Below, piece by piece: positions 1-64,000 of a stretch of 64,000 nucleotides of DNA. A program made the position numbers and the translations under genes. Below the pieces are notes generated by a model. That model ran no database searches. It had not been told where the DNA came from and saw nothing but the letters and a program-made list of their open reading frames with translations. Each line of letters opens with the position of its first letter. Position 1 is the stretch's first letter. This DNA comes from an uncultured bacterium (GTDB lineage: Bacteria; Planctomycetota; UBA8108; UBA1146): assembly GCA_913056395.1 (NCBI GenBank), contig CAJXMG010000002.1, positions 17,353 through 81,352 on the forward strand. Reading direction: 5' to 3'.

Positions 1-2
1 GT

Positions 3-467
3 GATCAGGGACCCCGTCTCGCAGGATCAGCTCAGGGAACCGATTCCAGATGGCATGAACTTTGTCGATGGGGCGTGAAATCGGAAGACTCACAGACTCA
101 TCCGGCGATGCGCACCGAATACATGGAAACCGATGCCATTGGTGTTCTGCAACATGGTGTCGAATTGGGCCTGAATACCTGGAAGAATTTTCTGGGGACC
201 CTCAATTGGAGTTCTGAGGAGGTCGACCGGACTATTTGCCACCAGGTTGGTTCGGCCCACAGACAGGAGATCCTGCCTTCTCTGGGGATCTCTCCAGAAC
301 AGGACTACATCACCTTCCCGTTTTTGGGCAACATCGGTACCGTATCGATTCCGATGACTGCCGCATTGGCCGCTGAGCGGGGAGTCCTTCTTCCCGGTCA
401 CCGCGTGGCTTTTCTGGGAATCGGAAGTGGTCTCGTTTGCAGAATGCTCGCATGGGAGTGGCGATGA
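3..467 (+). CDS. oleA: OleA (FabH-like thiolase, head-to-head acyl condensation), C-terminal part; the gene begins upstream of the window
   Basis: The frame stays open back to base 3, and the first in-frame start (GTG at 75) is only an artefact of the ORF caller. The C-terminal motifs GNIGTVSIPM and GIGSG are typical of the FabH/OleA thiolase fold. The gene is followed by oleBCD and ends in an ATGA overlap with oleB. Confidence 0.7.
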   Translation, partial: DQGPRLAGSAQGTDSRWHELCRWGVKSEDSQTHPAMRTEYMETDAIGVLQHGVELGLNTWKNFLGTLNWSSEEVDRTICHQVGSAHRQEILPSLGISPEQDYITFPFLGNIGTVSIPMTAALAAERGVLLPGHRVAFLGIGSGLVCRMLAWEWR

Positions 468-1372
468 AACAGTTCAGTTTCAGTGAAGAGTATCCTTTCA
501 CCGGTAAGTCCTGGGATCGGGGCGACGGCATTCGCCTCAACTACGTCGACGAAGGTGAAGGGGAACCGATCATCTGTGTTCACGGCAACCCCACATGGTC
601 CTTCCATTTTCGAAACATGATCCGCGGACTCTCGACCATGAATCGGGTGATCGCCATCGACCACGTGGGCTGCGGGCTATCCGACAAACCCCAACCCGAA
701 GACTACGATTACCGCCTCAACAGCAGGATCGAAGACCTCGAAGGGCTCCTCGATCACCTGGGCATCGATTCTGGTGCCACCCTGATTGCCCATGATTGGG
801 GAGGGGCCATCGGATTTGGGGTTGCGGGTCGCAACCCCGACCGCTTCAGCCATCTGGTTGCGGTCAATACGGCTGCTTTTCCACTACAGCCTGGAATGTC
901 TTTCCCACCGATCCTGGGACCGGCCAGAGGCTTTTTGGGAGAGTGGCTCATCCGCAAAGCGAATGCATTCCTCCTCGGCACTCTCTTCATAGGAGTCAAA
1001 ACACGGAAGTTTTCGCGGGCGGAAAGAGCGGGATACAAGGCTCCGTACCCAACCGCCGCTGACCGACTTGCGATTCACCGATTTGTCGAGGACATCCCTG
1101 TCAGTGCTGCGGACCCATCATGGGAAACACTGCTGCAAGTGGAACGAAACCTGGATCAATTGAAACACCTGCCCCTGTTACTTCTATGGGGAGAAAAAGA
1201 CCCAGTTTTCAACAACGACTTCCGGGATCATTGGCTCAAACTTTGGCCAGAAGCCCAGGTTCACAGCTGGCCAGAGGCCGGCCATCTTCTTCTCGACGAA
1301 TTTCCCGACAGAATCTTGCCGATCGTTCGCAAGTTCCGCACAGAACACCGGGTCCGTGGAGGAGTGGTTTGA
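464..1372 (+). CDS. oleB: OleB alpha/beta-hydrolase (haloalkane-dehalogenase-like)
   Basis: HGNPTWSFHFRNMI is the dehalogenase-like HGNPTSS motif. The ATG at 464 overlaps the oleA stop (ATGA), whereas the track start at 437 would overlap oleA by 31 nt. Confidence 0.8.
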   Translation: MKQFSFSEEYPFTGKSWDRGDGIRLNYVDEGEGEPIICVHGNPTWSFHFRNMIRGLSTMNRVIAIDHVGCGLSDKPQPEDYDYRLNSRIEDLEGLLDHLGIDSGATLIAHDWGGAIGFGVAGRNPDRFSHLVAVNTAAFPLQPGMSFPPILGPARGFLGEWLIRKANAFLLGTLFIGVKTRKFSRAERAGYKAPYPTAADRLAIHRFVEDIPVSAADPSWETLLQVERNLDQLKHLPLLLLWGEKDPVFNNDFRDHWLKLWPEAQVHSWPEAGHLLLDEFPDRILPIVRKFRTEHRVRGGVV

Positions 1373-3024
1373 CCACCGTCAATTTCTCCGTCAATCTCTC
1401 GGGGCAGCCGCAGGCAGGCGTTGATCGACGTTTGCGTGAATTTGCACTTCGATCACCGCAACAGATCGCAGTGAGGGAGTTTCGCAAGGGCCGCTGTGAA
1501 GAACGAACCTATGCAGAACTGGATGCACTGGTAGACAGAACATGCCACGCCCTCTTGCTCCGCGGAATTCGCCGGGGAATGCGCACCGTCTTGATGGTCT
1601 CACCGGGCCGGGAATTCCTCGCATGCACCTTTGCCCTGCTGAGAATTGGAGCTCCTCCCATCCTCGTCGACCCTGGGCTGGGCATCTCCGGCTTGAAATC
1701 CTGTCTGGACAGGGCTCGTCCCGAAGCTTTCGTGGGGATCGCCAAAGCCCATTGGGCAAGATTGATATTGGGTTGGGGAAGAAACACTCTTCGCCACCGC
1801 TTTGGTGTCGGCTCAGGACCTTTCCCACCGGATACGTGGAACCTCGATCAACTGAGAAAAAAAATCCCCGCCCAGGTCCCCTATGAGGGTCCCGTTCTCG
1901 GAAAAGACGAGATCGCTGCGGTTCTCTACACTTCCGGGAGCACAGGACCGGCAAAAGGGGCCATCGCCCACCATGGTCAATTGGAAGCACAGGTCGATGC
2001 CCTCGCAAAGTGCCATCGTTTGCATCCCGGTGAAGTAGATCTGCCCACCTTTCCCCTCTTTGGACTCTTCGGAGTGGCCATGGGAATGACCTCCACCGTT
2101 CCAGTGATGGACTTTACCCGGCCAGCTCATGCGGACCCGCAGCACCTCCTCGATCTGATAGAGCGCTACAATGTGACCAACCTTTTTGCTTCTCCGGCAC
2201 TTCTCGGTGCACTTTCCAGACATCTTCAAAAAACCGGGACGATTCTCCGTGGATTGAAGAGAGTGATCAGTGCAGGTGCTCCTGCACGACATGGGGCGAT
2301 CGAAACACTGAGTCAGCATCTTTCATCAGAGACATCCATCGAAACACCTTATGGAGCCACTGAAGGATTGCCTCTCTGTCATGTTCACCATGACCAGATC
2401 CTTGCAACACATGAGGCCACTTCAGCAGGAAATGGTGTCTGCATCGGTTCTGCCGTTGACGGTATCCATCTCCAGATCGTTGAACCGGGTGGAAAGCCTG
2501 ACGAGGACACCCTTCCAGAAGGTCACATCGGTGAAATCTGGGTTTCCGGTCCTACCGTCAGCAGAGGCTACCTTTTCGATGAGAAAGCGGATGCAGTCCA
2601 TAAATTTACGGATCAGAAGAACCGGATCTGGCACCGCACCGGTGATATCGGCATGAAAGATACTGACCATCAGATCTGGTTCAGGGGCCGCACCAGTCAG
2701 AGAGTGATGACCTCTCAGGGCCCCCTCGATACCGTGGCCACGGAGCGGATTTTTGAAACTCATCCCGGCGTTTTCAGAACCGCTCTCGTCGGAGTGGGAC
2801 CCTCTGGGAATCAATCTCCGATTCTCTGTGTCGAGCCAGCCCCCAATTCGAAGATCAGTCACGCCCAAATCCAACAGGATCTGTTGAAGCAAGCTGCAGA
2901 AAACCCTCTGACCCAATCTATTGAACGTATTGTCATTACAGGACCATTTCCTGTCGACATCCGACACAATGCCAAAATCCAGCGAGAGGACCTCGCACTG
3001 ATGGCAGGCAGGAAGATCTCATGA
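1369..3024 (+). CDS. oleC: OleC AMP-dependent synthetase/ligase (beta-lactone synthetase)
   Basis: AMP-binding motif LYTSGSTGPAKGA. The track ORF (from 1120) overlaps oleB by about 250 nt, and the only start after the oleB stop is a TTG at 1369 overlapping that stop, so the start is uncertain. Confidence 0.75.
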   Translation: MTTVNFSVNLSGQPQAGVDRRLREFALRSPQQIAVREFRKGRCEERTYAELDALVDRTCHALLLRGIRRGMRTVLMVSPGREFLACTFALLRIGAPPILVDPGLGISGLKSCLDRARPEAFVGIAKAHWARLILGWGRNTLRHRFGVGSGPFPPDTWNLDQLRKKIPAQVPYEGPVLGKDEIAAVLYTSGSTGPAKGAIAHHGQLEAQVDALAKCHRLHPGEVDLPTFPLFGLFGVAMGMTSTVPVMDFTRPAHADPQHLLDLIERYNVTNLFASPALLGALSRHLQKTGTILRGLKRVISAGAPARHGAIETLSQHLSSETSIETPYGATEGLPLCHVHHDQILATHEATSAGNGVCIGSAVDGIHLQIVEPGGKPDEDTLPEGHIGEIWVSGPTVSRGYLFDEKADAVHKFTDQKNRIWHRTGDIGMKDTDHQIWFRGRTSQRVMTSQGPLDTVATERIFETHPGVFRTALVGVGPSGNQSPILCVEPAPNSKISHAQIQQDLLKQAAENPLTQSIERIVITGPFPVDIRHNAKIQREDLALMAGRKIS

Positions 3025-4025
3025 AATGCTTCGTGACAGGTGCCGGTGGCTTTATCGGTGGAAACATCACCCGCCGACTCTTGAAGTTGGGGCATGAGGT
3101 CGTCACTTTTCAGCGGGGAAACTATCCCGAACTGAATAAAATGGGTGGCACTCACATTCAGGGAAGTATCACGCAAAAAGAACTGCTCATGGACGCCATG
3201 ACAGATGTCGACGCGGTTTTCCATGTTGCGGCATTGGCCGCCATCTCCGGTCCCCGCGTAGATTTCGAGCAAGCCAACGTTTTGGGTACCAGGAACATTA
3301 TCGAAGCTTGCAGGGCTAACGGCGTCCAACGCCTGATTTTTACCTCTTCCCCCAGCGTAGTCTTCGATGGCAAGGATCAGATCGGGATCGATGAATCCGA
3401 GCCTTATCCAACCAATTTCCTGGCGGATTATCCGAGAACCAAGGCCATTGCAGAGGCCGAGGTCATCGGGGCCAACAGCGATCAGCTTTGGACTGTTTCA
3501 CTCCGTCCCCATTTGGTTTGGGGGCCAGGGGATAGACACCTTTACCCACGAATCGTCGAACGTGCTCGTCAGGGAAAATTGAAACTGGTACGCCGTCAGG
3601 GAATGAAGATCGATGCGTGCTACATCGACAATGCAGTGGATGCCCATATCTGTGCTTTGGATCGAATCGCCAGCAATCCCGACTGCAGGGGAAAAGCGTT
3701 TTTTGTCTCCAACGGAGAACCCACTTCTCCAGAAGACCTGATCAACAGTTTCCTCGAATGTGCAGGGTTAAATCCGATTCGCCCAACGGTCTCTCCATTA
3801 CTGGCAAAGGTTGCCGGGTGGCTGATCGAAAATGCCTATAAATCACCATTCTTCAACGGCGAACCCCCTCTCACCCGATTCGTGGCTCATCAGCAATCCA
3901 CCAGTCACTGGTTTGACCTGTCCGCAGCCAAGCGGGATCTCGATTGGCAACCGGCGGTTTCTACCTCAGAGGGGATTGAACGACTGCGACAACACCATTC
4001 TGAAGAAGAGCCCGTCTCAACATGA
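3021..4025 (+). CDS. oleD: OleD NAD(P)-dependent epimerase/dehydratase-family reductase
   Basis: N-terminal Rossmann motif MKCFVTGAGGFIGGNI, and an ATGA overlap with the oleC stop. Confidence 0.8.
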   Translation: MKCFVTGAGGFIGGNITRRLLKLGHEVVTFQRGNYPELNKMGGTHIQGSITQKELLMDAMTDVDAVFHVAALAAISGPRVDFEQANVLGTRNIIEACRANGVQRLIFTSSPSVVFDGKDQIGIDESEPYPTNFLADYPRTKAIAEAEVIGANSDQLWTVSLRPHLVWGPGDRHLYPRIVERARQGKLKLVRRQGMKIDACYIDNAVDAHICALDRIASNPDCRGKAFFVSNGEPTSPEDLINSFLECAGLNPIRPTVSPLLAKVAGWLIENAYKSPFFNGEPPLTRFVAHQQSTSHWFDLSAAKRDLDWQPAVSTSEGIERLRQHHSEEEPVST

Positions 4026-4780
4026 ATTCATCCACTGAAGGTTTTCAAAACGAAGAACACTCGATCGTTGAGATCGATACCTGGAAATTCAACCTCAGTG
4101 GAAAACCGCACTCGCTTCAAAACCATTTGGAAAACCTCGTCGGAGAAGAAAAACAGAGGATCGAACAAGGAATATTCCCGGAATTGGGAGAACGGGCGAC
4201 CCGGTCACGTCTCGGATTGCGCTGGATCCTTGCTGACTATCTGCAGTGCAAACCTCATGAGGTGCCCTTGATCATCGGCGAACACGGAAAGCCGGAACTC
4301 GATTCAGCATCTCCTCATTTTCAAAAGCTTCACTTCAATCTGAGTCATTGTGGAGACCGGGCATTGATGGCGGTCAGTCGGGATTCAATTTTGGGAGTCG
4401 ACCTGGAACGAATTCGCCAGGAATCCCCGATCGAGGACCTCGCCCAACGTTGTTTCTCAGAAAAAGAGCAGAAAGCATGGCTGGAGTCACCGGAGGATCG
4501 GCGACGAGTGTGGTTTTTCCATCTCTGGGTTCAAAAGGAGGCGATGGTCAAGGCCCATGGAGATGGCATGACCCTTCCATTACGGCTCTTTTCAGGAAAC
4601 CCTGACGCGCAGGCTCTTGAAGGTTCGATTTCCTCTGACTTGCCAGAAATTGGCAACAATCTTTGGCGATATCATGCCGAGGACTGCTCTGGTGACCTTC
4701 GGTCAGCCATCGTTTTCCGCGGAATATCAGCCAAGATCTCGGATTGTGACCCCGAAAGTGTGGGCCTCAGTCAATGGTGA
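4022..4780 (+). CDS. Sfp-type 4'-phosphopantetheinyl transferase
   Basis: Motifs FNLSHCGD, GVDLERI (the PPTase GxD(I/L)E motif) and WVQKEAMVKAHG (W..KEA..KA). ATGA overlap with the oleD stop. Confidence 0.75.
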   Translation: MNSSTEGFQNEEHSIVEIDTWKFNLSGKPHSLQNHLENLVGEEKQRIEQGIFPELGERATRSRLGLRWILADYLQCKPHEVPLIIGEHGKPELDSASPHFQKLHFNLSHCGDRALMAVSRDSILGVDLERIRQESPIEDLAQRCFSEKEQKAWLESPEDRRRVWFFHLWVQKEAMVKAHGDGMTLPLRLFSGNPDAQALEGSISSDLPEIGNNLWRYHAEDCSGDLRSAIVFRGISAKISDCDPESVGLSQW

Positions 4781-6590
4781 TGGTCAGGACTCCCGGTCCC
4801 AATTCCGATTGCGTGAGCGAATCGAATCCCCCCACCCGAATGAAGAAGTGATCCCCCTCTGAAACAGGAATATCACTGATTCTGGAGGTCAAAAGCGGGC
4901 ATGGGTTGCCCTGCGCATCAACGCCATCTCCATTGCAGGCCTGCTGAAGCAACTGCCCGCAAGATCCGCTGTAGATCACCATATCTGAGTCAAACACCAC
5001 TTCATCAGAGCACAGTGAGAAAGTCGCATTGCCACTTGTCGGAGCAGTGAAGTCGAACCAGATGTCTGCATACATTTGCCCCAGGGATGTGGATTCACAA
5101 CCGGAATCATCAAAGGGATCGGTCGAATCTGTCATCAAAGTGGTGTCAAAATTGTTGTCTCCAAGTGTCACCGTAACAGCACTGGTACATTCATCTCCCA
5201 GGAATCCAGCCCCACAAGTGGCATCAGAACACCCCGTATCACAACCCAATGAGTCGGGAGTGGGATCAAGTCCCGCCAACGGGAAGGGTGCAGCAGGCTC
5301 TGATCCCCCCGTAAACAGGAATGCCAAGAGGTTAACGGCGTCTGAAAGATCCAGAGAAGCGTCGTCGTTAAAGTCTGCGGCAGAAGCACAGGGCATATCA
5401 CCAAATACAAACAGGTATTGCAGTAAAGTGACCGGATCAACGAGGTTGAGTTCTCCGTCACTGTCGACGTCTCCGCGTATAAAGAGCACATCAGGAATGG
5501 GCAAGAAGATCTCGCATGATTCAGAATCAGCGGTGGTTCCCGCCAACGAAGAGCGAAGGACATAATCCAGGGTGATTCCTGGAATCGGTGCTGAATCGAC
5601 AAAGCTGGTCTCGAGCGAATTCAGACTCCCGATCAAGTTGCCCTGCCTCAGAACATCCACCTGCTCGTAGGGTAATGGGTTTTCCCAAGTCAACAGAACC
5701 GTATTGGCGTTCTGGGTACAACTCAAACCTGTCGGTGTTTCAAGTTCCCCGTCAATGGAAACAACGCAAGAAACCGCCGGGGAGGTAACTCCTGAAACAA
5801 TCCCCCTCAATGAGTAGGATCTCTCGGTTCCAATCAATGCGCCTGCATCTTCGAAGTACCCCAGACCTCCGGCAATTTCTGCAATCAGGAGCCCGTCCCT
5901 GCGTATCTGAATCTGCGAATAATCCACCGGTTCCTGCCAGGTCAAGAACACAGTCTCTGAAACTTCCCCACAAGCCAAATCCGTGGGCCGCAAAACATCA
6001 CTGATTTCCAAATCCAGAGTTCCGGAAAGAGTGGGTAGTATGACCCCATTCTGATCAGTGACGATGGAACCGATCCAGCCACACGTCAGATCAGGATCTG
6101 GCGTCGAAAGTTGAACGACACCATTGGGCGCATTTCCGACGACACGAAACTCCAACTGAGCGAGAGGTGTCGTTGTCGCTGACAAATTTTCACTGAGGAT
6201 CAAACCCAGGCTGAATGCTTCCTGTGCAGTACCATCCCACCAACTTGCACAACCCTGATCACCACCGACTCCGGCAGGCTCAGGTGCATTCCAGACAAGA
6301 ATTTCGGGGTCTGGAGATCCACTCAGGGATCCGGGCAAATCAACGGACAACAATTGGAGGGAGCCGGAATCCCAGGCTATCGCATGCTGTAATCCACGAA
6401 TCGTCTCGCCAGCAGGGTTCTCCAGCGAAAGCTCCATGACAAATGACTCACCCGGTGCATAGACACTCGATGGGCTACTCAGATTCAATTCGATTTGCTG
6501 GCCCGTTGCAGCGGAAGAACATAGACAAAGGCAGAGCAAAACGAAAACAGAGCTTTGGCTAAACCCCGCAACACTTTTCTGAAATGGCAT
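4767..6590 (-). CDS. Secreted surface protein: signal peptide, cohesin-like domain, two FN3-like modules, dockerin repeats, C-terminal PPC-like domain
   Basis: N-terminal hydrophobic signal. Dockerin EF-hand-like pair FIRGDVDSDGELNLVDP / DFNDDASLDLSDAVNLL. TWQEP / TWENP FN3-like repeats. Confidence 0.65.
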   Translation of the reverse strand: MPFQKSVAGFSQSSVFVLLCLCLCSSAATGQQIELNLSSPSSVYAPGESFVMELSLENPAGETIRGLQHAIAWDSGSLQLLSVDLPGSLSGSPDPEILVWNAPEPAGVGGDQGCASWWDGTAQEAFSLGLILSENLSATTTPLAQLEFRVVGNAPNGVVQLSTPDPDLTCGWIGSIVTDQNGVILPTLSGTLDLEISDVLRPTDLACGEVSETVFLTWQEPVDYSQIQIRRDGLLIAEIAGGLGYFEDAGALIGTERSYSLRGIVSGVTSPAVSCVVSIDGELETPTGLSCTQNANTVLLTWENPLPYEQVDVLRQGNLIGSLNSLETSFVDSAPIPGITLDYVLRSSLAGTTADSESCEIFLPIPDVLFIRGDVDSDGELNLVDPVTLLQYLFVFGDMPCASAADFNDDASLDLSDAVNLLAFLFTGGSEPAAPFPLAGLDPTPDSLGCDTGCSDATCGAGFLGDECTSAVTVTLGDNNFDTTLMTDSTDPFDDSGCESTSLGQMYADIWFDFTAPTSGNATFSLCSDEVVFDSDMVIYSGSCGQLLQQACNGDGVDAQGNPCPLLTSRISDIPVSEGDHFFIRVGGFDSLTQSELGPGVLTITID

Positions 6591-6681
6591 GTTGAACCCC
6601 TCCGAGATCCCAAATAACCGTATGGTTCAAGGATATCACCGGGGCTAAATTTTCCTCTTCAGGAAATCGTGAATCCCGAAA

Positions 6682-8937
6682 TCAGGTCAAAGTATTGAGT
6701 GCGGCACCCGCCCAAAACCACTTCACCTGACTTTCGCTACAGGTGTGACTGCAAACAGCACGATCTTCTGAACCATCCTGATGACGGAAAACAGCCGTTA
6801 AAGTGCTGCCGGGAGCCAAATTTTCCAATCCCTCAATGGAGACCACATCGCCCTGGAGAACCTTGTCATAATCGGCAGGATCCTGGAATCGAAGCGGCAA
6901 AATTCCCTGCTTTTTCAGATTTGTTTCATGAATCCGGGCGAAGGATCGAACGATGACCGCGCCACAACCCATGAATCGGGGACACATGGCTGCATGCTCA
7001 CGACTCGACCCCTCACCATAGTTCTCATCGCCAACCACAGCCCAGAAGTGACCGGAATCCCTGAGGGAAGCTGCAATTTCGTGCAACGGTTTGCTGCTCC
7101 CTGTTTCAGGATCTTTTCCAAGTCCAGGACTCTCATGAAATGCATTGACCGCACCCAGGAACATGTTTCGAGAGATATTTTCCAAGTGGCCACGGAACTT
7201 CAGCCATGGGCCTGCGGGTGAGATATGGTCAGTGGTGCACTTGCCATTTGCCTTGAACAAAAGAGGCATATCCACCAGTTGTTCAGCCTCACGCGGTTTG
7301 AAAGGCTTCAACAATTGAAGCCGCTCACTGTTTTCTGCGACATCCACCACCACTGAGTTTCCGGACTCTGGTGGAGCAACATATCCCTCCGAATCGGTCA
7401 CGAAACCCTGATCAGGAAGGCTGTCCCCTTCCGGAATCGGAAGTTTGATTTCCTCACCGCTCTCGGTCGTGACCGTATCGGTAATCGGATTGAAATCGAG
7501 GGTTCCTGCGATCGCAAATGCCGTCACCAGATCTGGGCTGGCAATAAAGGAAAGGGTTTGTGCATTTCCGTCATTACGCCCCGGAAAATTCCGATTGAAC
7601 GAGCTGACGATACTGTTGGATGTCCCCTTTTCCATGTCATCCCTTTGCCACTGACCAATGCACGGGCCGCAAGCGTTGGCGAGTACTGTCCCCCCCAGAT
7701 TCTCAAAGATACCTGCCTGACCATCACGCTCGACTGTCTTGAAGACCTGCGTCGAACCGGGAGAAACCAGAAACTGGCTTTTTGCCTTGAGACCGGCCTT
7801 GACCGCTTCGTCAGCGATGGAAGAGGCCCTGTCCATGTCTTCATAGGATGAGTTCGTGCAGGATCCGATGAGAGCGGCGCTGATTTCCAACGGCCAGCCA
7901 TTCTCTTTTGCCTCAGCGCCCAATGCGGACACGGGTCTTGCCCGGTCTGGTGAATGTGGGCCGACAACATGGGGCTCGAGTGAATCGAGGTCGATCTCAA
8001 GAATCTGGTCGTAAAACTGCGCAGGGTTTTCTTCAACCTCTGCGTCGGGAGCAAGTAGATCCGCGTGGTCCCGGGCCAGAGACGCGAGGTCTGCCCTGCC
8101 TGTCGACTCGAGGTAAAGTGCCATCGCATCGTCAAATGGGAACACTGAGCATGTCGCTCCGATTTCGGCGCCCATGTTGGTAATCGTGGCCTTGCCTGTA
8201 CAGGAAATGGAGCGAGCACCATCTCCGATGTACTCAACGATGGCACCTGTACCACCCTTGACTGTCAGCTCTCCCGCAACTTTGAGGATGACGTCTTTGG
8301 CTGAAGTCCAGCCACCCAGTTTTCCCTTGAGGTGCACCGCGATGGCTCCTGGCCATTTGACGTTCCAGGGCAATCCTGCCATCACGTCAACGGCGTCAGC
8401 TCCACCCACTCCGACAGCCAGCATTCCCAGTCCGCCCGCGTTAGGAGTGTGACTGTCGGTACCAATCATCAATCCGCCAGGGAAAGCATAATTCTCGAGA
8501 ACGACCTGATGGATAATCCCGGAACCCGGTTTCCAAAAACCGATACCGTACTTTTCTGAGGACGAACGAAGGAATCGGTAAACTTCTGCGTTGACCTCTT
8601 CCGCAGCAGCAAGATCAGTTTGAGCCTCATGTCTTGCCTGGATCAGGTGATCACAGTGCACCGTGGAAGGGACCTGAACCTGGTCCAGTCCAGCCTGCAT
8701 GAACTGAAGAATCGCCATCTGGGCTGTCGCATCTTGCATCGCCACCCTGTCCGGGCGCAAATCACAGTAATCCTGACGACGCTCAGGTACGGAAGTCAGA
8801 GTCTCCTCATTCACCTCGAGGTGCGAAAACAGGATTTTTTCAGCAAGGGTCAAACCCCTTCCCAAAACCTGTCGAGCCTGGTCGTGGCGTTGACGTGCAT
8901 TTTCGTAAAGCCCACGAATCGCATGAATATCCGTCAT
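6682..8937 (-). CDS. acn: Aconitate hydratase (mitochondrial-type aconitase family, ~750 aa)
   Basis: GTDSHTPNAGGLG and SCTNSSYEDM are aconitase signatures. The start was moved to the second Met (MTDIHAIRG). Confidence 0.85.
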   Translation of the reverse strand: MTDIHAIRGLYENARQRHDQARQVLGRGLTLAEKILFSHLEVNEETLTSVPERRQDYCDLRPDRVAMQDATAQMAILQFMQAGLDQVQVPSTVHCDHLIQARHEAQTDLAAAEEVNAEVYRFLRSSSEKYGIGFWKPGSGIIHQVVLENYAFPGGLMIGTDSHTPNAGGLGMLAVGVGGADAVDVMAGLPWNVKWPGAIAVHLKGKLGGWTSAKDVILKVAGELTVKGGTGAIVEYIGDGARSISCTGKATITNMGAEIGATCSVFPFDDAMALYLESTGRADLASLARDHADLLAPDAEVEENPAQFYDQILEIDLDSLEPHVVGPHSPDRARPVSALGAEAKENGWPLEISAALIGSCTNSSYEDMDRASSIADEAVKAGLKAKSQFLVSPGSTQVFKTVERDGQAGIFENLGGTVLANACGPCIGQWQRDDMEKGTSNSIVSSFNRNFPGRNDGNAQTLSFIASPDLVTAFAIAGTLDFNPITDTVTTESGEEIKLPIPEGDSLPDQGFVTDSEGYVAPPESGNSVVVDVAENSERLQLLKPFKPREAEQLVDMPLLFKANGKCTTDHISPAGPWLKFRGHLENISRNMFLGAVNAFHESPGLGKDPETGSSKPLHEIAASLRDSGHFWAVVGDENYGEGSSREHAAMCPRFMGCGAVIVRSFARIHETNLKKQGILPLRFQDPADYDKVLQGDVVSIEGLENLAPGSTLTAVFRHQDGSEDRAVCSHTCSESQVKWFWAGAALNTLT

Positions 8938-9150
8938 TTCAGCACTCCTGCATCCCACTTGAGACGTTTCCCTGAGGGGGTATCATCTACTCTGGTCAAT
9001 GTTTATTGATCTATTCAAACATTGTGATCGTATCCCATGATGTGTTTTCAAGGGAGTGATTCCAAACGTCGATTTGTTGACAAAGTGCCCGCCTCAACGC
9101 ACCGAAGTCGCCCAGCGACGAGGTTTGTCAGGGAAAGAGGACTCTTGAGA

Positions 9151-9999
9151 GTGACGAGTCAAATCGAAGCGGGTAACGTCCGAAAAATTGCCCAAATCGT
9201 ATACCTTCTAACAGTGCTCCTTTTGATCAGCCCTACACTGACCGGCCAAACAACGACTCTCGGAATCGGCGATGTCACCGCACAGCCAGGTGACCCGGTT
9301 TCGATCCCGGTGTTGGCTGACTGGAATGGTCAGATCGCAGGATTCAGTTTCTCCCTCGAATTTTCGGGGCCCTCTCCCTTTCCAATATCTGCCATGACGA
9401 TTGATGTGGAAGGCACTCTTGCGGGAGCCATCGAGGCGGAATACGTTCAGGCCCAGATCGATTTTTCTACGAGCACCATCATTTGTGGTGTCCTCTTTGA
9501 TGCTCTTCCGCCATTCAACGGCCAGACTCTGCCTTCTTTGGGGTACGCTCAGGAAGTTGCATTTATTCATGGCTCGATCCTGTCAACGGCTGTGGAGTCA
9601 ACGATTCAATTCAATCCACAGGACGGATTTGGATCTCCACCCATTAACAACATGCTGGTTTTTGGAACAACTTCAGTACCTGTAGAATCCTTGTATCCGG
9701 GGATTCTCGAGATTGAACTGCCCCCGGTTCCTCAACTGTTCATCCGTGGAGACGTCAACATGGATTCCGTTGTCGATCTTGCCGACGTGATTTTTCATCT
9801 CGATTACACTTTCCTCTCAGGACCACTCCCCAGTTGCATGGATGCAGGGGATGCCAATGACGACGGTGTTTCCGACGTCTCTGATGCCATTTTCTTACTC
9901 TATTGGTTCTTTTTGGACGGGCCCGGCCCCTGGATTCCGTTCCCGAATCCAGGAGAGGATTTCACCAATGACAATCTGGATTGCGCACAAGGGCTTTAG
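9151..9999 (+). CDS. Secreted cohesin-like plus dockerin protein
   Basis: Cohesin-like VSIPVLADWNGQIAGFSFSLEF. Dockerin FIRGDVNMDSVVDLADV...DANDDGVSDVSDAIFLLY. GTG start at 9151 preceded by AAGAGGA, and the track ATG at 9037 is the alternative. Confidence 0.6.
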   Translation: MTSQIEAGNVRKIAQIVYLLTVLLLISPTLTGQTTTLGIGDVTAQPGDPVSIPVLADWNGQIAGFSFSLEFSGPSPFPISAMTIDVEGTLAGAIEAEYVQAQIDFSTSTIICGVLFDALPPFNGQTLPSLGYAQEVAFIHGSILSTAVESTIQFNPQDGFGSPPINNMLVFGTTSVPVESLYPGILEIELPPVPQLFIRGDVNMDSVVDLADVIFHLDYTFLSGPLPSCMDAGDANDDGVSDVSDAIFLLYWFFLDGPGPWIPFPNPGEDFTNDNLDCAQGL

Positions 10000-10024
10000 T
10001 TAGATTTTCAATTACAATTAAAAA

Positions 10025-10058
10025 GCCCCGGCATGGGTTCCATGCCGAGGCTTTTTTT
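10025..10058. terminator. Bidirectional rho-independent terminator between convergent genes
   Basis: Stem gccccggcatgg / ccatgccgaggc (12 bp, one mismatch), loop gtt, flanked by TTTTTTT on the plus strand and AAAA on the other. Confidence 0.7.
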
Positions 10059-10076
10059 CAGTACTTATTCGGAGTA

Positions 10077-11042
10077 TCAGCTCAAATCTCGGAAGAGATC
10101 CAAAAAGCGATCTTCGTATAACTTAAAAACTCCCAAACGATCCAACTCCGCTTTCAGAAGTGGAGTCTGACTCCGATCAAATTTGGCTCTGGAAAAAAAG
10201 TTTTCCAGTTCATCGATTTCACCTTTGGTGAGATTTCGCTCTGTTGCTGAATCGTACTCTTGTCCCTCTGACTCAAAATGAAACCCATTTTCTGAATCCC
10301 AGGGCTCCCCAGACTCATGAGAAAATGCATCTCGCAATGCAGCCATCTTCTCTTCAAGAGCCAAGATCTGACCATTCAAATGATCGAAATTGAGGCGGAT
10401 CGACATCAAAGAACAAAATGTTTTTAGCAGGGCGCGTGTCGCTTTCGGATTGGGTGAGTGGAGTCCCCAAACAGGAATCTCTGAAACCAGGCAAGTGCCT
10501 TTTAAACCCATTTCCTGTGCCGCAAGCAGAATGAGACCGTTCAATCCCACAACACGCTCAGATCGAAGAGGAGGTATACCCGCTTTCGCCAATTCTTCGC
10601 CACTGTGGAAATCAGTGGTCCCAAATCGAACGACAGGCTCATCTTCCGGCTCCAAAATGCCTGAGACTGCTGCGAAGGTCATCACTGCTTGAATCCCAAA
10701 GGTAGACATTGCGGTCCTGATGACAGACCTCGCCAAATCCAATGGTTTATCAAGAGTCTGGGTATCAGGAATGAATAGGATCAACTCCTGATTCGCAGCC
10801 GAACGAACCCTCTGAAAAATCAGCTTTGGAAGGTTCCCCTGAAAAATCAGGCCATTTCTGATCTGAATATCTTCCAACTCAAAATGCGGATCAGGGTTGA
10901 GGGCGGAAACACTTTCAGACTGAAGTCCCTGAGAGAGTGCCCTGACACAGGAAGAGGCAACCCCTCCCAATCCAGGCCAACCCACAACCAAAATAGGTGC
11001 ATTCTTTGATTTGGAGGGTTCTCCAAACGAAAAATCGCTCAT
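10077..11042 (-). CDS. PAC2-family protein (proteasome-assembly-chaperone-like fold)
   Basis: N-terminal PILVVGWPGLGGVASS resembles bacterial PAC2-family proteins. Confidence 0.45.
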   Translation of the reverse strand: MSDFSFGEPSKSKNAPILVVGWPGLGGVASSCVRALSQGLQSESVSALNPDPHFELEDIQIRNGLIFQGNLPKLIFQRVRSAANQELILFIPDTQTLDKPLDLARSVIRTAMSTFGIQAVMTFAAVSGILEPEDEPVVRFGTTDFHSGEELAKAGIPPLRSERVVGLNGLILLAAQEMGLKGTCLVSEIPVWGLHSPNPKATRALLKTFCSLMSIRLNFDHLNGQILALEEKMAALRDAFSHESGEPWDSENGFHFESEGQEYDSATERNLTKGEIDELENFFSRAKFDRSQTPLLKAELDRLGVFKLYEDRFLDLFRDLS

Positions 11043-11226
11043 AAGTAACCTTATATATCGTCACTTCGAATTAAATAAAGTGGACAAGTGGGGCCAATTG
11101 CCCCTCTGCCACCTAGATAGTAACCCTTCGGAGCCTTATTTCAAATCATCGATCAGTCCAACGGTCAATAACACGATTAGAACACATATGACAGGTTTGT
11201 CAGTTTAGACAGGCCAACTATCAGCT

Positions 11227-12075
11227 TCACCAATTCATGCTCAGGATGACCAAAAGCACCCAAAGAGGAATAATCCAACGTGGCCATATTGATTTGAGAA
11301 CGACTTCCACCGGATCTCTTCCCCGTTCATGAACGACCAGTTCCCTGAAGTAGAGGATCAATCCGAATGCAACAACGATAACACTCCACCACCAGCTCTC
11401 GGATTTGAACAGATCTGAGTTCATGCAATACCACAGATAGGTGATCCAGCAAGCCGCCATCGTCAGAGCAAGACTACGTGCGAGCACAGACCGAGAGTAC
11501 CCTGCCAGACTCGGGCGATAATCAGGTCCATACCCCCGAGCCAACTCCGAATACCTCTTCCCCAACGCCAAGTTCAATGCCAGCAAAAAGCCGGTTACGT
11601 ATAACATCCCACTGGCTTTGACCAGTACCAGAGAGCAACCCAATGTGAGTCGGACCAGAAAGAAACTTGCCAGAAACAGGACATCCAACCACGGCTTGGA
11701 ACGGGCCCATACGGTATAGAGGATGTTTCCGGCAAGATATGCACCACCGAGTAACCATGTTTCCGGAGCAAAAGGTGATAGTAGTCCGGGAATAGAGAGA
11801 AGGGCCAGTCCTGACAGAGAGACGAATGCCCCCCAAATGGAAGCCCTCCCTGGCGAGATGAGTCCTGCAGCCACCGCCCGCTGACTCTTGCTCGGATGCA
11901 ACTGGTCATTATGGCGATCATGAATGTCATTGAAAATATACACCCCTGAACTCAACAGGGAAAAACCAAGGATTCCAAGAGTCAAATTGATCGGATCCGG
12001 ATCCCCGCCGGAGGCCATGGCAAATGGCAAGGGCAAGAGAATGAAGAGACTCTTGATCCAATGCGTGAGTCGCAT
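11227..12075 (-). CDS. UbiA-family prenyltransferase resembling decaprenyl-phosphate phosphoribosyltransferase (DPPRS, Rv3806c-like)
   Basis: NDIHDRHNDQLHPSKSQRAVAAG matches the NDxxDxxxD...HPxK..RPxAAG core of DPPRS, and several transmembrane helices are present. The start was moved to MRLTHW because the track start at 12288 would overlap the divergent queG. Confidence 0.65.
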   Translation of the reverse strand: MRLTHWIKSLFILLPLPFAMASGGDPDPINLTLGILGFSLLSSGVYIFNDIHDRHNDQLHPSKSQRAVAAGLISPGRASIWGAFVSLSGLALLSIPGLLSPFAPETWLLGGAYLAGNILYTVWARSKPWLDVLFLASFFLVRLTLGCSLVLVKASGMLYVTGFLLALNLALGKRYSELARGYGPDYRPSLAGYSRSVLARSLALTMAACWITYLWYCMNSDLFKSESWWWSVIVVAFGLILYFRELVVHERGRDPVEVVLKSIWPRWIIPLWVLLVILSMNW

Positions 12076-12198
12076 CAATCCAATGTAGGGTCCCAAACTG
12101 AAAGACCGAGAATCGGAGTCTGCTTGTGGCTCAGAAACACCTGTCAAAATCAGGCTCTCCCTTCTCCAAAACGGCTCTATCTCGGTTACCATTCCTGA

Positions 12199-13167
12199 AT
12201 GGAAGAGCCCATGATACCCGCAACGGATACCGGTGAAAATTCCGAGCTCGCTGACATCAATGCCGCTGCTCTCAAAATCGGCTTTCACTCAGTGGGAGTT
12301 GCCAGAGCCGGTGAGTCACCCCATGCCGACCGCTTTCGCCAGTGGGTTGATCAGGGCATGCACGCAGGCATGAAATGGATGCAATCCAACAAGGAAAGAC
12401 GCTGCGATCCCACCCTTACAGTCGATGGCGCACAAAGCGTTATCATGGTCACCTTGCCCTACCCTGACGACCCGGAGCTTTCCGAGGGAGCACCCAAAAT
12501 CGCCAGATATGCCCGCGGCCGGGATTATCACAAAGTGATGAAACCGATGCTCAAGGCCCTCTGCGAGGCTGTTTCCCAGAATGGAAAATGGCAAACGTGG
12601 TACTGCGTCGATTCCTCTCCAATTCTGGAACGGGATTGGGCTGAACTTTCTGGTTTGGGCTGGATTGGTAAAAATGGCCTGATCATCGACGAGAAATTCG
12701 GCAGTTGGTTCTTTTTGGGAGGAATCGTCACCGATCGTCCTTTGCCTACGACTTCACCGGTGACTGACCGCTGTGGTACCTGCACCCGCTGCCTCGACGC
12801 TTGCCCCACTTCTGCAATCGTTGAACCCCGCACGGTCGATGCACGGAAATGCATCTCCTACTGGACCATCGAACACCGAGGCGAGTTTCCAGAAAATATA
12901 AAATTACATGGCTGGCTATTCGGGTGTGATATTTGCCAAGAGGTCTGTCCCTGGAATCATCGCCCTGTCCGCATCAAATCCCGAGTTCATTCAGACCTGA
13001 AACCTGGAAAATCCGTTGCCTCTTGCAAGGATGTTCTCAATCTCGACAGGGATGGATTTCTGAACATATACGCGGGAACCCCCCTCACGCGCACAGGCCT
13101 GGAGGGATTGCAGAGAAATGCCCAACGTATTCTCCAGGAGAGCAACCGGGAAGAAGACCGAACTTGA
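12199..13167 (+). CDS. queG: Epoxyqueuosine reductase QueG
   Basis: CGTCTRCLDACPTSAI and FGCDICQEVCPWN ferredoxin motifs plus the YWTIEHRG region. Confidence 0.85.
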   Translation: MEEPMIPATDTGENSELADINAAALKIGFHSVGVARAGESPHADRFRQWVDQGMHAGMKWMQSNKERRCDPTLTVDGAQSVIMVTLPYPDDPELSEGAPKIARYARGRDYHKVMKPMLKALCEAVSQNGKWQTWYCVDSSPILERDWAELSGLGWIGKNGLIIDEKFGSWFFLGGIVTDRPLPTTSPVTDRCGTCTRCLDACPTSAIVEPRTVDARKCISYWTIEHRGEFPENIKLHGWLFGCDICQEVCPWNHRPVRIKSRVHSDLKPGKSVASCKDVLNLDRDGFLNIYAGTPLTRTGLEGLQRNAQRILQESNREEDRT

Positions 13168-13205
13168 GATCCCTGAGTTCTCCCAGCCAACTCTTCAATG
13201 GCACG

Positions 13206-13733
13206 ATGACCACTCATGGGCTGATTGCCCTGGTGTCCGTCACCTTTCTGCTGGGCCTGAATGGTCCTCAATATTTTCTGATTGACTCTTTTCCCCACCT
13301 GTTTCAGTCGTTGTTTTTGGGAGCACTGGCCGGAGCTGCACTCCAGGTTGTGCAATGGCTGGCGCGAAAGACCCTTCGTGCCATCCGTAACTTGAGTGCC
13401 TTGCTGGAAACACAATTTGAGGGTTGGACATTACGGGAGATTTTCTTCGTCGCATTGATCTCCTCCATCTCGGAAGAGTTACTCTTCAGAGCTCTGATAC
13501 AGCCCTACCTCGGCTTGTGGTTGACCAGTGTCATCTTCGGACTGGCACACTGGACCGGTGTCAGGGAACTTCGTATCTGGGTACCGCTGGCGATTCTCGG
13601 TGGACTTTTTCTCGGTGTACTTGCGGAGTCTTCCCGGTTCGGAATCCCTGGCAGCGTTGCCGCACATTTCACCATTAACCTGACCAGCCTCTGGATTCTC
13701 ACCCATAAACCAGGAAGCCCGGAAACTTCTTGA
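13206..13733 (+). CDS. CPBP-family intramembrane metalloprotease (CAAX protease / Abi)
   Basis: EELLFRALIQPYL (EExxxR) and FGLAHW motifs. The start was moved to MTTHG just after the queG stop. Confidence 0.7.
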   Translation: MTTHGLIALVSVTFLLGLNGPQYFLIDSFPHLFQSLFLGALAGAALQVVQWLARKTLRAIRNLSALLETQFEGWTLREIFFVALISSISEELLFRALIQPYLGLWLTSVIFGLAHWTGVRELRIWVPLAILGGLFLGVLAESSRFGIPGSVAAHFTINLTSLWILTHKPGSPETS

Positions 13734-13744
13734 TACCACCGACA

Positions 13745-13780
13745 ATCCGCTTGGCTCTCTGAAGCGGATTATTTATGTAA
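13745..13780 (+). terminator. Candidate intrinsic terminator after the CPBP gene
   Basis: atccgctt ... aagcggat, an 8-bp stem with a 9-nt loop, followed by a T-rich attatttatgtaattt. Confidence 0.4.
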
Positions 13781-13924
13781 TTTGCCCTGATTCCGTGGAT
13801 ATCAAGGGTTAATCGGTCGCTTGACTCCCCTCAATTTTGAATGGATGATGCCGATTGGCTGACACGTTTCTTTCGGAACAAAGTTGAGCCGGGCTTTTCT
13901 TGAGGAGGGAATGGGGGAGGATTT

Positions 13925-14323
13925 ATGGTCATCAAGCGCATCGACCCTGACAAGGCTCACGATCTGTTGCAGTCCGATCAGGGATTCCAATATCTCGATG
14001 TTCGCATGCCTGAGGAATTTGCCGAAGGTCATGTCCCTGATTCGACCAACATTCCCATCATGATCCGTGGAGATGGAGGCGTCGGCCTGCGAATGAACCC
14101 CGAGTTCGTCGATTGCGTCGAAGCAGAATTCCAGCCAGACACCAAGATCATTCTCGGATGTCAAAAGGGGGGTCGCTCTCAAAAGGCGGCGGATCTTCTC
14201 TCCGAAAAAGGGTTCAGCAATCTGCATGACATGCGCGGGGGATATGTAGGTGAAACTGATGTGCTCGGGAACATCACCTTTCCAGGCTGGAACTCCCGAG
14301 GGTTGCCCACCACTCGAAAATGA
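13925..14323 (+). CDS. Single-domain rhodanese-like sulfurtransferase
   Basis: Active-site loop CQKGGRS (CxxGxR) and rhodanese fold signatures. Confidence 0.75.
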   Translation: MVIKRIDPDKAHDLLQSDQGFQYLDVRMPEEFAEGHVPDSTNIPIMIRGDGGVGLRMNPEFVDCVEAEFQPDTKIILGCQKGGRSQKAADLLSEKGFSNLHDMRGGYVGETDVLGNITFPGWNSRGLPTTRK

Positions 14324-14350
14324 TCGTTCACTGAGAATTCTCCACGAATC

Positions 14351-15160
14351 TCAGGCGTCACATTCTCCAGCCTGATGGCCAGGTGAAAGTATTTTCGAGA
14401 ACATCTTTCTGGAAACGATTCCAACCAACCAGCGAGGGGCGAACCTTACCAGAAAAAGCAGCATGCGGTTTCGCCAGCCAGCGACCACAACTCCTCGGTC
14501 ACTCAACAGGCCCCTAATTGCTTCGCCCGCGACATCTTCGGGACTCATCTGCCCTGCCCTAATGTGGTCTTCAGATATTCCTGCCGTCTTGAAAAAGGAA
14601 GTTTGTGTTACCCCGGGTGCCAAAAGCAGAATCCTGATCGGTTGATCCTTCATTTCCCAATTCAGACTTTCCGCAAAACGATTTACGAATCCCTTGGTAC
14701 CGCTATAGGCTGCCATTCCCGGACCACCCGCATAGCCGATCAAGGATCCGACCAGAAGGATAAAGCCTCTTTCTCGGTCCTTCATCGATTGGAGAAGAGT
14801 ATGACTCAAGCGGGTCAATGCCTGACAGTTGAGATAGATCATTCGATCCTGATCCTCCACTGACAGGTCCTCGAATCTCCCCCCCAGACCGACTCCGGCA
14901 TTGTTGACGAGACCGTCAACATCTTCGCCTGAGATTTCTGACAACAGTTGATCAACTCCTTCGGAGGTCGCCAAATCCGCGACTACCAGGCGGCATGGAA
15001 CCTTGCAGCGCTGTGCCGTCTCCTCCAGTCGACTCTTGTTACGCCCTGCGAGAATCAGGGATCCTGCCCCATTTTGAGCCAACTTGACTGCCAACTCCGC
15101 TCCGATCCCATCACTGGCCCCGGTGACCAGCACATTCATTCCTGAAAGATATGAAGACAT
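14351..15160 (-). CDS. SDR-family oxidoreductase
   Basis: VLVTGASDGIG (TGxxxGIG cofactor motif). The start is uncertain, either MSSY at 15160 or MNVL at 15139. Confidence 0.75.
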   Translation of the reverse strand: MSSYLSGMNVLVTGASDGIGAELAVKLAQNGAGSLILAGRNKSRLEETAQRCKVPCRLVVADLATSEGVDQLLSEISGEDVDGLVNNAGVGLGGRFEDLSVEDQDRMIYLNCQALTRLSHTLLQSMKDRERGFILLVGSLIGYAGGPGMAAYSGTKGFVNRFAESLNWEMKDQPIRILLLAPGVTQTSFFKTAGISEDHIRAGQMSPEDVAGEAIRGLLSDRGVVVAGWRNRMLLFLVRFAPRWLVGIVSRKMFSKILSPGHQAGECDA

Positions 15161-15284
15161 TCGATCCCTCCACATTTGGATCAGGGCGGCGATTCACGGC
15201 AAATTGACGACTTGTCAGGCTCTCTTGACAAAAAATCCGTAATTTGCGGCAATTGGTGCGCCAGCATTAAGGAGTTGATTCCAC

Positions 15285-15974
15285 ATGAGCACCCATGTTC
15301 CCGATTTGATGATCACCATCATCTCAGGAGCTTCCATCCTACCTGAGTGGTTCGACGGCACCAGAGCACTCAACAACCTTCAGGCTTTCTGGCAGCAGTG
15401 TAACTGGATTGACATCGTCATCCTGCTCGGAATGCTTGCAGGTTTGTTCACGGGGGCTGGTCTCGGCTTTTATCGCTCGACGGCTTTGCTCTTCGGTTCA
15501 ACCACAGGTGCCTTCATGGCCTTTCAGTTTTCCAAGCCCTTCTCCCATACCCCACTGTTTTCATCCGTCGGAGTTGAACTGGGCCCCCTGGGAGCACAGA
15601 TCCTCGCGGGTCTTGCGATCTTCGCCGGATCCGTCTTTTCAACGATGCTGATCACCTATTTCTTTCGCAGCCACTTTGACAGAACTCTTAAAACTTGCGA
15701 TGGAGTTCTTGGGGCATTGATGGGCGGAGGGATCGCAGGTCTCGTCTTTGGATTGATCCTCCTCGGGGTCTTTCAATGGCCCGACGGACAGATTCACCAA
15801 CCGATTCGGGATTCGGTCATCGGTGTTCCTCTCGCAGAGGCGACCGGGACCCTTGACCACTTCTTTCCCACCGATTTTCGCGATCGCTTCCAACTGACTC
15901 TTTCAGAATCATTGGAAGCCAAGGCCCAAATCGTGCCAGCAACCGTGGATCTGCAAGAGACACGACCTCGCTGA
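15285..15974 (+). CDS. Integral membrane protein, CvpA-like
   Basis: Four or five predicted hydrophobic helices, Gly-rich. Confidence 0.35.
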   Translation: MSTHVPDLMITIISGASILPEWFDGTRALNNLQAFWQQCNWIDIVILLGMLAGLFTGAGLGFYRSTALLFGSTTGAFMAFQFSKPFSHTPLFSSVGVELGPLGAQILAGLAIFAGSVFSTMLITYFFRSHFDRTLKTCDGVLGALMGGGIAGLVFGLILLGVFQWPDGQIHQPIRDSVIGVPLAEATGTLDHFFPTDFRDRFQLTLSESLEAKAQIVPATVDLQETRPR

Positions 15975-16043
15975 CGCTATTGTTCCTGTCTTTCTCAGGG
16001 TCGTATACACTGATCATGGTCACCAAGCCGGCAAAGGTCCCCC

Positions 16044-17948
16044 ATGATTCCGATCCCAATTGCTTCTGTCCAAAAAAGAGCTTCACAAAAAGTCGTCCGC
16101 CCCTGGCTCCAGCTTTCCCTGATATTCCTTTTTTGGGTAACGCTGCTTCCCCTGTCTGGAACTGGCAGGCTTTTTTCACAGGATTTCATCCCCCCCACGA
16201 TCACTACCGCTGACCAGGTTCTGGAATCGCTCCAGGGAATTTATGACGACTTCTGGGAGTACCAACTCTCGGTAAGCCCCATGCTTGCTGCGGAGTATGG
16301 GGACGAGGAAGCTCGGGGGAAACTCCCGCAATCTGGACTGAAAACCATCGACCGTGATCTGCAAAAGTATTTCAGTTTCTTCAATGCGATGTATGCCCTG
16401 GATCTCTCACAGATTCCGGAACAGGATCGCCAGCAGGCGGAGATCCTGATCAACATCATCGAGAACAAACTGGATGGAATTCGTGTGGGTGAGCATTTGG
16501 CCCCCATCAACCAACGCAGGGGTCCGCAAGTGTGGCTTCCTCGGCTTCACAGCCAACTCCGTTTTGTCAAAACAGAGGATCATGAAAACTACCTTTCACG
16601 ACTTGAAGCGATCCCTGCCTACGTCAGTGGTGTCAGGGAAGTTCTGGAGAGAGCAGTCAGTGAAGGTTTTCTGCCTCCAAAAGCGACTCTGGTAGGGGTC
16701 CCTGAACAATTTCAGGCCTGTACTTCTCCAGCACCGACAGAGTCCCTCTTTTATGCGCCGTTCAATAAAATGCCTGCAGGCACCAGCCCCGAAGAATGGA
16801 ACCAGATTCAGAAGAGAGCTCAAAGTGTGATCGGCGACAAGGTTCAGCCCGCCCTTGCTGAACTCGCCTCTTATCTTGAGTCGACCTACATCCCCCTGGC
16901 GAGGGATTCCTTTGGAGCCTACGAATTTCCCAATGGGAATGAGTACTACAGTTTCTGCATCCGCAAACACACTTCGACCCAACTCTCTGCCATGGATATC
17001 CATCAGTTGGGCCTCCGGGAGGTCGCGAGAATCAAATCGGAGATGCAGAAGATCATCAAGGAAGTGGATTTTGACGGGGATTTTTCAGCATTTGTGCAGT
17101 TCCTTCGTGAGGACTCCCGCTTCTATCACCAATCCGCAGAAGATCTCCTGAAGGGCTATCGTGATATTTGCAAACGTGCCGATGCCATGATGCCATCCCT
17201 GTTTGGAAAATTGCCGCGGGCTCCTTACGGAGTCCGGGAAATTCCTCCCCACGAAGCCCCCCGATCGACGACCGCCTATTACATGTCCCCCCCTGCGGAT
17301 GGATCCCAACCCGGTTGGTTCTACGCCAACACCTTTGACCTGAGAAGCCGTCCGATCTACGAAATGGAAGCGTTGGCTCTCCATGAAGCAGTCCCCGGGC
17401 ATCACCACCAGTTGGCACTTCAGGGAGAAATGGAGGGGCTTCCAAACTGGAGAAAGATCACCCATTTCACGGCCTACATCGAAGGCTGGGGCCTGTACGC
17501 GGAGTCTCTCGGTGACCAAATGGGCTTTTACCAGGATCCCTACTCCCGATTTGGAAAGCTCTCCTATGAAATGTGGCGCGCTCTGAGACTCGTGGTCGAT
17601 ACCGGTATTCATCAACTGGGCTGGACCAGAGATCAGGCGATTCAGGTGATGCTGGAAAACTCTGCCCTCACTCAAAAGAATGTCGAGGCAGAAGTGGACC
17701 GATACATCGCGTGGCCGGGACAGGCGTTGGCCTACAAGGTGGGAGAACTGGAGATCCAGTCACTGGTCAAAAATGCCCGTGAAGAGTTGGGCAACGACTT
17801 TGACATTCGTGGATTCCACGACCACCTGCTCGCCGAAGGTTCGATGCCACTGGAGATTCTGCGCTCACGGATGGAATCGTGGGTACAAGAACAGAAGGCT
17901 GCTCAGGCAGCGGAGAATGGTACACGGGAAAAATCTGAGGAGGATTAG
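16044..17948 (+). CDS. DUF885-family secreted protein (putative metallopeptidase-like)
   Basis: HEAVPGHHHQ is the DUF885 hallmark, and there is an N-terminal signal peptide. Confidence 0.75.
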   Translation: MIPIPIASVQKRASQKVVRPWLQLSLIFLFWVTLLPLSGTGRLFSQDFIPPTITTADQVLESLQGIYDDFWEYQLSVSPMLAAEYGDEEARGKLPQSGLKTIDRDLQKYFSFFNAMYALDLSQIPEQDRQQAEILINIIENKLDGIRVGEHLAPINQRRGPQVWLPRLHSQLRFVKTEDHENYLSRLEAIPAYVSGVREVLERAVSEGFLPPKATLVGVPEQFQACTSPAPTESLFYAPFNKMPAGTSPEEWNQIQKRAQSVIGDKVQPALAELASYLESTYIPLARDSFGAYEFPNGNEYYSFCIRKHTSTQLSAMDIHQLGLREVARIKSEMQKIIKEVDFDGDFSAFVQFLREDSRFYHQSAEDLLKGYRDICKRADAMMPSLFGKLPRAPYGVREIPPHEAPRSTTAYYMSPPADGSQPGWFYANTFDLRSRPIYEMEALALHEAVPGHHHQLALQGEMEGLPNWRKITHFTAYIEGWGLYAESLGDQMGFYQDPYSRFGKLSYEMWRALRLVVDTGIHQLGWTRDQAIQVMLENSALTQKNVEAEVDRYIAWPGQALAYKVGELEIQSLVKNAREELGNDFDIRGFHDHLLAEGSMPLEILRSRMESWVQEQKAAQAAENGTREKSEED

Positions 17949-17953
17949 TCGGG

Positions 17954-18628
17954 TCAGCGTTGAAAAGACAGGGATTTCCCCGAATCGGCGGGTCCGAGTT
18001 GGAGAAGGAAATCCACTGCAGACTGCGCCCACTCCTCCGGTTCAACGGCAAGTGCAGCATCCGCACTTCCAAATGCCCGGCTGAGCATCTCCGTGTGAAC
18101 CACACCCGGAGAAAGAGCCACAGCCGCCAAGCCCGCAGGTAACTCCTGGGCCAGTGAGCCGATCAGTCCCTCTACTGCAAACTTGGAAGCACAATATGGG
18201 GCGACCTCCGGTGAAGTACTGCGTCCCCAGCCCGATGACAGGGCCACGAGAACCCCTCGCCCCGATTCCAGCATCTCGGGAAGAAAGGCGCAGAGTGTGT
18301 GGTGAACCCCTTTGACATTGACGTCGATCACTGAAGAGAACTCAGCGGCGGATACTTCCCAGAGAGGTGCACGAACATTCAGCAATCCGGCATTGGCGAT
18401 GACCAGATCCGGAGTGAACCCTGTTTGCCTCAGATCGTCAGCCCACTGCTTCATACCCGCTTCGTCACAGACGTCCACGGCTCTGAAATGGGGATCACCA
18501 CCCAAATCTGTGAGCAAAGAGCCCTGCCGTGCACAACCGGCCACTTCGACACCACGTTTTTGAAACTCCGCCACCAGAGCTCTGCCGATGCCCCTGCTGC
18601 AGCCGGTGACGAGAACCTGCCGTGGCAC
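17954..18628 (-). CDS. SDR-family oxidoreductase
   Basis: VLVTGCSRGIGRAL motif. Confidence 0.75.
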   Translation of the reverse strand: MPRQVLVTGCSRGIGRALVAEFQKRGVEVAGCARQGSLLTDLGGDPHFRAVDVCDEAGMKQWADDLRQTGFTPDLVIANAGLLNVRAPLWEVSAAEFSSVIDVNVKGVHHTLCAFLPEMLESGRGVLVALSSGWGRSTSPEVAPYCASKFAVEGLIGSLAQELPAGLAAVALSPGVVHTEMLSRAFGSADAALAVEPEEWAQSAVDFLLQLGPADSGKSLSFQR

Positions 18629-19242
18629 TAGTGCATCCTTGCTTCGACGGGAAGTGATCGCAGCAGATCCGCCTCGATATCTGCCGCTTCAGAGATCCTC
18701 CTGGTGACTACCGCCGGACCACACACCTGCATGGCCAAATCACGGAAGGACTCCCAATGTCGCCCCTCCGCATCCGCCAGACGCTGATAGAAATTGGCGA
18801 GATCGGGATCCGCTTCAGGCCCCGATTCAAGGGCCCGGGCGAGAACACGAAATCGTTCGCAAGAGCGGGCCTCGATAAACGCATTGACGATCAAGTGATC
18901 ACCGAGACCACCAATCCCGGATCCCTTGGCACAAAGGAGGCCACGAAGTTCTTTGACATAGGGGTCAACAGGCGGAGGCCCCAGAGAAACACCCCGCTCC
19001 TTCAGTAAATCTGTCACTTGACGGAAATGGAGCATCTCTTCCTGAACCAGCGCCACCATCGGCCGGTGCAAAAACTCATGCTCCGGAAACCGGGCCATCA
19101 ACCCGAGACCGGCACTGGCAGCCTTGTATTCACACCACGCATGATCACGAAGAACCTGATCCAGATTTGCCAGGGCCAGAGGAGCCCAATCTTCGGAAGT
19201 TTCACAGGTGAGGGGCAAACCCTCCAGCACTGGTGAGTTCAA
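18628..19242 (-). CDS. miaE: tRNA-(ms2io6A)-hydroxylase MiaE (ferritin-like diiron)
   Basis: LRDHAWCEYKAA and DHLIVNAFIEARSCERF match MiaE closely. Confidence 0.8.
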   Translation of the reverse strand: MNSPVLEGLPLTCETSEDWAPLALANLDQVLRDHAWCEYKAASAGLGLMARFPEHEFLHRPMVALVQEEMLHFRQVTDLLKERGVSLGPPPVDPYVKELRGLLCAKGSGIGGLGDHLIVNAFIEARSCERFRVLARALESGPEADPDLANFYQRLADAEGRHWESFRDLAMQVCGPAVVTRRISEAADIEADLLRSLPVEARMH

Positions 19243-19257
19243 TGTTCCTACTCCTCT

Positions 19258-22092
19258 TCAATCCTTGAAGTGGTATGCCTCGGGATCTCTCCCCAATGGA
19301 CGTGGCAGCTCACGGGGTCTTCTCAAGCCGCCGTTGCGGTCGGGTCCTGAAGGCCGGGCCAGTTTCAACCAGTTCTGGTGTGCGGCCCTGGCTTTCTCCG
19401 GATGGACGACCACGTCACCATACTGGTCCTCGTCCGCAGCCTTCACCAATCGGACCTTCTGATGCCAGCAGTGCATACCGCTGACCGGGTCTGTCTGAAC
19501 AGGGAAGGCGAGGTTTTGATGGACGCCACTTTCGTCCCACCAGGTTCGCTCACTGTCGGGGTCATCACTCTTGAATGGCTCCGAGCCCTGAACTCGACGC
19601 ATTCGTGTACTGCCATCCGGCAGTTCTTCAAAATTCACCGTGGCACTGCTCCAGCGTGACCCGGGTCCATCTTCTTTGCGCCAGCGGCCCATATGGTGGG
19701 AACAGGCGATCACCCCGCTGCGAATGCCATCGGTAATCCGGGCACGATTGACGAAATGCCCAATCTCCGTCTCAACCCGCACCAGTGCACCATCGAGGAT
19801 GTCATGACGCTCTGCATCCTCCGGGTGAATCCATACAGGATTGGCATGGGAGATCTCCATCAGATGCTTGGAGTTGGCAGAGCGTGAGTGAATCATCGTC
19901 GGCAAGCGGAACGTGGGAACGAGAACGTAAACGCCATTTTCCGGATCCAGCTTCTCCGGCCCCACATGAGATCGGGAAACTCCGGGAAGGGCCTCATCTG
20001 AAAAGCCCCACTCTTCCAGAATGCCCGAATAAATCTCTATTCGTCGGCTCGGTGTCGGAAAGCCCTTGCGGATTGCACCATCCACCGCCACGCCGATCAC
20101 CTTGCCATCGACACTGGCGAGCCCGGTTTGGGGATCGATTTCCGGGATCTGATTTTCAGCCAGATCCACTTCCTGCCGATGAAGTTCGTAAGCTTCCCCG
20201 GGCAACTCGTGAGCCCCCACTCGAGTCATGTACTCCATCGGAGTCATTTGATTCTCTGCGGCTTTTTCAGGAAGGCCGGGAACACTGTTTTCGAACATGT
20301 GTTGATACTGTTCTTCAACGGTGACCTTTTCGCCGGGGCGGTAGGGCGATTCAAAGTGCTTGCGAATCCCCAGGCTGCCATCCGGGTCGATACGCCACGA
20401 CAACTCGATCCAGAATTCGTCCTCTTCCCAGACTTCGCCGGGGTTGAATCCACGGGTATCGTCGCTCGGCTTCCCCTCCAGTCGGGCCAATGCCCTGAAG
20501 ATCGGTTGCCGGAAAGAGAGCCAGCGCGCGGAGTGCGTCTCAAGACTTTGAACGTCGTGCCTCTCAGTGGAATGTCCCATCGGCAAGACAAGGTCTGCGT
20601 AGTAGGCGGTTTCATTCCAGGTGGGAGTCAGGGCGACATGAAGGCCCACCTTCTCCTCGTCTTCAAGCATGCGCATCCACGACATGCCATCCGGATAGGT
20701 CCACACCGGATTGAAGACGCGGGTGAAATAGACACCGATCTTGCCGATGCCGTCTTCCACCAGATGCGGCAACAGATGACTCATCTCATAAAATGAGGTC
20801 GGAAATTGCCGCGGCCAGATCAATTCATTCCAGCGCTTGCCGGGATCTGGCATCGAAAAGAAGTCCGGCTTGAACTTGTTCCAACCGGCGGGAGAAGTTC
20901 CGCCCTCCACCCCCAGTGAACCTGTGAAGGCATTGAGGATCGCCAGTGAACGGGCGATCTGCCACCCCCCCAGATTGCCACTGGCCGCACTACGCCAGCA
21001 ATGGGCAGCGATGCGCGATCCTGCTCTGGCAATCTCGGCAGCCAATTTTTCGATGCTGCCACTTTCCAGTCCTGCGTAGCTCTCGGCCTCTGCAGGTGTC
21101 CACTCGGAAAGGTGTTCAGAGAAGCGCTTCAGGAAGCGATCCACCGTCGGTACGTCTTCGGGATGAAGTTCTTTCAGGTAACCGCGCCAATCGACCCACT
21201 CTTCGATGAACTTGCGATCGATCCGATTCTCTTCGATGAGGATTCTCAACGCCGCAAGGATGACTGCGCCTTCGGTTCCCGGCTTCGTCGGTAGCCAGAG
21301 GTCCGCTCTCGATGCGGTGTTCGACAATCTTGGGTCAAGGACCACGATGCGAGCCCCACTGTGCTTGGCCTCGATGATTCTCTGGGCATGGGGATTGAAG
21401 TAGTGTCCCGACTCGAGGTGGGCACTGAGGAGCAGAATCAACTGGGCATTGGCGTGATCCGGTGCGGGACGGTCATATCCCCAGGTAAACTGGTAACCGG
21501 CACGGGCACTGGCAGAGCAAACCGTGGTGTGGCTGTTATGGCCATCGATTCCCCACGCCTGCAAGACCCGCTCCACTGAGCCCTCATGTCCAGGCCTGCC
21601 CACGTGATACATCACCTCGTCGTGACGATCTTCCTTGAAGCAATTCTGAATCGAATTGGCGATCTGATTGAGGGCGCTTTCCCAACTGACCGGTTCAAAC
21701 TTGCCCTCACCACGGGGGCCGACCCGGCGCATCGGCTGCAGAATCCGCTCCGGATCCTGTACCTGGTTCAGCGTCGCCGGTCCCTTGGCACAGTTTTTTC
21801 CGCGGCTTCCGGGATGCAGAGGATTGCCCTCGAGACGAAGGATCTCCCGTGAGTCCTTGTCCACCGCCGCCAACAATCCACACGCCGCTTCGCAATTGAA
21901 ACAGGTCGTCGGGACCATCGCCAACCGCCGGGGCTTGCGCTTGCTGTCCAGCTCCTCTACTTCAAGCCACTTCTCGAAGGGCGGATAACGCAACAATCCT
22001 TCTCCGTACGGATCGGGATCGGGCCATTTTCTTTCCCGGGGAACCAGGCCGACAAGTCCGGCAAGTTTTTCGATCCAGCTGATCTTGCTCAT
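19258..22092 (-). CDS. Molybdopterin (bis-MGD) oxidoreductase catalytic subunit, Psr/Phs/Ttr/Arr-like
   Basis: N-terminal FeS motif CFNCEAAC...NCAKG, about 940 aa, with no recognisable twin-arginine signal. Confidence 0.7.
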   Translation of the reverse strand: MSKISWIEKLAGLVGLVPRERKWPDPDPYGEGLLRYPPFEKWLEVEELDSKRKPRRLAMVPTTCFNCEAACGLLAAVDKDSREILRLEGNPLHPGSRGKNCAKGPATLNQVQDPERILQPMRRVGPRGEGKFEPVSWESALNQIANSIQNCFKEDRHDEVMYHVGRPGHEGSVERVLQAWGIDGHNSHTTVCSASARAGYQFTWGYDRPAPDHANAQLILLLSAHLESGHYFNPHAQRIIEAKHSGARIVVLDPRLSNTASRADLWLPTKPGTEGAVILAALRILIEENRIDRKFIEEWVDWRGYLKELHPEDVPTVDRFLKRFSEHLSEWTPAEAESYAGLESGSIEKLAAEIARAGSRIAAHCWRSAASGNLGGWQIARSLAILNAFTGSLGVEGGTSPAGWNKFKPDFFSMPDPGKRWNELIWPRQFPTSFYEMSHLLPHLVEDGIGKIGVYFTRVFNPVWTYPDGMSWMRMLEDEEKVGLHVALTPTWNETAYYADLVLPMGHSTERHDVQSLETHSARWLSFRQPIFRALARLEGKPSDDTRGFNPGEVWEEDEFWIELSWRIDPDGSLGIRKHFESPYRPGEKVTVEEQYQHMFENSVPGLPEKAAENQMTPMEYMTRVGAHELPGEAYELHRQEVDLAENQIPEIDPQTGLASVDGKVIGVAVDGAIRKGFPTPSRRIEIYSGILEEWGFSDEALPGVSRSHVGPEKLDPENGVYVLVPTFRLPTMIHSRSANSKHLMEISHANPVWIHPEDAERHDILDGALVRVETEIGHFVNRARITDGIRSGVIACSHHMGRWRKEDGPGSRWSSATVNFEELPDGSTRMRRVQGSEPFKSDDPDSERTWWDESGVHQNLAFPVQTDPVSGMHCWHQKVRLVKAADEDQYGDVVVHPEKARAAHQNWLKLARPSGPDRNGGLRRPRELPRPLGRDPEAYHFKD

Positions 22093-22104
22093 GCTGATCC
22101 CTCC

Positions 22105-23628
22105 TCATGCCAGGGGGAGGCGTTGAGGAGCCTCCACCCACAGGTGTTCCCAGAGGGCGATTCCCAACAACGCCAACAGCGCGGGGATGACGGCCATTCC
22201 AGATCCGGTATCCAGGAATGTGATCCAAAGTAATGGAATCAGTTTTCCAAGGCCCAGAACCCCTACCCAGTAAATCGGTGCCCGCCGACCTTCCAGAATT
22301 GAATGGGCAGCACGGCGAGCGGCTTCGGTGGAGTGCCGTCCATGGACATCCAACAGAACAAAAGGGGTTTCCAGAATCAGGGAGAAGAGTAACAGGCCCT
22401 TGAGGTCTTCCAGGTCACCGGGGTTCAACAGCCACAGTGCAGCCGCTCCGGCTACGACAGCCTGGAGACCCAGGTGGAGTGGCGACAGGGCCGACTGCCA
22501 CATGTCTCTCCCCTTCGCCTGACCGAAGAGCCAGCCGGAGTAGGCGGCCACAAATGTACCGAGGACTCCCCCTGCAAGTAGTAACAGTGCACCGAGAAAA
22601 GTGGAACTGCTCTCACCCAACCACCAGCCTGCAACCAGGACTCCGTTGTAGAGAGTGATGCCATAAGCTCCACGGACCAGCCATGAAGACCATTGGGGTC
22701 GCAGAAGAACCCAGAGGAATCTCTCCGGCCTCTTGAGGTCGGCGACCAGCAAGACTCCGGTCACCGCCATGAAGAACAGTGCCAAAGGCCAGGCGATGTC
22801 GAGGGCCCCATCGATCAGGCTTCGTCGTTCAAAGGGCCAAAGCAGTGCGGGAACCATCAATGCTCCAGCGGCAATCGACTTGGTCCACAGATACGCACTG
22901 ACCTTCCAGCCCCAGCTGAGAGCGTGACGCTGCTGGATGTCGTAGGTCCGCGTCGGGGCTCCCCGCTCGTATGTCACCGGATTCTCGGCATCGTCGGTCC
23001 CATCCTCTTGCCTTTGTCCCCAGAGTGTTCTCTGGGGTCTCTGACTGGCGAGCGGATCGAGGGCTTCCACATGACCTTCGATGTAGTGAATCTTGGGACG
23101 GGTTCCTTTTTCCGGCTTGCGAACCATCGTCGGTTCACCCGCCACTAATCGTGCAATGCGGCTCTCCGGATCAGCAAGGTCTCCCGTCACGATCGCTCCC
23201 GTCGGACACACGACAGCACATGCCGGCTCCCGACCGGCATCGACACGGTGACTGCAATAATTGCATTTGGTCGCGGTGCCGGTCTCCGGGTGAATATCGA
23301 TGGCATCGTAGGGACAGGCCTGCATGCACGCTTTGCAGCCGATGCATCTTCCTGGATCAAAATCGACGATGGCATCCTTGCGAACCGAAAGGCTGGCTGT
23401 GGGGCAAATTTCCACACAGGGAGCATCTGCACAGTGATTGCAGCGCAGAACATGGAAGGCCCGCTCTGCGCGGGGGTGAACCCCTTTTTCCAGATATTGG
23501 ACCCAGGTCTTGTTGATCCCGACCGGGTCAGAATGCTCGGTCTTGCACGCCACCGTACAGGCGTGGCAACCGATGCAGCTGCGGTTGTCGATCACAAATC
23601 CATAGGAGGGGTCAGTGTGGGAAGCCAT
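22105..23628 (-). CDS. Fused four-cluster [4Fe-4S] ferredoxin (PsrB/DmsB-like) and NrfD/PsrC-like membrane anchor
   Basis: Four CxxCxxCxxxCP-type motifs in the N-terminal ~200 aa, and a C-terminal domain with ~8 hydrophobic helices. Confidence 0.7.
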   Translation of the reverse strand: MASHTDPSYGFVIDNRSCIGCHACTVACKTEHSDPVGINKTWVQYLEKGVHPRAERAFHVLRCNHCADAPCVEICPTASLSVRKDAIVDFDPGRCIGCKACMQACPYDAIDIHPETGTATKCNYCSHRVDAGREPACAVVCPTGAIVTGDLADPESRIARLVAGEPTMVRKPEKGTRPKIHYIEGHVEALDPLASQRPQRTLWGQRQEDGTDDAENPVTYERGAPTRTYDIQQRHALSWGWKVSAYLWTKSIAAGALMVPALLWPFERRSLIDGALDIAWPLALFFMAVTGVLLVADLKRPERFLWVLLRPQWSSWLVRGAYGITLYNGVLVAGWWLGESSSTFLGALLLLAGGVLGTFVAAYSGWLFGQAKGRDMWQSALSPLHLGLQAVVAGAAALWLLNPGDLEDLKGLLLFSLILETPFVLLDVHGRHSTEAARRAAHSILEGRRAPIYWVGVLGLGKLIPLLWITFLDTGSGMAVIPALLALLGIALWEHLWVEAPQRLPLA

Positions 23629-23765
23629 GGGGTTGAATTTACCCTTGGGAAGGCCCAGAGGCCATCAGTACGGACCGTCTTGACGGGGAACTTTTCAGCC
23701 TGCAAGTTCAGGCCTTGTCAGTTCCTGACACTTCAGGCGTAAATCTGGAGGAGGGAGGAAACCCC

Positions 23766-26549
23766 ATGGCGAGGGTCGAACGTCACTTTCTGGGAAAATC
23801 CCGAGGATTCCTGCGGGCCGCTGCAGAGCGTCTGGTCGCAGAGGTCTGTGGTGAATCTGGCGATTCCGGCCCCATCGATCTCAGGGACCGCCTGGTGGTT
23901 CTTCCCGGTAGCAGGGCCACCCGCCTCCTCCTTCGACAACTGACACAGATCAGCCACGATCGTGGAGTCGGGCTTCTCCCCCCTCAGATCGAGACTCCAG
24001 GTCAGTTGGAGATCCTGCTCATCGATCGGGACCTTCCACGGATCACTCCGGAAGAAGAGCGACTTTCCTGGTTGCTGACCCTTCAGTCCGCTTCCCAAGG
24101 GCAAAAAGAAACCCTCGGCATTGAAGAATCCACCAGTGGCAACGCCGCAGGATTGTTGAAAGTGGGTCAACTTCTCTCGAATACGGTTCGTCAGCTCAAG
24201 CAGGAAGGATCCAATCCAGGGGCGGCAGCCCACTGCATGGCTCCCCGTGATACGGAAGCCGCCAAGCGATTGCTGGTGATCGAGGAACTGGAGAATTCCC
24301 GTCTGGAGCTGTTACGCAATTGGGGAGTCCACCCCGGAGGATTCAGCCATGCTTCCCCCCGTGAAGCCCACAGAAAAGTGACCCTGATCGGCATTCTCGA
24401 GTTGCCAGCGACGACTCGGGCATGGCTGGAAGAACATTGCCTCTGCCAGATCTGGATCGACGCAGAAGGTGGTGACCAAAACCTCTACGACGACTGGGGG
24501 CGACCGATCCCCGAAATGTGGGCAAATCTGGAACTCGCCGATTCGATCCCCATGATCGTTGCCGACCAACCTGCGGACCTGACCCTCGCCGTCGTTCAGC
24601 ACATCGCTGAGCAGGACTCCATCGAAAAGATGGAGGACGTTTCCCTCGGCCTGCTGGATGAAGATCTGACTCCATGGTTGACCGAAGGTCTTCGTCGACA
24701 TGGCATGGGCATCCACCCTGCTGCCGGCAAACCCCATTCACTGACCTCGACGGGTCGACTGGTCGAGGGAATCCGCCGGGTGGTGACCGGAAACACCTTT
24801 GCCGCATTTTCTGGCCTCGCCCGCCATCCACTCGTGCTGAAACGACTCCCCACCAGAACAAACCACAAAGGTGAGGAGATCGAAGTCTTGAAAGACTTCG
24901 ATCGCTGGAGCACCGAACGTCAGCCGGATCAGGCTCAAGACCCCAACGCCCCACCCGCACTCCTCTACTTGCAAGAGCAGTTGTCCCCTCTGATGAGCGA
25001 CGAGGGTCAATTGCATCTGCGCATCGACCAGTACCTGCAGGTTCTCGGAAACCTTGTCGGAACCGACGAGGATGGATTTCCACAGATTCCCGAGGGAGAA
25101 GGGGATCTGCTCATCGAGACACTGGAAAAATTGCGTGAGTGTGGCCCTCAAACAGATCTGCACCTGAACGCAGACAACTTCGTCAGTCTCGTTTGCGCCC
25201 TGACGATGGATTCTTTGATACCCGAGGAAAATGACCCGTCATCGATTCAGGGACTCGGCTGGCTGGAACTGGCCATGGATGAAGCTCCTCACCTGATACT
25301 GACCGGGATCAGCGAGGGAAAACTGTCCGGCTCACTGACCTCCGATCCCCTGATTCCCGAATCATTGAGACGGGAATTGGGCATCCCCGGCTACGAAGAA
25401 CGGGTCGCCCGCGACACCCATCTGCTTCGCAACCTGGTCGACGGACGCCGTCACACAGTCGTGGCTCTTTCTGCCAGAGATTCGCAGGGAAATCCGCAAC
25501 TCCCCTCGCGTCTGCTGCTCCGCGGTGAAGCAGGAGTTCAACGACTGAGAGATTTCCTCGACATCGAGAAGCGGGCACTTTTGAAGGAACAAACCACGGT
25601 GTCCACGGAAGAGCTTGCTGATTGGGGGCCTCCACGCTCCATCGGTACTCCTGCTCCCGAGAAGATCTCGGTCACTGGATTCGCCCGCTGGATTGCGGAC
25701 CCCGTGCTCTTCGAACTGGAGCGAACCCTCCGATGCTCCGAATGTCACGACCGGGATTTGCAACTGTCGCCAATGGCATTTGGCAACATGGTTCACTGGG
25801 TTCTGGAGACGTACGGGAAAACCGAAGCCCTGAAGGATCTCGAGGACAGGGATGCCATTCTCGAAGCAGCGGAGTCACTGCTTGAACAATACTGCCGAAA
25901 GAAACTGGCACAGCACCCCAGAGCAGCGGTTCTGGTTCAGGTTGAGCAGGCACGGGCACGGCTCGAGATCTGGGCGACACAACAATCGATTCTGCGCTTT
26001 CAGGGCTGGAAAATCATGGCCACAGAGATCTCTCTCGAGCCGGAACATTGCCGATTGACGGTACCAGAGGGAAGCATCGGAGTTTCCGGCAGAATCGACC
26101 GGATTGATCGCAATGAAAAAACTGGCGAGTGGCGAATCCTCGACTACAAAACCAGTGAACAGGGGCCATCTCCTGAAAAGGATCATGGAAGACGACCGGG
26201 GAGAGATACGGAATGGAAGAAACTGCAACTCCCCCTGTATCGTCATTTCGCATCCACTCTGGTGATTGAAGGCGCTCAGCTACCAACGGACCCGGAGGTT
26301 GGATTTTTCAATCTTCCTGGAACCACTTCGGCCCGCTCAGTTCAAATCGCAGCCTGGACCGACGACGACTACGACGATGCCGTCGCACTTGCCCATGAAA
26401 TCGTGACGGAGATCTTCTCTCCAGAGGAACGAACCCTGGAAAAACTGACTCCCCCCTGGGACCGGGCCCTTGCAGGCGTGGTCATCGATGCAGAGAAGAG
26501 TCTTTCAGCGATGCTGGAAGCCTCTGCGGAAGATGAGGTGGAGGCATGA
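23766..26549 (+). CDS. addB: AddB/RexB-like helicase-nuclease subunit (inactivated helicase plus PD-(D/E)XK nuclease)
   Basis: C-terminal nuclease motif EWRILDYKTSE, no Walker A motif, paired with the downstream addA-like gene. Start set at the ATG preceded by GGAGG (23766); the track start is 23715. Confidence 0.6.
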   Translation: MARVERHFLGKSRGFLRAAAERLVAEVCGESGDSGPIDLRDRLVVLPGSRATRLLLRQLTQISHDRGVGLLPPQIETPGQLEILLIDRDLPRITPEEERLSWLLTLQSASQGQKETLGIEESTSGNAAGLLKVGQLLSNTVRQLKQEGSNPGAAAHCMAPRDTEAAKRLLVIEELENSRLELLRNWGVHPGGFSHASPREAHRKVTLIGILELPATTRAWLEEHCLCQIWIDAEGGDQNLYDDWGRPIPEMWANLELADSIPMIVADQPADLTLAVVQHIAEQDSIEKMEDVSLGLLDEDLTPWLTEGLRRHGMGIHPAAGKPHSLTSTGRLVEGIRRVVTGNTFAAFSGLARHPLVLKRLPTRTNHKGEEIEVLKDFDRWSTERQPDQAQDPNAPPALLYLQEQLSPLMSDEGQLHLRIDQYLQVLGNLVGTDEDGFPQIPEGEGDLLIETLEKLRECGPQTDLHLNADNFVSLVCALTMDSLIPEENDPSSIQGLGWLELAMDEAPHLILTGISEGKLSGSLTSDPLIPESLRRELGIPGYEERVARDTHLLRNLVDGRRHTVVALSARDSQGNPQLPSRLLLRGEAGVQRLRDFLDIEKRALLKEQTTVSTEELADWGPPRSIGTPAPEKISVTGFARWIADPVLFELERTLRCSECHDRDLQLSPMAFGNMVHWVLETYGKTEALKDLEDRDAILEAAESLLEQYCRKKLAQHPRAAVLVQVEQARARLEIWATQQSILRFQGWKIMATEISLEPEHCRLTVPEGSIGVSGRIDRIDRNEKTGEWRILDYKTSEQGPSPEKDHGRRPGRDTEWKKLQLPLYRHFASTLVIEGAQLPTDPEVGFFNLPGTTSARSVQIAAWTDDDYDDAVALAHEIVTEIFSPEERTLEKLTPPWDRALAGVVIDAEKSLSAMLEASAEDEVEA

Positions 26550-29500
26550 GTTTCCCCTATCACCGCATGATTCGGGCCAGCGCAGGATCCGGAAAAACCT
26601 ATGCTCTGACCACCCGCTATCTGGGGCTGATTCTCTGTGGAGAATCCGCCGACTCCATTCTGGCCGTCACATTCACCCGAACCGCTGCCGGGGAAATCAT
26701 GGAAAGAATCCTCGACAGGTTGCTGAAGGCTCTCGAGCCAGAAGGACTGTCAGATTTGATTCACGCCCTGAAGCTGGAGGGGTTCACTCAACTCGTTTCT
26801 GAACTGGAGGCATCATCCCAGGACGATGCCATCAGGAACCGGATTGAACCCGCACTGACTCAGATGCTCTCTGTTCTCCACAAATGTCAGGTTTCCACAC
26901 TGGATGCGTTTTTCTCACGGATCGCCACAGGGTTTACCTACGAATGCGATCTTTCTCCGGGTTGGCAGATACTGGATGAAGAGGCACTGAACAAAATACG
27001 TACCGGAGCGATTCAGAAGATTCTGGAAGAAGAGGGTACCCGGGAAGCCCGACAGTTGATGCATCGTCTCAACAAGGGAAAGCTCAGCAGTCAGGTCGCT
27101 GCGGATCTCGACAGACTCGTCTCAGACTTTCACGAAAAATGGCGTGAGTTTCCCAAGAATGCATGGGAACTGCCCGCTGACTGCTCAGGCCCCAATCCTG
27201 CCGATCTGGAACGTGCATGGGAAACCGTTCTCCGATTCGAGTGCCCCAAAGACAAAGCAGGAAAAAAGAAACGCAAACACTGGGAGAATGGTCTGCGAAC
27301 TCTCCAGGAAGTCTGGGGGGAAGATCTTCTGACGAGGATCGCGGCCTGTGAAAAGGGTCTTCTTTCCAAAGTGATCCAAGGTGAACGAATCTTTGATCGG
27401 GTTGAAATTGACGACGACCTTTTCGATGCAATTCAAACCTTCCTGGAGCAGTTAGGCAGTGAATACTCGGCATTGATCAGGACGCAGAATCAATCCACCG
27501 GTGAGTTTTTGCAAAAGTACGACATCGAACGGAGCCGCGGGCTCAAGGAGCAGGGCGGACTCAACTACAGCGATGTTCCAGTGGCCCTTCTGCAAGCCAG
27601 AATCCTCGGCCAAATGGGCCTCGTCGATGACCGCATGGATGCTTCTGTCAGACATCTGCTTCTCGATGAATTTCAGGATACTTCCCTGATCCAATTTGCG
27701 GTCCTGGACCCCCTGATCGATGAACTGGCTGCGGACAGTGCCGGTGGAAGATCGATTTTTTGCGTCGGTGACAGCAAGCAGGCCATCTACGGCTGGCGCG
27801 GTGGTCGGGCTGAAGTCATGGATCTGTTTGAACAAAAACTGTTACCCGGATCTGAACAAAGATTCGACGAATCCTGGAGATCATCCGCTCCGATTCTGGA
27901 GTGTGTGAACCAGACCTTTGGCGATCTCAGTTCAGCGGCTCCGGAGAGTGAGGATCAACCGGCTGTCGACAAGTGGAGCACGCTCTTCGATGAGCACCGT
28001 GTCGCAGCTCCACGTGCTCCTCAGGAATCCGGTCATGTGATATTGCGGATCGCTCATGAGCATGACGGCAAGTCGAGTAAAATCTGCCCCTATCTGGATA
28101 CCCTCGCCGAAGTGGAAAGGCTGCAAAGCCTCTCCCCCAACGGCACCATTGCCATACTCGTGCGAAAAAACCAGCAGATTTCCCACTTGGTCAATGCGCT
28201 GAAAGCAAAGGGTATCGAGGCCAGCGAAGAACGTGGAAACCCACTGACCGATTCACCTGCAGTCGGCCGTCTGATCGCACTGCTCGAGTGGATCGAGCAC
28301 CCTGGCGACAGCACCCTTGGACTGGCAGTAGAACGATCTCCACTCTCGAGTATTCTTAAAAAAGATCCTGCCAGCCCATGGAGAACGACTCTCGATGAAC
28401 TCCGGGATCGAATCTATTCAGAGGGATTGCCAGAGGTCTTCAGCCCGATCTGCGATGAGTTGGCAAAGGTCTGTTCAGAAGAGGACCAATTACGGATCCA
28501 GCAGTTCATGGAGCAGTTGAGATCGATCGGGTTCCATGGCCTGCGACTGGCAGATCTGATCGAGGGATTGCGCAATCGTTCCGTTCCACGCCCCGGTGGG
28601 TCTCCTGTACAGGTGATGACGATTCATCAGGCGAAAGGCCTCGAGTTTGATGCGGTCATCCTTCCCGAGTTGGACTTCCGCTGGCTCCAGGTGATCCCTG
28701 GCCTTCTCACGCTGGAGGACGAATTCCAGCCGGTCCATCTGTCACGTTACGTCGGCAAGAAACATCTCTCGCTGGTCGGAGACCCCTACCCCCAAATGTA
28801 TCAGCAGAACCGTGATCAACGCCTCACTGAAGCTCTCTGCCTATTGTATGTCGCCATGACCCGGGCAAAGCACACTCTGATCATGTTGCTGCCGACACCC
28901 CCCAAAAAGGGTGCATACTCTTCTGACTCCTACGCCTCCCTGCTCGTTCAAAAATTGGCACCGGGTGCAGAACTCTCCGCCGGAAATGTTCTGTATGAGA
29001 TCGGCGAACCTGTTCGTCTTTCAGCCACCGGGGAAAACAGTGAGCGGACCCGAGTTCAACTCAGTCAGCGACGCCCACAACCGAACTCCTTGAGGGAGCG
29101 AACGAGCAGGGCTTCAGGAAAAGCGGGACACTTGACCGCGCCGCGACGCAAAGCTTTAAAACTCGGAAATCTCGCTCACCACTTGCTGGAACAATGCCAG
29201 TGGAGCGAAGTTTCCGGAGATACTGCCATGGCAAGTCTCAAAGCCCGATTCCCAAGAGAAGAATCGATCCACGAGGAAGCGGTGACACTGGTCTGTGAGG
29301 CCTTCACCAAAGGACCATTTGCAGATCTCTTCGACGAAGATCTGACTCGACAGCGTTTGGGCTGCGGGAAAGTGGATCAAATCGTTGTGGAAGCGGAAGT
29401 GCCGATTCTGACCCGAATCGGTGACAGGGATTTTCACGGAATCATTGACCGCATGGTCTTGCGCAAGGTCGGGAACGGGGTGGTCAGTGCTGAGTTGATC

Positions 29501-29686
29501 GATTTCAAAACTGATACTCTGGCCAGGGACTCTGCGGATCTGATCGAAAAGTATCAGGAGCAGATGCAAAAGTATCGCCAGGCAGTACACAGTGGCTGGG
29601 GGATCCCCATCGAGAACATCGATTTGAAAATCGCCCATATCAACTCAGGTACGTTCTCTTCAGTGGACGATTCCAGACGGCCCTGA
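26546..29686 (+). CDS. addA: AddA/RecB-like UvrD-family helicase with C-terminal PD-(D/E)XK nuclease
   Basis: Walker A ASAGSGKTYALT, UvrD-type helicase motifs, and the C-terminal nuclease GIIDRMV...LIDFKTD. ATGA overlap with addB. Confidence 0.75.
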   Translation: MSFPYHRMIRASAGSGKTYALTTRYLGLILCGESADSILAVTFTRTAAGEIMERILDRLLKALEPEGLSDLIHALKLEGFTQLVSELEASSQDDAIRNRIEPALTQMLSVLHKCQVSTLDAFFSRIATGFTYECDLSPGWQILDEEALNKIRTGAIQKILEEEGTREARQLMHRLNKGKLSSQVAADLDRLVSDFHEKWREFPKNAWELPADCSGPNPADLERAWETVLRFECPKDKAGKKKRKHWENGLRTLQEVWGEDLLTRIAACEKGLLSKVIQGERIFDRVEIDDDLFDAIQTFLEQLGSEYSALIRTQNQSTGEFLQKYDIERSRGLKEQGGLNYSDVPVALLQARILGQMGLVDDRMDASVRHLLLDEFQDTSLIQFAVLDPLIDELAADSAGGRSIFCVGDSKQAIYGWRGGRAEVMDLFEQKLLPGSEQRFDESWRSSAPILECVNQTFGDLSSAAPESEDQPAVDKWSTLFDEHRVAAPRAPQESGHVILRIAHEHDGKSSKICPYLDTLAEVERLQSLSPNGTIAILVRKNQQISHLVNALKAKGIEASEERGNPLTDSPAVGRLIALLEWIEHPGDSTLGLAVERSPLSSILKKDPASPWRTTLDELRDRIYSEGLPEVFSPICDELAKVCSEEDQLRIQQFMEQLRSIGFHGLRLADLIEGLRNRSVPRPGGSPVQVMTIHQAKGLEFDAVILPELDFRWLQVIPGLLTLEDEFQPVHLSRYVGKKHLSLVGDPYPQMYQQNRDQRLTEALCLLYVAMTRAKHTLIMLLPTPPKKGAYSSDSYASLLVQKLAPGAELSAGNVLYEIGEPVRLSATGENSERTRVQLSQRRPQPNSLRERTSRASGKAGHLTAPRRKALKLGNLAHHLLEQCQWSEVSGDTAMASLKARFPREESIHEEAVTLVCEAFTKGPFADLFDEDLTRQRLGCGKVDQIVVEAEVPILTRIGDRDFHGIIDRMVLRKVGNGVVSAELIDFKTDTLARDSADLIEKYQEQMQKYRQAVHSGWGIPIENIDLKIAHINSGTFSSVDDSRRP

Positions 29687-29703
29687 TTCAGAGGTAGCAG
29701 GAT

Positions 29704-31749
29704 TCAGGGGCAGGATGGGTGCTCAGAACATGAAAAGTGAGCCCCAAGAGGCGCGATTCCACATTCGGGGAAGGGCGATGGTGGACTGGCTCCACCGGAA
29801 AACTCATAGAAGAGCAGGTAGAGACCATCAGAGATATCCAGGAATCCATCGCCATTGGCATCCGCTGCTTCCTCACAGTTGATGATCACGAGATCACCGA
29901 AAACCCTTGAGATCAGCAGTACCGCATCCGCCAGCCGAACTCCGGGAGTACCATCCGCATCTCCTCGGATAAAAGTCGGTTCGCATTCATCTACGTACTC
30001 ATTGGCATTGGTATTCAGCAGTGGGTCACTCAAATCGCAAAGATCCGGATGCAGGTTGCCGTTACAATCCTCAACCACTCCTGACAGGACTGCGCAAACA
30101 TCGGGCAGGCCATCCTGATCACAATCGTCTTCACAGATATCCGGCAGACCATTTCCGTCACAATCTGACAATTGCCCGTTGCTGATCTCACACTCGTCCA
30201 GTTGACCGTTCTGATCACAGTCATTTGCGGGTATGAGAACTTCACAGACGTCAGGTTCTCCATTTTGGTTACAGTCTTGCTGACAAACGTCGGGAATCAG
30301 ATCCTCGTTGCAGTCCGACACCAGACCCAATGTTGTGGAACATTCGTCGGGGACACCGTCCGCGTCACAATCTGCAACTCCTCCTGAAAGGGTCGAACAA
30401 CTGTCGGGAACAAGATCCCCATCACAATCCGCAACCAGGCCCTCAGCGATGGCACAGGAATCGGGGATACCGTCGAGATCGCAGTCGTTTTCAGCGCCTG
30501 AGACGATCTCGCAGGCATCGGGTTCACCATCTCCGTCACAATCCTTGTCTCCACTGACCGAGAACTTCACTCCCCCTCCAAGAACAGCGGAAGTCGAATC
30601 GAGAGGAGCTCCTGCGAAGATCATTCCCTTGTCCATGGCGAGAGCCGATCCGAGAAATGACCCTGCGTATCCAGTCATATCACTCTCGTGGACCCACTCC
30701 TGAAGATAGCGGTAGATGCGAACTCTTCCCGTTGGCATCGCCTCATTGCCCATGTCCATGGGAGCTCCCACTGCCAACAGATTTCCATCGATGGCAAGGG
30801 TTGCTCCAAATCCGGTTCCGGATGAACCGCTATCCGGTGTCAGGAAGGGTTGAAGAATCCAGACCGAGTTCGACCGACGATAGGAAACCACTTGTCCGGC
30901 AAAGGGCCCTGAAAAACTGGAGTAAGGACTACCTATGAAAGCGTAATCAGACAGGAGGCAGACAGAGGTTCCAAAGCGGTCACCGGGCTGTGCCACATTG
31001 TTGCCAAATCTGGCGGATTCAAACCAACCGTCAGAACCACCTGAGTACAGAATGGCGATTCCACTATCGACCCCTGAAGCATCTCTGCCGGGAGACCCGA
31101 CCAGAAGTTGCCCAAGACTGTCGACCGAAATGGAGGTTCCGAAGTTGTCCCCTTCCACTCGATCATCCGCCAACAGCCTCTCTTCGAATTGCCATTGGCC
31201 CATGGAATTCAGGCGCCAAACTGTGACGCAGCCTGCTTCACCAACATCGGTGATAAATGTGGGACTACCGACGACCAGAACACCATCTTTCAGGGCCAGG
31301 CTACTGCCAAAGCCATCCCCATCTTCACCCTGGCTATCGACAACGATGGAATGGTAAACCCAGCCGAATCGGTCCCTCTTCCACATCTCGATGTAGCCGA
31401 GACCCGCAGCGCCGATGGCAAGCCAATTCCCATCCGCTGCCAGAGAAGATCCATACTCTGCACCGGATAATCCACTGAAGACATGCTCCAACTGGTAACC
31501 GGAGACACCTCTCTTGAAAGAACGAACACTGCCACTGAGGAAACCACCACCATCATCACCGATGGCGCCGACAAACACCCTTCCGCCACTCACAGCCACA
31601 GAGCGTCCAACCCGATCACCGGGATTGATCCCGAAGACTTGTAAATCATCTTCCACGCACTGGGACCAGAGTTGAGGTCCCTGAAGCGCTGCGATCAGAC
31701 AGAGGATCTGAATCGACAACCGGAAAATCCGGGAAAATTGGGGTGGCAT
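29704..31749 (-). CDS. Secreted FG-GAP beta-propeller protein with Cys-rich DCDxxGxPDxCE calcium-binding repeats and a C-terminal dockerin
   Basis: Repeated FG..GD / VGAP motifs, about 12 tandem DC(D/N)xNGxPDxCE repeats, and dockerin FIRGDADGTPGVRLADAV...DANGDGFLDISD. Start moved to MPPQFSRIF, which begins the signal peptide. Confidence 0.65.
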   Translation of the reverse strand: MPPQFSRIFRLSIQILCLIAALQGPQLWSQCVEDDLQVFGINPGDRVGRSVAVSGGRVFVGAIGDDGGGFLSGSVRSFKRGVSGYQLEHVFSGLSGAEYGSSLAADGNWLAIGAAGLGYIEMWKRDRFGWVYHSIVVDSQGEDGDGFGSSLALKDGVLVVGSPTFITDVGEAGCVTVWRLNSMGQWQFEERLLADDRVEGDNFGTSISVDSLGQLLVGSPGRDASGVDSGIAILYSGGSDGWFESARFGNNVAQPGDRFGTSVCLLSDYAFIGSPYSSFSGPFAGQVVSYRRSNSVWILQPFLTPDSGSSGTGFGATLAIDGNLLAVGAPMDMGNEAMPTGRVRIYRYLQEWVHESDMTGYAGSFLGSALAMDKGMIFAGAPLDSTSAVLGGGVKFSVSGDKDCDGDGEPDACEIVSGAENDCDLDGIPDSCAIAEGLVADCDGDLVPDSCSTLSGGVADCDADGVPDECSTTLGLVSDCNEDLIPDVCQQDCNQNGEPDVCEVLIPANDCDQNGQLDECEISNGQLSDCDGNGLPDICEDDCDQDGLPDVCAVLSGVVEDCNGNLHPDLCDLSDPLLNTNANEYVDECEPTFIRGDADGTPGVRLADAVLLISRVFGDLVIINCEEAADANGDGFLDISDGLYLLFYEFSGGASPPSPFPECGIAPLGAHFSCSEHPSCP

Positions 31750-31821
31750 TTTGGGACCATTCTCACAGGGGATGAATGCGATCAGAGGGCGCACTGGAAG
31801 AACACTGTGAGATCAATTCAA

Positions 31822-31858
31822 GCCGTCCTTCCGGAAGTGTCAATCCCGGAAGGACGGC
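31822..31858 (-). terminator. GC-rich 13-bp perfect stem-loop between the amidohydrolase operon and the FG-GAP gene (terminator or attenuator)
   Basis: gccgtccttccgg (loop aagtgtcaatc) ccggaaggacggc, with a weak U-tract on the minus strand. Confidence 0.4.
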
Positions 31859-31887
31859 CCAATAACATCAGTCAGGTAAGGCAGAGA

Positions 31888-33294
31888 CTAGCCCTTGAGA
31901 GGATCTCCCAAGCGACGTGGCCAATGATCGTCCGGCGGAGGAGCATCGAGATCTCCACCAGGCCTGATGTGATCAAGAATGCCTTCTTCTTCCTTGTCGT
32001 ACTGAATCTTGCCGTTGACGAAAGCCCAACGGACCAGAGTCATGTAACTGAGCAGATCACCGTCGGTGATGATGAAGTCGGCATCTTTTCCCACCTCGAG
32101 GGAGCCCACACGATCAGCCACACCCAGCAACCTCGCCGGTTCGATGGTGATCGCTTCGATGGCAACCTGTTCTGGCAAACCGCCTCTTACCGCAAAGGCT
32201 GCCTCCAGAGGAAGGTGAGAGAGATCCCGCCCGGCCAGTCCCCAAAGAGCAATCCCGGTACTTTGTGGAATGATGACCAGCGGTACACCGGCATCGTGGA
32301 GCATCTTTGCATTCTCAATGCTCGATCCGCTTTCACGGTTGAGATCCTCATTGGCATCCACGCGGGCGCGAGGCGAAATGACGGCGCTGGCTCCGGTTCT
32401 CGAAAGAACTCCGGGGTCGATCCACCCCTCCTCGGCTCCTTCAAAGACGATTTCAAAACCGTATTTGCGGGCCAAAGCAGAATACTCGCGAATCTCCGCC
32501 ATCGAACGGGCACGTACCAACGCCTGGCTTTCTCCGGTAAGCAAACTGCGAACCGTGGCGTAGATCCCCTTGATCCATTTGTCATCCGGGGCTTTCGCTT
32601 CAGGATCTTTTTTCTTCTCCTCGGCGTGGCGCTCCAACGCTCTCAGGTGCTCCTGAACCCGATCCATCGCACGGCGCAGTTCACTGCGGCCTCTGGGATT
32701 CCTGTAGCTGTAATTGATACTGCTGAAGGATTTGGGACGGATGGTCAGGTCCTCGAGGCTTCCATGAACCAGCTTGGTGACTCTCGAGCCGTTCCAGGTG
32801 GCAGTGATGCCGGCGGCCAGACCCATCGTCGTATCGAGATCGAAGGGGTCCTGGCTCTTCTCCGCTTCACCGGAACCGACCAATCCGGAAGAACGAAACG
32901 CGACCAGACCCGGATAAACATGGTGCCCCGTCGCGTCGATCACCTCTGCCCCCTCGGGGCCATCCACAGGACCGGCAACGATCTGATAGATCTTGCCGTT
33001 CTTGCAGATCAGGGTTCCGTTTCTGTGGGTTCCACCTGTCACGGTGTGAAGGGTGGCACCACGGATGACGAGGTATTCATCCTCCGAGTCCGCGGCGACG
33101 ATCTCCTTCTTCTCCGGCTCCGGTTCCGGTGCGGGAGGAGGAGGTTGACGGCGGCGTCCTCGACGGCGACGGGGAGGATCTTGTGCTTCCGAGATGCTCT
33201 CGCACAAACTGTAGCCACCCGGAATCACCGGCATGTCCGTGAAGACGATGACAAAAGCCAACAGAGCGGTGATGGTTCGAATCTTCTTCAACAT
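31888..33294 (-). CDS. Secreted amidohydrolase-fold protein, paralog 1 (HxH metal motif absent)
   Basis: Signal peptide. Amidohydrolase N-terminal beta-sandwich IRGATLHTVTGG...EVIDATGHHVYPGLV and C-terminal GSLEVGKDADFIITDGD. The conserved D-x-H-x-H is replaced by AFRSSG. Confidence 0.7.
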   Translation of the reverse strand: MLKKIRTITALLAFVIVFTDMPVIPGGYSLCESISEAQDPPRRRRGRRRQPPPPAPEPEPEKKEIVAADSEDEYLVIRGATLHTVTGGTHRNGTLICKNGKIYQIVAGPVDGPEGAEVIDATGHHVYPGLVAFRSSGLVGSGEAEKSQDPFDLDTTMGLAAGITATWNGSRVTKLVHGSLEDLTIRPKSFSSINYSYRNPRGRSELRRAMDRVQEHLRALERHAEEKKKDPEAKAPDDKWIKGIYATVRSLLTGESQALVRARSMAEIREYSALARKYGFEIVFEGAEEGWIDPGVLSRTGASAVISPRARVDANEDLNRESGSSIENAKMLHDAGVPLVIIPQSTGIALWGLAGRDLSHLPLEAAFAVRGGLPEQVAIEAITIEPARLLGVADRVGSLEVGKDADFIITDGDLLSYMTLVRWAFVNGKIQYDKEEEGILDHIRPGGDLDAPPPDDHWPRRLGDPLKG

Positions 33295-34613
33295 CAGCGA
33301 CCCTCCCGATCCCAGACCACTTCACCGGAGATGATGGTCTTCATGACTTTCACTCCCGGGTCGAGTAACGATCCATTGAGAAGAATCAGGTGGGCTGCTT
33401 TGCCCTCCTCGATCGTCCCCATCTGATCACCCAGTCCCAAAAACTTTGCCGGGGCAGAAGTCAGTGAGGCGATCGCATCTTCTTCAGACATTCCATAACG
33501 AACCTGCTCCGCCATATATCCAGGCAGTTCTCTCATGCCACTGGCACTGTCAGAGCGCGGCAGGGAGATCACAGAACACCCTCCCCGTGAGAGTGCCGCT
33601 GGAACATGGTAGCGGTAGTAGGTATCGGGCAAAGCGCTCATCCCGGGAGGAATCATGACCGTCGCCTTGCGCTCGATCAGTTCATCGACCACTTCATGGA
33701 ACGCACCGTTGCGACTTCCCGGCAAAACGAAGATCGATGGTGGATCCCGATCCTCCAACTCCTTGACGCTCGACATCGCCGCATCCACGTGCAGCATCGA
33801 ACCGGGAGAAGAGATCGAGATGACCAGCGGCATGGCGGAAGATTTCTCTTCGAGAATGTCCACCAGCGGAACCAGAGCAGGATTCATCGGCGGAGCCTTG
33901 AACTCCTTGGGACCTTCGTCTTTTTTCGACTTGTCCCCCTTCTCGGCTGCAGCCTTGTCCTTGTCGCCTTTTTCCGCTTCCTTCTTCTTCGCCTCTTCTG
34001 CGGCCTTCTTGGCCTCTTCCTGCTTTTTGTCCCACTCTTCCCGAGCCTTCTTCGCCTTTTCGATCTCCTTGCGGGCACCATCGAAGGCCTGAGACACGGT
34101 TCGGTAGAGTGAAGTAGAGCCTGTCACCGTCAGCGGCAGATAGACCGACTCCTTGAGGATGCGGTTCTCTGCTTCAGGTGCGGTGTGCACGATGACCGCT
34201 TGTCCGTGAAATCCGGTTCCGGCAGGAACAAAGGCGGCAGCAACAAAGCCTGCCTCCAGAAAAGATTCCCAATCCATTTCCGAGTCGACCCAGCGATTGA
34301 GAACCGTCTGGTCACAACCCACACCGCTGACTCTTCCACCGATCAAACCCTGGCTCGTTCGGGAGAGAACCAGTCCCGCCATCAATGTCTGATTCCGGGC
34401 CTCGATAATTTTGGCGTTGTCAGGAATCTCGAGCTGGTTGCCAATCAGGGTGATCTTGCCATCTTCGATGACCACTTCACCGGGACTGATCGTCTCACCG
34501 GTACCGGTGATCACCGAGCCCGCACGAATGACCGTGACCCGGTCCTCCGCCAGCAGATCCGAGGAGACCCCCGCCACCAAGGCAAGGATCCAGGTCCATT
34601 GAATGATTCTCAT
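33294..34613 (-). CDS. Secreted amidohydrolase-fold protein, paralog 2 (HxH absent; Lys/Glu-rich linker)
   Basis: Signal peptide, IRAGSVITGTG...KIIEARNQTLMAGLV, C-terminal TIEEGKAAHLILLNG. TGATG overlap with paralog 1. Confidence 0.7.
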   Translation of the reverse strand: MRIIQWTWILALVAGVSSDLLAEDRVTVIRAGSVITGTGETISPGEVVIEDGKITLIGNQLEIPDNAKIIEARNQTLMAGLVLSRTSQGLIGGRVSGVGCDQTVLNRWVDSEMDWESFLEAGFVAAAFVPAGTGFHGQAVIVHTAPEAENRILKESVYLPLTVTGSTSLYRTVSQAFDGARKEIEKAKKAREEWDKKQEEAKKAAEEAKKKEAEKGDKDKAAAEKGDKSKKDEGPKEFKAPPMNPALVPLVDILEEKSSAMPLVISISSPGSMLHVDAAMSSVKELEDRDPPSIFVLPGSRNGAFHEVVDELIERKATVMIPPGMSALPDTYYRYHVPAALSRGGCSVISLPRSDSASGMRELPGYMAEQVRYGMSEEDAIASLTSAPAKFLGLGDQMGTIEEGKAAHLILLNGSLLDPGVKVMKTIISGEVVWDREGR

Positions 34614-35854
34614 TAGAAAACCCTCTTCTCACTGGCTTCGTAGGTGACCTCACCATCGATCACCGTCATCTCGCAGGATGAACGGGGGTCGATCGGGTCA
34701 CCGGTCCAAAGGCAAAAATCAGCGTCGAGCCCCACAGTGATGCTGCCGAGACGATGGTCCATCATCAGTGCTTCCGCGGGGATTTTGGTGATGCCCTTCA
34801 GCGCCTCGTAGGGTTTCCAACCGTAGTAGCAGGCCATGCTCGCCTGGTAGGCCAACTCTTCCTGCGGCACCACCGGAGAGTCGGTGTTGATACCCAGCTT
34901 GCGCACACCCCCCTGCCACCAGCGGGCAGCATTGCCCATCAGGCGTCTCTGGGTGCGGTCGTAGTGCAGCTGTCTCGGTCCATTGATGGTGTAAATCGAC
35001 TCGTCTGCATTGACGAGCGGAGCCACTTTCCAGGCGTCGAAGGTGGAGTGGTCCAGCACCGTACGGATGTTGAATTCTCCTGCAACCATTTTGACGGTGG
35101 TCATCAGCACCTGGTAAATCTGGGTGTGAACCGAAGCCACGGTTTCACGACGGAACAGCGGTCTAAACTCTTCCCAGTTCAGGTTGAAAGCGGGCTCGAC
35201 CTCGAGGCGACCCTCTTCCCACTCGGTTCTTGCCAAGTGGTAATCCCGTGCTTTGCGCAGGGTCTGACGGGTGTTGAAGTTCATGAAGGAACGTCCCACA
35301 CCGTAGAAGTAACGCTCCGGGTTTCCTGCCTGGGCGATCTTCAGGGATCCGGGAGCCTTGATGACGGATTCCGCAACGGTGCCCTCGGAGGTCTTCATGA
35401 TCGTACCGAAGCCGGACATGTTGTTTCCGCTACCCGGGATCGTCAATACCGTCGTCACACCACCGGCGCGAGCGCGAATCATCTCCGGGTTGTCGGGGAC
35501 GATGGATTCCAGCGTGCGCAATCCGGGGTTTGTCAGATAGACGTAGTCATGGAGGTCGGGAGAGCCACCTCCGGTGTGGTTGTGGCACTCGACAAAGCCG
35601 GGAACCAGCCACAGATCCTTGTGCTCAAAGACCTTTGCTCCGGCGGGGATCATGATCTCTTTCGATTTCCCCACCGCCGTGATCTTTCCATTTTCGACGA
35701 TCACGGTGGCATTGTTGATCACCCGCTCTTCGGTATCAAAGGTCACCACCTTGCCGACCTTGAATGCCAGGGTCTCGGCGGTTGCATCCGCCGAAAGACA
35801 AACGAGGAACAGGAAGGCCAGGCTGAAAATCCATTGATTGGCAGAGATCCTCAT
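34613..35854 (-). CDS. Secreted amidohydrolase, paralog 3 (the only one with an intact HxH motif)
   Basis: LWLVPGFVECHNHTGG is the canonical amidohydrolase HxH. Signal peptide MRISANQWIFSLAFLFLVCLSA. TGATG overlap with paralog 2. Confidence 0.75.
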   Translation of the reverse strand: MRISANQWIFSLAFLFLVCLSADATAETLAFKVGKVVTFDTEERVINNATVIVENGKITAVGKSKEIMIPAGAKVFEHKDLWLVPGFVECHNHTGGGSPDLHDYVYLTNPGLRTLESIVPDNPEMIRARAGGVTTVLTIPGSGNNMSGFGTIMKTSEGTVAESVIKAPGSLKIAQAGNPERYFYGVGRSFMNFNTRQTLRKARDYHLARTEWEEGRLEVEPAFNLNWEEFRPLFRRETVASVHTQIYQVLMTTVKMVAGEFNIRTVLDHSTFDAWKVAPLVNADESIYTINGPRQLHYDRTQRRLMGNAARWWQGGVRKLGINTDSPVVPQEELAYQASMACYYGWKPYEALKGITKIPAEALMMDHRLGSITVGLDADFCLWTGDPIDPRSSCEMTVIDGEVTYEASEKRVF

Positions 35855-38574
35855 CGTTGGACCTCCTCTCCATTGACAAATACTCGCTCGAGGCGACTGC
35901 CCCCTTCGAAAGGATGACCCTTCCAAATGAGCAGGTCTGCTTCCATGCCGACACCGATCTGACCGATTCGGTCATGGGCGCCGACCACCTTGGCCGCTCC
36001 CCGGGTCAGCGCATCCAGTGCCGCATCCGCAGCCATTCCATTGGCCACTTCTCCACGGACCCTGAAGGGCAATCTGCGGGCACCATCAGCAGCGGAACTT
36101 CTGAAGCCGACTGTCACTCCTGCACGACCCAACCAGGTGGAGGGCATGTAGGTCGTATCTGCAGCCTCAAAGCTCATCTGATCCGGCAGCAACACGGGGA
36201 TCTTCTTCTCCAGAAGCAGATCCTTGTGAAAACGCATGAACTGATCGAGTTGAACGGCAAAAGGGATCTCCTTGCCGGTGAAGTAATCGACCACAGACGG
36301 CAAGGTGTTGAAGCCCCTCACCGACACGAGGACCGGAATCTTCTTTTCCAGTACCGAACGGATCGGCTCCAGAGTCGCCCGGACTCTGGGCGGCCTCGGT
36401 CGACCATCATCGTCCTGCTTCTTCCGACGGGTGACCTTGAAGGTTTTCGCCTCCTTGCTGGTCCGGGTTCCGGAAAGATCCGCCGAGAAGGTCAGGATTG
36501 AAACCTTGCCCTCCATCGAATCTTCACCGGTGAGCTCCGCTTCGATCCGAGGAGTGTCCGGAAGATCTCCTTCGGGAACTTCGATGGTTCCCTGGAGAGT
36601 CGTTCCCTCAAGAGTACCGACGATTCGTACCGGCACCGGCGGTGCAGGCTCGACCAGTCGACCCTCCCACTCTGATCCAGTCAGGGTGATCGAAAGAGTG
36701 GCGCTTTCAGGCTCGGGAATCGGACCACCACTGATGGTCATCTCCCAGATTCCGGTCAGAGGGTCATCCAGTTTCTCTTCCGGAACCTCCTCGACCTCCT
36801 CCTGCTTACTCTTCTCAATCTTCTCCCCGGCCTCTTTTTTCTTCTTCCACTCGGCGAGATCTTTTTCGTATTTTTCCCATGTCTCGAGGTACTTCTGCCC
36901 TTGATCAAAGAGACGACGAATCGCCCCGAATCCACTATCGGAGATTTCCAGGAGAAGCATCGAGTAGTGATCGTCGATCCGCGCTTCACGGCTGTCGCCG
37001 GAAGTTTTGGCGAGAACGCCGATCCCCGCTCCACGCTGCAGTCGCTTCGGTGCCAGCAACTGACTGGTCACTCCAGCCAGAGCCACGCTGTGCTCTCGGT
37101 CACCGGTCACTCCCAACATTCGATGCAATCGATCACCGGTTCCCATCGAGGCGGAGTCCCCCTCCAGTCCCAAATGGCCGTAACAATCGATGAATCCGGG
37201 GGCAAGAAAACTGCCGGGTCCGGCGTCGATCACCTGACAATGCGGCGGGTGAGGAACCCGGTGCCCGACCGCGGTTATTACACCGTTCTCGATCAGGACC
37301 TGAGCATCACTCAACTGTTCCTCAGGAGAGATCCAGATCGTCTCTGCGCTGATCACTTTGGTGTGCTGCTCCTCCGGCTGCCACGCTCTCAGGCCCTCGA
37401 CAAAAACCTCGAGGGGACGGGCGTGAATCTTCCAGGGTGCATCGTTCCAGACGACGATATCGGCGTCCGCTCCGGGATGGAGGTGTCCCACCCGGTCTGC
37501 AACTCCGAGGATGCGGGCCGCATTATGGGTCACCCAGGGAATCACCGATTCCGGGGAATCCATGGCAGCCGCCGCTTCACTCATCGCCCAACCCAACTGG
37601 GAAAGGTCATCACCGGGAGGGGCCAATGCCCAAGCGGGACTCCCCTTCAGATGCGGAAAACCGTGGGAGCGAAGGACGCCTCCGTTGGGAATATCCCCCT
37701 GAGGTCCTCTCATACGCAGGACCACAGGAACTCCGGCATCCGCCAGATCGGCTTCCATGGCGCCGACCATCGCATCCGCCACGAGATATCCCTGACGACC
37801 TTCCGACTGCATCATTTGAATCATGCCCTGGAGATCGGGAGCAGCATCCACAGAGATGCGCATGGGAACTCCAGTGCCCCAGACCTTGGCCAGCTCACCG
37901 TGAGCGAGAGCATCTTTTCCCGCCATATCGATGGCCTCACGCAAAGCGAGAAGACGATCAACCCGGCTGGCGGGTCTCTGCGGGGCGGGTGGTTCAATCT
38001 GAACATCACTGGACGCGGGGAAGGGGATCTCCAGAAGAGGATCGGGATTGTCGACCCGGTCTCTGAGGGAGATTGCCAGATCTGAAGAATCGACCAGCAC
38101 CCTGCCGGAAGGAGCACCCTCCAGCTTCACCACCGCCCCCTGACCCGACATCAGTCGGTGTTCACCGGGATTGACATGAATCGTGGTCACGCCTGTTTCC
38201 AGGAGTGGGCGATGATCGCCGTAGGTGTTGTATCCATCTACCGCACGGAATGCGGCGGAAATCGATTCGTCACCACGGTGGGGACCGACAACCGCACTGG
38301 AGGCCGCAACGAGCCCGGGTGTCACATAGGCGTCAGGCCAATGCAACAGCGGAAGATCACCCACCAAACCGGCGGAGATCTGGGCCCATGGACCACAATC
38401 CACGACACGGCCATCTCGAACGACGATGGCTCCATCCACCAGCGATTGCTGCCCGGTATGCAAATGCCCGGCGCGAAGAACAAAATCTCCGCCTGCCCGG
38501 ACCTCTGCCGATGGGAGCAACACCAGTATCAGGAGCAGTAACCCGGTCAACCGGGTCCACTTGCCTGTCTGCAT
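35851..38574 (-). CDS. Secreted tandem double amidohydrolase-fold protein, paralog 4 (two degenerate domains plus ~200-aa charged linker)
   Basis: Two amidohydrolase-like units (YVTPGLVAASS... and FLAPGFIDCYGHLG...) separated by a K/E-rich low-complexity segment. Signal peptide MQTGKWTRLTGLLLLILVLL. Confidence 0.65.
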   Translation of the reverse strand: MQTGKWTRLTGLLLLILVLLPSAEVRAGGDFVLRAGHLHTGQQSLVDGAIVVRDGRVVDCGPWAQISAGLVGDLPLLHWPDAYVTPGLVAASSAVVGPHRGDESISAAFRAVDGYNTYGDHRPLLETGVTTIHVNPGEHRLMSGQGAVVKLEGAPSGRVLVDSSDLAISLRDRVDNPDPLLEIPFPASSDVQIEPPAPQRPASRVDRLLALREAIDMAGKDALAHGELAKVWGTGVPMRISVDAAPDLQGMIQMMQSEGRQGYLVADAMVGAMEADLADAGVPVVLRMRGPQGDIPNGGVLRSHGFPHLKGSPAWALAPPGDDLSQLGWAMSEAAAAMDSPESVIPWVTHNAARILGVADRVGHLHPGADADIVVWNDAPWKIHARPLEVFVEGLRAWQPEEQHTKVISAETIWISPEEQLSDAQVLIENGVITAVGHRVPHPPHCQVIDAGPGSFLAPGFIDCYGHLGLEGDSASMGTGDRLHRMLGVTGDREHSVALAGVTSQLLAPKRLQRGAGIGVLAKTSGDSREARIDDHYSMLLLEISDSGFGAIRRLFDQGQKYLETWEKYEKDLAEWKKKKEAGEKIEKSKQEEVEEVPEEKLDDPLTGIWEMTISGGPIPEPESATLSITLTGSEWEGRLVEPAPPVPVRIVGTLEGTTLQGTIEVPEGDLPDTPRIEAELTGEDSMEGKVSILTFSADLSGTRTSKEAKTFKVTRRKKQDDDGRPRPPRVRATLEPIRSVLEKKIPVLVSVRGFNTLPSVVDYFTGKEIPFAVQLDQFMRFHKDLLLEKKIPVLLPDQMSFEAADTTYMPSTWLGRAGVTVGFRSSAADGARRLPFRVRGEVANGMAADAALDALTRGAAKVVGAHDRIGQIGVGMEADLLIWKGHPFEGGSRLERVFVNGEEVQR

Positions 38575-38575
38575 C

Positions 38576-40117
38576 CTAGAGTCCTCCCTTGCTTGCCGAA
38601 TCAGTATCCGGCTCGGGGCTGGGGGCGGGTTTCTCTTCGCTCTTGCCATCCTTCTTCAGGGGCTCGGCATCTTCCTGGGTCTCTTCTGACCCTTTGGCTC
38701 CAGCTCCCTCTTCTGTCGAACCTTCTTCTCCCTGGGCTTCCTCGCCGGATGCTCCCTCGGAGGTTTCTTCCATCTCCTTGGATTCGTCAGAACTCTCCCC
38801 TTCTTCCACTTCGGGGAAGAGACGTTGCAGACGGGCATCCATCTCGCGGTCATAGGCGAGGATTCCTTCGATCCAGACCTTCTGAACCCATGAGGTCATC
38901 TCCAGAGGGTTGCCGGTCCACATGACGATGTTGGCCACCTTGCCCTTGTCGATGGATCCGTATTGATCTGCGACTCCACAGATTTCGGCAGCCCCCAGAG
39001 TGATCGTGCGTAATGCCTGTTCCTGCGACATGCCGTTTCGAACCAGACGTGCGGCCTGATAGGTCAGAAGATTTTCCGGTATCACATTGCTGCGACCCGC
39101 CTGCAGGGCGAAACGAATTCTGTTCTTGCGCATCACCTCGGGAATAAAGGTTTCCTCCACCTCTCCGGTGATGGCATCTCTCTCGCGGTGGATCAGATCG
39201 CTGTCGAGAACCACCGGCACCTTGGCCTCTGCAATCTCAGCTGCAGCAAGGTGAGCGTCCCCGGAGAGCACAAGAACCGCCCTTCCGGTCCAGCCCCTGT
39301 CAGCAATCATTGCGATGGCAGGAGCCACATCGGTCGCAGCACCACAATGGATCCAGGCACCCAGCTTTCCGCCATCGAGATAAGCCAAATTGCGGTGACG
39401 ATCGTCGAGGTCCTCTTCACGGATCATCGACTTCCCCTTCTCACGCGCTTCGGCGGGAGGCAAGGGATTCAAATCGTCACTGTTTTCCGCTTCCTGTTCG
39501 TAACGTGTCTCGGCGAGGTTTTCATGCCAGCGATCAAACTCGCTGAAGACACCCCGCAGTTCTGCACGCTGGCGCAAACGGTCGTAACCACCTTTGGGTG
39601 TCACCGACATCTTGAGAGCGATTCCCGGCAAACGGGTCATCTCATCGGGAGAGAGACCGATGGGATGAACGATCCGGCTCACTCCACCCACCACGCAGTT
39701 GTTGCCCTGCATGACGTGAACCGTAGAGATGCCGTTTCTCAGGGAGTTTTCAAAGAAGAAACGGGAAGGGTCGATGGCGTCGTAGACATCGACGAAGGGG
39801 GCCACCGAAAGATTCTCGTTGGGAATGTCCAATCCGGCGGGGTTGTGGGCATCCACCAACCCGGGTGCCAGGATCATTCCGCTGCAATCCACTTCCATGG
39901 CATCGTAGGGAACTTCCATGTCTGCTCCGCCTACCGCCTGAATGATGCCATTCTCGATCAGAATGGTTCCATCGACGACGGGTGCGCCGGAGACGGTCAG
40001 GATCTTGCCGCCTGTCAGGGCCACCTTGGGAGATGACTGGGCTTCTGCGACTCCCTGCTGAAAGAACAGCAGGAGGGCGATTCCCAGAGTCAGGAATTTG
40101 TGAGTCAGGGTCGACAT
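38576..40117 (-). CDS. Secreted amidohydrolase-fold protein, paralog 5 (HNP in place of HxH; acidic C-terminal tail)
   Basis: Signal peptide MSTLTHKFLTLGIALLLFF, MILAPGLVDAHNPAG, C-terminal GSIDKGKVANIVMWTG. Confidence 0.7.
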   Translation of the reverse strand: MSTLTHKFLTLGIALLLFFQQGVAEAQSSPKVALTGGKILTVSGAPVVDGTILIENGIIQAVGGADMEVPYDAMEVDCSGMILAPGLVDAHNPAGLDIPNENLSVAPFVDVYDAIDPSRFFFENSLRNGISTVHVMQGNNCVVGGVSRIVHPIGLSPDEMTRLPGIALKMSVTPKGGYDRLRQRAELRGVFSEFDRWHENLAETRYEQEAENSDDLNPLPPAEAREKGKSMIREEDLDDRHRNLAYLDGGKLGAWIHCGAATDVAPAIAMIADRGWTGRAVLVLSGDAHLAAAEIAEAKVPVVLDSDLIHRERDAITGEVEETFIPEVMRKNRIRFALQAGRSNVIPENLLTYQAARLVRNGMSQEQALRTITLGAAEICGVADQYGSIDKGKVANIVMWTGNPLEMTSWVQKVWIEGILAYDREMDARLQRLFPEVEEGESSDESKEMEETSEGASGEEAQGEEGSTEEGAGAKGSEETQEDAEPLKKDGKSEEKPAPSPEPDTDSASKGGL

Positions 40118-40168
40118 CGATTACCTCGGTTTCAATACTTCCTCCGCAGTGCGGGTGGAAGGTTTAGC

Positions 40169-41698
40169 TCAATTTCTCTCGTATGAAAGTACACCGTCCA
40201 GCATGACCTTTTCGATGCGGGTCAAGGCTGAGAATGGGGAACCGTTCCAACAAACCAGGTCAGCTCTGCGTCCCGGTTCCAGGGTTCCCACTTCTTTTTC
40301 GATTCCCAGCAACTGGGCCGGGTACTGAGTCACCATTCGCAACGCCTCCGCAGGATCGACTCCGTATCGAATCGCCAGCATCGCCTGACGGGCAAGGCCC
40401 TCTTCACCGCGCAGGTCCTGCGCACTGAGAGCCATCGGGATGCCGGCGTCAGAAAGATCGCGGACCGTGTGAAGCCTTCGGTTACGAAGTTCACGGGACC
40501 CGGCAATGATTCCGCTGGGTTGATCAAAGATGGGACCGAAGACCACGGGAGTTCCTGTTTGCTTGAGCAGGTCGACCCGCTTCCACGCTTCCACCGGATC
40601 TTCCAGTGTGAAGGAAATGCCAAACTCATTGGCAAAGCGGAAGGCGGTTTCGATGTCACTGCCGGTTCTGGCCTGAATTCTCATCGGCACATCACCGGCG
40701 AGGACTCCCTGCAAAACCCGGGAGGCTTCTGCAGAGGTTTTGTCGGCACCGGTCGGCTCAAGGCCCCGGGCGCGAAGAAGGGCATCGTAGAAGGCTCTGC
40801 GGAAAACCCAGCCCACGCCCATTCGGGAATCGGGGCGACGGGTGTAGATGGAAACAAAGCCGCGGAAAGGGCTGCGATTCCGGGTGCCGTAGCGGTAGGC
40901 GTCACTGCCGACCACCGTTTTGACAGAACCGGTTCCCATGAAGCGATCGGTGATGGGACCGCCGGTACGCATCGTGGCTCCGCGGGACCCGATCACGGCA
41001 GATCCATCGGGACTGATGTAAACCGTGGTCACCCCCTCCTGGAGCAAACGATCAAAATCTTTCGATCCGTGATCGATACCGTCCATGATCTCGAATTGGG
41101 GAACCACCTCGCTCGACTGATCGGTGATGAGTCCACTCTCGCTGGGAACTCCCGCAGCCATCGCTTCGCGCTTCAGCTCAGCGAGTTCCTCTTCTTCCTC
41201 TTCCTCATCATGGGCGTGGGCATGGGGGTCATGCTCCGGGTATCCACAGAAGAGGCAACTCTCATCATGGCGGTGAAGAGTTTGTGCAGGACAAACGGTT
41301 CCACAGGGGCAGACATCACCACCGTGATACTGGTCTTCCATCCCCAATGCTCGAAGGATCGTCAATCGCGGATCCTCGGTGGGATAGAGCATGGCATCCA
41401 TCACGTCGATCTTGGCGTTGGCATCGATCAGGCCAGGGGTCACTTCTGCGACCTCCATGACCTCCAGTCCTTCCGGAACAGCTCCGCCGGAAGTGACACT
41501 TTCGATTCGCCCGTCACGGACGACGATGACCGCATTGTCGACGGTCTGACCATTGCCGACGTGAGCCTTGCCCGCCTTGACGACATAGGAGTTGACCGTT
41601 TTCACGGCCTCCTCTTCTGCCAACAGTGGCGAGAAACAGAAACCAATCACCAGACTGAAGACCCACAGCATCAGGGATTTGTTGAGTGTGTTGTTCAT
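40169..41698 (-). CDS. Secreted amidohydrolase-fold protein, paralog 6 (HxH absent; Cys/His-rich insert plus poly-Glu)
   Basis: Signal peptide, TPGLIDANAKIDVMDA (no His), an insert CPCGTVCPAQTLHRHDESCLFCGYPEHDPHAHAHDEEEEEEE, C-terminal GTLEPGRRADLVCWNG. Confidence 0.7.
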   Translation of the reverse strand: MNNTLNKSLMLWVFSLVIGFCFSPLLAEEEAVKTVNSYVVKAGKAHVGNGQTVDNAVIVVRDGRIESVTSGGAVPEGLEVMEVAEVTPGLIDANAKIDVMDAMLYPTEDPRLTILRALGMEDQYHGGDVCPCGTVCPAQTLHRHDESCLFCGYPEHDPHAHAHDEEEEEEELAELKREAMAAGVPSESGLITDQSSEVVPQFEIMDGIDHGSKDFDRLLQEGVTTVYISPDGSAVIGSRGATMRTGGPITDRFMGTGSVKTVVGSDAYRYGTRNRSPFRGFVSIYTRRPDSRMGVGWVFRRAFYDALLRARGLEPTGADKTSAEASRVLQGVLAGDVPMRIQARTGSDIETAFRFANEFGISFTLEDPVEAWKRVDLLKQTGTPVVFGPIFDQPSGIIAGSRELRNRRLHTVRDLSDAGIPMALSAQDLRGEEGLARQAMLAIRYGVDPAEALRMVTQYPAQLLGIEKEVGTLEPGRRADLVCWNGSPFSALTRIEKVMLDGVLSYERN

Positions 41699-42888
41699 TT
41701 TCTGACGCTCTCCAATTCATCCACTTTTCCGGGTTCCGCGACCCGCGTTCCGTGCCCTCCACGCCAGACGTGAATCACGCTGGATGCGGTGTCGAGGGGG
41801 TCTCCCGAGAAAAGAACCAGATCCGCTCTCTTGCCTGCGGAAACCTCTCCCGTCTCCAGCGCTCCGGAAACTTGCGCCGGATTGCTGAAGAGGGCTCTGC
41901 GGGCAGCGGCGGCATCCATCCCTGCGGAAACAGCCATGGCTGCACTTCCACGGAGGTGATCCGCGGGACCCGCCGGAAGTCCACCGGCAAAACTTAATTC
42001 CACCCCTTGCTTCGAAGCCCTCACGGCCATCATGAGGTGTGCACGGCTTCCACCCTCCAACAGAGGGCCGACAACCATGTGCACAGGCTTGGGAAGATCT
42101 TTCATCAGATTCAAGGGGGAACGGCCATCTCCACCGGTGTGAATGAAGACCGGAATCGCATCCGCAGACCACGGCAACGCAAGTGCCTGGCGCAAATCGA
42201 TTCCCTCCGCCACATAAAGGAGACCCGGATCTTTCAAGGCCTCGGGACCGGTCTGCATCCATTCTCTCCAGATGGAGAGCAGTGCGGTTCGACTGGTTGG
42301 AACCCGGTTCGCTGAGAGAACCGAGTCACCCAATGCCAGCATCATTTTTCCGGATCCCAATCGGGTGGCGGAAGAATCGCTGTGGCAGAGGAAGGTCGCG
42401 CTCTTTCCATTGACGACTCCGAGGGGCTGCGCCACCAGCGTGGTGTAGAGCACCCCGTGGTGAGCCGCGACATCCAGCCACGGGTCCGTGGAGTCGAAAC
42501 TGCTCCCGGCGTCGAGCTGCTCGTCGACCAGGACGGTTCCGGAACGCAAGGATCCGGGTTTGCCGCGAGTGCCCAGCGCCCCCATGAGATCGTGCAATCC
42601 CGGGGTCAGGACCGACCCTTCCGGGGCGCGGTAAACCTGGTCAAACGCCTTCTCATCGACGGTGGAACCGGGTACCAGTGCCTGAATCTTGCCGTCATTT
42701 CCGACGATCACCGCCCAGTCCCCCTCCAGATTTCCATCGGGGAGAAGTACCTGTGCACCGGTAATCGCCACTCCGTTGCCACCGGCTTCTGCCGGGAAGG
42801 AAAGAGTCAGAGCGAAGAGCATTGCAAGACCGAACAGGAACAACCTGTTTCCCGAGTCCGGATTTTGGTGATTGGAGCGATTCAACAT
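41695..42888 (-). CDS. Secreted amidohydrolase-fold protein, paralog 7 (HxH absent)
   Basis: Signal peptide, VLTPGLHDLMGA, C-terminal GEVSAGKRADLVLFSGDP. ATGA overlap with paralog 6. Confidence 0.7.
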   Translation of the reverse strand: MLNRSNHQNPDSGNRLFLFGLAMLFALTLSFPAEAGGNGVAITGAQVLLPDGNLEGDWAVIVGNDGKIQALVPGSTVDEKAFDQVYRAPEGSVLTPGLHDLMGALGTRGKPGSLRSGTVLVDEQLDAGSSFDSTDPWLDVAAHHGVLYTTLVAQPLGVVNGKSATFLCHSDSSATRLGSGKMMLALGDSVLSANRVPTSRTALLSIWREWMQTGPEALKDPGLLYVAEGIDLRQALALPWSADAIPVFIHTGGDGRSPLNLMKDLPKPVHMVVGPLLEGGSRAHLMMAVRASKQGVELSFAGGLPAGPADHLRGSAAMAVSAGMDAAAARRALFSNPAQVSGALETGEVSAGKRADLVLFSGDPLDTASSVIHVWRGGHGTRVAEPGKVDELESVRK

Positions 42889-44216
42889 TAGAAGCGCCCT
42901 CCTCTCGCCGCCGAAGCTTCCTGCCAGACCACTTCACCGTCGATGATGACTTTCACCGGACGGGCGGCAGGCTGGGTCGCCGGGTTGGCACTCCACAGAA
43001 CGATGTGATTCTGCCCTGGCCGAAGGGAATCCCGACGACTGCGAAGACCTCTGAGGTTCGTCGACTGGGCACTCGAGAGTGCAGCTTCCCCCGTCAGTTT
43101 GCGGGTCATGCGCCAGAGGCCTTCTCCGGAACCTCCGCTACCGATCACCCAATCCATTTCATGCTCCTCTAGGAGCGCAGCAAGATTGGAGGATCTTCGC
43201 GGAGTCGTACTCAGAACTCCGGGACCTGAGGCCGCCATCGACGTCGCCGGTTGGTCGATAATGAAGGAAAGATCCTCCAGTTTTTTCAATTCGTCGATCA
43301 CCAGAGCCGCTTCATCCGCACCGTGGATGATCGCGTCCAACTGGAACATGTGAATCAACTCGCAGGCGTTCAGCAGGTCTGCAGATCGCCGGGCGGTGAT
43401 CAGAACCGGAATCTTGTGGTCCAGAGCACGCAGGAGGATATCGCTGTCCTCATCGAGATCGGGACGACGGGGCTTTTCGGGGGCCTTCTTCTCTTCGTCG
43501 CCATCATTGCCATCGTCCTTCTTGCCCTCATCGGAGGACTTTTCGCCCTCCCCTTCACCGTCCTTGGCCTGCTCCTCGACCCACTTCTTCAGCTCCTCGA
43601 GGTACTCCTCCAGGTCTGATTCATAACTGTCGAGGCTCTCGCGACGATCACGGGCATTGTTGAACTGCTCGACGATTTTGTCGAAAGCACGAATGCGTGC
43701 GGAAGGAGGTCCTGATGAGAGGTTGATGCAAAGGGCGGCCTCTTCCTCGATCAGCACGCCGTGCCCGCCACCTTCCGCTTCTTCAAGCGAAACCCAGCAG
43801 GATCTGCCAGAGATGCCACTGCCGCGAACCGGAACCAGATGGACCCGGGTCACCCCTGAGGCGAGAACCGTTTCGATATCATCCTTGGAAAAGCGATCGA
43901 AGCCATCCCAACTCCACTGCTTCGCCTCTCCCGATCCGCCCACGGGAAGGGTGAGAACGGAAGCGTGATCGACGAGACCCGCTGTGGCGAAAAGCCCCTG
44001 GGCCGGGATTTTTTTCGACATGAGTGGCACGTCTGCAGTCTGGGAGATCTCGGCGATCCTGCCGCCACGGATCATGATCGTCAGATCCTCGAGAGTCCCG
44101 TTACGGGTGGGTGCGCTGACACCCTCCAGAACAACCGGACGTTGAAACAACTGACCCTCTACCCAACCCGGGTAGAACAGGAGGATCAGCATCAGCCACA
44201 CTCTAGGTGAAGACAT
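42888..44216 (-). CDS. Secreted amidohydrolase-fold protein, paralog 8 (degenerate; Asp/Glu/Lys-rich linker)
   Basis: Signal peptide MSSPRVWLMLILLFYPGWVEG, LFATAGLVDHASV, C-terminal RDSLRPGQNHIVLWSANP. First gene of the operon, with a divergent promoter region upstream. Confidence 0.65.
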   Translation of the reverse strand: MSSPRVWLMLILLFYPGWVEGQLFQRPVVLEGVSAPTRNGTLEDLTIMIRGGRIAEISQTADVPLMSKKIPAQGLFATAGLVDHASVLTLPVGGSGEAKQWSWDGFDRFSKDDIETVLASGVTRVHLVPVRGSGISGRSCWVSLEEAEGGGHGVLIEEEAALCINLSSGPPSARIRAFDKIVEQFNNARDRRESLDSYESDLEEYLEELKKWVEEQAKDGEGEGEKSSDEGKKDDGNDGDEEKKAPEKPRRPDLDEDSDILLRALDHKIPVLITARRSADLLNACELIHMFQLDAIIHGADEAALVIDELKKLEDLSFIIDQPATSMAASGPGVLSTTPRRSSNLAALLEEHEMDWVIGSGGSGEGLWRMTRKLTGEAALSSAQSTNLRGLRSRRDSLRPGQNHIVLWSANPATQPAARPVKVIIDGEVVWQEASAARGGRF

Positions 44217-44544
44217 ATGCTTGGCTCTTTCCTCATAAGTCGTTGCCCTCGCAACGACTCGGCGCTCTTTCACACTGATTCGATCAAAGTCACGCACTGC
44301 TGCGGTTCACAAGCCTGCACCCGGACACAGCCGTTCAGCAGACGCGTTATTACTGCGGGCAGACTGCACTCCTGCCAGATGGCAAAACTCCCCCGTTATC
44401 AGGGAGTAGGTCCACCACCTGTGGAAGCCGGTACACAGACCGGTGTCTCTCACGTCAAACAATCAGGGCTGATCGCGCGGGGATTCCCCCCAGTTCGCTG
44501 AATACCCCTGCTGAAATCGTCTATCTCAATTCCCCCACCTCTGG

Positions 44545-44576
44545 GGAGCTCCAAAGGAATTGGAGAGCTCCAAAGG
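44545..44576. promoter_or_regulatory. Direct repeat GAGCTCCAAAGG x2 (spacer ~6 nt) in the divergent pdxS / amidohydrolase-operon intergenic region
   Basis: ggagctccaaagg aattg gagagctccaaagg, each unit containing a GAGCTC palindrome, about 200 nt upstream of pdxS. Confidence 0.3.
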
Positions 44577-44774
44577 TATCCCCGCGATTCATGTCCCCGA
44601 ATTTCCCGCAGGTCGAATACAGAATAACCACCAGAATCCGCCCATGAAACCTGTAACGTGCGCCGATCTGCTCGCATCAGGCCATTTCCGGGTGCAAACT
44701 CGGACTTGATGCGACAGAGCTGTGAAAGCCGCTGAAACCGTTTTCCAGTCTGTCAGCCAGAAAGGATTCAACCG

Positions 44775-45692
44775 ATGAATGACGGATATTCCTCCCCGCT
44801 CCGGGGAACCGGGCTCTCTGAGGCTCACAGAACCCGTATTGGCCTTGCTGAAATGCTTCGCGGCGGCGTTATCATGGACGTGACCACAGCCGAGGAGGCC
44901 CACGTGGCCCAGGAGGCCGGAGCAGTAGCGGTGATGGCCCTCGAAAGAGTGCCCTCCGACATCCGCAGGGATGGTGGCGTTGCCCGCATGTCCCCGGTCG
45001 AAAAAGTGGAAGAGATCCAAAAGGTCTGCTCGATCCCGGTGATGGCGAAAGCACGTATTGGACACTTCGTTGAAGCCGAGATCCTGGAATCCCTCGAAGT
45101 GGATTTCATCGACGAATCGGAAGTACTGACCCCCGCAGATCACGCCTACCACATCGACAAGAATCGCTTCAACGTTCCCTTCGTCTGCGGAGCCACCAAT
45201 CTGGGTGAAGCCCTTCGTCGAATCGGCGAAGGTGCGGCCATGTTGCGCACCAAGGGCGAAGCAGGAACCGGTGATATCACCGAGGCCGTGCGTCACCTGC
45301 GGGCGATTCACTCCGAAATCCGCCGCCTCACCACTGCTCCCGAAGAGGAGTGGATGACTCTCGCCAAGGATCACGGTGCTCCCTATTCCCTCGTATGCCA
45401 GGTGGCAAAGGAAGGCCGACTCCCGGTCCCCAACTTTGCGGCCGGTGGTATTGCCACCCCTGCCGACGCAGCACTGGCAATGCGCCTCGGCGCAGAAGCG
45501 GTCTTCGTTGGCTCAGGGATCTTCAAATCGAAGGATCCCTTGCGTACCGCCAAGGCCATCGTTCATGCCACCGCCCACTTTGAAGATGCGGCTGAACTCG
45601 CCAACGCCTCCCGAAACCTGGGAGAAGCGATGCCGGGAATCGATGCCAGCAAGCTCTCGGAAGCGGAGCGTCTTCAGGATCGCGGCTGGTAA
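44775..45692 (+). CDS. pdxS: Pyridoxal 5'-phosphate synthase lyase subunit PdxS
   Basis: [26 protein letters not shown] and other strong PdxS matches. Confidence 0.9.
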
Positions 45693-45695
45693 ACC

Positions 45696-46268
45696 TTGGC
45701 CACTGTTCAGGCCGCTGTTCTCGCCCTGCAGGGATCTGTGGAACCCCACCTCAGATCCCTGCATGCCGCGGGTGCGGAACCCATCGAAGTCAGAAAGCCC
45801 GCAGAGTTGGACGGGATTACCCATCTGGTGATCCCCGGTGGCGAAAGCACCACCTTGCATCATCTGCTCAAGATTCATGGTCTTGACCAGCAGATTCCCG
45901 AGCGGGTTCGCGCAGGTTCACTGGCCCTGTTGGGCACCTGTGCAGGTGCGATTTTGATGGGCAAGAATCCGGAACAGGCTCCACCCCGTTTTGAACTGAT
46001 CGATGTGGATGTCGACCGCAATGCCTATGGTCGCCAGATCCACTCCTTCGTCGGGGAGATCGAGTGGCAATCGGGACCCGGTCCCGGCACGGGTGAAGGG
46101 GTCTTCATCCGCGCTCCGAAATTTGTCCGTATCGGTGAAGGGGTCAACGTCATCGCCCGCAGGGAAGATGAAGTGGTCGCAGTTCAACAGGACCGTTGCG
46201 TCGCCTGCTGCTTCCACCCTGAACTCACCACCGATCCCCGCCTCCACCGCTGGTTTCTGGGGATCTGA
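45696..46268 (+). CDS. pdxT: Pyridoxal 5'-phosphate synthase glutaminase subunit PdxT
   Basis: LVIPGGESTT, HPELT motifs, TTG start. Confidence 0.85.
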   Translation: MATVQAAVLALQGSVEPHLRSLHAAGAEPIEVRKPAELDGITHLVIPGGESTTLHHLLKIHGLDQQIPERVRAGSLALLGTCAGAILMGKNPEQAPPRFELIDVDVDRNAYGRQIHSFVGEIEWQSGPGPGTGEGVFIRAPKFVRIGEGVNVIARREDEVVAVQQDRCVACCFHPELTTDPRLHRWFLGI

Positions 46269-46278
46269 TCCCCACCCC

Positions 46279-46306
46279 CTCTCCGTTTGGGAGAGTCATT
46301 TTTCCT
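46279..46306 (+). terminator. Candidate intrinsic terminator after pdxT
   Basis: ctctcc gtttg ggagag hairpin followed by tcattttt. Confidence 0.45.
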
Positions 46307-46424
46307 CCCGGACCACGATTCTGCCCAGACACGCCTGATATTCACTGGATCAGGAACCGCTGACACCGGACTATGCATTCACGGGAAATCCTTCTGATTC
46401 AGGGATGTGGGCGAGGAGATTTCG

Positions 46425-48020
46425 ATGAATGAACCGGTCAAGACGGATTCCAATCCGCGAATCGGCATCTTTGGTTGGGGAGTGATCGCTCCCGGCTGTG
46501 ACAGTGTCGACACCTTCCGTGAAAAACTTTACGCCGGAGGTTCGTGGCTCGAAAAGTTTGAGGACTTTGGTCCCAGCAATTTTCTCGTCGGAGACCCTGA
46601 CTTTGACTTTGAAAAGTATCACTCCTGGATCGATGACCGCTTCCCCCCCAATCGCTTTGGTCAACTTCAGAGCAAGATGGGTGACCCGACCCTGATGGCG
46701 GTGGGCAGTTTCATTCAGTCCCTCGAGCAGAACCCCGGAATCGAAAAGACACTTCAAGACCTGGGCAATGCAGCCCATGTATACGTGGGTACCGGTCTCG
46801 GTGATTTGCCCACCATCTCCGAAGTAGCCCTCACCGCAGATCGCGCTCAGGCCCGTTGGGATGAGTTCTGGGCAAGTCCGGAAAACTGTCCTGCCAGAGC
46901 GGCTTTCACTGCCGGGGATGCGGATCCTGAAACGCTGGAAGGTCTGCCCGAGGATCCGGACACCGTCGCCCCCGAGGCCCGGGAAGATGCTCGCAGAGCC
47001 TGGAACCGGTATTGGGCGGAAAAATCGAGCCGCCTCGCAGAGTACCTGGAAAAAAGCCGGGAGATTGAAGGCGAAAGTATTGAGGGTGAGGTTGAGAGCA
47101 ACAAGGCCGCGGTGATCCGTGGCAAGATGAAGAAGGCTGCCCAGTTACGAAAAGACTGGGGAGTCCCCCTCGAACCCTGGAATGCTGTTTCGCCCAATCT
47201 TCTGTGGAATATTCACAGTTCCGTAGCTACACAGATCACCATGATGGGCAAGATCACCGGGCCCAGCTTCTCCCCGGTGGCAGCGTGTTCTACCTTTGGG
47301 GTCGCCCTCAAACTGGGAATGGACGCCATTGCCCGCGGTGAAGCGGAAGCAGTCGTCGTCGGTGCTGCAGATCCTCCGCCACACTCCATGGTCGTGGGTG
47401 CGTTCAATGCCGCCCGCGTGCTTTCCAATGATGGTGAAGTCTCCAAACCGCTGACCGGTTTGCGTGGTACCCACATCAGTGGAGGCTCCTGTATCTGGAT
47501 CATCGGTGACCTCGAAAAGATGCAGGCCCGGGGCTTCAAACCCCTCGGAATGGAACCGGTGGGAGTCGGTCTCACATCGGATGCCGACCACATCATCACC
47601 CCGAGTGAAGAAGGGCCGACTGCTTCGATTCATTCCGCCCTCGAAGCCGCATCCGCGAGTGCAGAATCGGTCTCGACCTGGGACCTTCACTGCACTGCAA
47701 CTCCCGGCGACTACCTGGAAGTTGAAAATGCACGCAAACTTTTCCCCGAACACATCCTGATGACCGCCCGCAAGGGTACCTTCGGTCACGGCATGGGTGT
47801 CTGCGGTGGCTGGGAATTGACGGCACAAATGCTTGCCGGAGAATCGGGACAAATCGCTCCCACATCTCTCACCGAGGCAGAATTGAATTCACAGATCTCC
47901 GAAGTCCATCGGAACTTTACCGGAAAGGAATCCGTCCCCCTGCCAGAGGGACTCTCCGGGAAACTCTCCATGGGTGTCGGTGGCATCAATGCGTGCGTGA
48001 TCTGCCGTCCCCTCGACTGA
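46425..48020 (+). CDS. Atypical beta-ketoacyl synthase (KAS I/II-like Cys-His-His enzyme with ~110-aa insertion)
   Basis: Active-site Cys in PVAACSTFGVAL, His motifs DLHCTATPGD and KGTFGHGMGVCGG. An Asp/Glu/Arg-rich insertion lies between the N-terminal segment and the Cys region. The ATG at 46425 is preceded by GAGGAG. Confidence 0.65.
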   Translation: MNEPVKTDSNPRIGIFGWGVIAPGCDSVDTFREKLYAGGSWLEKFEDFGPSNFLVGDPDFDFEKYHSWIDDRFPPNRFGQLQSKMGDPTLMAVGSFIQSLEQNPGIEKTLQDLGNAAHVYVGTGLGDLPTISEVALTADRAQARWDEFWASPENCPARAAFTAGDADPETLEGLPEDPDTVAPEAREDARRAWNRYWAEKSSRLAEYLEKSREIEGESIEGEVESNKAAVIRGKMKKAAQLRKDWGVPLEPWNAVSPNLLWNIHSSVATQITMMGKITGPSFSPVAACSTFGVALKLGMDAIARGEAEAVVVGAADPPPHSMVVGAFNAARVLSNDGEVSKPLTGLRGTHISGGSCIWIIGDLEKMQARGFKPLGMEPVGVGLTSDADHIITPSEEGPTASIHSALEAASASAESVSTWDLHCTATPGDYLEVENARKLFPEHILMTARKGTFGHGMGVCGGWELTAQMLAGESGQIAPTSLTEAELNSQISEVHRNFTGKESVPLPEGLSGKLSMGVGGINACVICRPLD

Positions 48021-48266
48021 CCCGTTAAGCGCGCCCGGGAAGCGTAAAGATCGGTACATTTCTCTTTAAAACCGTCAAATAACGCGGATAAAGCCAACGG
48101 TTCGCTTCAGATACGATCCAAACCCGCTTCCGAAGGCCCCATCGATGGGCTAATCTGACTCTTTCATTCAGGATCCGTATTTGTCCCAAAGGCGGCTCCG
48201 GTGATTTTCGTCCTCCCAAAGAGGACTGTTCAATCCTCACGGATCAAACCCCAGCAAGGAGAACCC

Positions 48267-49223
48267 ATGAAGTCATCTCTGACAGGGATCCTGTTTCTGT
48301 GTCTTTTGATGTTCGTTGCGACCCCTTTCCTTTCTGCGACCGAAAAGGCCGCCGAAGGTCTTTCCTGGGAAACGGATATTTCCGTTGCCATGGAGAAGGC
48401 GAAAAAGGAGGGCAAGGACATCCTGATCAACTTCACCGGCAGTGACTGGTGCGGCTGGTGCAAAAAACTTGACAGCGAGGTTTTCTCCAAGCCGGACTTC
48501 GATGCCACGGCAGGCAAGCAGTTCATCTACCTTTACCTGGATTTCCCCCAGGCTGAAGAGCTGAAGGCCAAAGTGGTTGACCCCAAACTGAACGACAAGC
48601 ACCGCGATGAGATGGGGGTCAATGGTTACCCCACCATCATGCTCACCGATGCCATGATGCGCCCCTACGGTCGTACCGGATATCTTCCGGGTGGACCCGA
48701 AGCTTACCTCAAGAATCTTGAGGAGTTGCGTACCGAAGGTGACAAGCTGAAGAAGATGCTTGCCGCTGAAGATGCGGAAGCCGGCAAGATGCTTGCGGAC
48801 GTTTTTGGCGTGATGACCAAAAACGAGCTTCTCGGATACCCCGGATACTCCAAGTATCTGGAGATGGCTGAAAAGTCTGACAACGCCGACCTGAAAAAAT
48901 TGGTCGCCGCCCACAAGGCCGGCATGCGTCTCAAGGAGTTGATGAACACCCGCGAGCCGGACTTCCCGACACTGGTCGCTTTCCTGACCGAGAACCCGGA
49001 CGTCACCGGACCGGATGCCCTCAATGCTCTCTGGTTTGCCCACCAGTGGTTGGCCGAGCAGGATCGCAGGGACGAGGCCAAAGCTTTCCTGAATCGCATG
49101 CTCAAAGATCCTCTGGTCGCCGACAATCCGCAGGGCAAGCAGATGATCGAACAGGCCATCCACAATCTGGACCATCCCGATGGAAACCATGACCACGATG
49201 GTGACGGAGTGCCCGACCACTAG
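48267..49223 (+). CDS. Secreted thioredoxin-family protein (CGWC active site) with helical C-terminal extension
   Basis: Signal peptide, INFTGSDWCGWCKKLD. AAGGAG ribosome-binding site before the ATG at 48267. Confidence 0.7.
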   Translation: MKSSLTGILFLCLLMFVATPFLSATEKAAEGLSWETDISVAMEKAKKEGKDILINFTGSDWCGWCKKLDSEVFSKPDFDATAGKQFIYLYLDFPQAEELKAKVVDPKLNDKHRDEMGVNGYPTIMLTDAMMRPYGRTGYLPGGPEAYLKNLEELRTEGDKLKKMLAAEDAEAGKMLADVFGVMTKNELLGYPGYSKYLEMAEKSDNADLKKLVAAHKAGMRLKELMNTREPDFPTLVAFLTENPDVTGPDALNALWFAHQWLAEQDRRDEAKAFLNRMLKDPLVADNPQGKQMIEQAIHNLDHPDGNHDHDGDGVPDH

Positions 49224-49246
49224 GCCGGTCTCCCGAACAAGTTGAA

Positions 49247-49287
49247 ACGGAGGGTGGATCCCCGGTGATCCACCCTCCGTTTTTTTG
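49247..49287 (+). terminator. Rho-independent terminator
   Basis: 14-bp perfect stem acggagggtggatc / gatccaccctccgt, loop cccggt, then TTTTTTT. Confidence 0.8.
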
Positions 49288-49347
49288 TGCCTGATCCACA
49301 AATTGGATCACTTCTGCCCTTAAACCGACTGATCAGCATTCTCGAAA

Positions 49348-51291
49348 TTGAGCCCAGTCGTTATGATCGGAAGCAGAAGAGGGGGCAGTACTTTGGCCAG
49401 GGACACCAAGCCCAAACCAGGATGTGAAGGATTTCGCCGATCCGGCAACCGGACCCCCGGTCGTTCGGGAAAGCGACGGGCATGGGTTCTCGGATTTGTC
49501 CATCTCCTCATCGCAGGCCACCTGATTCACTGGTGGATCACGGGGCGCACTCTCTCCCCCATCGAACCTTCAGAGAGTATGTACACCCTCGAAAATGGTC
49601 AGGTGAATGCGGGCTTCATCTTTTTTGTAGTCGCCATCTTGTCGACCGCAGTACTGGGTCGCTGGTTCTGTGGCTGGGCATGTCACATGGTGGCGCTCCA
49701 GGACCTGTGTGGCTGGATGATGAAAAAGGTTGGAATCACTCCCCGCCCCTTCCGCAGCCGTCTGCTCTCCTGGGTCCCCTTCATTCTCGCCTTCTACATG
49801 TTTCTCTGGCCCACCTTCAAACGGGAAGTGTTTCCCATCGTTGAATCATTCCTTCCGGGATTGACCACATGGTTCGCTCCTGTGAAAGCGTGGCCAGGAT
49901 TCAGCAACCACCTCTTCGTGGAAGATTTCTGGGCCACATTCCCCTCGGTCATCGTCTCGATTCCGTTCTTTCTGATCTGCGGATTCGTCGTCGTCTACCT
50001 GCTGGGGGCCAAAGGTTTCTGTACTTACGGGTGCCCTTATGGAGCCTTCTTCAATATCGCTGACCGCGTCTCACCGATGCGCATCGTCGCAGATATGTCA
50101 AAGTGCGAATCGTGTGGATTGTGCACGGCACACTGCACCTCCAATGTACAGATCTCCCGTGAGATCCGTGTTCACGAGCAGGTGGTCGATCCGGGCTGCA
50201 TGAAGTGCCTCGACTGCGTGGATGTCTGCCCCAACAGCGTGCTTTCATTCGGTTTGGGAAAGCCGGGACTGTTGGCGAGCAAAGGCCCTGAAGCCAAAAA
50301 AATCGCCCGAAAATCCCATCTCTCCTGGGGTGGTGAACTGGCACTCGCATTGGTGTTTGCCCTGAGCTGGTTCAGCTGGCGAGGTGTTTACGAGCAAGTC
50401 CCCCTGCTGATGGCCACCGGTATCGCCTTGATGGTGACTTTTCTCTGTTGGAAAGGGTTCCAGTTACTGAGCGAGAAAGATGTCTCTCTCCAGCAGCAGC
50501 CCCTTCGGCGATCCGGGAAGTGGACTTCCTCCGGCAAGTGGGTTCTCGTCTCTGCTTTCCTCTGCCTGACGATGACGGTCTCTGCAGGGAAATCCCGTTG
50601 GGACCTCCAACAGTCCTCCCAATGGATGGAGAAAGCGGCGGTCAATCTGGATCAGGTCTTTTTGCCTGGCAAACCGCCTGTTCCAGCAGAAGCCATCGCC
50701 GCCGCTGAAAATGCACTCGGGTTTTTAAAGTCGCAGCTCTCTGTCACCCGGGGAGGATTCGCCCTCTTTGAGCCGGAAGGAACCCGTCTCGAAGAACGAC
50801 TCGGTTACATGAGTGCCGTATCCGGGGACCTGACGGCGGCCAAACGCTGGTGGAGCAGCGCCCTCGATGAACCTCTCGAACCGAGCCACGATCTGTTGTT
50901 GCGCTATGGCCAGTTGATTGAAAAACAGGATGGCCCGAAAGCCTTGGCTGACTGGCTGAACTCCTCCAGGGATCGCTGGGGGTTACTCCCCCCCCTCGTC
51001 ACACTTCGGGGAATTCTGGCGCAGAAACAGGCCACCGCCTCTGTTCAGAATGGAAGCTACTATGCTGCAGCCCTGCATCTGGAAGCGTTGATCCCCTGGA
51101 TCGGACCTAACCCCGGCTTGCTCGAAGACATGGGGCGACTGCTCGACTCAGCAGTCCCGAGTCAGGAAGTTGACGAGATGCGTCTGCGCCTCAACCAACT
51201 TCGGTCCAACAATGTCGCCCCGGGATCCCCTTCAGGAGTGATTCAGGAAGCAGGAGTGATTCAGAAAGCAGGAGTGATTCAGGAAGACTGA
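49348..51291 (+). CDS. NapH/CcoG/NosR-family membrane polyferredoxin with long C-terminal TPR-like extension
   Basis: GRWFCGWACH and CTYGCPYGAF motifs, plus two CxxCxxCxxxC(P) clusters (CESCGLCTAHC, CMKCLDCVDVCP). Several transmembrane helices. Confidence 0.6.
   Translation: MSPVVMIGSRRGGSTLARDTKPKPGCEGFRRSGNRTPGRSGKRRAWVLGFVHLLIAGHLIHWWITGRTLSPIEPSESMYTLENGQVNAGFIFFVVAILSTAVLGRWFCGWACHMVALQDLCGWMMKKVGITPRPFRSRLLSWVPFILAFYMFLWPTFKREVFPIVESFLPGLTTWFAPVKAWPGFSNHLFVEDFWATFPSVIVSIPFFLICGFVVVYLLGAKGFCTYGCPYGAFFNIADRVSPMRIVADMSKCESCGLCTAHCTSNVQISREIRVHEQVVDPGCMKCLDCVDVCPNSVLSFGLGKPGLLASKGPEAKKIARKSHLSWGGELALALVFALSWFSWRGVYEQVPLLMATGIALMVTFLCWKGFQLLSEKDVSLQQQPLRRSGKWTSSGKWVLVSAFLCLTMTVSAGKSRWDLQQSSQWMEKAAVNLDQVFLPGKPPVPAEAIAAAENALGFLKSQLSVTRGGFALFEPEGTRLEERLGYMSAVSGDLTAAKRWWSSALDEPLEPSHDLLLRYGQLIEKQDGPKALADWLNSSRDRWGLLPPLVTLRGILAQKQATASVQNGSYYAAALHLEALIPWIGPNPGLLEDMGRLLDSAVPSQEVDEMRLRLNQLRSNNVAPGSPSGVIQEAGVIQKAGVIQED
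51232..51285 (+). repeat. Three 18-bp tandem repeats encoding GVIQ(E/K)A at the C-terminus of the polyferredoxin
   Basis: gcaggagtgattcag(g/a)aa x3 read directly. Confidence 0.8.
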
Positions 51292-52241
51292 TCTTCCCCC
51301 GTCAGTTTCAGGTAGGCCTGCTCAAGGCTCGCACCTTCACGCACTTCATGGGGAGGCTGACCCTTCTCTATCAGAAAACGGTACAACTGGGACAAGGCCC
51401 CATTCAAGCCATCTTCCTGATCCGCATTCAGACTAACCGTCAATTGGTGATCGCTGAACTCCACTTCATTGACGTGGCTCAACTGCTTCACCTCAACGAC
51501 CAATTCCACCTCCACCTTTGCATCGAGGTGAATCTCAAAGCGACGCGCCCGCCTTGTGACCTCTTCCACGGTGCCACTGGAAATCAACTCTCCACCAACG
51601 ATCACACCGACCGAATCGATGAGGTCCTGTAGCTCCAAAAGGTTGTGCGAGGAAACGATGACCAGCGATCTTTCCGCCAACTCGCGCATCAGATGACGAA
51701 TCTGTCGTGCGTTGGCGGGATCGAGACCCGCTGTCGGCTCATCGAGAAGGACAATTTCAGGCTCGGCGAGGATCGCCTGAGCCACACCCAGTCTCTTGCC
51801 CATTCCATGGGAGAGAACAGCGGCTCCCCTGAAAAGCTCGGTCTCGAGGCCCACCCGCTGCATCACTTCGCGAACACGCTGTTCCGCCACTTCCCCCTGA
51901 TAACCATCCAGTTTCAAAAGAAAGAGAAGTTGATCAAAGATGGAGATATCCCTGGCGAAGATGGCGTCCTGGGGCATGACGCCCACTCGACCCATGAGGG
52001 CAGAAGCGACGGGGCTCGACTCCCCCAACACCGAAATCGTTCCCTTCTGCAAAGTCAGGAACCCGGCGATCAGGGAAAACAGTGTGGTCTTGCCCGCACC
52101 ATTGGGCCCGACCAGTCCGACGATTCCTTTTTGGGGCAGAACCCAATCGATGTCTTTCAGGGCCTGCTTTTCACCAAAGTGATGACTCAAGCCGCGGATG
52201 TGAATCGCTTCACCATTGGTGACTTCAGAAGAGTTGCTCAA
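51279..52241 (-). CDS. ABC transporter ATP-binding protein
   Basis: Walker A GPNGAGKTT, LSGGQ-like signature, Walker B ILLDEPT. Confidence 0.85.
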   Translation of the reverse strand: MSNSSEVTNGEAIHIRGLSHHFGEKQALKDIDWVLPQKGIVGLVGPNGAGKTTLFSLIAGFLTLQKGTISVLGESSPVASALMGRVGVMPQDAIFARDISIFDQLLFLLKLDGYQGEVAEQRVREVMQRVGLETELFRGAAVLSHGMGKRLGVAQAILAEPEIVLLDEPTAGLDPANARQIRHLMRELAERSLVIVSSHNLLELQDLIDSVGVIVGGELISSGTVEEVTRRARRFEIHLDAKVEVELVVEVKQLSHVNEVEFSDHQLTVSLNADQEDGLNGALSQLYRFLIEKGQPPHEVREGASLEQAYLKLTGEDQSS

Positions 52242-53164
52242 AGGTCAGCCCTCCGGAATCTCCATGCCGCGAGAGTCATGAACAGAAGACTGTGTCCCAT
52301 TGAATATGCCACGGCTTTGAAGACCTTGTCTCCATCCGGAGAGAGCAGTTCATGGGAGTATCCCCAGGGTAGCAGATACAGAAGATTGCCGAGGGGGTCC
52401 CATGCCTCCTGAAGACTGAGTGCCAGCAACGGTGTCCCCACCGTGGCTCCCACTGCCGCCAGAAGAGCGACCATCGGTACGCGGAAGACCGCAGAACACA
52501 AAACTCCAAGGGAGACATAGGGAGTCGCCAGACAACACAGGGAAAAAAAGCAACGCCCCGCCCACGGCACCATCGATTCAGTCGCCTCCGGTGGCAACAT
52601 GATCGACAGATAGACCACCACTGAGAACAAGAGCAGCAATATCAATACCCAGGACAGAATCAGTGTCCCCAGCCAGCGTCCCACCAAAAGGGACAGGCGG
52701 CTGGTTCGGGGAAGGAGATAGCGAACCGTTCGGTGTTGGACATCGCTGGAGATGGCGGTGAAGGACCCCAGCGGTAAAAGGAGTGGCAACACCACTCCCA
52801 ACAGTAAAACCGTGATCGACAGCAACATCGGATTGTCCTGAATCAGATATCGTGCCCACATTCCCAGATCGATCAGGTCTCCGGAATCCATTCGAGAAAG
52901 AATGTCCGTATCCGGTGGACCATTTTCATCTTCCCCACCCATACGCAAACTGGCGGTGGCAAGGGCAAATCCTATGGCCTTGCTTGCGGATTCCCTGAAC
53001 TCTTCCGCTGTCGTAAAGCCCAGCTCCACAGGAGTGATCGAGAGGTTTGCCAGTGAAAGACCGATCAGAATCGTCAGAAAGATGAAGGCGACCCCCGAGC
53101 CGGTCCGCAGGGAGTGAATGATCAGTTTTTGTGCATGGAGAAGGACATGACGAATTGGAATCAT
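52238..53164 (-). CDS. ABC-2-type transporter permease
   Basis: Six hydrophobic helices. ATGA overlap with the ATPase gene. Confidence 0.65.
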   Translation of the reverse strand: MIPIRHVLLHAQKLIIHSLRTGSGVAFIFLTILIGLSLANLSITPVELGFTTAEEFRESASKAIGFALATASLRMGGEDENGPPDTDILSRMDSGDLIDLGMWARYLIQDNPMLLSITVLLLGVVLPLLLPLGSFTAISSDVQHRTVRYLLPRTSRLSLLVGRWLGTLILSWVLILLLLFSVVVYLSIMLPPEATESMVPWAGRCFFSLCCLATPYVSLGVLCSAVFRVPMVALLAAVGATVGTPLLALSLQEAWDPLGNLLYLLPWGYSHELLSPDGDKVFKAVAYSMGHSLLFMTLAAWRFRRADL

Positions 53165-53553
53165 CCGGTTTTCCCCTGCGCTTGAAGAAAGTCACGGCGA
53201 AAGATCACATGGAGCATGAAAATCAGGAAAAGGGGATAGAAGATTTGTCGGGCAATGGAGAGTCCATTACCCCTGAGGAATGTTTGTGGCAACCATTCGA
53301 TGCTCAGAATGTAAAAGGCAGCCAAAGCGATGCCGCCAAGGGTGCCGAGCCAACGCCCGATCAAATTGCTGCGCTTCAACAAACCCCATATCGAAACCAG
53401 AAGCAGCAGTGTTGCTACCAATCCGATCACGGCAAGGATTTGCAAATCCATGGGAGTGAGTCCCTCATCGAGGAGAGACTGCAGATACTCGCGACGCCAG
53501 CCCCGGCCTCGCACCTCACCCTCTGCCACCTCCATGAGGTCATAGGAGGTCAT
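53161..53553 (-). CDS. Small integral membrane protein (unknown), translationally coupled to the ABC permease
   Basis: Hydrophobic helices. The 5' end is uncertain (Met at 53553, or a non-ATG start near 53630), and the track start at 53745 overlaps the bfr-like gene. Confidence 0.35.
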   Translation of the reverse strand: MTSYDLMEVAEGEVRGRGWRREYLQSLLDEGLTPMDLQILAVIGLVATLLLLVSIWGLLKRSNLIGRWLGTLGGIALAAFYILSIEWLPQTFLRGNGLSIARQIFYPLFLIFMLHVIFRRDFLQAQGKTG

Positions 53554-53635
53554 AAATCGCTCAATCGTCGTTCCGCCGACGGCAAGAGCGAAGAACCCAT
53601 TGAGAACCGAAAGGGCTGTCAGCCCACCGGGACGG

Positions 53636-54085
53636 TCACTCGCTGCCAACGGTATTTTCCCCGAGGAGCATCCGCAATTCGGAAACGTGTTCAGATTCCA
53701 GGGCCACCTGTTGACGGGCGAACTCCTCGAGAACCACGTCCCCACTACCCTCTACCACCTCGAGAAACTCCTTGTACGCATCCAGAGCCGCCTGCTCAAA
53801 GAGAAGGGCCGTTTGAAGTGCTTCGATGCCCGTACACTTTTCACCGGTCAACTCGAGATTGATTTTTGGCTGGGGGGTTCCCCCCACCTGAAGAATCTTC
53901 TCGGAGACCTGTTGGGCATGCTCGACCGTTTCTTCATGATTTTCCTGAAGCACCTTTTGGATGACCAGTCGATCGATCCCCTGGACCAGTGTGCCCAGAT
54001 GCAGATATCGGATTGAAGCTTCCAGCTCTTCCGCCAACAACTCATTCAGGCGGCTCAGAGCAACCTCACGGGAATATTCACTCAT
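53636..54085 (-). CDS. bfr: Bacterioferritin / ferritin-like diiron protein
   Basis: ExxH pairs (HEETVEH, LESEH) in a ~150-aa four-helix protein. Start set at MSEYSRE. Confidence 0.6.
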   Translation of the reverse strand: MSEYSREVALSRLNELLAEELEASIRYLHLGTLVQGIDRLVIQKVLQENHEETVEHAQQVSEKILQVGGTPQPKINLELTGEKCTGIEALQTALLFEQAALDAYKEFLEVVEGSGDVVLEEFARQQVALESEHVSELRMLLGENTVGSE

Positions 54086-54635
54086 CGTCTTTATCCTTGC
54101 TTTGCTCTTCAGAGCTGCTCTGCAATCGCTCGGAGATGGTCTCGATCTCTTTTCCCGGGAAAGCCTCAACCCGGCCTTCGCGGATACTGTCTTCGAGAGC
54201 GTTCACTTGCTGTTCACGATCCGAAGAAGAATCCGAAGCATCCTCTCTTCGATCGATGTAGATCGCCAGCGCCTCAGCGGTCAGATCGCTGACCAGGTGC
54301 TCAATCTTGCAGGCGTCCATTTCCGCCAGATCCGCAGGCAGACCGAGGGATTTTTCCAAAAACGCCTGAAACAGGACCCGCTTGGTGTGAATCCCCCGCG
54401 CAATCCGCTGGCCTTCATCAGAAAGCCCCAAATGCTTGTGCTGGTCTTCCACCACCAGCCCTCTTTGCCGGAGCCCCTTGAGGGAGACGGAGACACTTCC
54501 GCGGGTGATGCCCAGTTTTCGGGCGACATCCGACACTCGGGCATACCCCTGATCTTCCAGGAGTTGCTGAATCGCCGTCAAATGGTGGGCAGCAGAATGA
54601 CTTACGGGGTTCTGGTCGAACTCTCGCCAATCCAT
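54078..54635 (-). CDS. DtxR/MntR-family metal-dependent transcriptional regulator
   Basis: HTH VSDVARKLGITRGSVSVSLKGLRQRGLV. Start at MDWREF with a GAGGAGGAG ribosome-binding site. Overlaps the bfr start by 8 nt. Confidence 0.75.
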   Translation of the reverse strand: MDWREFDQNPVSHSAAHHLTAIQQLLEDQGYARVSDVARKLGITRGSVSVSLKGLRQRGLVVEDQHKHLGLSDEGQRIARGIHTKRVLFQAFLEKSLGLPADLAEMDACKIEHLVSDLTAEALAIYIDRREDASDSSSDREQQVNALEDSIREGRVEAFPGKEIETISERLQSSSEEQSKDKDDE

Positions 54636-54652
54636 TCGCGTCTCCTCCTCTT

Positions 54653-54668
54653 GTTTGGGTACCCAAAC
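54653..54668. promoter_or_regulatory. 16-bp perfect palindrome GTTTGGGTACCCAAAC, candidate operator in the dtxR / feoA divergent region
   Basis: Read directly. About 20 nt upstream of the dtxR start. Related copies at ~61034 and ~62417. Confidence 0.5.
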
Positions 54669-54921
54669 GGGTTGATGAGCACTCAAACAGCATGTAAAAA
54701 TAGGCCTGCTGAGCACCGTGTTCCTGGATCTGCAGATTAATGCCCGATTCACGTAAGGACAAGTGTTCGTAATAGTTGCGAGGCTCACTTGAGCCTTCAT
54801 CTCAGGACTTTCGAACTGGAGATCCATGCAAACCGGTAACCCCAGCCCAGAAAAGAGTGCGCGACCCTCGCTGGAACAGGCGGCTCTCAGCACGTCTGCC
54901 CAGGTCAGATCACTCTTTGAC

Positions 54922-55128
54922 ATGAAACTGGGAGATCGGGGTCGCCTGGTGGAAGATTCAATCCCCCAGAATCAGCGCCCCCTGCTGGAAGCGATGGGCA
55001 TGTGTGGGGACTGCGAGCTTCGGGTTTGCCACAATTCCGGTTCCTGCATTCTGGAGATCGACGGACAAAGGGTAGGACTCAGTGAAGAGATCGCTTCTAC
55101 GCTCCGGGTTCTCCCTCTGGACAGTTGA
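54922..55128 (+). CDS. feoA: FeoA-family protein
   Basis: MKLGDRGRLVE...LLEAMGMCGDCELRV...LEIDGQRVGLSEEIASTLRV matches the FeoA SH3-like fold. The track ORF begins at 54826. Confidence 0.65.
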   Translation: MKLGDRGRLVEDSIPQNQRPLLEAMGMCGDCELRVCHNSGSCILEIDGQRVGLSEEIASTLRVLPLDS

Positions 55129-55239
55129 TCCAGATTTCTTTCCTTGAACACGCTTTCCTTTCACAAATCTGATTCACTGTTTATACAGCCGGCACATAGC
55201 CTGCATTCCAGTGTTGATTTTCAGGGTTGAAAAGAGTGG

Positions 55240-55929
55240 GTGAAGACTGACATGACCCGATTTTACAAGCAGTCCGGATTTACCCTTGCTCGCTCCAATA
55301 CCTCAACCCGTTGGCTTCTGACTCTCTTTTTCCTGACCGTGATCTCCGGTTGCGTCGTTGCTGCGATTCAATACTCCAGCAGTGCAGGAGGATTCACCCT
55401 CGAGAATGCCCGCGAATGGGTTCTGGGCAATGAGGACGACCTCGATGCTGAAGAGTTGATGTCCGAAAAAACTCCCAGAGAACTGCTCTCCTTCATCCAT
55501 GACCACATCTTCTCGCTGGGAATGCTGCTCTTCGTCGTCCTGCACCTGTTTGAACTGACGCCCTGGTCCACCGGGGTCAAGGTCACCCTTTCCTTCACAG
55601 GCTTTGGAAGTCTTGCGGGGTTGCTCTTTTCACCCCTCGCCATCGCTTCCGGAAGTTCACTGGCACTCTTCACCCAGATCATCGGCGGAAGCCTTCTGTT
55701 GCTCAGTCTGGTAATGGGATCTTTGGCATGCCTCGACGAGTTGTGGTGGGCACCTCGCCGAAGAAATCGGGCGGGCAAGGCCGATCCCCCGGCTTCAGAC
55801 CCCCTCTTCCCTGCCAAAGCCTCGAAAAAAACAGACTCGGGCAAGTCGGAATCGGGAGGCTGTCCCATGGGCTTCGGGTCCGGTCAAAAAAATCCCGGGA
55901 AACCTTCGTCAGAAGATTCCCCGGGATAA
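55240..55929 (+). CDS. Integral membrane protein of unknown function, downstream of feoA
   Basis: Four or five hydrophobic helices and a Gly/Ser/Lys-rich C-terminal tail. Confidence 0.4.
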   Translation: MKTDMTRFYKQSGFTLARSNTSTRWLLTLFFLTVISGCVVAAIQYSSSAGGFTLENAREWVLGNEDDLDAEELMSEKTPRELLSFIHDHIFSLGMLLFVVLHLFELTPWSTGVKVTLSFTGFGSLAGLLFSPLAIASGSSLALFTQIIGGSLLLLSLVMGSLACLDELWWAPRRRNRAGKADPPASDPLFPAKASKKTDSGKSESGGCPMGFGSGQKNPGKPSSEDSPG

Positions 55930-55955
55930 TCCACTTCGCATATGAATGAGTGGCT

Positions 55956-57128
55956 TTACTTGCTCTTTTCAGCGGCCTGTTCCGCTTTCGCTTCCTGAAC
56001 CAGCAACTCGATGGCGTCGTCCATTTCTTTGCCACGGATATCCTTGTAACGAATGATTCCCTTGGCGTCGATCAAGTAGATCGTCGGCCAACCGGTCACA
56101 TTCCAGCGTGTTGATATCGGTCCACCAGGACTTCCATCGTAAAAGCTGAGCCAGTTGATCTTGTTTTTCTCGACCACTTCACGGGCTTTTTCGATGGAGG
56201 AATCCGAATTGATTCCGACGATGGCAAAAGGATCTGCAGAGTATTTCTCCACGAGCGACCGCTCGTGAGGGTACATGGCCCTGCAGGGGCCTCACCAATC
56301 ACCCCAGAAATCAAGCAGGATCACCTTGCCTCTGAAAGAGGACAGCTGCATCAACTTGCCGGAGATCTCCTTGCCAATGATTTCAGGTGCGACACAACCG
56401 ACCTGAAGATTCTTCATTTCGAAGAGGTCGCCCTTGACCTTGTCGGCATAAACGGATCTCCCGTAAGAGACATCCCCATACTCATCCTGAACCCTTTTGA
56501 GCAGAGCCAGGCCCTCACTGCGGGTCTCTTCCTTCTTGCCCTTGATCTTGGCAAGAGAGTAACAGCCTGCGGCCTGAACTTCCCTGTGAGGCGAGTCACT
56601 GACCACCACGCTGAGAAAATCACACATGGCAGGAGCCATGGCATCGGAGCAGTAGTGTGCGTAGCGCAAGACGTCGACCAGCTTCTCATTCTTCAGGTAG
56701 TGAGTCTTGAGTGCTGACAATGCCTTTTCTGCCATCCAACCGGCAGATTCACTTCTGCCAGCCAGAGCCAACAATTGGTCACAAGCACCGAGGGCCGCAT
56801 CTGTCCCCGCATACTTGTCGATGGCTTTGAGCATCTCGGGGCCGACGACCATCACAGGATCGAGAGCCGGATCGAGTTCGATCTTCTCCATCTCTTTATC
56901 GCTGAGACCTTTTTCCCGAGCCTCTGTCAGCGGCTTGTAATAAGCCTCCTGAGCCTTGCTCATTTTTTTATTGATCTCTTCAAATGCCTTTTCAGCGGCC
57001 GCTTCCATCTTTTCATCTGCGATCCCCGAAACTGAAGCGGGAGAAAAAGAGAAAGCCACTGCCGGACCCGACAGCATAAAAGCGATCACGAGACAGACGG
57101 TCCCGTATCGACGAAGACGAGGAATCAT
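55956..57128 (-). CDS. TlpA/ResA-like thiol:disulfide oxidoreductase, candidate selenoprotein (in-frame TGA at 56292..56294 at the first Cys position of the CxxC motif)
   Basis: Two track ORFs (56292..57179 and 55956..56276) lie in the same frame and are separated by a single TGA. The read-through reads ...VILLDFWGDW-U-GPCRAMYPHE..., i.e. the thioredoxin-fold WCGPC motif with U for C. The second ORF continues with a TlpA-like fold (SFYDGSPGG...GWPTIYLIDAKG). Signal peptide MIPRLRRYGTVCLVIAFMLSG. Confidence 0.6.
56250..56267 (-). promoter_or_regulatory. SECIS-like hairpin downstream of the in-frame UGA
   Basis: mRNA CACGAGC-GGUC-GCUCGUG: a 7-bp stem with the same GGUC apical loop as the E. 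coli fdhF SECIS, beginning ~24 nt after the UGA with the loop at ~31 nt. Confidence 0.45.
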
Positions 57129-57347
57129 GGGATACCCTTCCAATTTTGACCTTCCGGTCGATCCACCTCCGTGGATCAATCTGCAACCAAAGATACCACA
57201 GTGGAAGAAATTGGCAGGGTCCTATTTGGAGCAGGGTCCACAATCTCCTCCGGACGTGCGGCTCCGCTTCCGGACCAGCAACAGGAGAGAGACAACTGCG
57301 ACGAGAGTCACAATCCAGAATTGGGAGTCTGATTCAAACATGGATTC

Positions 57348-59291
57348 TCACTCCCACCCAAGAAGCAAAATCAACATGCGCATGGCGGCAGCCATACCCC
57401 ACGCCAGGAGGCTCATCCATGTCAACTGAAGGATCGCCCACTTCCATGCCCCAGACTCCTTGCGAGTAACCGCAAGTGTGGGAAGGCACTGCATCGCCAG
57501 CACGAAAAAGACCAACAATCCAGCAGCCGAAGAGGGTGTCAGAAGAGGAGAACCATCATCCCGTCTGGAGTTTCTGATCTTCTCCATCAATGGTTCCGCT
57601 TCTGCCTCTTCGCCGGTTCCCAAAAGAACACTGGTTGAGGACACAAAAACTTCTCTGGCGGCAAAACTGGCCATGATCGAAATCGACAATTGCCAATCGG
57701 CTCCTATGGGTGCAAACACCGGCTCCACACTCTTGCCGATTCGACCCAGGTAAGACGCGGCGGTACTCTCTCGGGAAGCGAGGGAATCCGCCTCCTCGAC
57801 GAGAGATTCCGCTTCCTCCACAGATTCCACTGCTGCAGCTTTGGCTCGCAAATCGGCGACAGCAGAACTCTCTGTGCTCTTGGGATAGGTTCCCAACCAC
57901 CAGAGAACGATGCACATCAGCAAAATGACGGTTCCCGCATTTTTGAGGAAGAGCCAACCACGCTGGAAGGCGATTTTCAGGGAGTCCATCAATGACGGTC
58001 GCTGAAAGGGAGGCATCTCGAGAACCAGGTCAGGACTGGGCCCGGGCAACAGGAAACGCCGAACTATCCAGGCGCTGAAGACCGCTGCCAATGCTCCCAG
58101 CAGGTAACACCCGGCAAAAGCCAATCCGGCAATGAAGGGTTTTTCAGGAAAGAGCAACCCTACCAGCAGCTGGTATACCGGCAATCTGGCTGCACAAGAG
58201 AGGAATGGAGCAACCAGAATCGCTGCCAGACGATCCTTGCGATCCGGAATCAAACGCGTGCACAGAATTCCTGGAATGGCACAGGCGTGACTCGACAGCA
58301 AGGGAACGAAGGAATGCCCTGGCAGGCCGAATGGTCGCAGCCAACGATCCGCAACCAAAGCTGCACGGGCCAAATACCCAGTTTCCTCCAAAACACTGAT
58401 GAGGAAAAACAACAGCAAAATCTGAGGCAGGAAAATCAGCGTACCTGAGACGCCACCGATGATTCCCTCGACGACGAGACTTCGGACCTCGCCTTCCGGC
58501 ATGCTTGCGGAGACCCAATCCGCGATCAAAGCAAAGGTATTGTCGAGCCATTCCATGGGAATCTGGGCCAACCAGAAAACACATCCAAAAAGCAGGCTCA
58601 TGATGAGGAAAAAGGTCGTCAGCCCCCAGAAGGGATGAAGCAGGAACCGATCGAGGCGATCCTCTTTCTCTCTTCGCTTTTTGGCTTCCTCCGGTCGAAC
58701 GGGGCGTGTCACCGCTGCGACCGTATCGTCGACCCACTTCGAGTCGAGAACCGTATCCTGAGGACTCACGGGCCGCTCTGCCGCTGCCAGAATAAATTCC
58801 TTGAGGGCTACATTTCGGTGTGCATGACGATGAGCCAATTCCATGACCGGGACCTGAAGAATCTCTTCCAATCGCTGGAAGTCGATCTCCACACCCCGGA
58901 GCCGTGCTTCATCGGTTCGGGTCACAATGACCGCATTTGCAGTCCCTCTTTGCAGGCACTCCGCCAACAGGTTCATGTTTCTGCGCAGGCTGACCGCATC
59001 GATCACACTGACGATCAAGTCGGGATTTGGGGAAGCCTCCAAATGTTGTTGGCAATGACGGGATTCGGGAAGGTCCAGTTGCAACCCGTAACACCCGGGG
59101 AGATCGGTGACCTCCACATCGATGTCTCCCCAACGATCCTCACCCACCAGCGATTCCGCAGTGATTCCGGGAAAGTTGGAGACTCTGGCATTCCCCGTCA
59201 CAAGGGCATTGAAGAGGGTGGATTTTCCAACGTTGGGATTTCCGGTGACAGAAATGCGGAGTGTTTTCCCGGATTGTTCTTGGTTCATCAC
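57348..59291 (-). CDS. feoB: Ferrous iron transporter FeoB
   Basis: G-domain GNPNVGKSTLFNAL and a permease domain with many transmembrane helices. Confidence 0.85.
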   Translation of the reverse strand: MMNQEQSGKTLRISVTGNPNVGKSTLFNALVTGNARVSNFPGITAESLVGEDRWGDIDVEVTDLPGCYGLQLDLPESRHCQQHLEASPNPDLIVSVIDAVSLRRNMNLLAECLQRGTANAVIVTRTDEARLRGVEIDFQRLEEILQVPVMELAHRHAHRNVALKEFILAAAERPVSPQDTVLDSKWVDDTVAAVTRPVRPEEAKKRREKEDRLDRFLLHPFWGLTTFFLIMSLLFGCVFWLAQIPMEWLDNTFALIADWVSASMPEGEVRSLVVEGIIGGVSGTLIFLPQILLLFFLISVLEETGYLARAALVADRWLRPFGLPGHSFVPLLSSHACAIPGILCTRLIPDRKDRLAAILVAPFLSCAARLPVYQLLVGLLFPEKPFIAGLAFAGCYLLGALAAVFSAWIVRRFLLPGPSPDLVLEMPPFQRPSLMDSLKIAFQRGWLFLKNAGTVILLMCIVLWWLGTYPKSTESSAVADLRAKAAAVESVEEAESLVEEADSLASRESTAASYLGRIGKSVEPVFAPIGADWQLSISIMASFAAREVFVSSTSVLLGTGEEAEAEPLMEKIRNSRRDDGSPLLTPSSAAGLLVFFVLAMQCLPTLAVTRKESGAWKWAILQLTWMSLLAWGMAAAMRMLILLLGWE

Positions 59292-59334
59292 TTACGCCCC
59301 CTGAAAAAGCACTGCCCAATCAGCCAGAAAAGTC

Positions 59335-60951
59335 TCAGCGCTGATGACGCCCGACAAAACGTGGCTGGCTCTCACCCTCAACCAGAATCACTGCAGAAGC
59401 ATTCGGGCAGTTATCCAGAATCGTTCGTGCTCTCTCTTGTCCGAGAAGAGCGACAGTGGTGCTCAAGGCATCCGCCTCGGTGGCACTGTTCGAAAGAACC
59501 GAAGTGGTCAGGATACGTCCCGGTGAAGGATTGTCGAGAAGTTGCACTAGGTGATCCCCGCGTTCATAGCACGCAGTGGTCGCCAGTGAGGAGCGAATCA
59601 GTGACAGCTCATGGAGGACAGACTTGCCATCCCTGGGGTCATGGATTCCCACAGCCCAGGATTTTTCACCGGGGGGCGGATCGAGTGCCAAAAGTTGGCC
59701 TCCGAAATCGAGAAGAGCACGGGAGCAGCCGTGGGACTCAAGTACGACCGCCGCACGATCGAGGGCATAACCTTTTCCGATTCCACCCAAGTCGAGAATC
59801 AGGCCGGGACTCAACAGGGTGATCGTCCCCTTTTCCCGATCCACCTTGACGCTGCGGAAGCCATCCTTCTTCAGGGTCAGATCAAAGGCTCCCCCACTCT
59901 CTCTGGACATGGCGAGTGCTTTTTCGACGACCTCGACAGTTTCCCGGGCAACCTTGACCGGCTCTCCCACAGGTGCCGCTTCTACCCTCAAGACGTCGCT
60001 CCCCGCTTTCCAGCGGCTGTGCAGCGATTCCAGGCGCTCTACTTCAGAATAGGCGGCTTCCACAGCCTTGAGTGCCTGCTCTCCGTAGACCTCCATCTTG
60101 AGGACGGTCCCCATGGCGGGACGAGCCCTCTCGACGGAAGCCGGTTTGTCTTCCTTACCTGATCGGAGTACAGAAACGTCCTCAGGGCCCGCAGCGGTCA
60201 CCGGTTCCGCGGAGGCGGGTTCACCGTATGCCAGAGAGGAGCCGGAAAGAGCCTGCCAAACCAGATCCAGATTCTGTTTCTGCGAAACTTCAACGGTCGC
60301 GATCGATCGTCGCACTGCACGAACAGCTGCACGGGCAGAAAGAGTGGCACCGGAGAGGTTTCTGATTCCGCGGTGGAGCTTCAGCGACTTGCCCAGTTTT
60401 TTATTCCTGAACTGCCGGGTGAATCGGGGAGATTCAATCTCCTGACCGATGTGCTCCCGGTAAACGAGAACCTGAAGGTCAAGGACGCGCCGATCATTGT
60501 CGAGGGCGACAAAGAAAGTGATGGGACGATACTTCCCGACCTCATCGAGGATCACCACAGATCCCAGTCTGTTACCTTGGGGAGAGGTGACCCGAAACAG
60601 AGTGGTCTGTTGGTCATTGGTTCTCACCCTGCTCATCTCAACGATCTTCTTCTTCACTTCCCCTTCGACCGGAACATGGCATCGCTCTACGTGCACATCT
60701 GCACTCCACAGATCAGCAATCAGATCCCTGCTGAAGAAGCCGGAAGTCTTTTCGGGAAGCGTTGTCTCAGTCGACACACCTGTCTCGGAAGAGACGGATT
60801 CAGATGCACCTGGCTCAAGAGCCAGTGCCTGGGAAGAAACGGTCATGACCCACAGCAAACCCGCAACCAACCCGCAGTAACGGAAGCAGACCCGCGACTC
60901 GCGGATCCCTTCGGAATGCGTGCTGAAATCACTGCAGGAAACAGGGCTCAT
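59335..60951 (-). CDS. Fused FMN-binding domain (flavinylation target) and ApbE FAD:protein FMN-transferase
   Basis: FMN_bind motif NLSGATLSARA (SGATxS), ApbE motifs GGAFDLT and DLGGIGKGYALD. Start moved to the signal-peptide Met MSPVSCSDF... Confidence 0.7.
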   Translation of the reverse strand: MSPVSCSDFSTHSEGIRESRVCFRYCGLVAGLLWVMTVSSQALALEPGASESVSSETGVSTETTLPEKTSGFFSRDLIADLWSADVHVERCHVPVEGEVKKKIVEMSRVRTNDQQTTLFRVTSPQGNRLGSVVILDEVGKYRPITFFVALDNDRRVLDLQVLVYREHIGQEIESPRFTRQFRNKKLGKSLKLHRGIRNLSGATLSARAAVRAVRRSIATVEVSQKQNLDLVWQALSGSSLAYGEPASAEPVTAAGPEDVSVLRSGKEDKPASVERARPAMGTVLKMEVYGEQALKAVEAAYSEVERLESLHSRWKAGSDVLRVEAAPVGEPVKVARETVEVVEKALAMSRESGGAFDLTLKKDGFRSVKVDREKGTITLLSPGLILDLGGIGKGYALDRAAVVLESHGCSRALLDFGGQLLALDPPPGEKSWAVGIHDPRDGKSVLHELSLIRSSLATTACYERGDHLVQLLDNPSPGRILTTSVLSNSATEADALSTTVALLGQERARTILDNCPNASAVILVEGESQPRFVGRHQR

Positions 60952-61033
60952 CGACTTCTTCCTCTGATTGAAAGGGACGGTTTCGGGACCCAATGACGGA
61001 CCCGCCGAAAATAGAACTGATTTGGTACCGTTT

Positions 61034-61049
61034 GGCAACCCAAACAAAT
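61034..61049. promoter_or_regulatory. GTTTGGCAACCCAAAC, third copy of the GTTTGG..CCAAAC palindrome, upstream of the FMN_bind/ApbE-feoB genes
   Basis: Read directly. 6-bp arms with a 4-nt spacer (or 7-2-7 with one mismatch). Confidence 0.4.
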
Positions 61050-61169
61050 GACTTCTTTCACTGCTTTTGATCAGATTTACCCAAATTCAGCCCTCAGACT
61101 CTCATTGCCCATATTTGGCCATTGATTCCCGGCTCTGGCTTCCGAGAGCCAGAGCCGGAGAAAAATGGC

Positions 61170-62324
61170 CTAGAAGTAGGTCGCAGCGGAGAAGATGAAG
61201 GTTCCGTCGGGATCCGCAGATCCCTCGATCGACTCCTGCTCGTAGTCGAACTTGAGAACCGTCTCGTCCGTCGGCCGCATGTTGAAACCATAGGTCATGC
61301 GGTTCGTCACCGGGCCGGTGAGATCCTGCTCTTCCCAACGGATCGTCACCGCACAAGAGGAATCATCCCCCCACAGGTTGGTGACGAAATCCGGGAAGAA
61401 CTTTTTGGAGACTTCGATGGAGGTTGCGCTGATGTCGTCGGGAACTCCGCCGGCAATCGCCGCTGCGTCGCGGTCGATGGAAACATGACCCATCTCAAAG
61501 TTCAGGATCGTCGCACCCACTGCCTCAACCCAGCTGCCCAGATCTGTCGTGATATCGATGACGGTAATATTCAGATCGAGTTCGCCGGCGTCATCCCATG
61601 GGCCAGTCCAATTCGAGAATCCGATTTCGGTTCCAAGTACCGGGCTGTAGGTAAAACGTCCCACAAAGCTGGCGGGGCGATCCCCCATGTTGGTTTTCAG
61701 GCTGGGACGCCCACTCCGAATACCACTGGAAGTGTTGAAGTTGTATCCCCCCACACCGTCTTCACCCTGGAAACCGTTGACCGCATAGAACTCCATTCCC
61801 CAGGTTCCATCATCCGCTCCCCAGACTCCGCCCAGACCGGCACTGGTCAATGTCGAAGGAACAATCGAACGTGCGACAAAGGGGCGATTCGTCAACTGAC
61901 GCATCGGTGAGTCGTGATAGAGATTGGTCGACCCCAGGGGAATCAGAATCGCTCCGCTTCGCAGGGTCCAACCACCAAAATCCACATCGGCGTAGGCATA
62001 TTCAACTTTGGTTTCACCGTCACCTCTGGGGGCGCTGGCACCTCCATATTCGAATTCGATTTCGGCGGAGAAACTTACATTTTCGCTGATGTTCGCATCC
62101 AGCATCGGAACCAGTCGATGCTGTTTGAAATCGAGACGATCACTGTTCATGAACAACTCAAGATCCAGATATCCACCCAGGCGAATATCCCGATCCCCTT
62201 CTGCGGCGGGGCGATTGTCGTAACGGTCGACCTGTGCTTCGAGAACTCCGAAACTGGACAGAGTCAAAGCCAGTACGCAGACCAGAAGTGTGATTCTGGT
62301 GGAGAACGCAGGATTCAGCGGCAT
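61170..62324 (-). CDS. Putative outer-membrane beta-barrel (porin-like) protein
   Basis: Signal peptide MPLNPAFSTRITLLVCVLALTLSS, alternating amphipathic beta-strand pattern, C-terminal aromatic ...AATYF. GAGG ribosome-binding site before the ATG at 62324. Confidence 0.5.
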   Translation of the reverse strand: MPLNPAFSTRITLLVCVLALTLSSFGVLEAQVDRYDNRPAAEGDRDIRLGGYLDLELFMNSDRLDFKQHRLVPMLDANISENVSFSAEIEFEYGGASAPRGDGETKVEYAYADVDFGGWTLRSGAILIPLGSTNLYHDSPMRQLTNRPFVARSIVPSTLTSAGLGGVWGADDGTWGMEFYAVNGFQGEDGVGGYNFNTSSGIRSGRPSLKTNMGDRPASFVGRFTYSPVLGTEIGFSNWTGPWDDAGELDLNITVIDITTDLGSWVEAVGATILNFEMGHVSIDRDAAAIAGGVPDDISATSIEVSKKFFPDFVTNLWGDDSSCAVTIRWEEQDLTGPVTNRMTYGFNMRPTDETVLKFDYEQESIEGSADPDGTFIFSAATYF

Positions 62325-62416
62325 ATTTCGTTTCCTCTCTGAGGAGGCACGTAATCGATCATTCGCACCTCGTCTGAAAATCGTACTCTGCCGATGGTTA
62401 TAAAATGGCCCCCCTG

Positions 62417-62432
62417 TTTGGCAAGCCAAACA
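62417..62432. promoter_or_regulatory. GTTTGGCAAGCCAAAC palindrome (7-bp arms, 2-nt spacer) ~95 nt upstream of the porin gene
   Basis: Read directly. Same architecture as the dtxR-proximal palindrome. Confidence 0.45.
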
Positions 62433-62489
62433 ATTGAAATAGTCGCCAAAATGCCTGTTTTTTGTCAAATTCCCGGAATCCTCCATAGG

Positions 62490-63671
62490 ATGGAATCCAT
62501 GAGGGATATCTGGCAAAAACTGATCTCGGGTCAACTCGATTCTCTGCTCCATAAGGCGCAGGACACCCCCCAGGGTGACGTTGCCGCCATCTCACGGTTG
62601 AGGAAACATGGCTCCCTCGAAGAGGTCTCCGTGGTCCTTGAAGCCCTCGAGGCTCGCCGCCGCTCCCGGGGCCGGCTTCGAGATTCCCAAACATGGCTGA
62701 TGGATCGTGAAGGCATGGAGCAAGCCACCCGAACGACCGTCGCCGAACACAAGGCACAGAGAATGCGATCCGCCATCGGCTCGGAAACGGTCATCGACCT
62801 CTGTTGCGGAATCGGCAGTGACACCGCGGCTCTCGCCCAATCCGGACCTGTAATCTACGTCGACCATGATCCGGTGCGCGTCGAATTGACCCGCTTTAAT
62901 CTGGACCAGTCATCGAAGAAGCCCAGTAACTCACACCCTCTCGTTGCGGACGCAAAGTGCCTGCCCCTCCCCCCCCTGCCATTGCATGTCGATCCCGCGC
63001 GCCGCATCGATGGTCGTCGGGTTCACGACTTTGAAGGAATGGTGCCGGGACCTGAGATACTGAACAGTCTGATCGGCAGACATCATTCCGTCGCATTGAA
63101 GTGTGGCCCAGGAATCTCCGTCGAGGAGTTACCGCCCGGTGAGATTGAGTGGCTTCAGGATGGCAACGACCTCGTCGAAGCCACACTCTGGTGTGGAGAC
63201 CTGGCCCAATCGGCCAGACGCAGTGCAACACTTCTGCGCCAATCCCTGACGATCAGCGGTGAACAGGAACCTCTTCAACAAAGCAGCCTGAAAAATCCCG
63301 CCTTTCTGCACGAACCCTGTTCCGTCATCGAGCGCTCCGGATTGGTGTGCATGGTTCAGGGAGAAATCGCCGCTGGTGAATGGCACCCCGGTCTCGGCTG
63401 GCTCGCCGGTGAAGAAGAGAGAACCAGTCCCTGGTTCCGCAGTTTTGCAGTGGTCGCCCAAATGGGGTGGCACGAAAAGAAAGTCGTCGACTGGTTTCGC
63501 CAACAGGGGTGTGCACCTGCAAGTATCAAAACCAGGGGGGTGCAGGAAAATCCCTCACAGTTGATCAAACGCTTCAAGGGAGATCCGGGGCCGTGGATTC
63601 TCGCACTGCTCAGAAGAGGGCTTCAGATTGAAGCCTGCATCCTCGAAGAGCTGAATCCATTGGCAGGGTAA
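62490..63671 (+). CDS. Class I SAM-dependent methyltransferase
   Basis: Motif I VIDLCCGIGSDT. The start is uncertain (62394, 62451 or 62490), and the later one was chosen because the upstream palindrome probably belongs to the divergent porin promoter. Confidence 0.55.
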   Translation: MESMRDIWQKLISGQLDSLLHKAQDTPQGDVAAISRLRKHGSLEEVSVVLEALEARRRSRGRLRDSQTWLMDREGMEQATRTTVAEHKAQRMRSAIGSETVIDLCCGIGSDTAALAQSGPVIYVDHDPVRVELTRFNLDQSSKKPSNSHPLVADAKCLPLPPLPLHVDPARRIDGRRVHDFEGMVPGPEILNSLIGRHHSVALKCGPGISVEELPPGEIEWLQDGNDLVEATLWCGDLAQSARRSATLLRQSLTISGEQEPLQQSSLKNPAFLHEPCSVIERSGLVCMVQGEIAAGEWHPGLGWLAGEEERTSPWFRSFAVVAQMGWHEKKVVDWFRQQGCAPASIKTRGVQENPSQLIKRFKGDPGPWILALLRRGLQIEACILEELNPLAG

Positions 63672-63674
63672 GTC

Positions 63675-64000
63675 CTAGATACGGAACTCTTCGGGAACCG
63701 AAAAGTTTTCATGGATTTCGTTCTTCCCCGTGAGGGAATCCACCAGCCATTCAGCAGTTTTGGGTCCAATCAGCAGACCCGTTCGGTAATGTCCGGACGC
63801 AATCCACAGAGTGCGTGCTGTGTCGATGGGCCCCATCAGAGGGCCGCCGTGTCTCAGGGATTTGGGGCGAAGGCCTGCCCAATGTCGGACGATCCGGCTT
63901 TCCACTCCGGGACCGAAAAAGGAGGTGGCCGCCTCAATCAGGCGCGCACGCCCGGTGGCGGTTGGCTCCGGCAGAGTCTCTTTTCCTTCACCGGTATCCC
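63675..64000 (-). CDS. FAD-dependent oxidoreductase (glycine/D-amino-acid oxidase, ThiO-like), C-terminal part; the gene continues past the window end
   Basis: RHWAGLRP...IASGHYRTGLLIGP is the DAO C-terminal signature, and the frame stays open to base 64000. Confidence 0.55.
   Translation of the reverse strand, partial: DTGEGKETLPEPTATGRARLIEAATSFFGPGVESRIVRHWAGLRPKSLRHGGPLMGPIDTARTLWIASGHYRTGLLIGPKTAEWLVDSLTGKNEIHENFSVPEEFRI

What the first reader, a model, noticed from the sequence alone, without database searches (positions are those of the whole stretch)
55956..62324. Porin - FMN_bind/ApbE - FeoB - TlpA(Sec) operon: candidate extracytoplasmic flavin-based ferric reductase coupled to Fe(II) import
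Four co-directional minus-strand genes with short gaps. They encode a signal-peptide beta-barrel OMP, a secreted protein that fuses a flavinylation-target FMN-binding domain (SGATLS) to its own ApbE FMN transferase, FeoB, and a periplasmic thiol-disulfide oxidoreductase. FMN_bind/ApbE pairs are the hallmark of extracytoplasmic flavin electron transfer, as in Listeria EET, NQR and RNF. Placing one directly upstream of feoB suggests periplasmic reduction of Fe(III) to Fe(II) for Feo uptake, with the TlpA-like protein possibly providing or relaying reducing equivalents. FeoA is encoded separately, divergently from dtxR (54922..55128).
Basis: inference. Interest (0 to 1): 0.6.

Follow-up and report, generated by a model that had tools for sequence, protein, structure and literature searches.

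The report
Flavin ferric-reductase module feeding FeoB
A marine planctomycete has a metal-regulated operon joining its own outer-membrane pore, a secreted protein that attaches a flavin to itself, the ferrous-iron importer FeoB and a selenium-containing redox protein. About a hundred related loci point to a widespread, undescribed way of reducing ferric iron for import, but no experiment has tested it.

Summary
On the minus strand lie a 16-strand porin, a secreted FMN_bind+ApbE fusion with an invariant SGATLS flavinylation motif, a full-length FeoB, and a TlpA-like protein with an in-frame UGA (W-U-G-P-C) followed by a conserved SECIS-like hairpin.

One is a 39-aa CxxC membrane peptide right after feoB. 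The other is a 4-TM protein (Pfam Aq_1264_TM, invariant HxH…H) encoded next to feoA.

A palindrome, GTTTGG-N4-CCAAAC, sits upstream of the porin gene, the fusion gene and dtxR. It recurs at the same places in orthologous loci.

Across about 100 loci the constant core is porin + FMN_bind + ApbE + Aq_1264_TM. FeoB joins this core in at least three different gene orders. A Fur gene lies just upstream in 9 of 12 informative soil and freshwater loci. TlpA(Sec) is specific to the marine clade.

The ferric-reductase-to-FeoB reading is therefore well supported by comparative genomics but is biochemically untested. The electron entry point is more likely Aq_1264_TM than TlpA. Flavinylation linked to iron assimilation is already published, with VIT1, P19/FTR1, PepSY and MsrQ. 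This FeoB/porin/Aq_1264_TM version is not, so it is a new variant of a known kind.

The parts
62416..62431 (.). Operator palindrome GTTTGGCAAGCCAAAC upstream of the porin gene
   Evidence: GTTTGG-N4-CCAAAC has 3 hits in the window against 0.21 expected; 0 of 100 shuffles reach 3. It sits in the same position in L001, L081 and L082.
61170..62324 (-). Dedicated outer-membrane porin: 384 aa, 16-strand barrel, signal peptide, C-terminal F
   Evidence: AF2 pLDDT 85.2 with 16 strands. Foldseek against PDB gives general porins at E 1e-12, TM 0.55-0.68. A homologue lies next to FMN_bind/ApbE in nearly all module loci.
61030..61045 (.). Second operator copy, between the porin and fusion genes
   Evidence: It overlaps the TTG at 61047, which argues for ATG 60951 as the true start. 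L001 has the same arrangement.
59335..60951 (-). Secreted FMN_bind + ApbE fusion protein (538 aa)
   Evidence: Pfam FMN_bind E 5.7e-5 and ApbE E 3e-43. RnfG-like by NCBIfam. More than 380 homologues, almost all Planctomycetota.
60337..60354 (-). Flavinylation motif S-G-A-T-L-S (Thr203 of the 538-aa protein)
   Evidence: G201, A202, T203 and S205 are invariant in the 32-sequence alignment A1. It matches the published [S/T]GA[S/T] target motif (PMC8238504).
59392..60114 (-). ApbE (FAD:protein FMN transferase) domain
   Evidence: Invariant MGT, GIGKGYALD, H467 and ADAxxT. Taking H467 to correspond to the general base His257 of V. cholerae ApbE (PMC12052999) is an inference, not a structure-based alignment.
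57348..59291 (-). FeoB ferrous-iron transporter (647 aa)
   Evidence: TIGR00437 383.7 bits against a cutoff of 315.65. Pfam FeoB_N, Gate x2 and FeoB_C.
57222..57341 (-).
   Evidence: ORF. Conserved counterparts in L001, L081 and L082. No NCBIfam match.
55956..57128 (-). TlpA/ResA-like periplasmic thiol-disulfide oxidoreductase with an unknown ~250-aa N-terminal domain; selenoprotein
   Evidence: Read-through translation. Thioredoxin_8 35.3 bits against 27. ResA/TlpA/DsbE models match below their cutoffs.
56292..56294 (-). In-frame UGA (selenocysteine) in the W-U-G-P-C motif
   Evidence: TGA is conserved in all four orthologues.
56250..56267 (-). SECIS-like hairpin CACGAGC-GGUC-GCUCGUG, 24 nt after the UGA
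   Evidence: Folds in the MFE and centroid structures. Five consecutive codons (H-E-R-S-L) are identical in four orthologues, while neighbouring conserved residues vary synonymously. No Rfam hit.
55892..55927 (-). Intrinsic terminator (16-bp stem plus T7) ending the operon; it overlaps the 3' end of the convergent Aq_1264_TM gene on the plus strand
55252..55929 (+). Aq_1264_TM (PF27139) 4-TM membrane protein with invariant HxH and a third His 13 residues later in TM2; candidate transmembrane electron conduit
   Evidence: PF27139 on the 100%-identical P0121. H87 and H89 invariant, H102 at least 90%. The gene immediately follows FMN_bind/ApbE in distant loci. AF2 gives 4 TM helices.
54826..55128 (+). 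FeoA, same strand as and upstream of Aq_1264_TM
   Evidence: Pfam FeoA E 1.7e-5, 25.2 bits against 23. feoA and Aq_1264_TM are 27-35 nt apart in L081 and L082.
54653..54668 (.). Third operator copy, GTTTGGGTACCCAAAC, between the divergent dtxR and feoA genes, just upstream of the dtxR RBS
   Evidence: Conserved in L001, L081 and L082.
54078..54635 (-). DtxR/MntR-family metalloregulator (185 aa from ATG 54635)
   Evidence: Pfam Fe_dep_repress and Fe_dep_repr_C. PDB alignments show C-x-x-E-H where MntR has E-x-x-E-H.
53636..54085 (-). Ferritin/Dps-like gene directly downstream of dtxR
   Evidence: Pfam Ferritin E 2.7e-18. Same order in L081 and L082.

Best explanation
This is an iron-starvation-induced, reductive iron-uptake system built around a conserved four-part envelope module.

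Proposed path:
1. A dedicated 16-strand porin lets small Fe(III) species into the periplasm.
2. A secreted protein uses its own ApbE domain to attach FMN covalently to Thr203 of its RnfG-like FMN_bind domain.
3. That flavin receives electrons from the inner membrane. The most likely route is the 4-TM Aq_1264_TM protein, through its conserved histidines, possibly as a haem-b-binding homodimer.
4. The flavin reduces Fe(III) to Fe(II).
5. FeoB imports the Fe(II), helped by FeoA and a small CxxC peptide.

In the marine planctomycete clade a TlpA-like selenoprotein has been added. It probably keeps thiols of the Feo machinery or of the flavoprotein reduced in oxic sea water.

Expression is controlled by a DtxR-family repressor that binds GTTTGG-N4-CCAAAC.

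Shown: domain identities, motif conservation, gene linkage and the operator. Inferred: flavinylation in vivo, the direction of electron flow, the Fe(III) substrate, and haem in Aq_1264_TM.
For: **Domains.** The HMMs for FMN_bind, ApbE and FeoB all pass their cutoffs. The SGATLS motif and the ApbE motifs are invariant.

**Synteny.** The gene order is the same in orthologous loci with 48-55% fusion-protein identity: L001, L081, L082/83.

**Module breadth.** The core porin+FMN_bind+ApbE+Aq_1264_TM is found in 89 loci. These carry phylum labels of Planctomycetota (including anammox), Dadabacteria, Acidobacteria and Elusimicrobia, plus MAGs labelled Delta-proteobacteria and Spirochaetia. Among the 89 are 69 of the 80 loci from the soil and freshwater metagenome scan.

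**FeoB linkage.** FeoB is adjacent to the core in three different gene orders:
- porin-fusion-FeoB in the window clade;
- FeoB-Fur-ApbE-porin-FMN_bind-Aq in L018;
- FeoB-porin-FMN_bind-Aq-ApbE in L095 and L105.

**Regulators.** A Fur gene lies within 5 kb upstream in 9 of the 12 metagenome loci that have at least 2.5 kb of upstream sequence; one more has FeoB there. These Fur proteins score best against Fur models rather than Zur, PerR or Irr.

**Operator.** The palindrome occurs three times in the window, only in this locus, and keeps its positions in orthologues. The DtxR-like regulator has Cys where Mn-sensing MntR has Glu, and a ferritin-like gene shares its operon.

**Operon end.** A single strong terminator follows tlpA.

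**Published precedent.** Flavinylated extracytosolic proteins have been proposed as assimilatory iron reductases (PMC8238504). [quoted passage not shown]
Against: - No experiment on any member of this module was found.
- Eleven fused-type loci outside the marine clade (anammox and other Planctomycetota: L004-L007, L011, L021, L084-L088) have no FeoB, Fur or DtxR within 5 kb. A twelfth FeoB-less locus, the unfused Dadabacteria L002, likewise has none. The core module is therefore not obligatorily next to iron genes.
- The Fur-linked loci fall into about five related groups, so the counts are not independent events.
- The regulator's best overall matches are MntR (Mn) proteins, and two MntR/DtxR ligand positions are not conserved.
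- The Aq_1264_TM model has no significant structural neighbour. Its cytochrome b561 similarity is sub-threshold: 15.6 bits against 30.1, in only 3 of 46 members. Some members lack the third His.
- There is no recognisable Fe(III)-binding site.
- The ApbE domain lacks a ~27-residue segment present in other ApbE proteins.
Confidence: 0.55

Rival explanations
1. Redox maintenance rather than iron reduction. The flavoprotein and the TlpA selenoprotein keep periplasm-exposed cysteines of FeoB or its CxxC partner reduced. Alternatively they scavenge oxidants so that Fe(II) entering through the porin survives until transport. No Fe(III) reductase step is involved.
For: TlpA/ResA-like proteins are thiol reductants. 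A CxxC peptide is encoded between feoB and tlpA. FeoB Gate regions contain conserved cysteines (sequence). Hybrid thioredoxin-like/flavinylated systems are described in the literature (PMC8238504).
Against: TlpA and the CxxC peptide are confined to the marine clade, whereas the flavoprotein module is linked to FeoB/Fur without them elsewhere. The peptide's CxxC is predicted to be cytoplasmic by the positive-inside rule (inference).
Confidence: 0.12
2. Same architecture but a different metal. The system reduces Mn(III/IV) or another metal and imports it through a FeoB-type transporter, under an MntR-like regulator.
For: The regulator's best NCBIfam and PDB matches are MntR proteins.
Against: - FeoB passes the feoB equivalog cutoff.
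- The regulator has the DtxR/IdeR-type Cys in C-x-x-E-H.
- A ferritin-like gene lies in the regulator's operon.
- In other phyla the adjacent regulator is Fur-like and scores best against Fur models.
Confidence: 0.08
3. The porin/FMN_bind/ApbE/Aq_1264_TM module serves a non-metal periplasmic redox function, such as reducing an organic or sulfur/nitrogen substrate that enters through the porin. Its position beside feoB reflects inherited synteny or shared regulation only.
For: Eleven fused-type loci (L004-L007, L011, L021, L084-L088) and the unfused Dadabacteria locus L002 have no iron gene within 5 kb. The porin fold resembles anion-selective porins such as Omp32 and OprP.
Against: FeoB is linked in three different gene orders, and Fur is linked in about five Fur subgroups. 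The same operator precedes the module and dtxR.
Confidence: 0.12
4. Dissimilatory extracellular electron transfer. The module is a respiratory outlet to extracellular Fe(III), analogous to Listeria flavin-based EET or to porin-cytochrome conduits.
For: Covalent-FMN proteins mediate EET in Listeria (PMC8238504). A redox protein paired with an outer-membrane barrel recalls MtrAB-type conduits (from memory).
Against: - The barrel is a 16-strand diffusion porin, not a large sheath.
- No multihaem cytochromes or NDH-2 are encoded nearby.
- The locus is tied to an importer (FeoB), an iron-storage gene and iron-type repressors.
Confidence: 0.04

Closest known systems
Flavinylation-associated iron-assimilation gene clusters (Meheust et al. 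2021, eLife, PMC8238504): ApbE + FMN-binding proteins with VIT1, P19/FTR1, PepSY-like or MsrQ-like components
   Same: ApbE plus a flavinylated extracytosolic FMN_bind domain is encoded with a ferrous-iron transporter. The proposed role is assimilatory Fe(III) reduction. A thioredoxin-like protein appears as an alternative or additional redox partner. Fur control is reported for the PepSY-like gene clusters.
   Different: - The transporter here is FeoB. That paper's main text and held supplements never mention FeoB.
- The cluster has its own porin.
- The membrane partner is Aq_1264_TM, not NapH, MsrQ, PepSY, DsbD or NQR-like.
- ApbE and its substrate are fused.
- The thioredoxin-fold protein is a selenoprotein.
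Cyanobacterial reductive iron uptake: porins let inorganic Fe(III) in, ARTO reduces it at the inner membrane, FeoB imports Fe(II) (reviewed in PMC7676907)
   Same: The same logical path: porin, then periplasmic or inner-membrane reduction, then FeoB, in oxic water with very little iron.
   Different: The reductase there is a haem-copper oxidase homologue (ARTO), and the parts are scattered in the genome. Here the proposed reductase is a covalent flavoprotein and all parts lie in one regulated locus.
Flavinylation-associated transmembrane cytochromes b (PepSY-like, MsrQ-like, DUF4405, FezC; PMC11334425)
   Same: Small TM proteins found in apbE clusters that lack a known conduit. Their most conserved residues are TM histidines. 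FezC forms its haem sites by homodimerising. Aq_1264_TM fits this pattern, with HxH and a third His 13 residues later on one helix.
   Different: There is no significant sequence or fold match: Pfam b561 15.6 bits against 30.1, and Foldseek best E 0.83. It has three histidines on a single helix rather than four central ones. Haem binding is untested.
RnfG / NqrC FMN-binding subunits and their ApbE maturase
   Same: The FMN_bind domain is RnfG-like (TIGR01947, E 2.8e-8) with the same threonine target motif.
   Different: It scores far below the RnfG/NqrC cutoffs. No other Rnf or Nqr subunits are nearby. It is a stand-alone secreted protein fused to ApbE.
ApbE fused to its own substrate in trypanosomatid fumarate reductases (PMC12052999)
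   Same: The transferase and its target sit on one polypeptide, presumably allowing self-flavinylation.
   Different: Those are eukaryotic and intracellular, with ApbE at the N-terminus of a fumarate reductase. Here the protein is bacterial and secreted, with the FMN_bind domain at the N-terminus.
Listeria monocytogenes flavin-based extracellular electron transfer (FmnB/PplA/Ndh2/EetAB)
   Same: ApbE-type flavinylation of an extracytosolic FMN_bind protein that passes electrons to Fe(III).
   Different: That system is Gram-positive, respiratory and quinone/NDH-2 driven. It has no porin, FeoB or iron repressor.

Membership tests
ApbE (FAD:protein FMN transferase, PF02424) | Match to the family HMM above its gathering score | tested here: met
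   148.7 bits against 25.6.
ApbE (FAD:protein FMN transferase, PF02424) | Conserved catalytic and FAD/Mg2+ residues (general-base His; GxGKG; D/T Mg ligands) | tested here: inconclusive
   GIGKGYALD, H467 and ADAxxT are invariant in 32 homologues. Their mapping onto V. cholerae His257 is by motif, not structure. A ~27-residue segment found in other ApbEs is missing.
ApbE (FAD:protein FMN transferase, PF02424) | FMN transferase activity | not testable with these tools
   Needs an enzyme assay.
FMN_bind flavinylation substrate (PF04205) | HMM match above the cutoff and the [S/T]GA[S/T] target motif | tested here: met
   24.1 bits against 22. S-G-A-T-L-S has G, A, T and S invariant. The motif definition comes from PMC8238504.
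FMN_bind flavinylation substrate (PF04205) | Extracytoplasmic location | tested here: inconclusive
   The N-terminal hydrophobic segment ending in ALA|LE was read by eye. No signal-peptide predictor was available.
FeoB | Equivalog HMM above its cutoff, with G-domain, two Gate motifs and FeoB_C | tested here: met
   TIGR00437 383.7 bits against 315.65. Pfam domains.
TlpA/ResA-type periplasmic thiol-disulfide oxidoreductase | Thioredoxin fold with a CxxC-type active site | tested here: met
   Thioredoxin_8 35.3 bits against 27. Motif W-U-G-P-C.
TlpA/ResA-type periplasmic thiol-disulfide oxidoreductase | Match to the TlpA or ResA equivalog/subfamily models above their cutoffs | tested here: not met
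   ResA 67 bits against 170; TlpA 59 against 230. It is TlpA-like, not an orthologue, and has an unknown 250-aa N-terminal domain.
Bacterial selenoprotein | In-frame UGA aligned with Cys of the redox motif, followed by a SECIS hairpin | tested here: met
   UGA is conserved in 4 orthologues. The hairpin, with a GGUC loop, lies 24 nt downstream and is identical at codon level. Rfam gave no hit. Sec insertion itself is untested.
General (16-strand) diffusion porin | 16-strand beta-barrel fold | tested here: met
   AF2 pLDDT 85 with 16 strands. Foldseek matches OmpT, Omp32, OmpF and OprP at E 1e-12 to 1e-10.
Phosphate-selective porin O/P (PF07396) | HMM match above the gathering score | tested here: not met
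   17.3 bits against 20.9. A few homologues carry PF07396.
Aq_1264_TM (PF27139) | Family HMM match | tested here: met
   The precomputed PF27139.1 annotation is on the 100%-identical P0121 and on all 19 close homologues. The model is absent from the local Pfam copy.
Prokaryotic cytochrome b561 (PF01292) / flavinylation-associated cytochromes | HMM match above the cutoff; four haem-ligating His per functional unit | tested here: not met
   15.6 bits against 30.1; only 3 of 46 family members give even weak hits. There are three His on one helix. Haem binding through dimerisation remains possible but is untested.
Published flavinylation-linked iron-assimilation systems (PMC8238504) | ApbE plus a flavinylated substrate in one cluster | tested here: met
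Published flavinylation-linked iron-assimilation systems (PMC8238504) | One of the described membrane conduits (NapH-, MsrQ-, PepSY-, DsbD-, NQR/RNF-like) and a VIT1 or P19/FTR1 transporter in the cluster | tested here: not met
   The transporter is FeoB. A NapH-like gene lies about 5 kb away but accompanies the module only in the syntenic marine clade.
DtxR/IdeR iron-dependent repressor | Family domains plus primary-site ligands (Met10, Cys102, Glu105, His106 in DtxR) | tested here: inconclusive
   The domains pass their cutoffs. C-x-x-E-H is present, His replaces Met10, and the ancillary-site His is not aligned. The DtxR ligand numbering is from memory.

The most novel reading that the evidence does not exclude
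Porin + covalent flavoprotein + ApbE + Aq_1264_TM is a self-contained reductive iron-acquisition machine found in several phyla. Within it, Aq_1264_TM would be a new class of histidine-ligated (haem-b or metal) transmembrane electron conduit running from the quinone pool to periplasmic FMN. This would be a general answer to how FeoB obtains Fe(II) in oxic, iron-poor habitats. The marine planctomycete version would add a selenocysteine TlpA as an oxidation-resistant thiol partner.
Probability: 0.3. Interest if true: 0.8.

Novelty: new variant of a known kind. Interest (0 to 1): 0.62.

Why it matters
FeoB is the most widespread bacterial ferrous-iron importer, yet in oxygenated water and soil almost all iron is ferric. 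How Fe(II) reaches FeoB there is poorly understood outside a few cases, such as ARTO in cyanobacteria.

A compact locus controlled by an iron-type repressor, recurring in several phyla, gives a concrete and testable candidate. It couples a dedicated porin, a self-flavinylating periplasmic protein and a new His-rich membrane protein to FeoB.

It also does the following:
- extends the published link between flavinylation and iron assimilation to the Feo system;
- assigns a first functional context to Pfam family Aq_1264_TM;
- defines a candidate operator for a planctomycete DtxR-type regulator;
- adds a TlpA-type selenoprotein to metal uptake.

Tried and rejected
- **Rfam and tRNA scans.** Rfam at gathering thresholds found nothing in the window, including no SECIS family. 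No tRNA-Sec gene is present.
- **Metagenome scan seeded with Aq_1264_TM.** I used the type-B FMN_bind alignment A6 instead.
- **Genome-collection scan with the fusion alignment.** Generic ApbE patterns swamped it, so only about 15 of the 80 loci were true module loci.
- **NapH-like polyferredoxin plus DsbH-like thioredoxin (48201..51291) as the electron source.** They are conserved only within the syntenic marine clade, are absent from module loci elsewhere, and have no operator copy. I rejected them as core parts.
- **Porin as an MtrB-like sheath for a porin-flavoprotein conduit.** The barrel has only 16 strands, so this is unlikely.
- **'Rosetta-stone' Aq_1264_TM-ApbE fusions (P0146, P0190, P0219, P0260).** The ApbE signal peptide or lipobox is retained between the two parts, so these may be merged gene calls. 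I count them as adjacency evidence only.
- **Small genes between the porin and fusion genes in distant loci, and the TlpA N-terminal domain.** No family was assigned.
- **The 39-aa peptide.** It gave no NCBIfam match. Its resemblance to PGAP's 'FeoB-associated Cys-rich membrane protein' is from memory only.

Full report
**The observation**

ORF listing and translation show the described minus-strand genes at the stated coordinates.

Pfam and NCBIfam results:
- The 61170..62324 product is a secreted protein with a weak Porin_O_P match (E 0.003).
- The 59335..61047 ORF carries FMN_bind (24.1 bits, cutoff 22) and ApbE (148.7 bits).
- The 57348..59291 product is FeoB. It has FeoB_N, two Gate motifs and FeoB_C, and scores 383.7 bits on TIGR00437 against a cutoff of 315.65.
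- The last gene is a thioredoxin-fold protein interrupted by TGA at 56292..56294. Read-through gives DFWGDW-U-GPC.

The window matches marine Planctomycetota MAGs. A 100%-identical protein is annotated 'Planctomycetota bacterium', and 69-74% relatives come from Planctomycetia bacterium TMED53.

**Refinements to the anatomy**

1. A 39-aa ORF at 57222..57341 starts 6 nt after the feoB stop. It encodes one TM helix and a C-terminal C-G-P-C. Counterparts with CxxC exist in all three orthologous loci. The unit therefore has five genes.
2. The TTG at 61047 lies inside an operator palindrome, so the fusion protein most likely starts at ATG 60951 and is 538 aa long.
3. A 16-bp-stem terminator followed by T7 sits right after the tlpA stop, at 55892..55927. 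Nothing comparable lies inside the unit.
4. AlphaFold2 models the outer-membrane protein as a 16-strand barrel with pLDDT 85. Its structural neighbours are general porins (OmpT, Omp32, OmpF/C, OprP; E about 1e-12).

**Selenocysteine**

The UGA is conserved in all four orthologues. A hairpin, CACGAGC-GGUC-GCUCGUG, begins 24 nt downstream.

Its five codons (His-Glu-Arg-Ser-Leu, three of them six-fold degenerate) are identical in all four loci. Neighbouring conserved residues mostly differ at synonymous sites. This indicates selection on the RNA.

Rfam has no matching model hit. The similarity of the GGUC loop to E. coli fdhF SECIS is from memory.

**Flavoprotein**

An alignment of 32 homologues with 25-80% identity keeps G201, A202, T203 and S205 of SGATLS invariant. 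It also keeps the ApbE motifs MGT, GIGKGYALD, His467 and ADAxxT invariant.

The motif fits the published ApbE target [S/T]GA[S/T] (PMC8238504). A general-base histidine is essential in V. cholerae ApbE (PMC12052999). An ApbE fused to its own substrate has a eukaryotic precedent.

**Regulation**

The palindrome GTTTGG-N4-CCAAAC occurs three times in 64 kb, against 0.21 expected; 0 of 100 shuffles reach three. The three sites are:
- 92-107 nt upstream of the porin ATG;
- between the porin and fusion genes;
- between dtxR and feoA, directly upstream of the dtxR ribosome-binding site.

In 1.48 Mb of fetched loci there are 15 hits. Twelve of them lie in the orthologous loci L001, L081 and L082/83, at the corresponding positions. 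This is phylogenetic footprinting of a shared operator.

The adjacent DtxR-family protein is the obvious candidate binder, but that is an inference. Its best matches are MntR proteins. In the alignments, however, it has C-x-x-E-H where MntR has E-x-x-E-H, which is the DtxR/IdeR arrangement. A ferritin-like gene follows it.

**Comparative genomics**

Loci with 48-55% fusion identity (L001, L081, L082/83) share the entire order: porin, fusion, FeoB, peptide, TlpA(Sec). On the opposite strand come Aq_1264_TM and FeoA, followed by DtxR and ferritin.

More distant fusion loci with 25-41% identity lack FeoB and TlpA. They still keep a porin homologue upstream and an Aq_1264_TM gene immediately downstream. 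These are L084-L088, L011, L021 and the anammox loci L004-L007.

The window's own Aq_1264_TM gene (55252..55929) sits beside feoA.

Unfused versions, with ApbE, porin, FMN_bind and Aq_1264_TM as separate genes, occur in several MAGs. These are labelled Dadabacteria (L002), Acidobacteria (L013), Elusimicrobia (L018), and Delta-proteobacteria and Spirochaetia (L008, L009). The last two resemble L002 closely, so their labels may be unreliable.

The Elusimicrobia locus reads FeoB-Fur-ApbE-porin-FMN_bind-Aq_1264_TM on one strand.

A metagenome scan with this 'type-B' FMN_bind domain returned 80 further loci:
- Of the 12 with at least 2.5 kb upstream, 9 have a Fur gene and 1 has FeoB within 5 kb.
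- Fur or FeoB also appears at the contig edge in L097, L104, L105 and L127.
- L095 and L105 show a third order, FeoB-porin-FMN_bind-Aq-ApbE.
- The Fur proteins fall into about five sequence groups. They score best against Fur models rather than Zur, PerR or Irr, though below the equivalog cutoffs.

**Aq_1264_TM**

The family is small: 188 cluster representatives among 1.84 billion proteins. Members have four predicted TM helices.

His87 and His89 are invariant, and His102 is conserved in at least 90%. All three lie in TM2.

Four representatives appear fused to ApbE. They retain an ApbE signal peptide between the two parts, so I count them only as adjacency evidence.

Similarity to cytochrome b561 is sub-threshold and fold search found nothing.

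The literature gives a precedent. His-rich TM proteins in apbE clusters that lack a known conduit (DUF4405, FezC) proved to be haem-b cytochromes, and FezC was modelled to form its haem sites by homodimerisation (PMC11334425).

I therefore propose Aq_1264_TM as the electron entry point, at moderate confidence. Alternatives are a docking or metal-binding role, or supply of FAD to the periplasmic ApbE.

**Mechanism**

Under iron limitation the repressor leaves the operators. The proposed steps are then:
1. Fe(III) species diffuse in through the porin.
2. The self-flavinylated periplasmic protein receives electrons through Aq_1264_TM and reduces Fe(III).
3. FeoB, with FeoA and the CxxC peptide, imports the Fe(II).
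4. TlpA(Sec), a clade-specific addition, maintains reduced thiols in oxic sea water.

Shown here are the domains, motifs, linkage and operator. The chemistry is inferred.

**Rivals**

Four rival readings are weighed in the rival-explanations section: redox maintenance only, another metal such as Mn, a non-metal function with coincidental synteny, and dissimilatory electron transfer. The strongest counter-evidence to the main reading is that twelve module loci have no iron gene nearby: eleven fused-type loci and the unfused Dadabacteria L002. A further weakness is that the Fur/FeoB-linked loci are phylogenetically related.

**Comparison with what is known**

Meheust et al. (2021) linked flavinylation to iron assimilation through VIT1, P19/FTR1, PepSY-like and MsrQ-like systems, and noted thioredoxin-like alternatives. 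Neither that paper nor the 2024 follow-up mentions FeoB or porins. The 2021 text also lacks any mention of Planctomycetes or of an ApbE-substrate fusion. The PF27139 accession is not in the 2021 paper's held supplements; I did not search for Aq_1264_TM by name in either paper.

Searches for FeoB+ApbE, for ApbE+'Fur regulon' and for Aq_1264 found nothing relevant.

Functionally, the nearest analogue is the cyanobacterial porin-ARTO-FeoB route (PMC7676907).

**Verdict**

The locus is a new variant of a known kind, with interest 0.62.

Noticed in passing
window 57222..57341 (-): Unannotated 39-aa ORF directly after feoB: one TM helix plus a C-terminal CGPC. It is conserved with a CxxC in L001, L081 and L082. 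CGPC is also the classic thioredoxin motif and mirrors the U-G-P-C of the downstream TlpA.
   Followed up: partly
window 48201..51291 (+): A secreted DsbH-like thioredoxin (CGWC) is followed by a 647-aa NapH-like polyferredoxin membrane protein with a long C-terminal extension. NapH-like proteins are a known flavinylation-associated electron conduit. This pair stays with the iron locus only in the syntenic marine clade and has no operator copy.
   Followed up: partly
window 51279..54635 (-): The dtxR gene heads a run of co-directional genes: a ferritin-like gene, a 194-aa membrane protein with no family match, an ABC-2 permease and an ABC ATPase. The order is the same in L081 and L082. This may be a metal-responsive export or storage unit.
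   Followed up: no
window 59392..60114 (ApbE domain); alignment A1 columns ~490-516 and ~640-648: The ApbE domain of the window protein and 17 aligned relatives (the first 18 rows of alignment A1, down to about 32% identity) lacks a ~27-residue segment (…VGPLVxLW…) and a ~8-residue segment. Both segments are present in the other fusion proteins of alignment A1. The consequence for activity or substrate choice is unknown.
   Followed up: no
window 54669..54690, and the same place in L001, L081, L082: Next to the dtxR operator there is a second, imperfect element (GTTTnnG…GTCAAC), conserved in all four loci. This suggests tandem binding sites.
   Followed up: no
loci L008, L009, L013, L018, L089-L168 versus the window and L002: The FMN_bind proteins of the module fall into two sequence types. 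Type A has GKxxPITF…VYRE and is mostly fused to ApbE. Type B has DTHxxRTxPETxM…EPxDY and is always unfused. Gene order also differs between the types.
   Followed up: partly
L002, L008, L009: Three MAGs labelled Dadabacteria, Delta-proteobacteria and Spirochaetia have closely similar ApbE N-terminal sequences (judged by eye) and share a SEC-C-motif neighbour gene. Their taxonomic labels are probably unreliable, or the region has moved horizontally. L002 also has a Dps-like gene 2.7 kb downstream.
   Followed up: no
P0146, P0190, P0219, P0260 (protein database): These are apparent single polypeptides with an N-terminal Aq_1264_TM and a C-terminal ApbE. An ApbE signal peptide or lipobox is retained as a possible fifth TM helix. 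They may be real fusions or merged gene calls.
   Followed up: partly
window 19258..23628 (-): A molybdopterin oxidoreductase (944 aa) is followed by a fused 4Fe-4S-dicluster/NrfD membrane protein (507 aa), resembling a Psr/ACIII-type quinone-linked complex.
   Followed up: no
window 33294..44297 (-): A run of seven co-directional large ORFs. Two (33294..35926) hit amidohydrolase families in Pfam. The four at 38576..44297 have N-terminal signal-like sequences and look amidohydrolase-like by eye only. The ORF at 35851..38649 was not examined.
   Followed up: no
L086 3520..5445: In a FeoB-less fused module locus, a Cofac_haem_bdg (ChaN-like haem-binding) gene lies 1.7 kb upstream of the module's porin/TPR gene (4.6 kb upstream of the fusion gene). 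It is the only iron-related neighbour seen among the FeoB-less fused-type loci.
   Followed up: no
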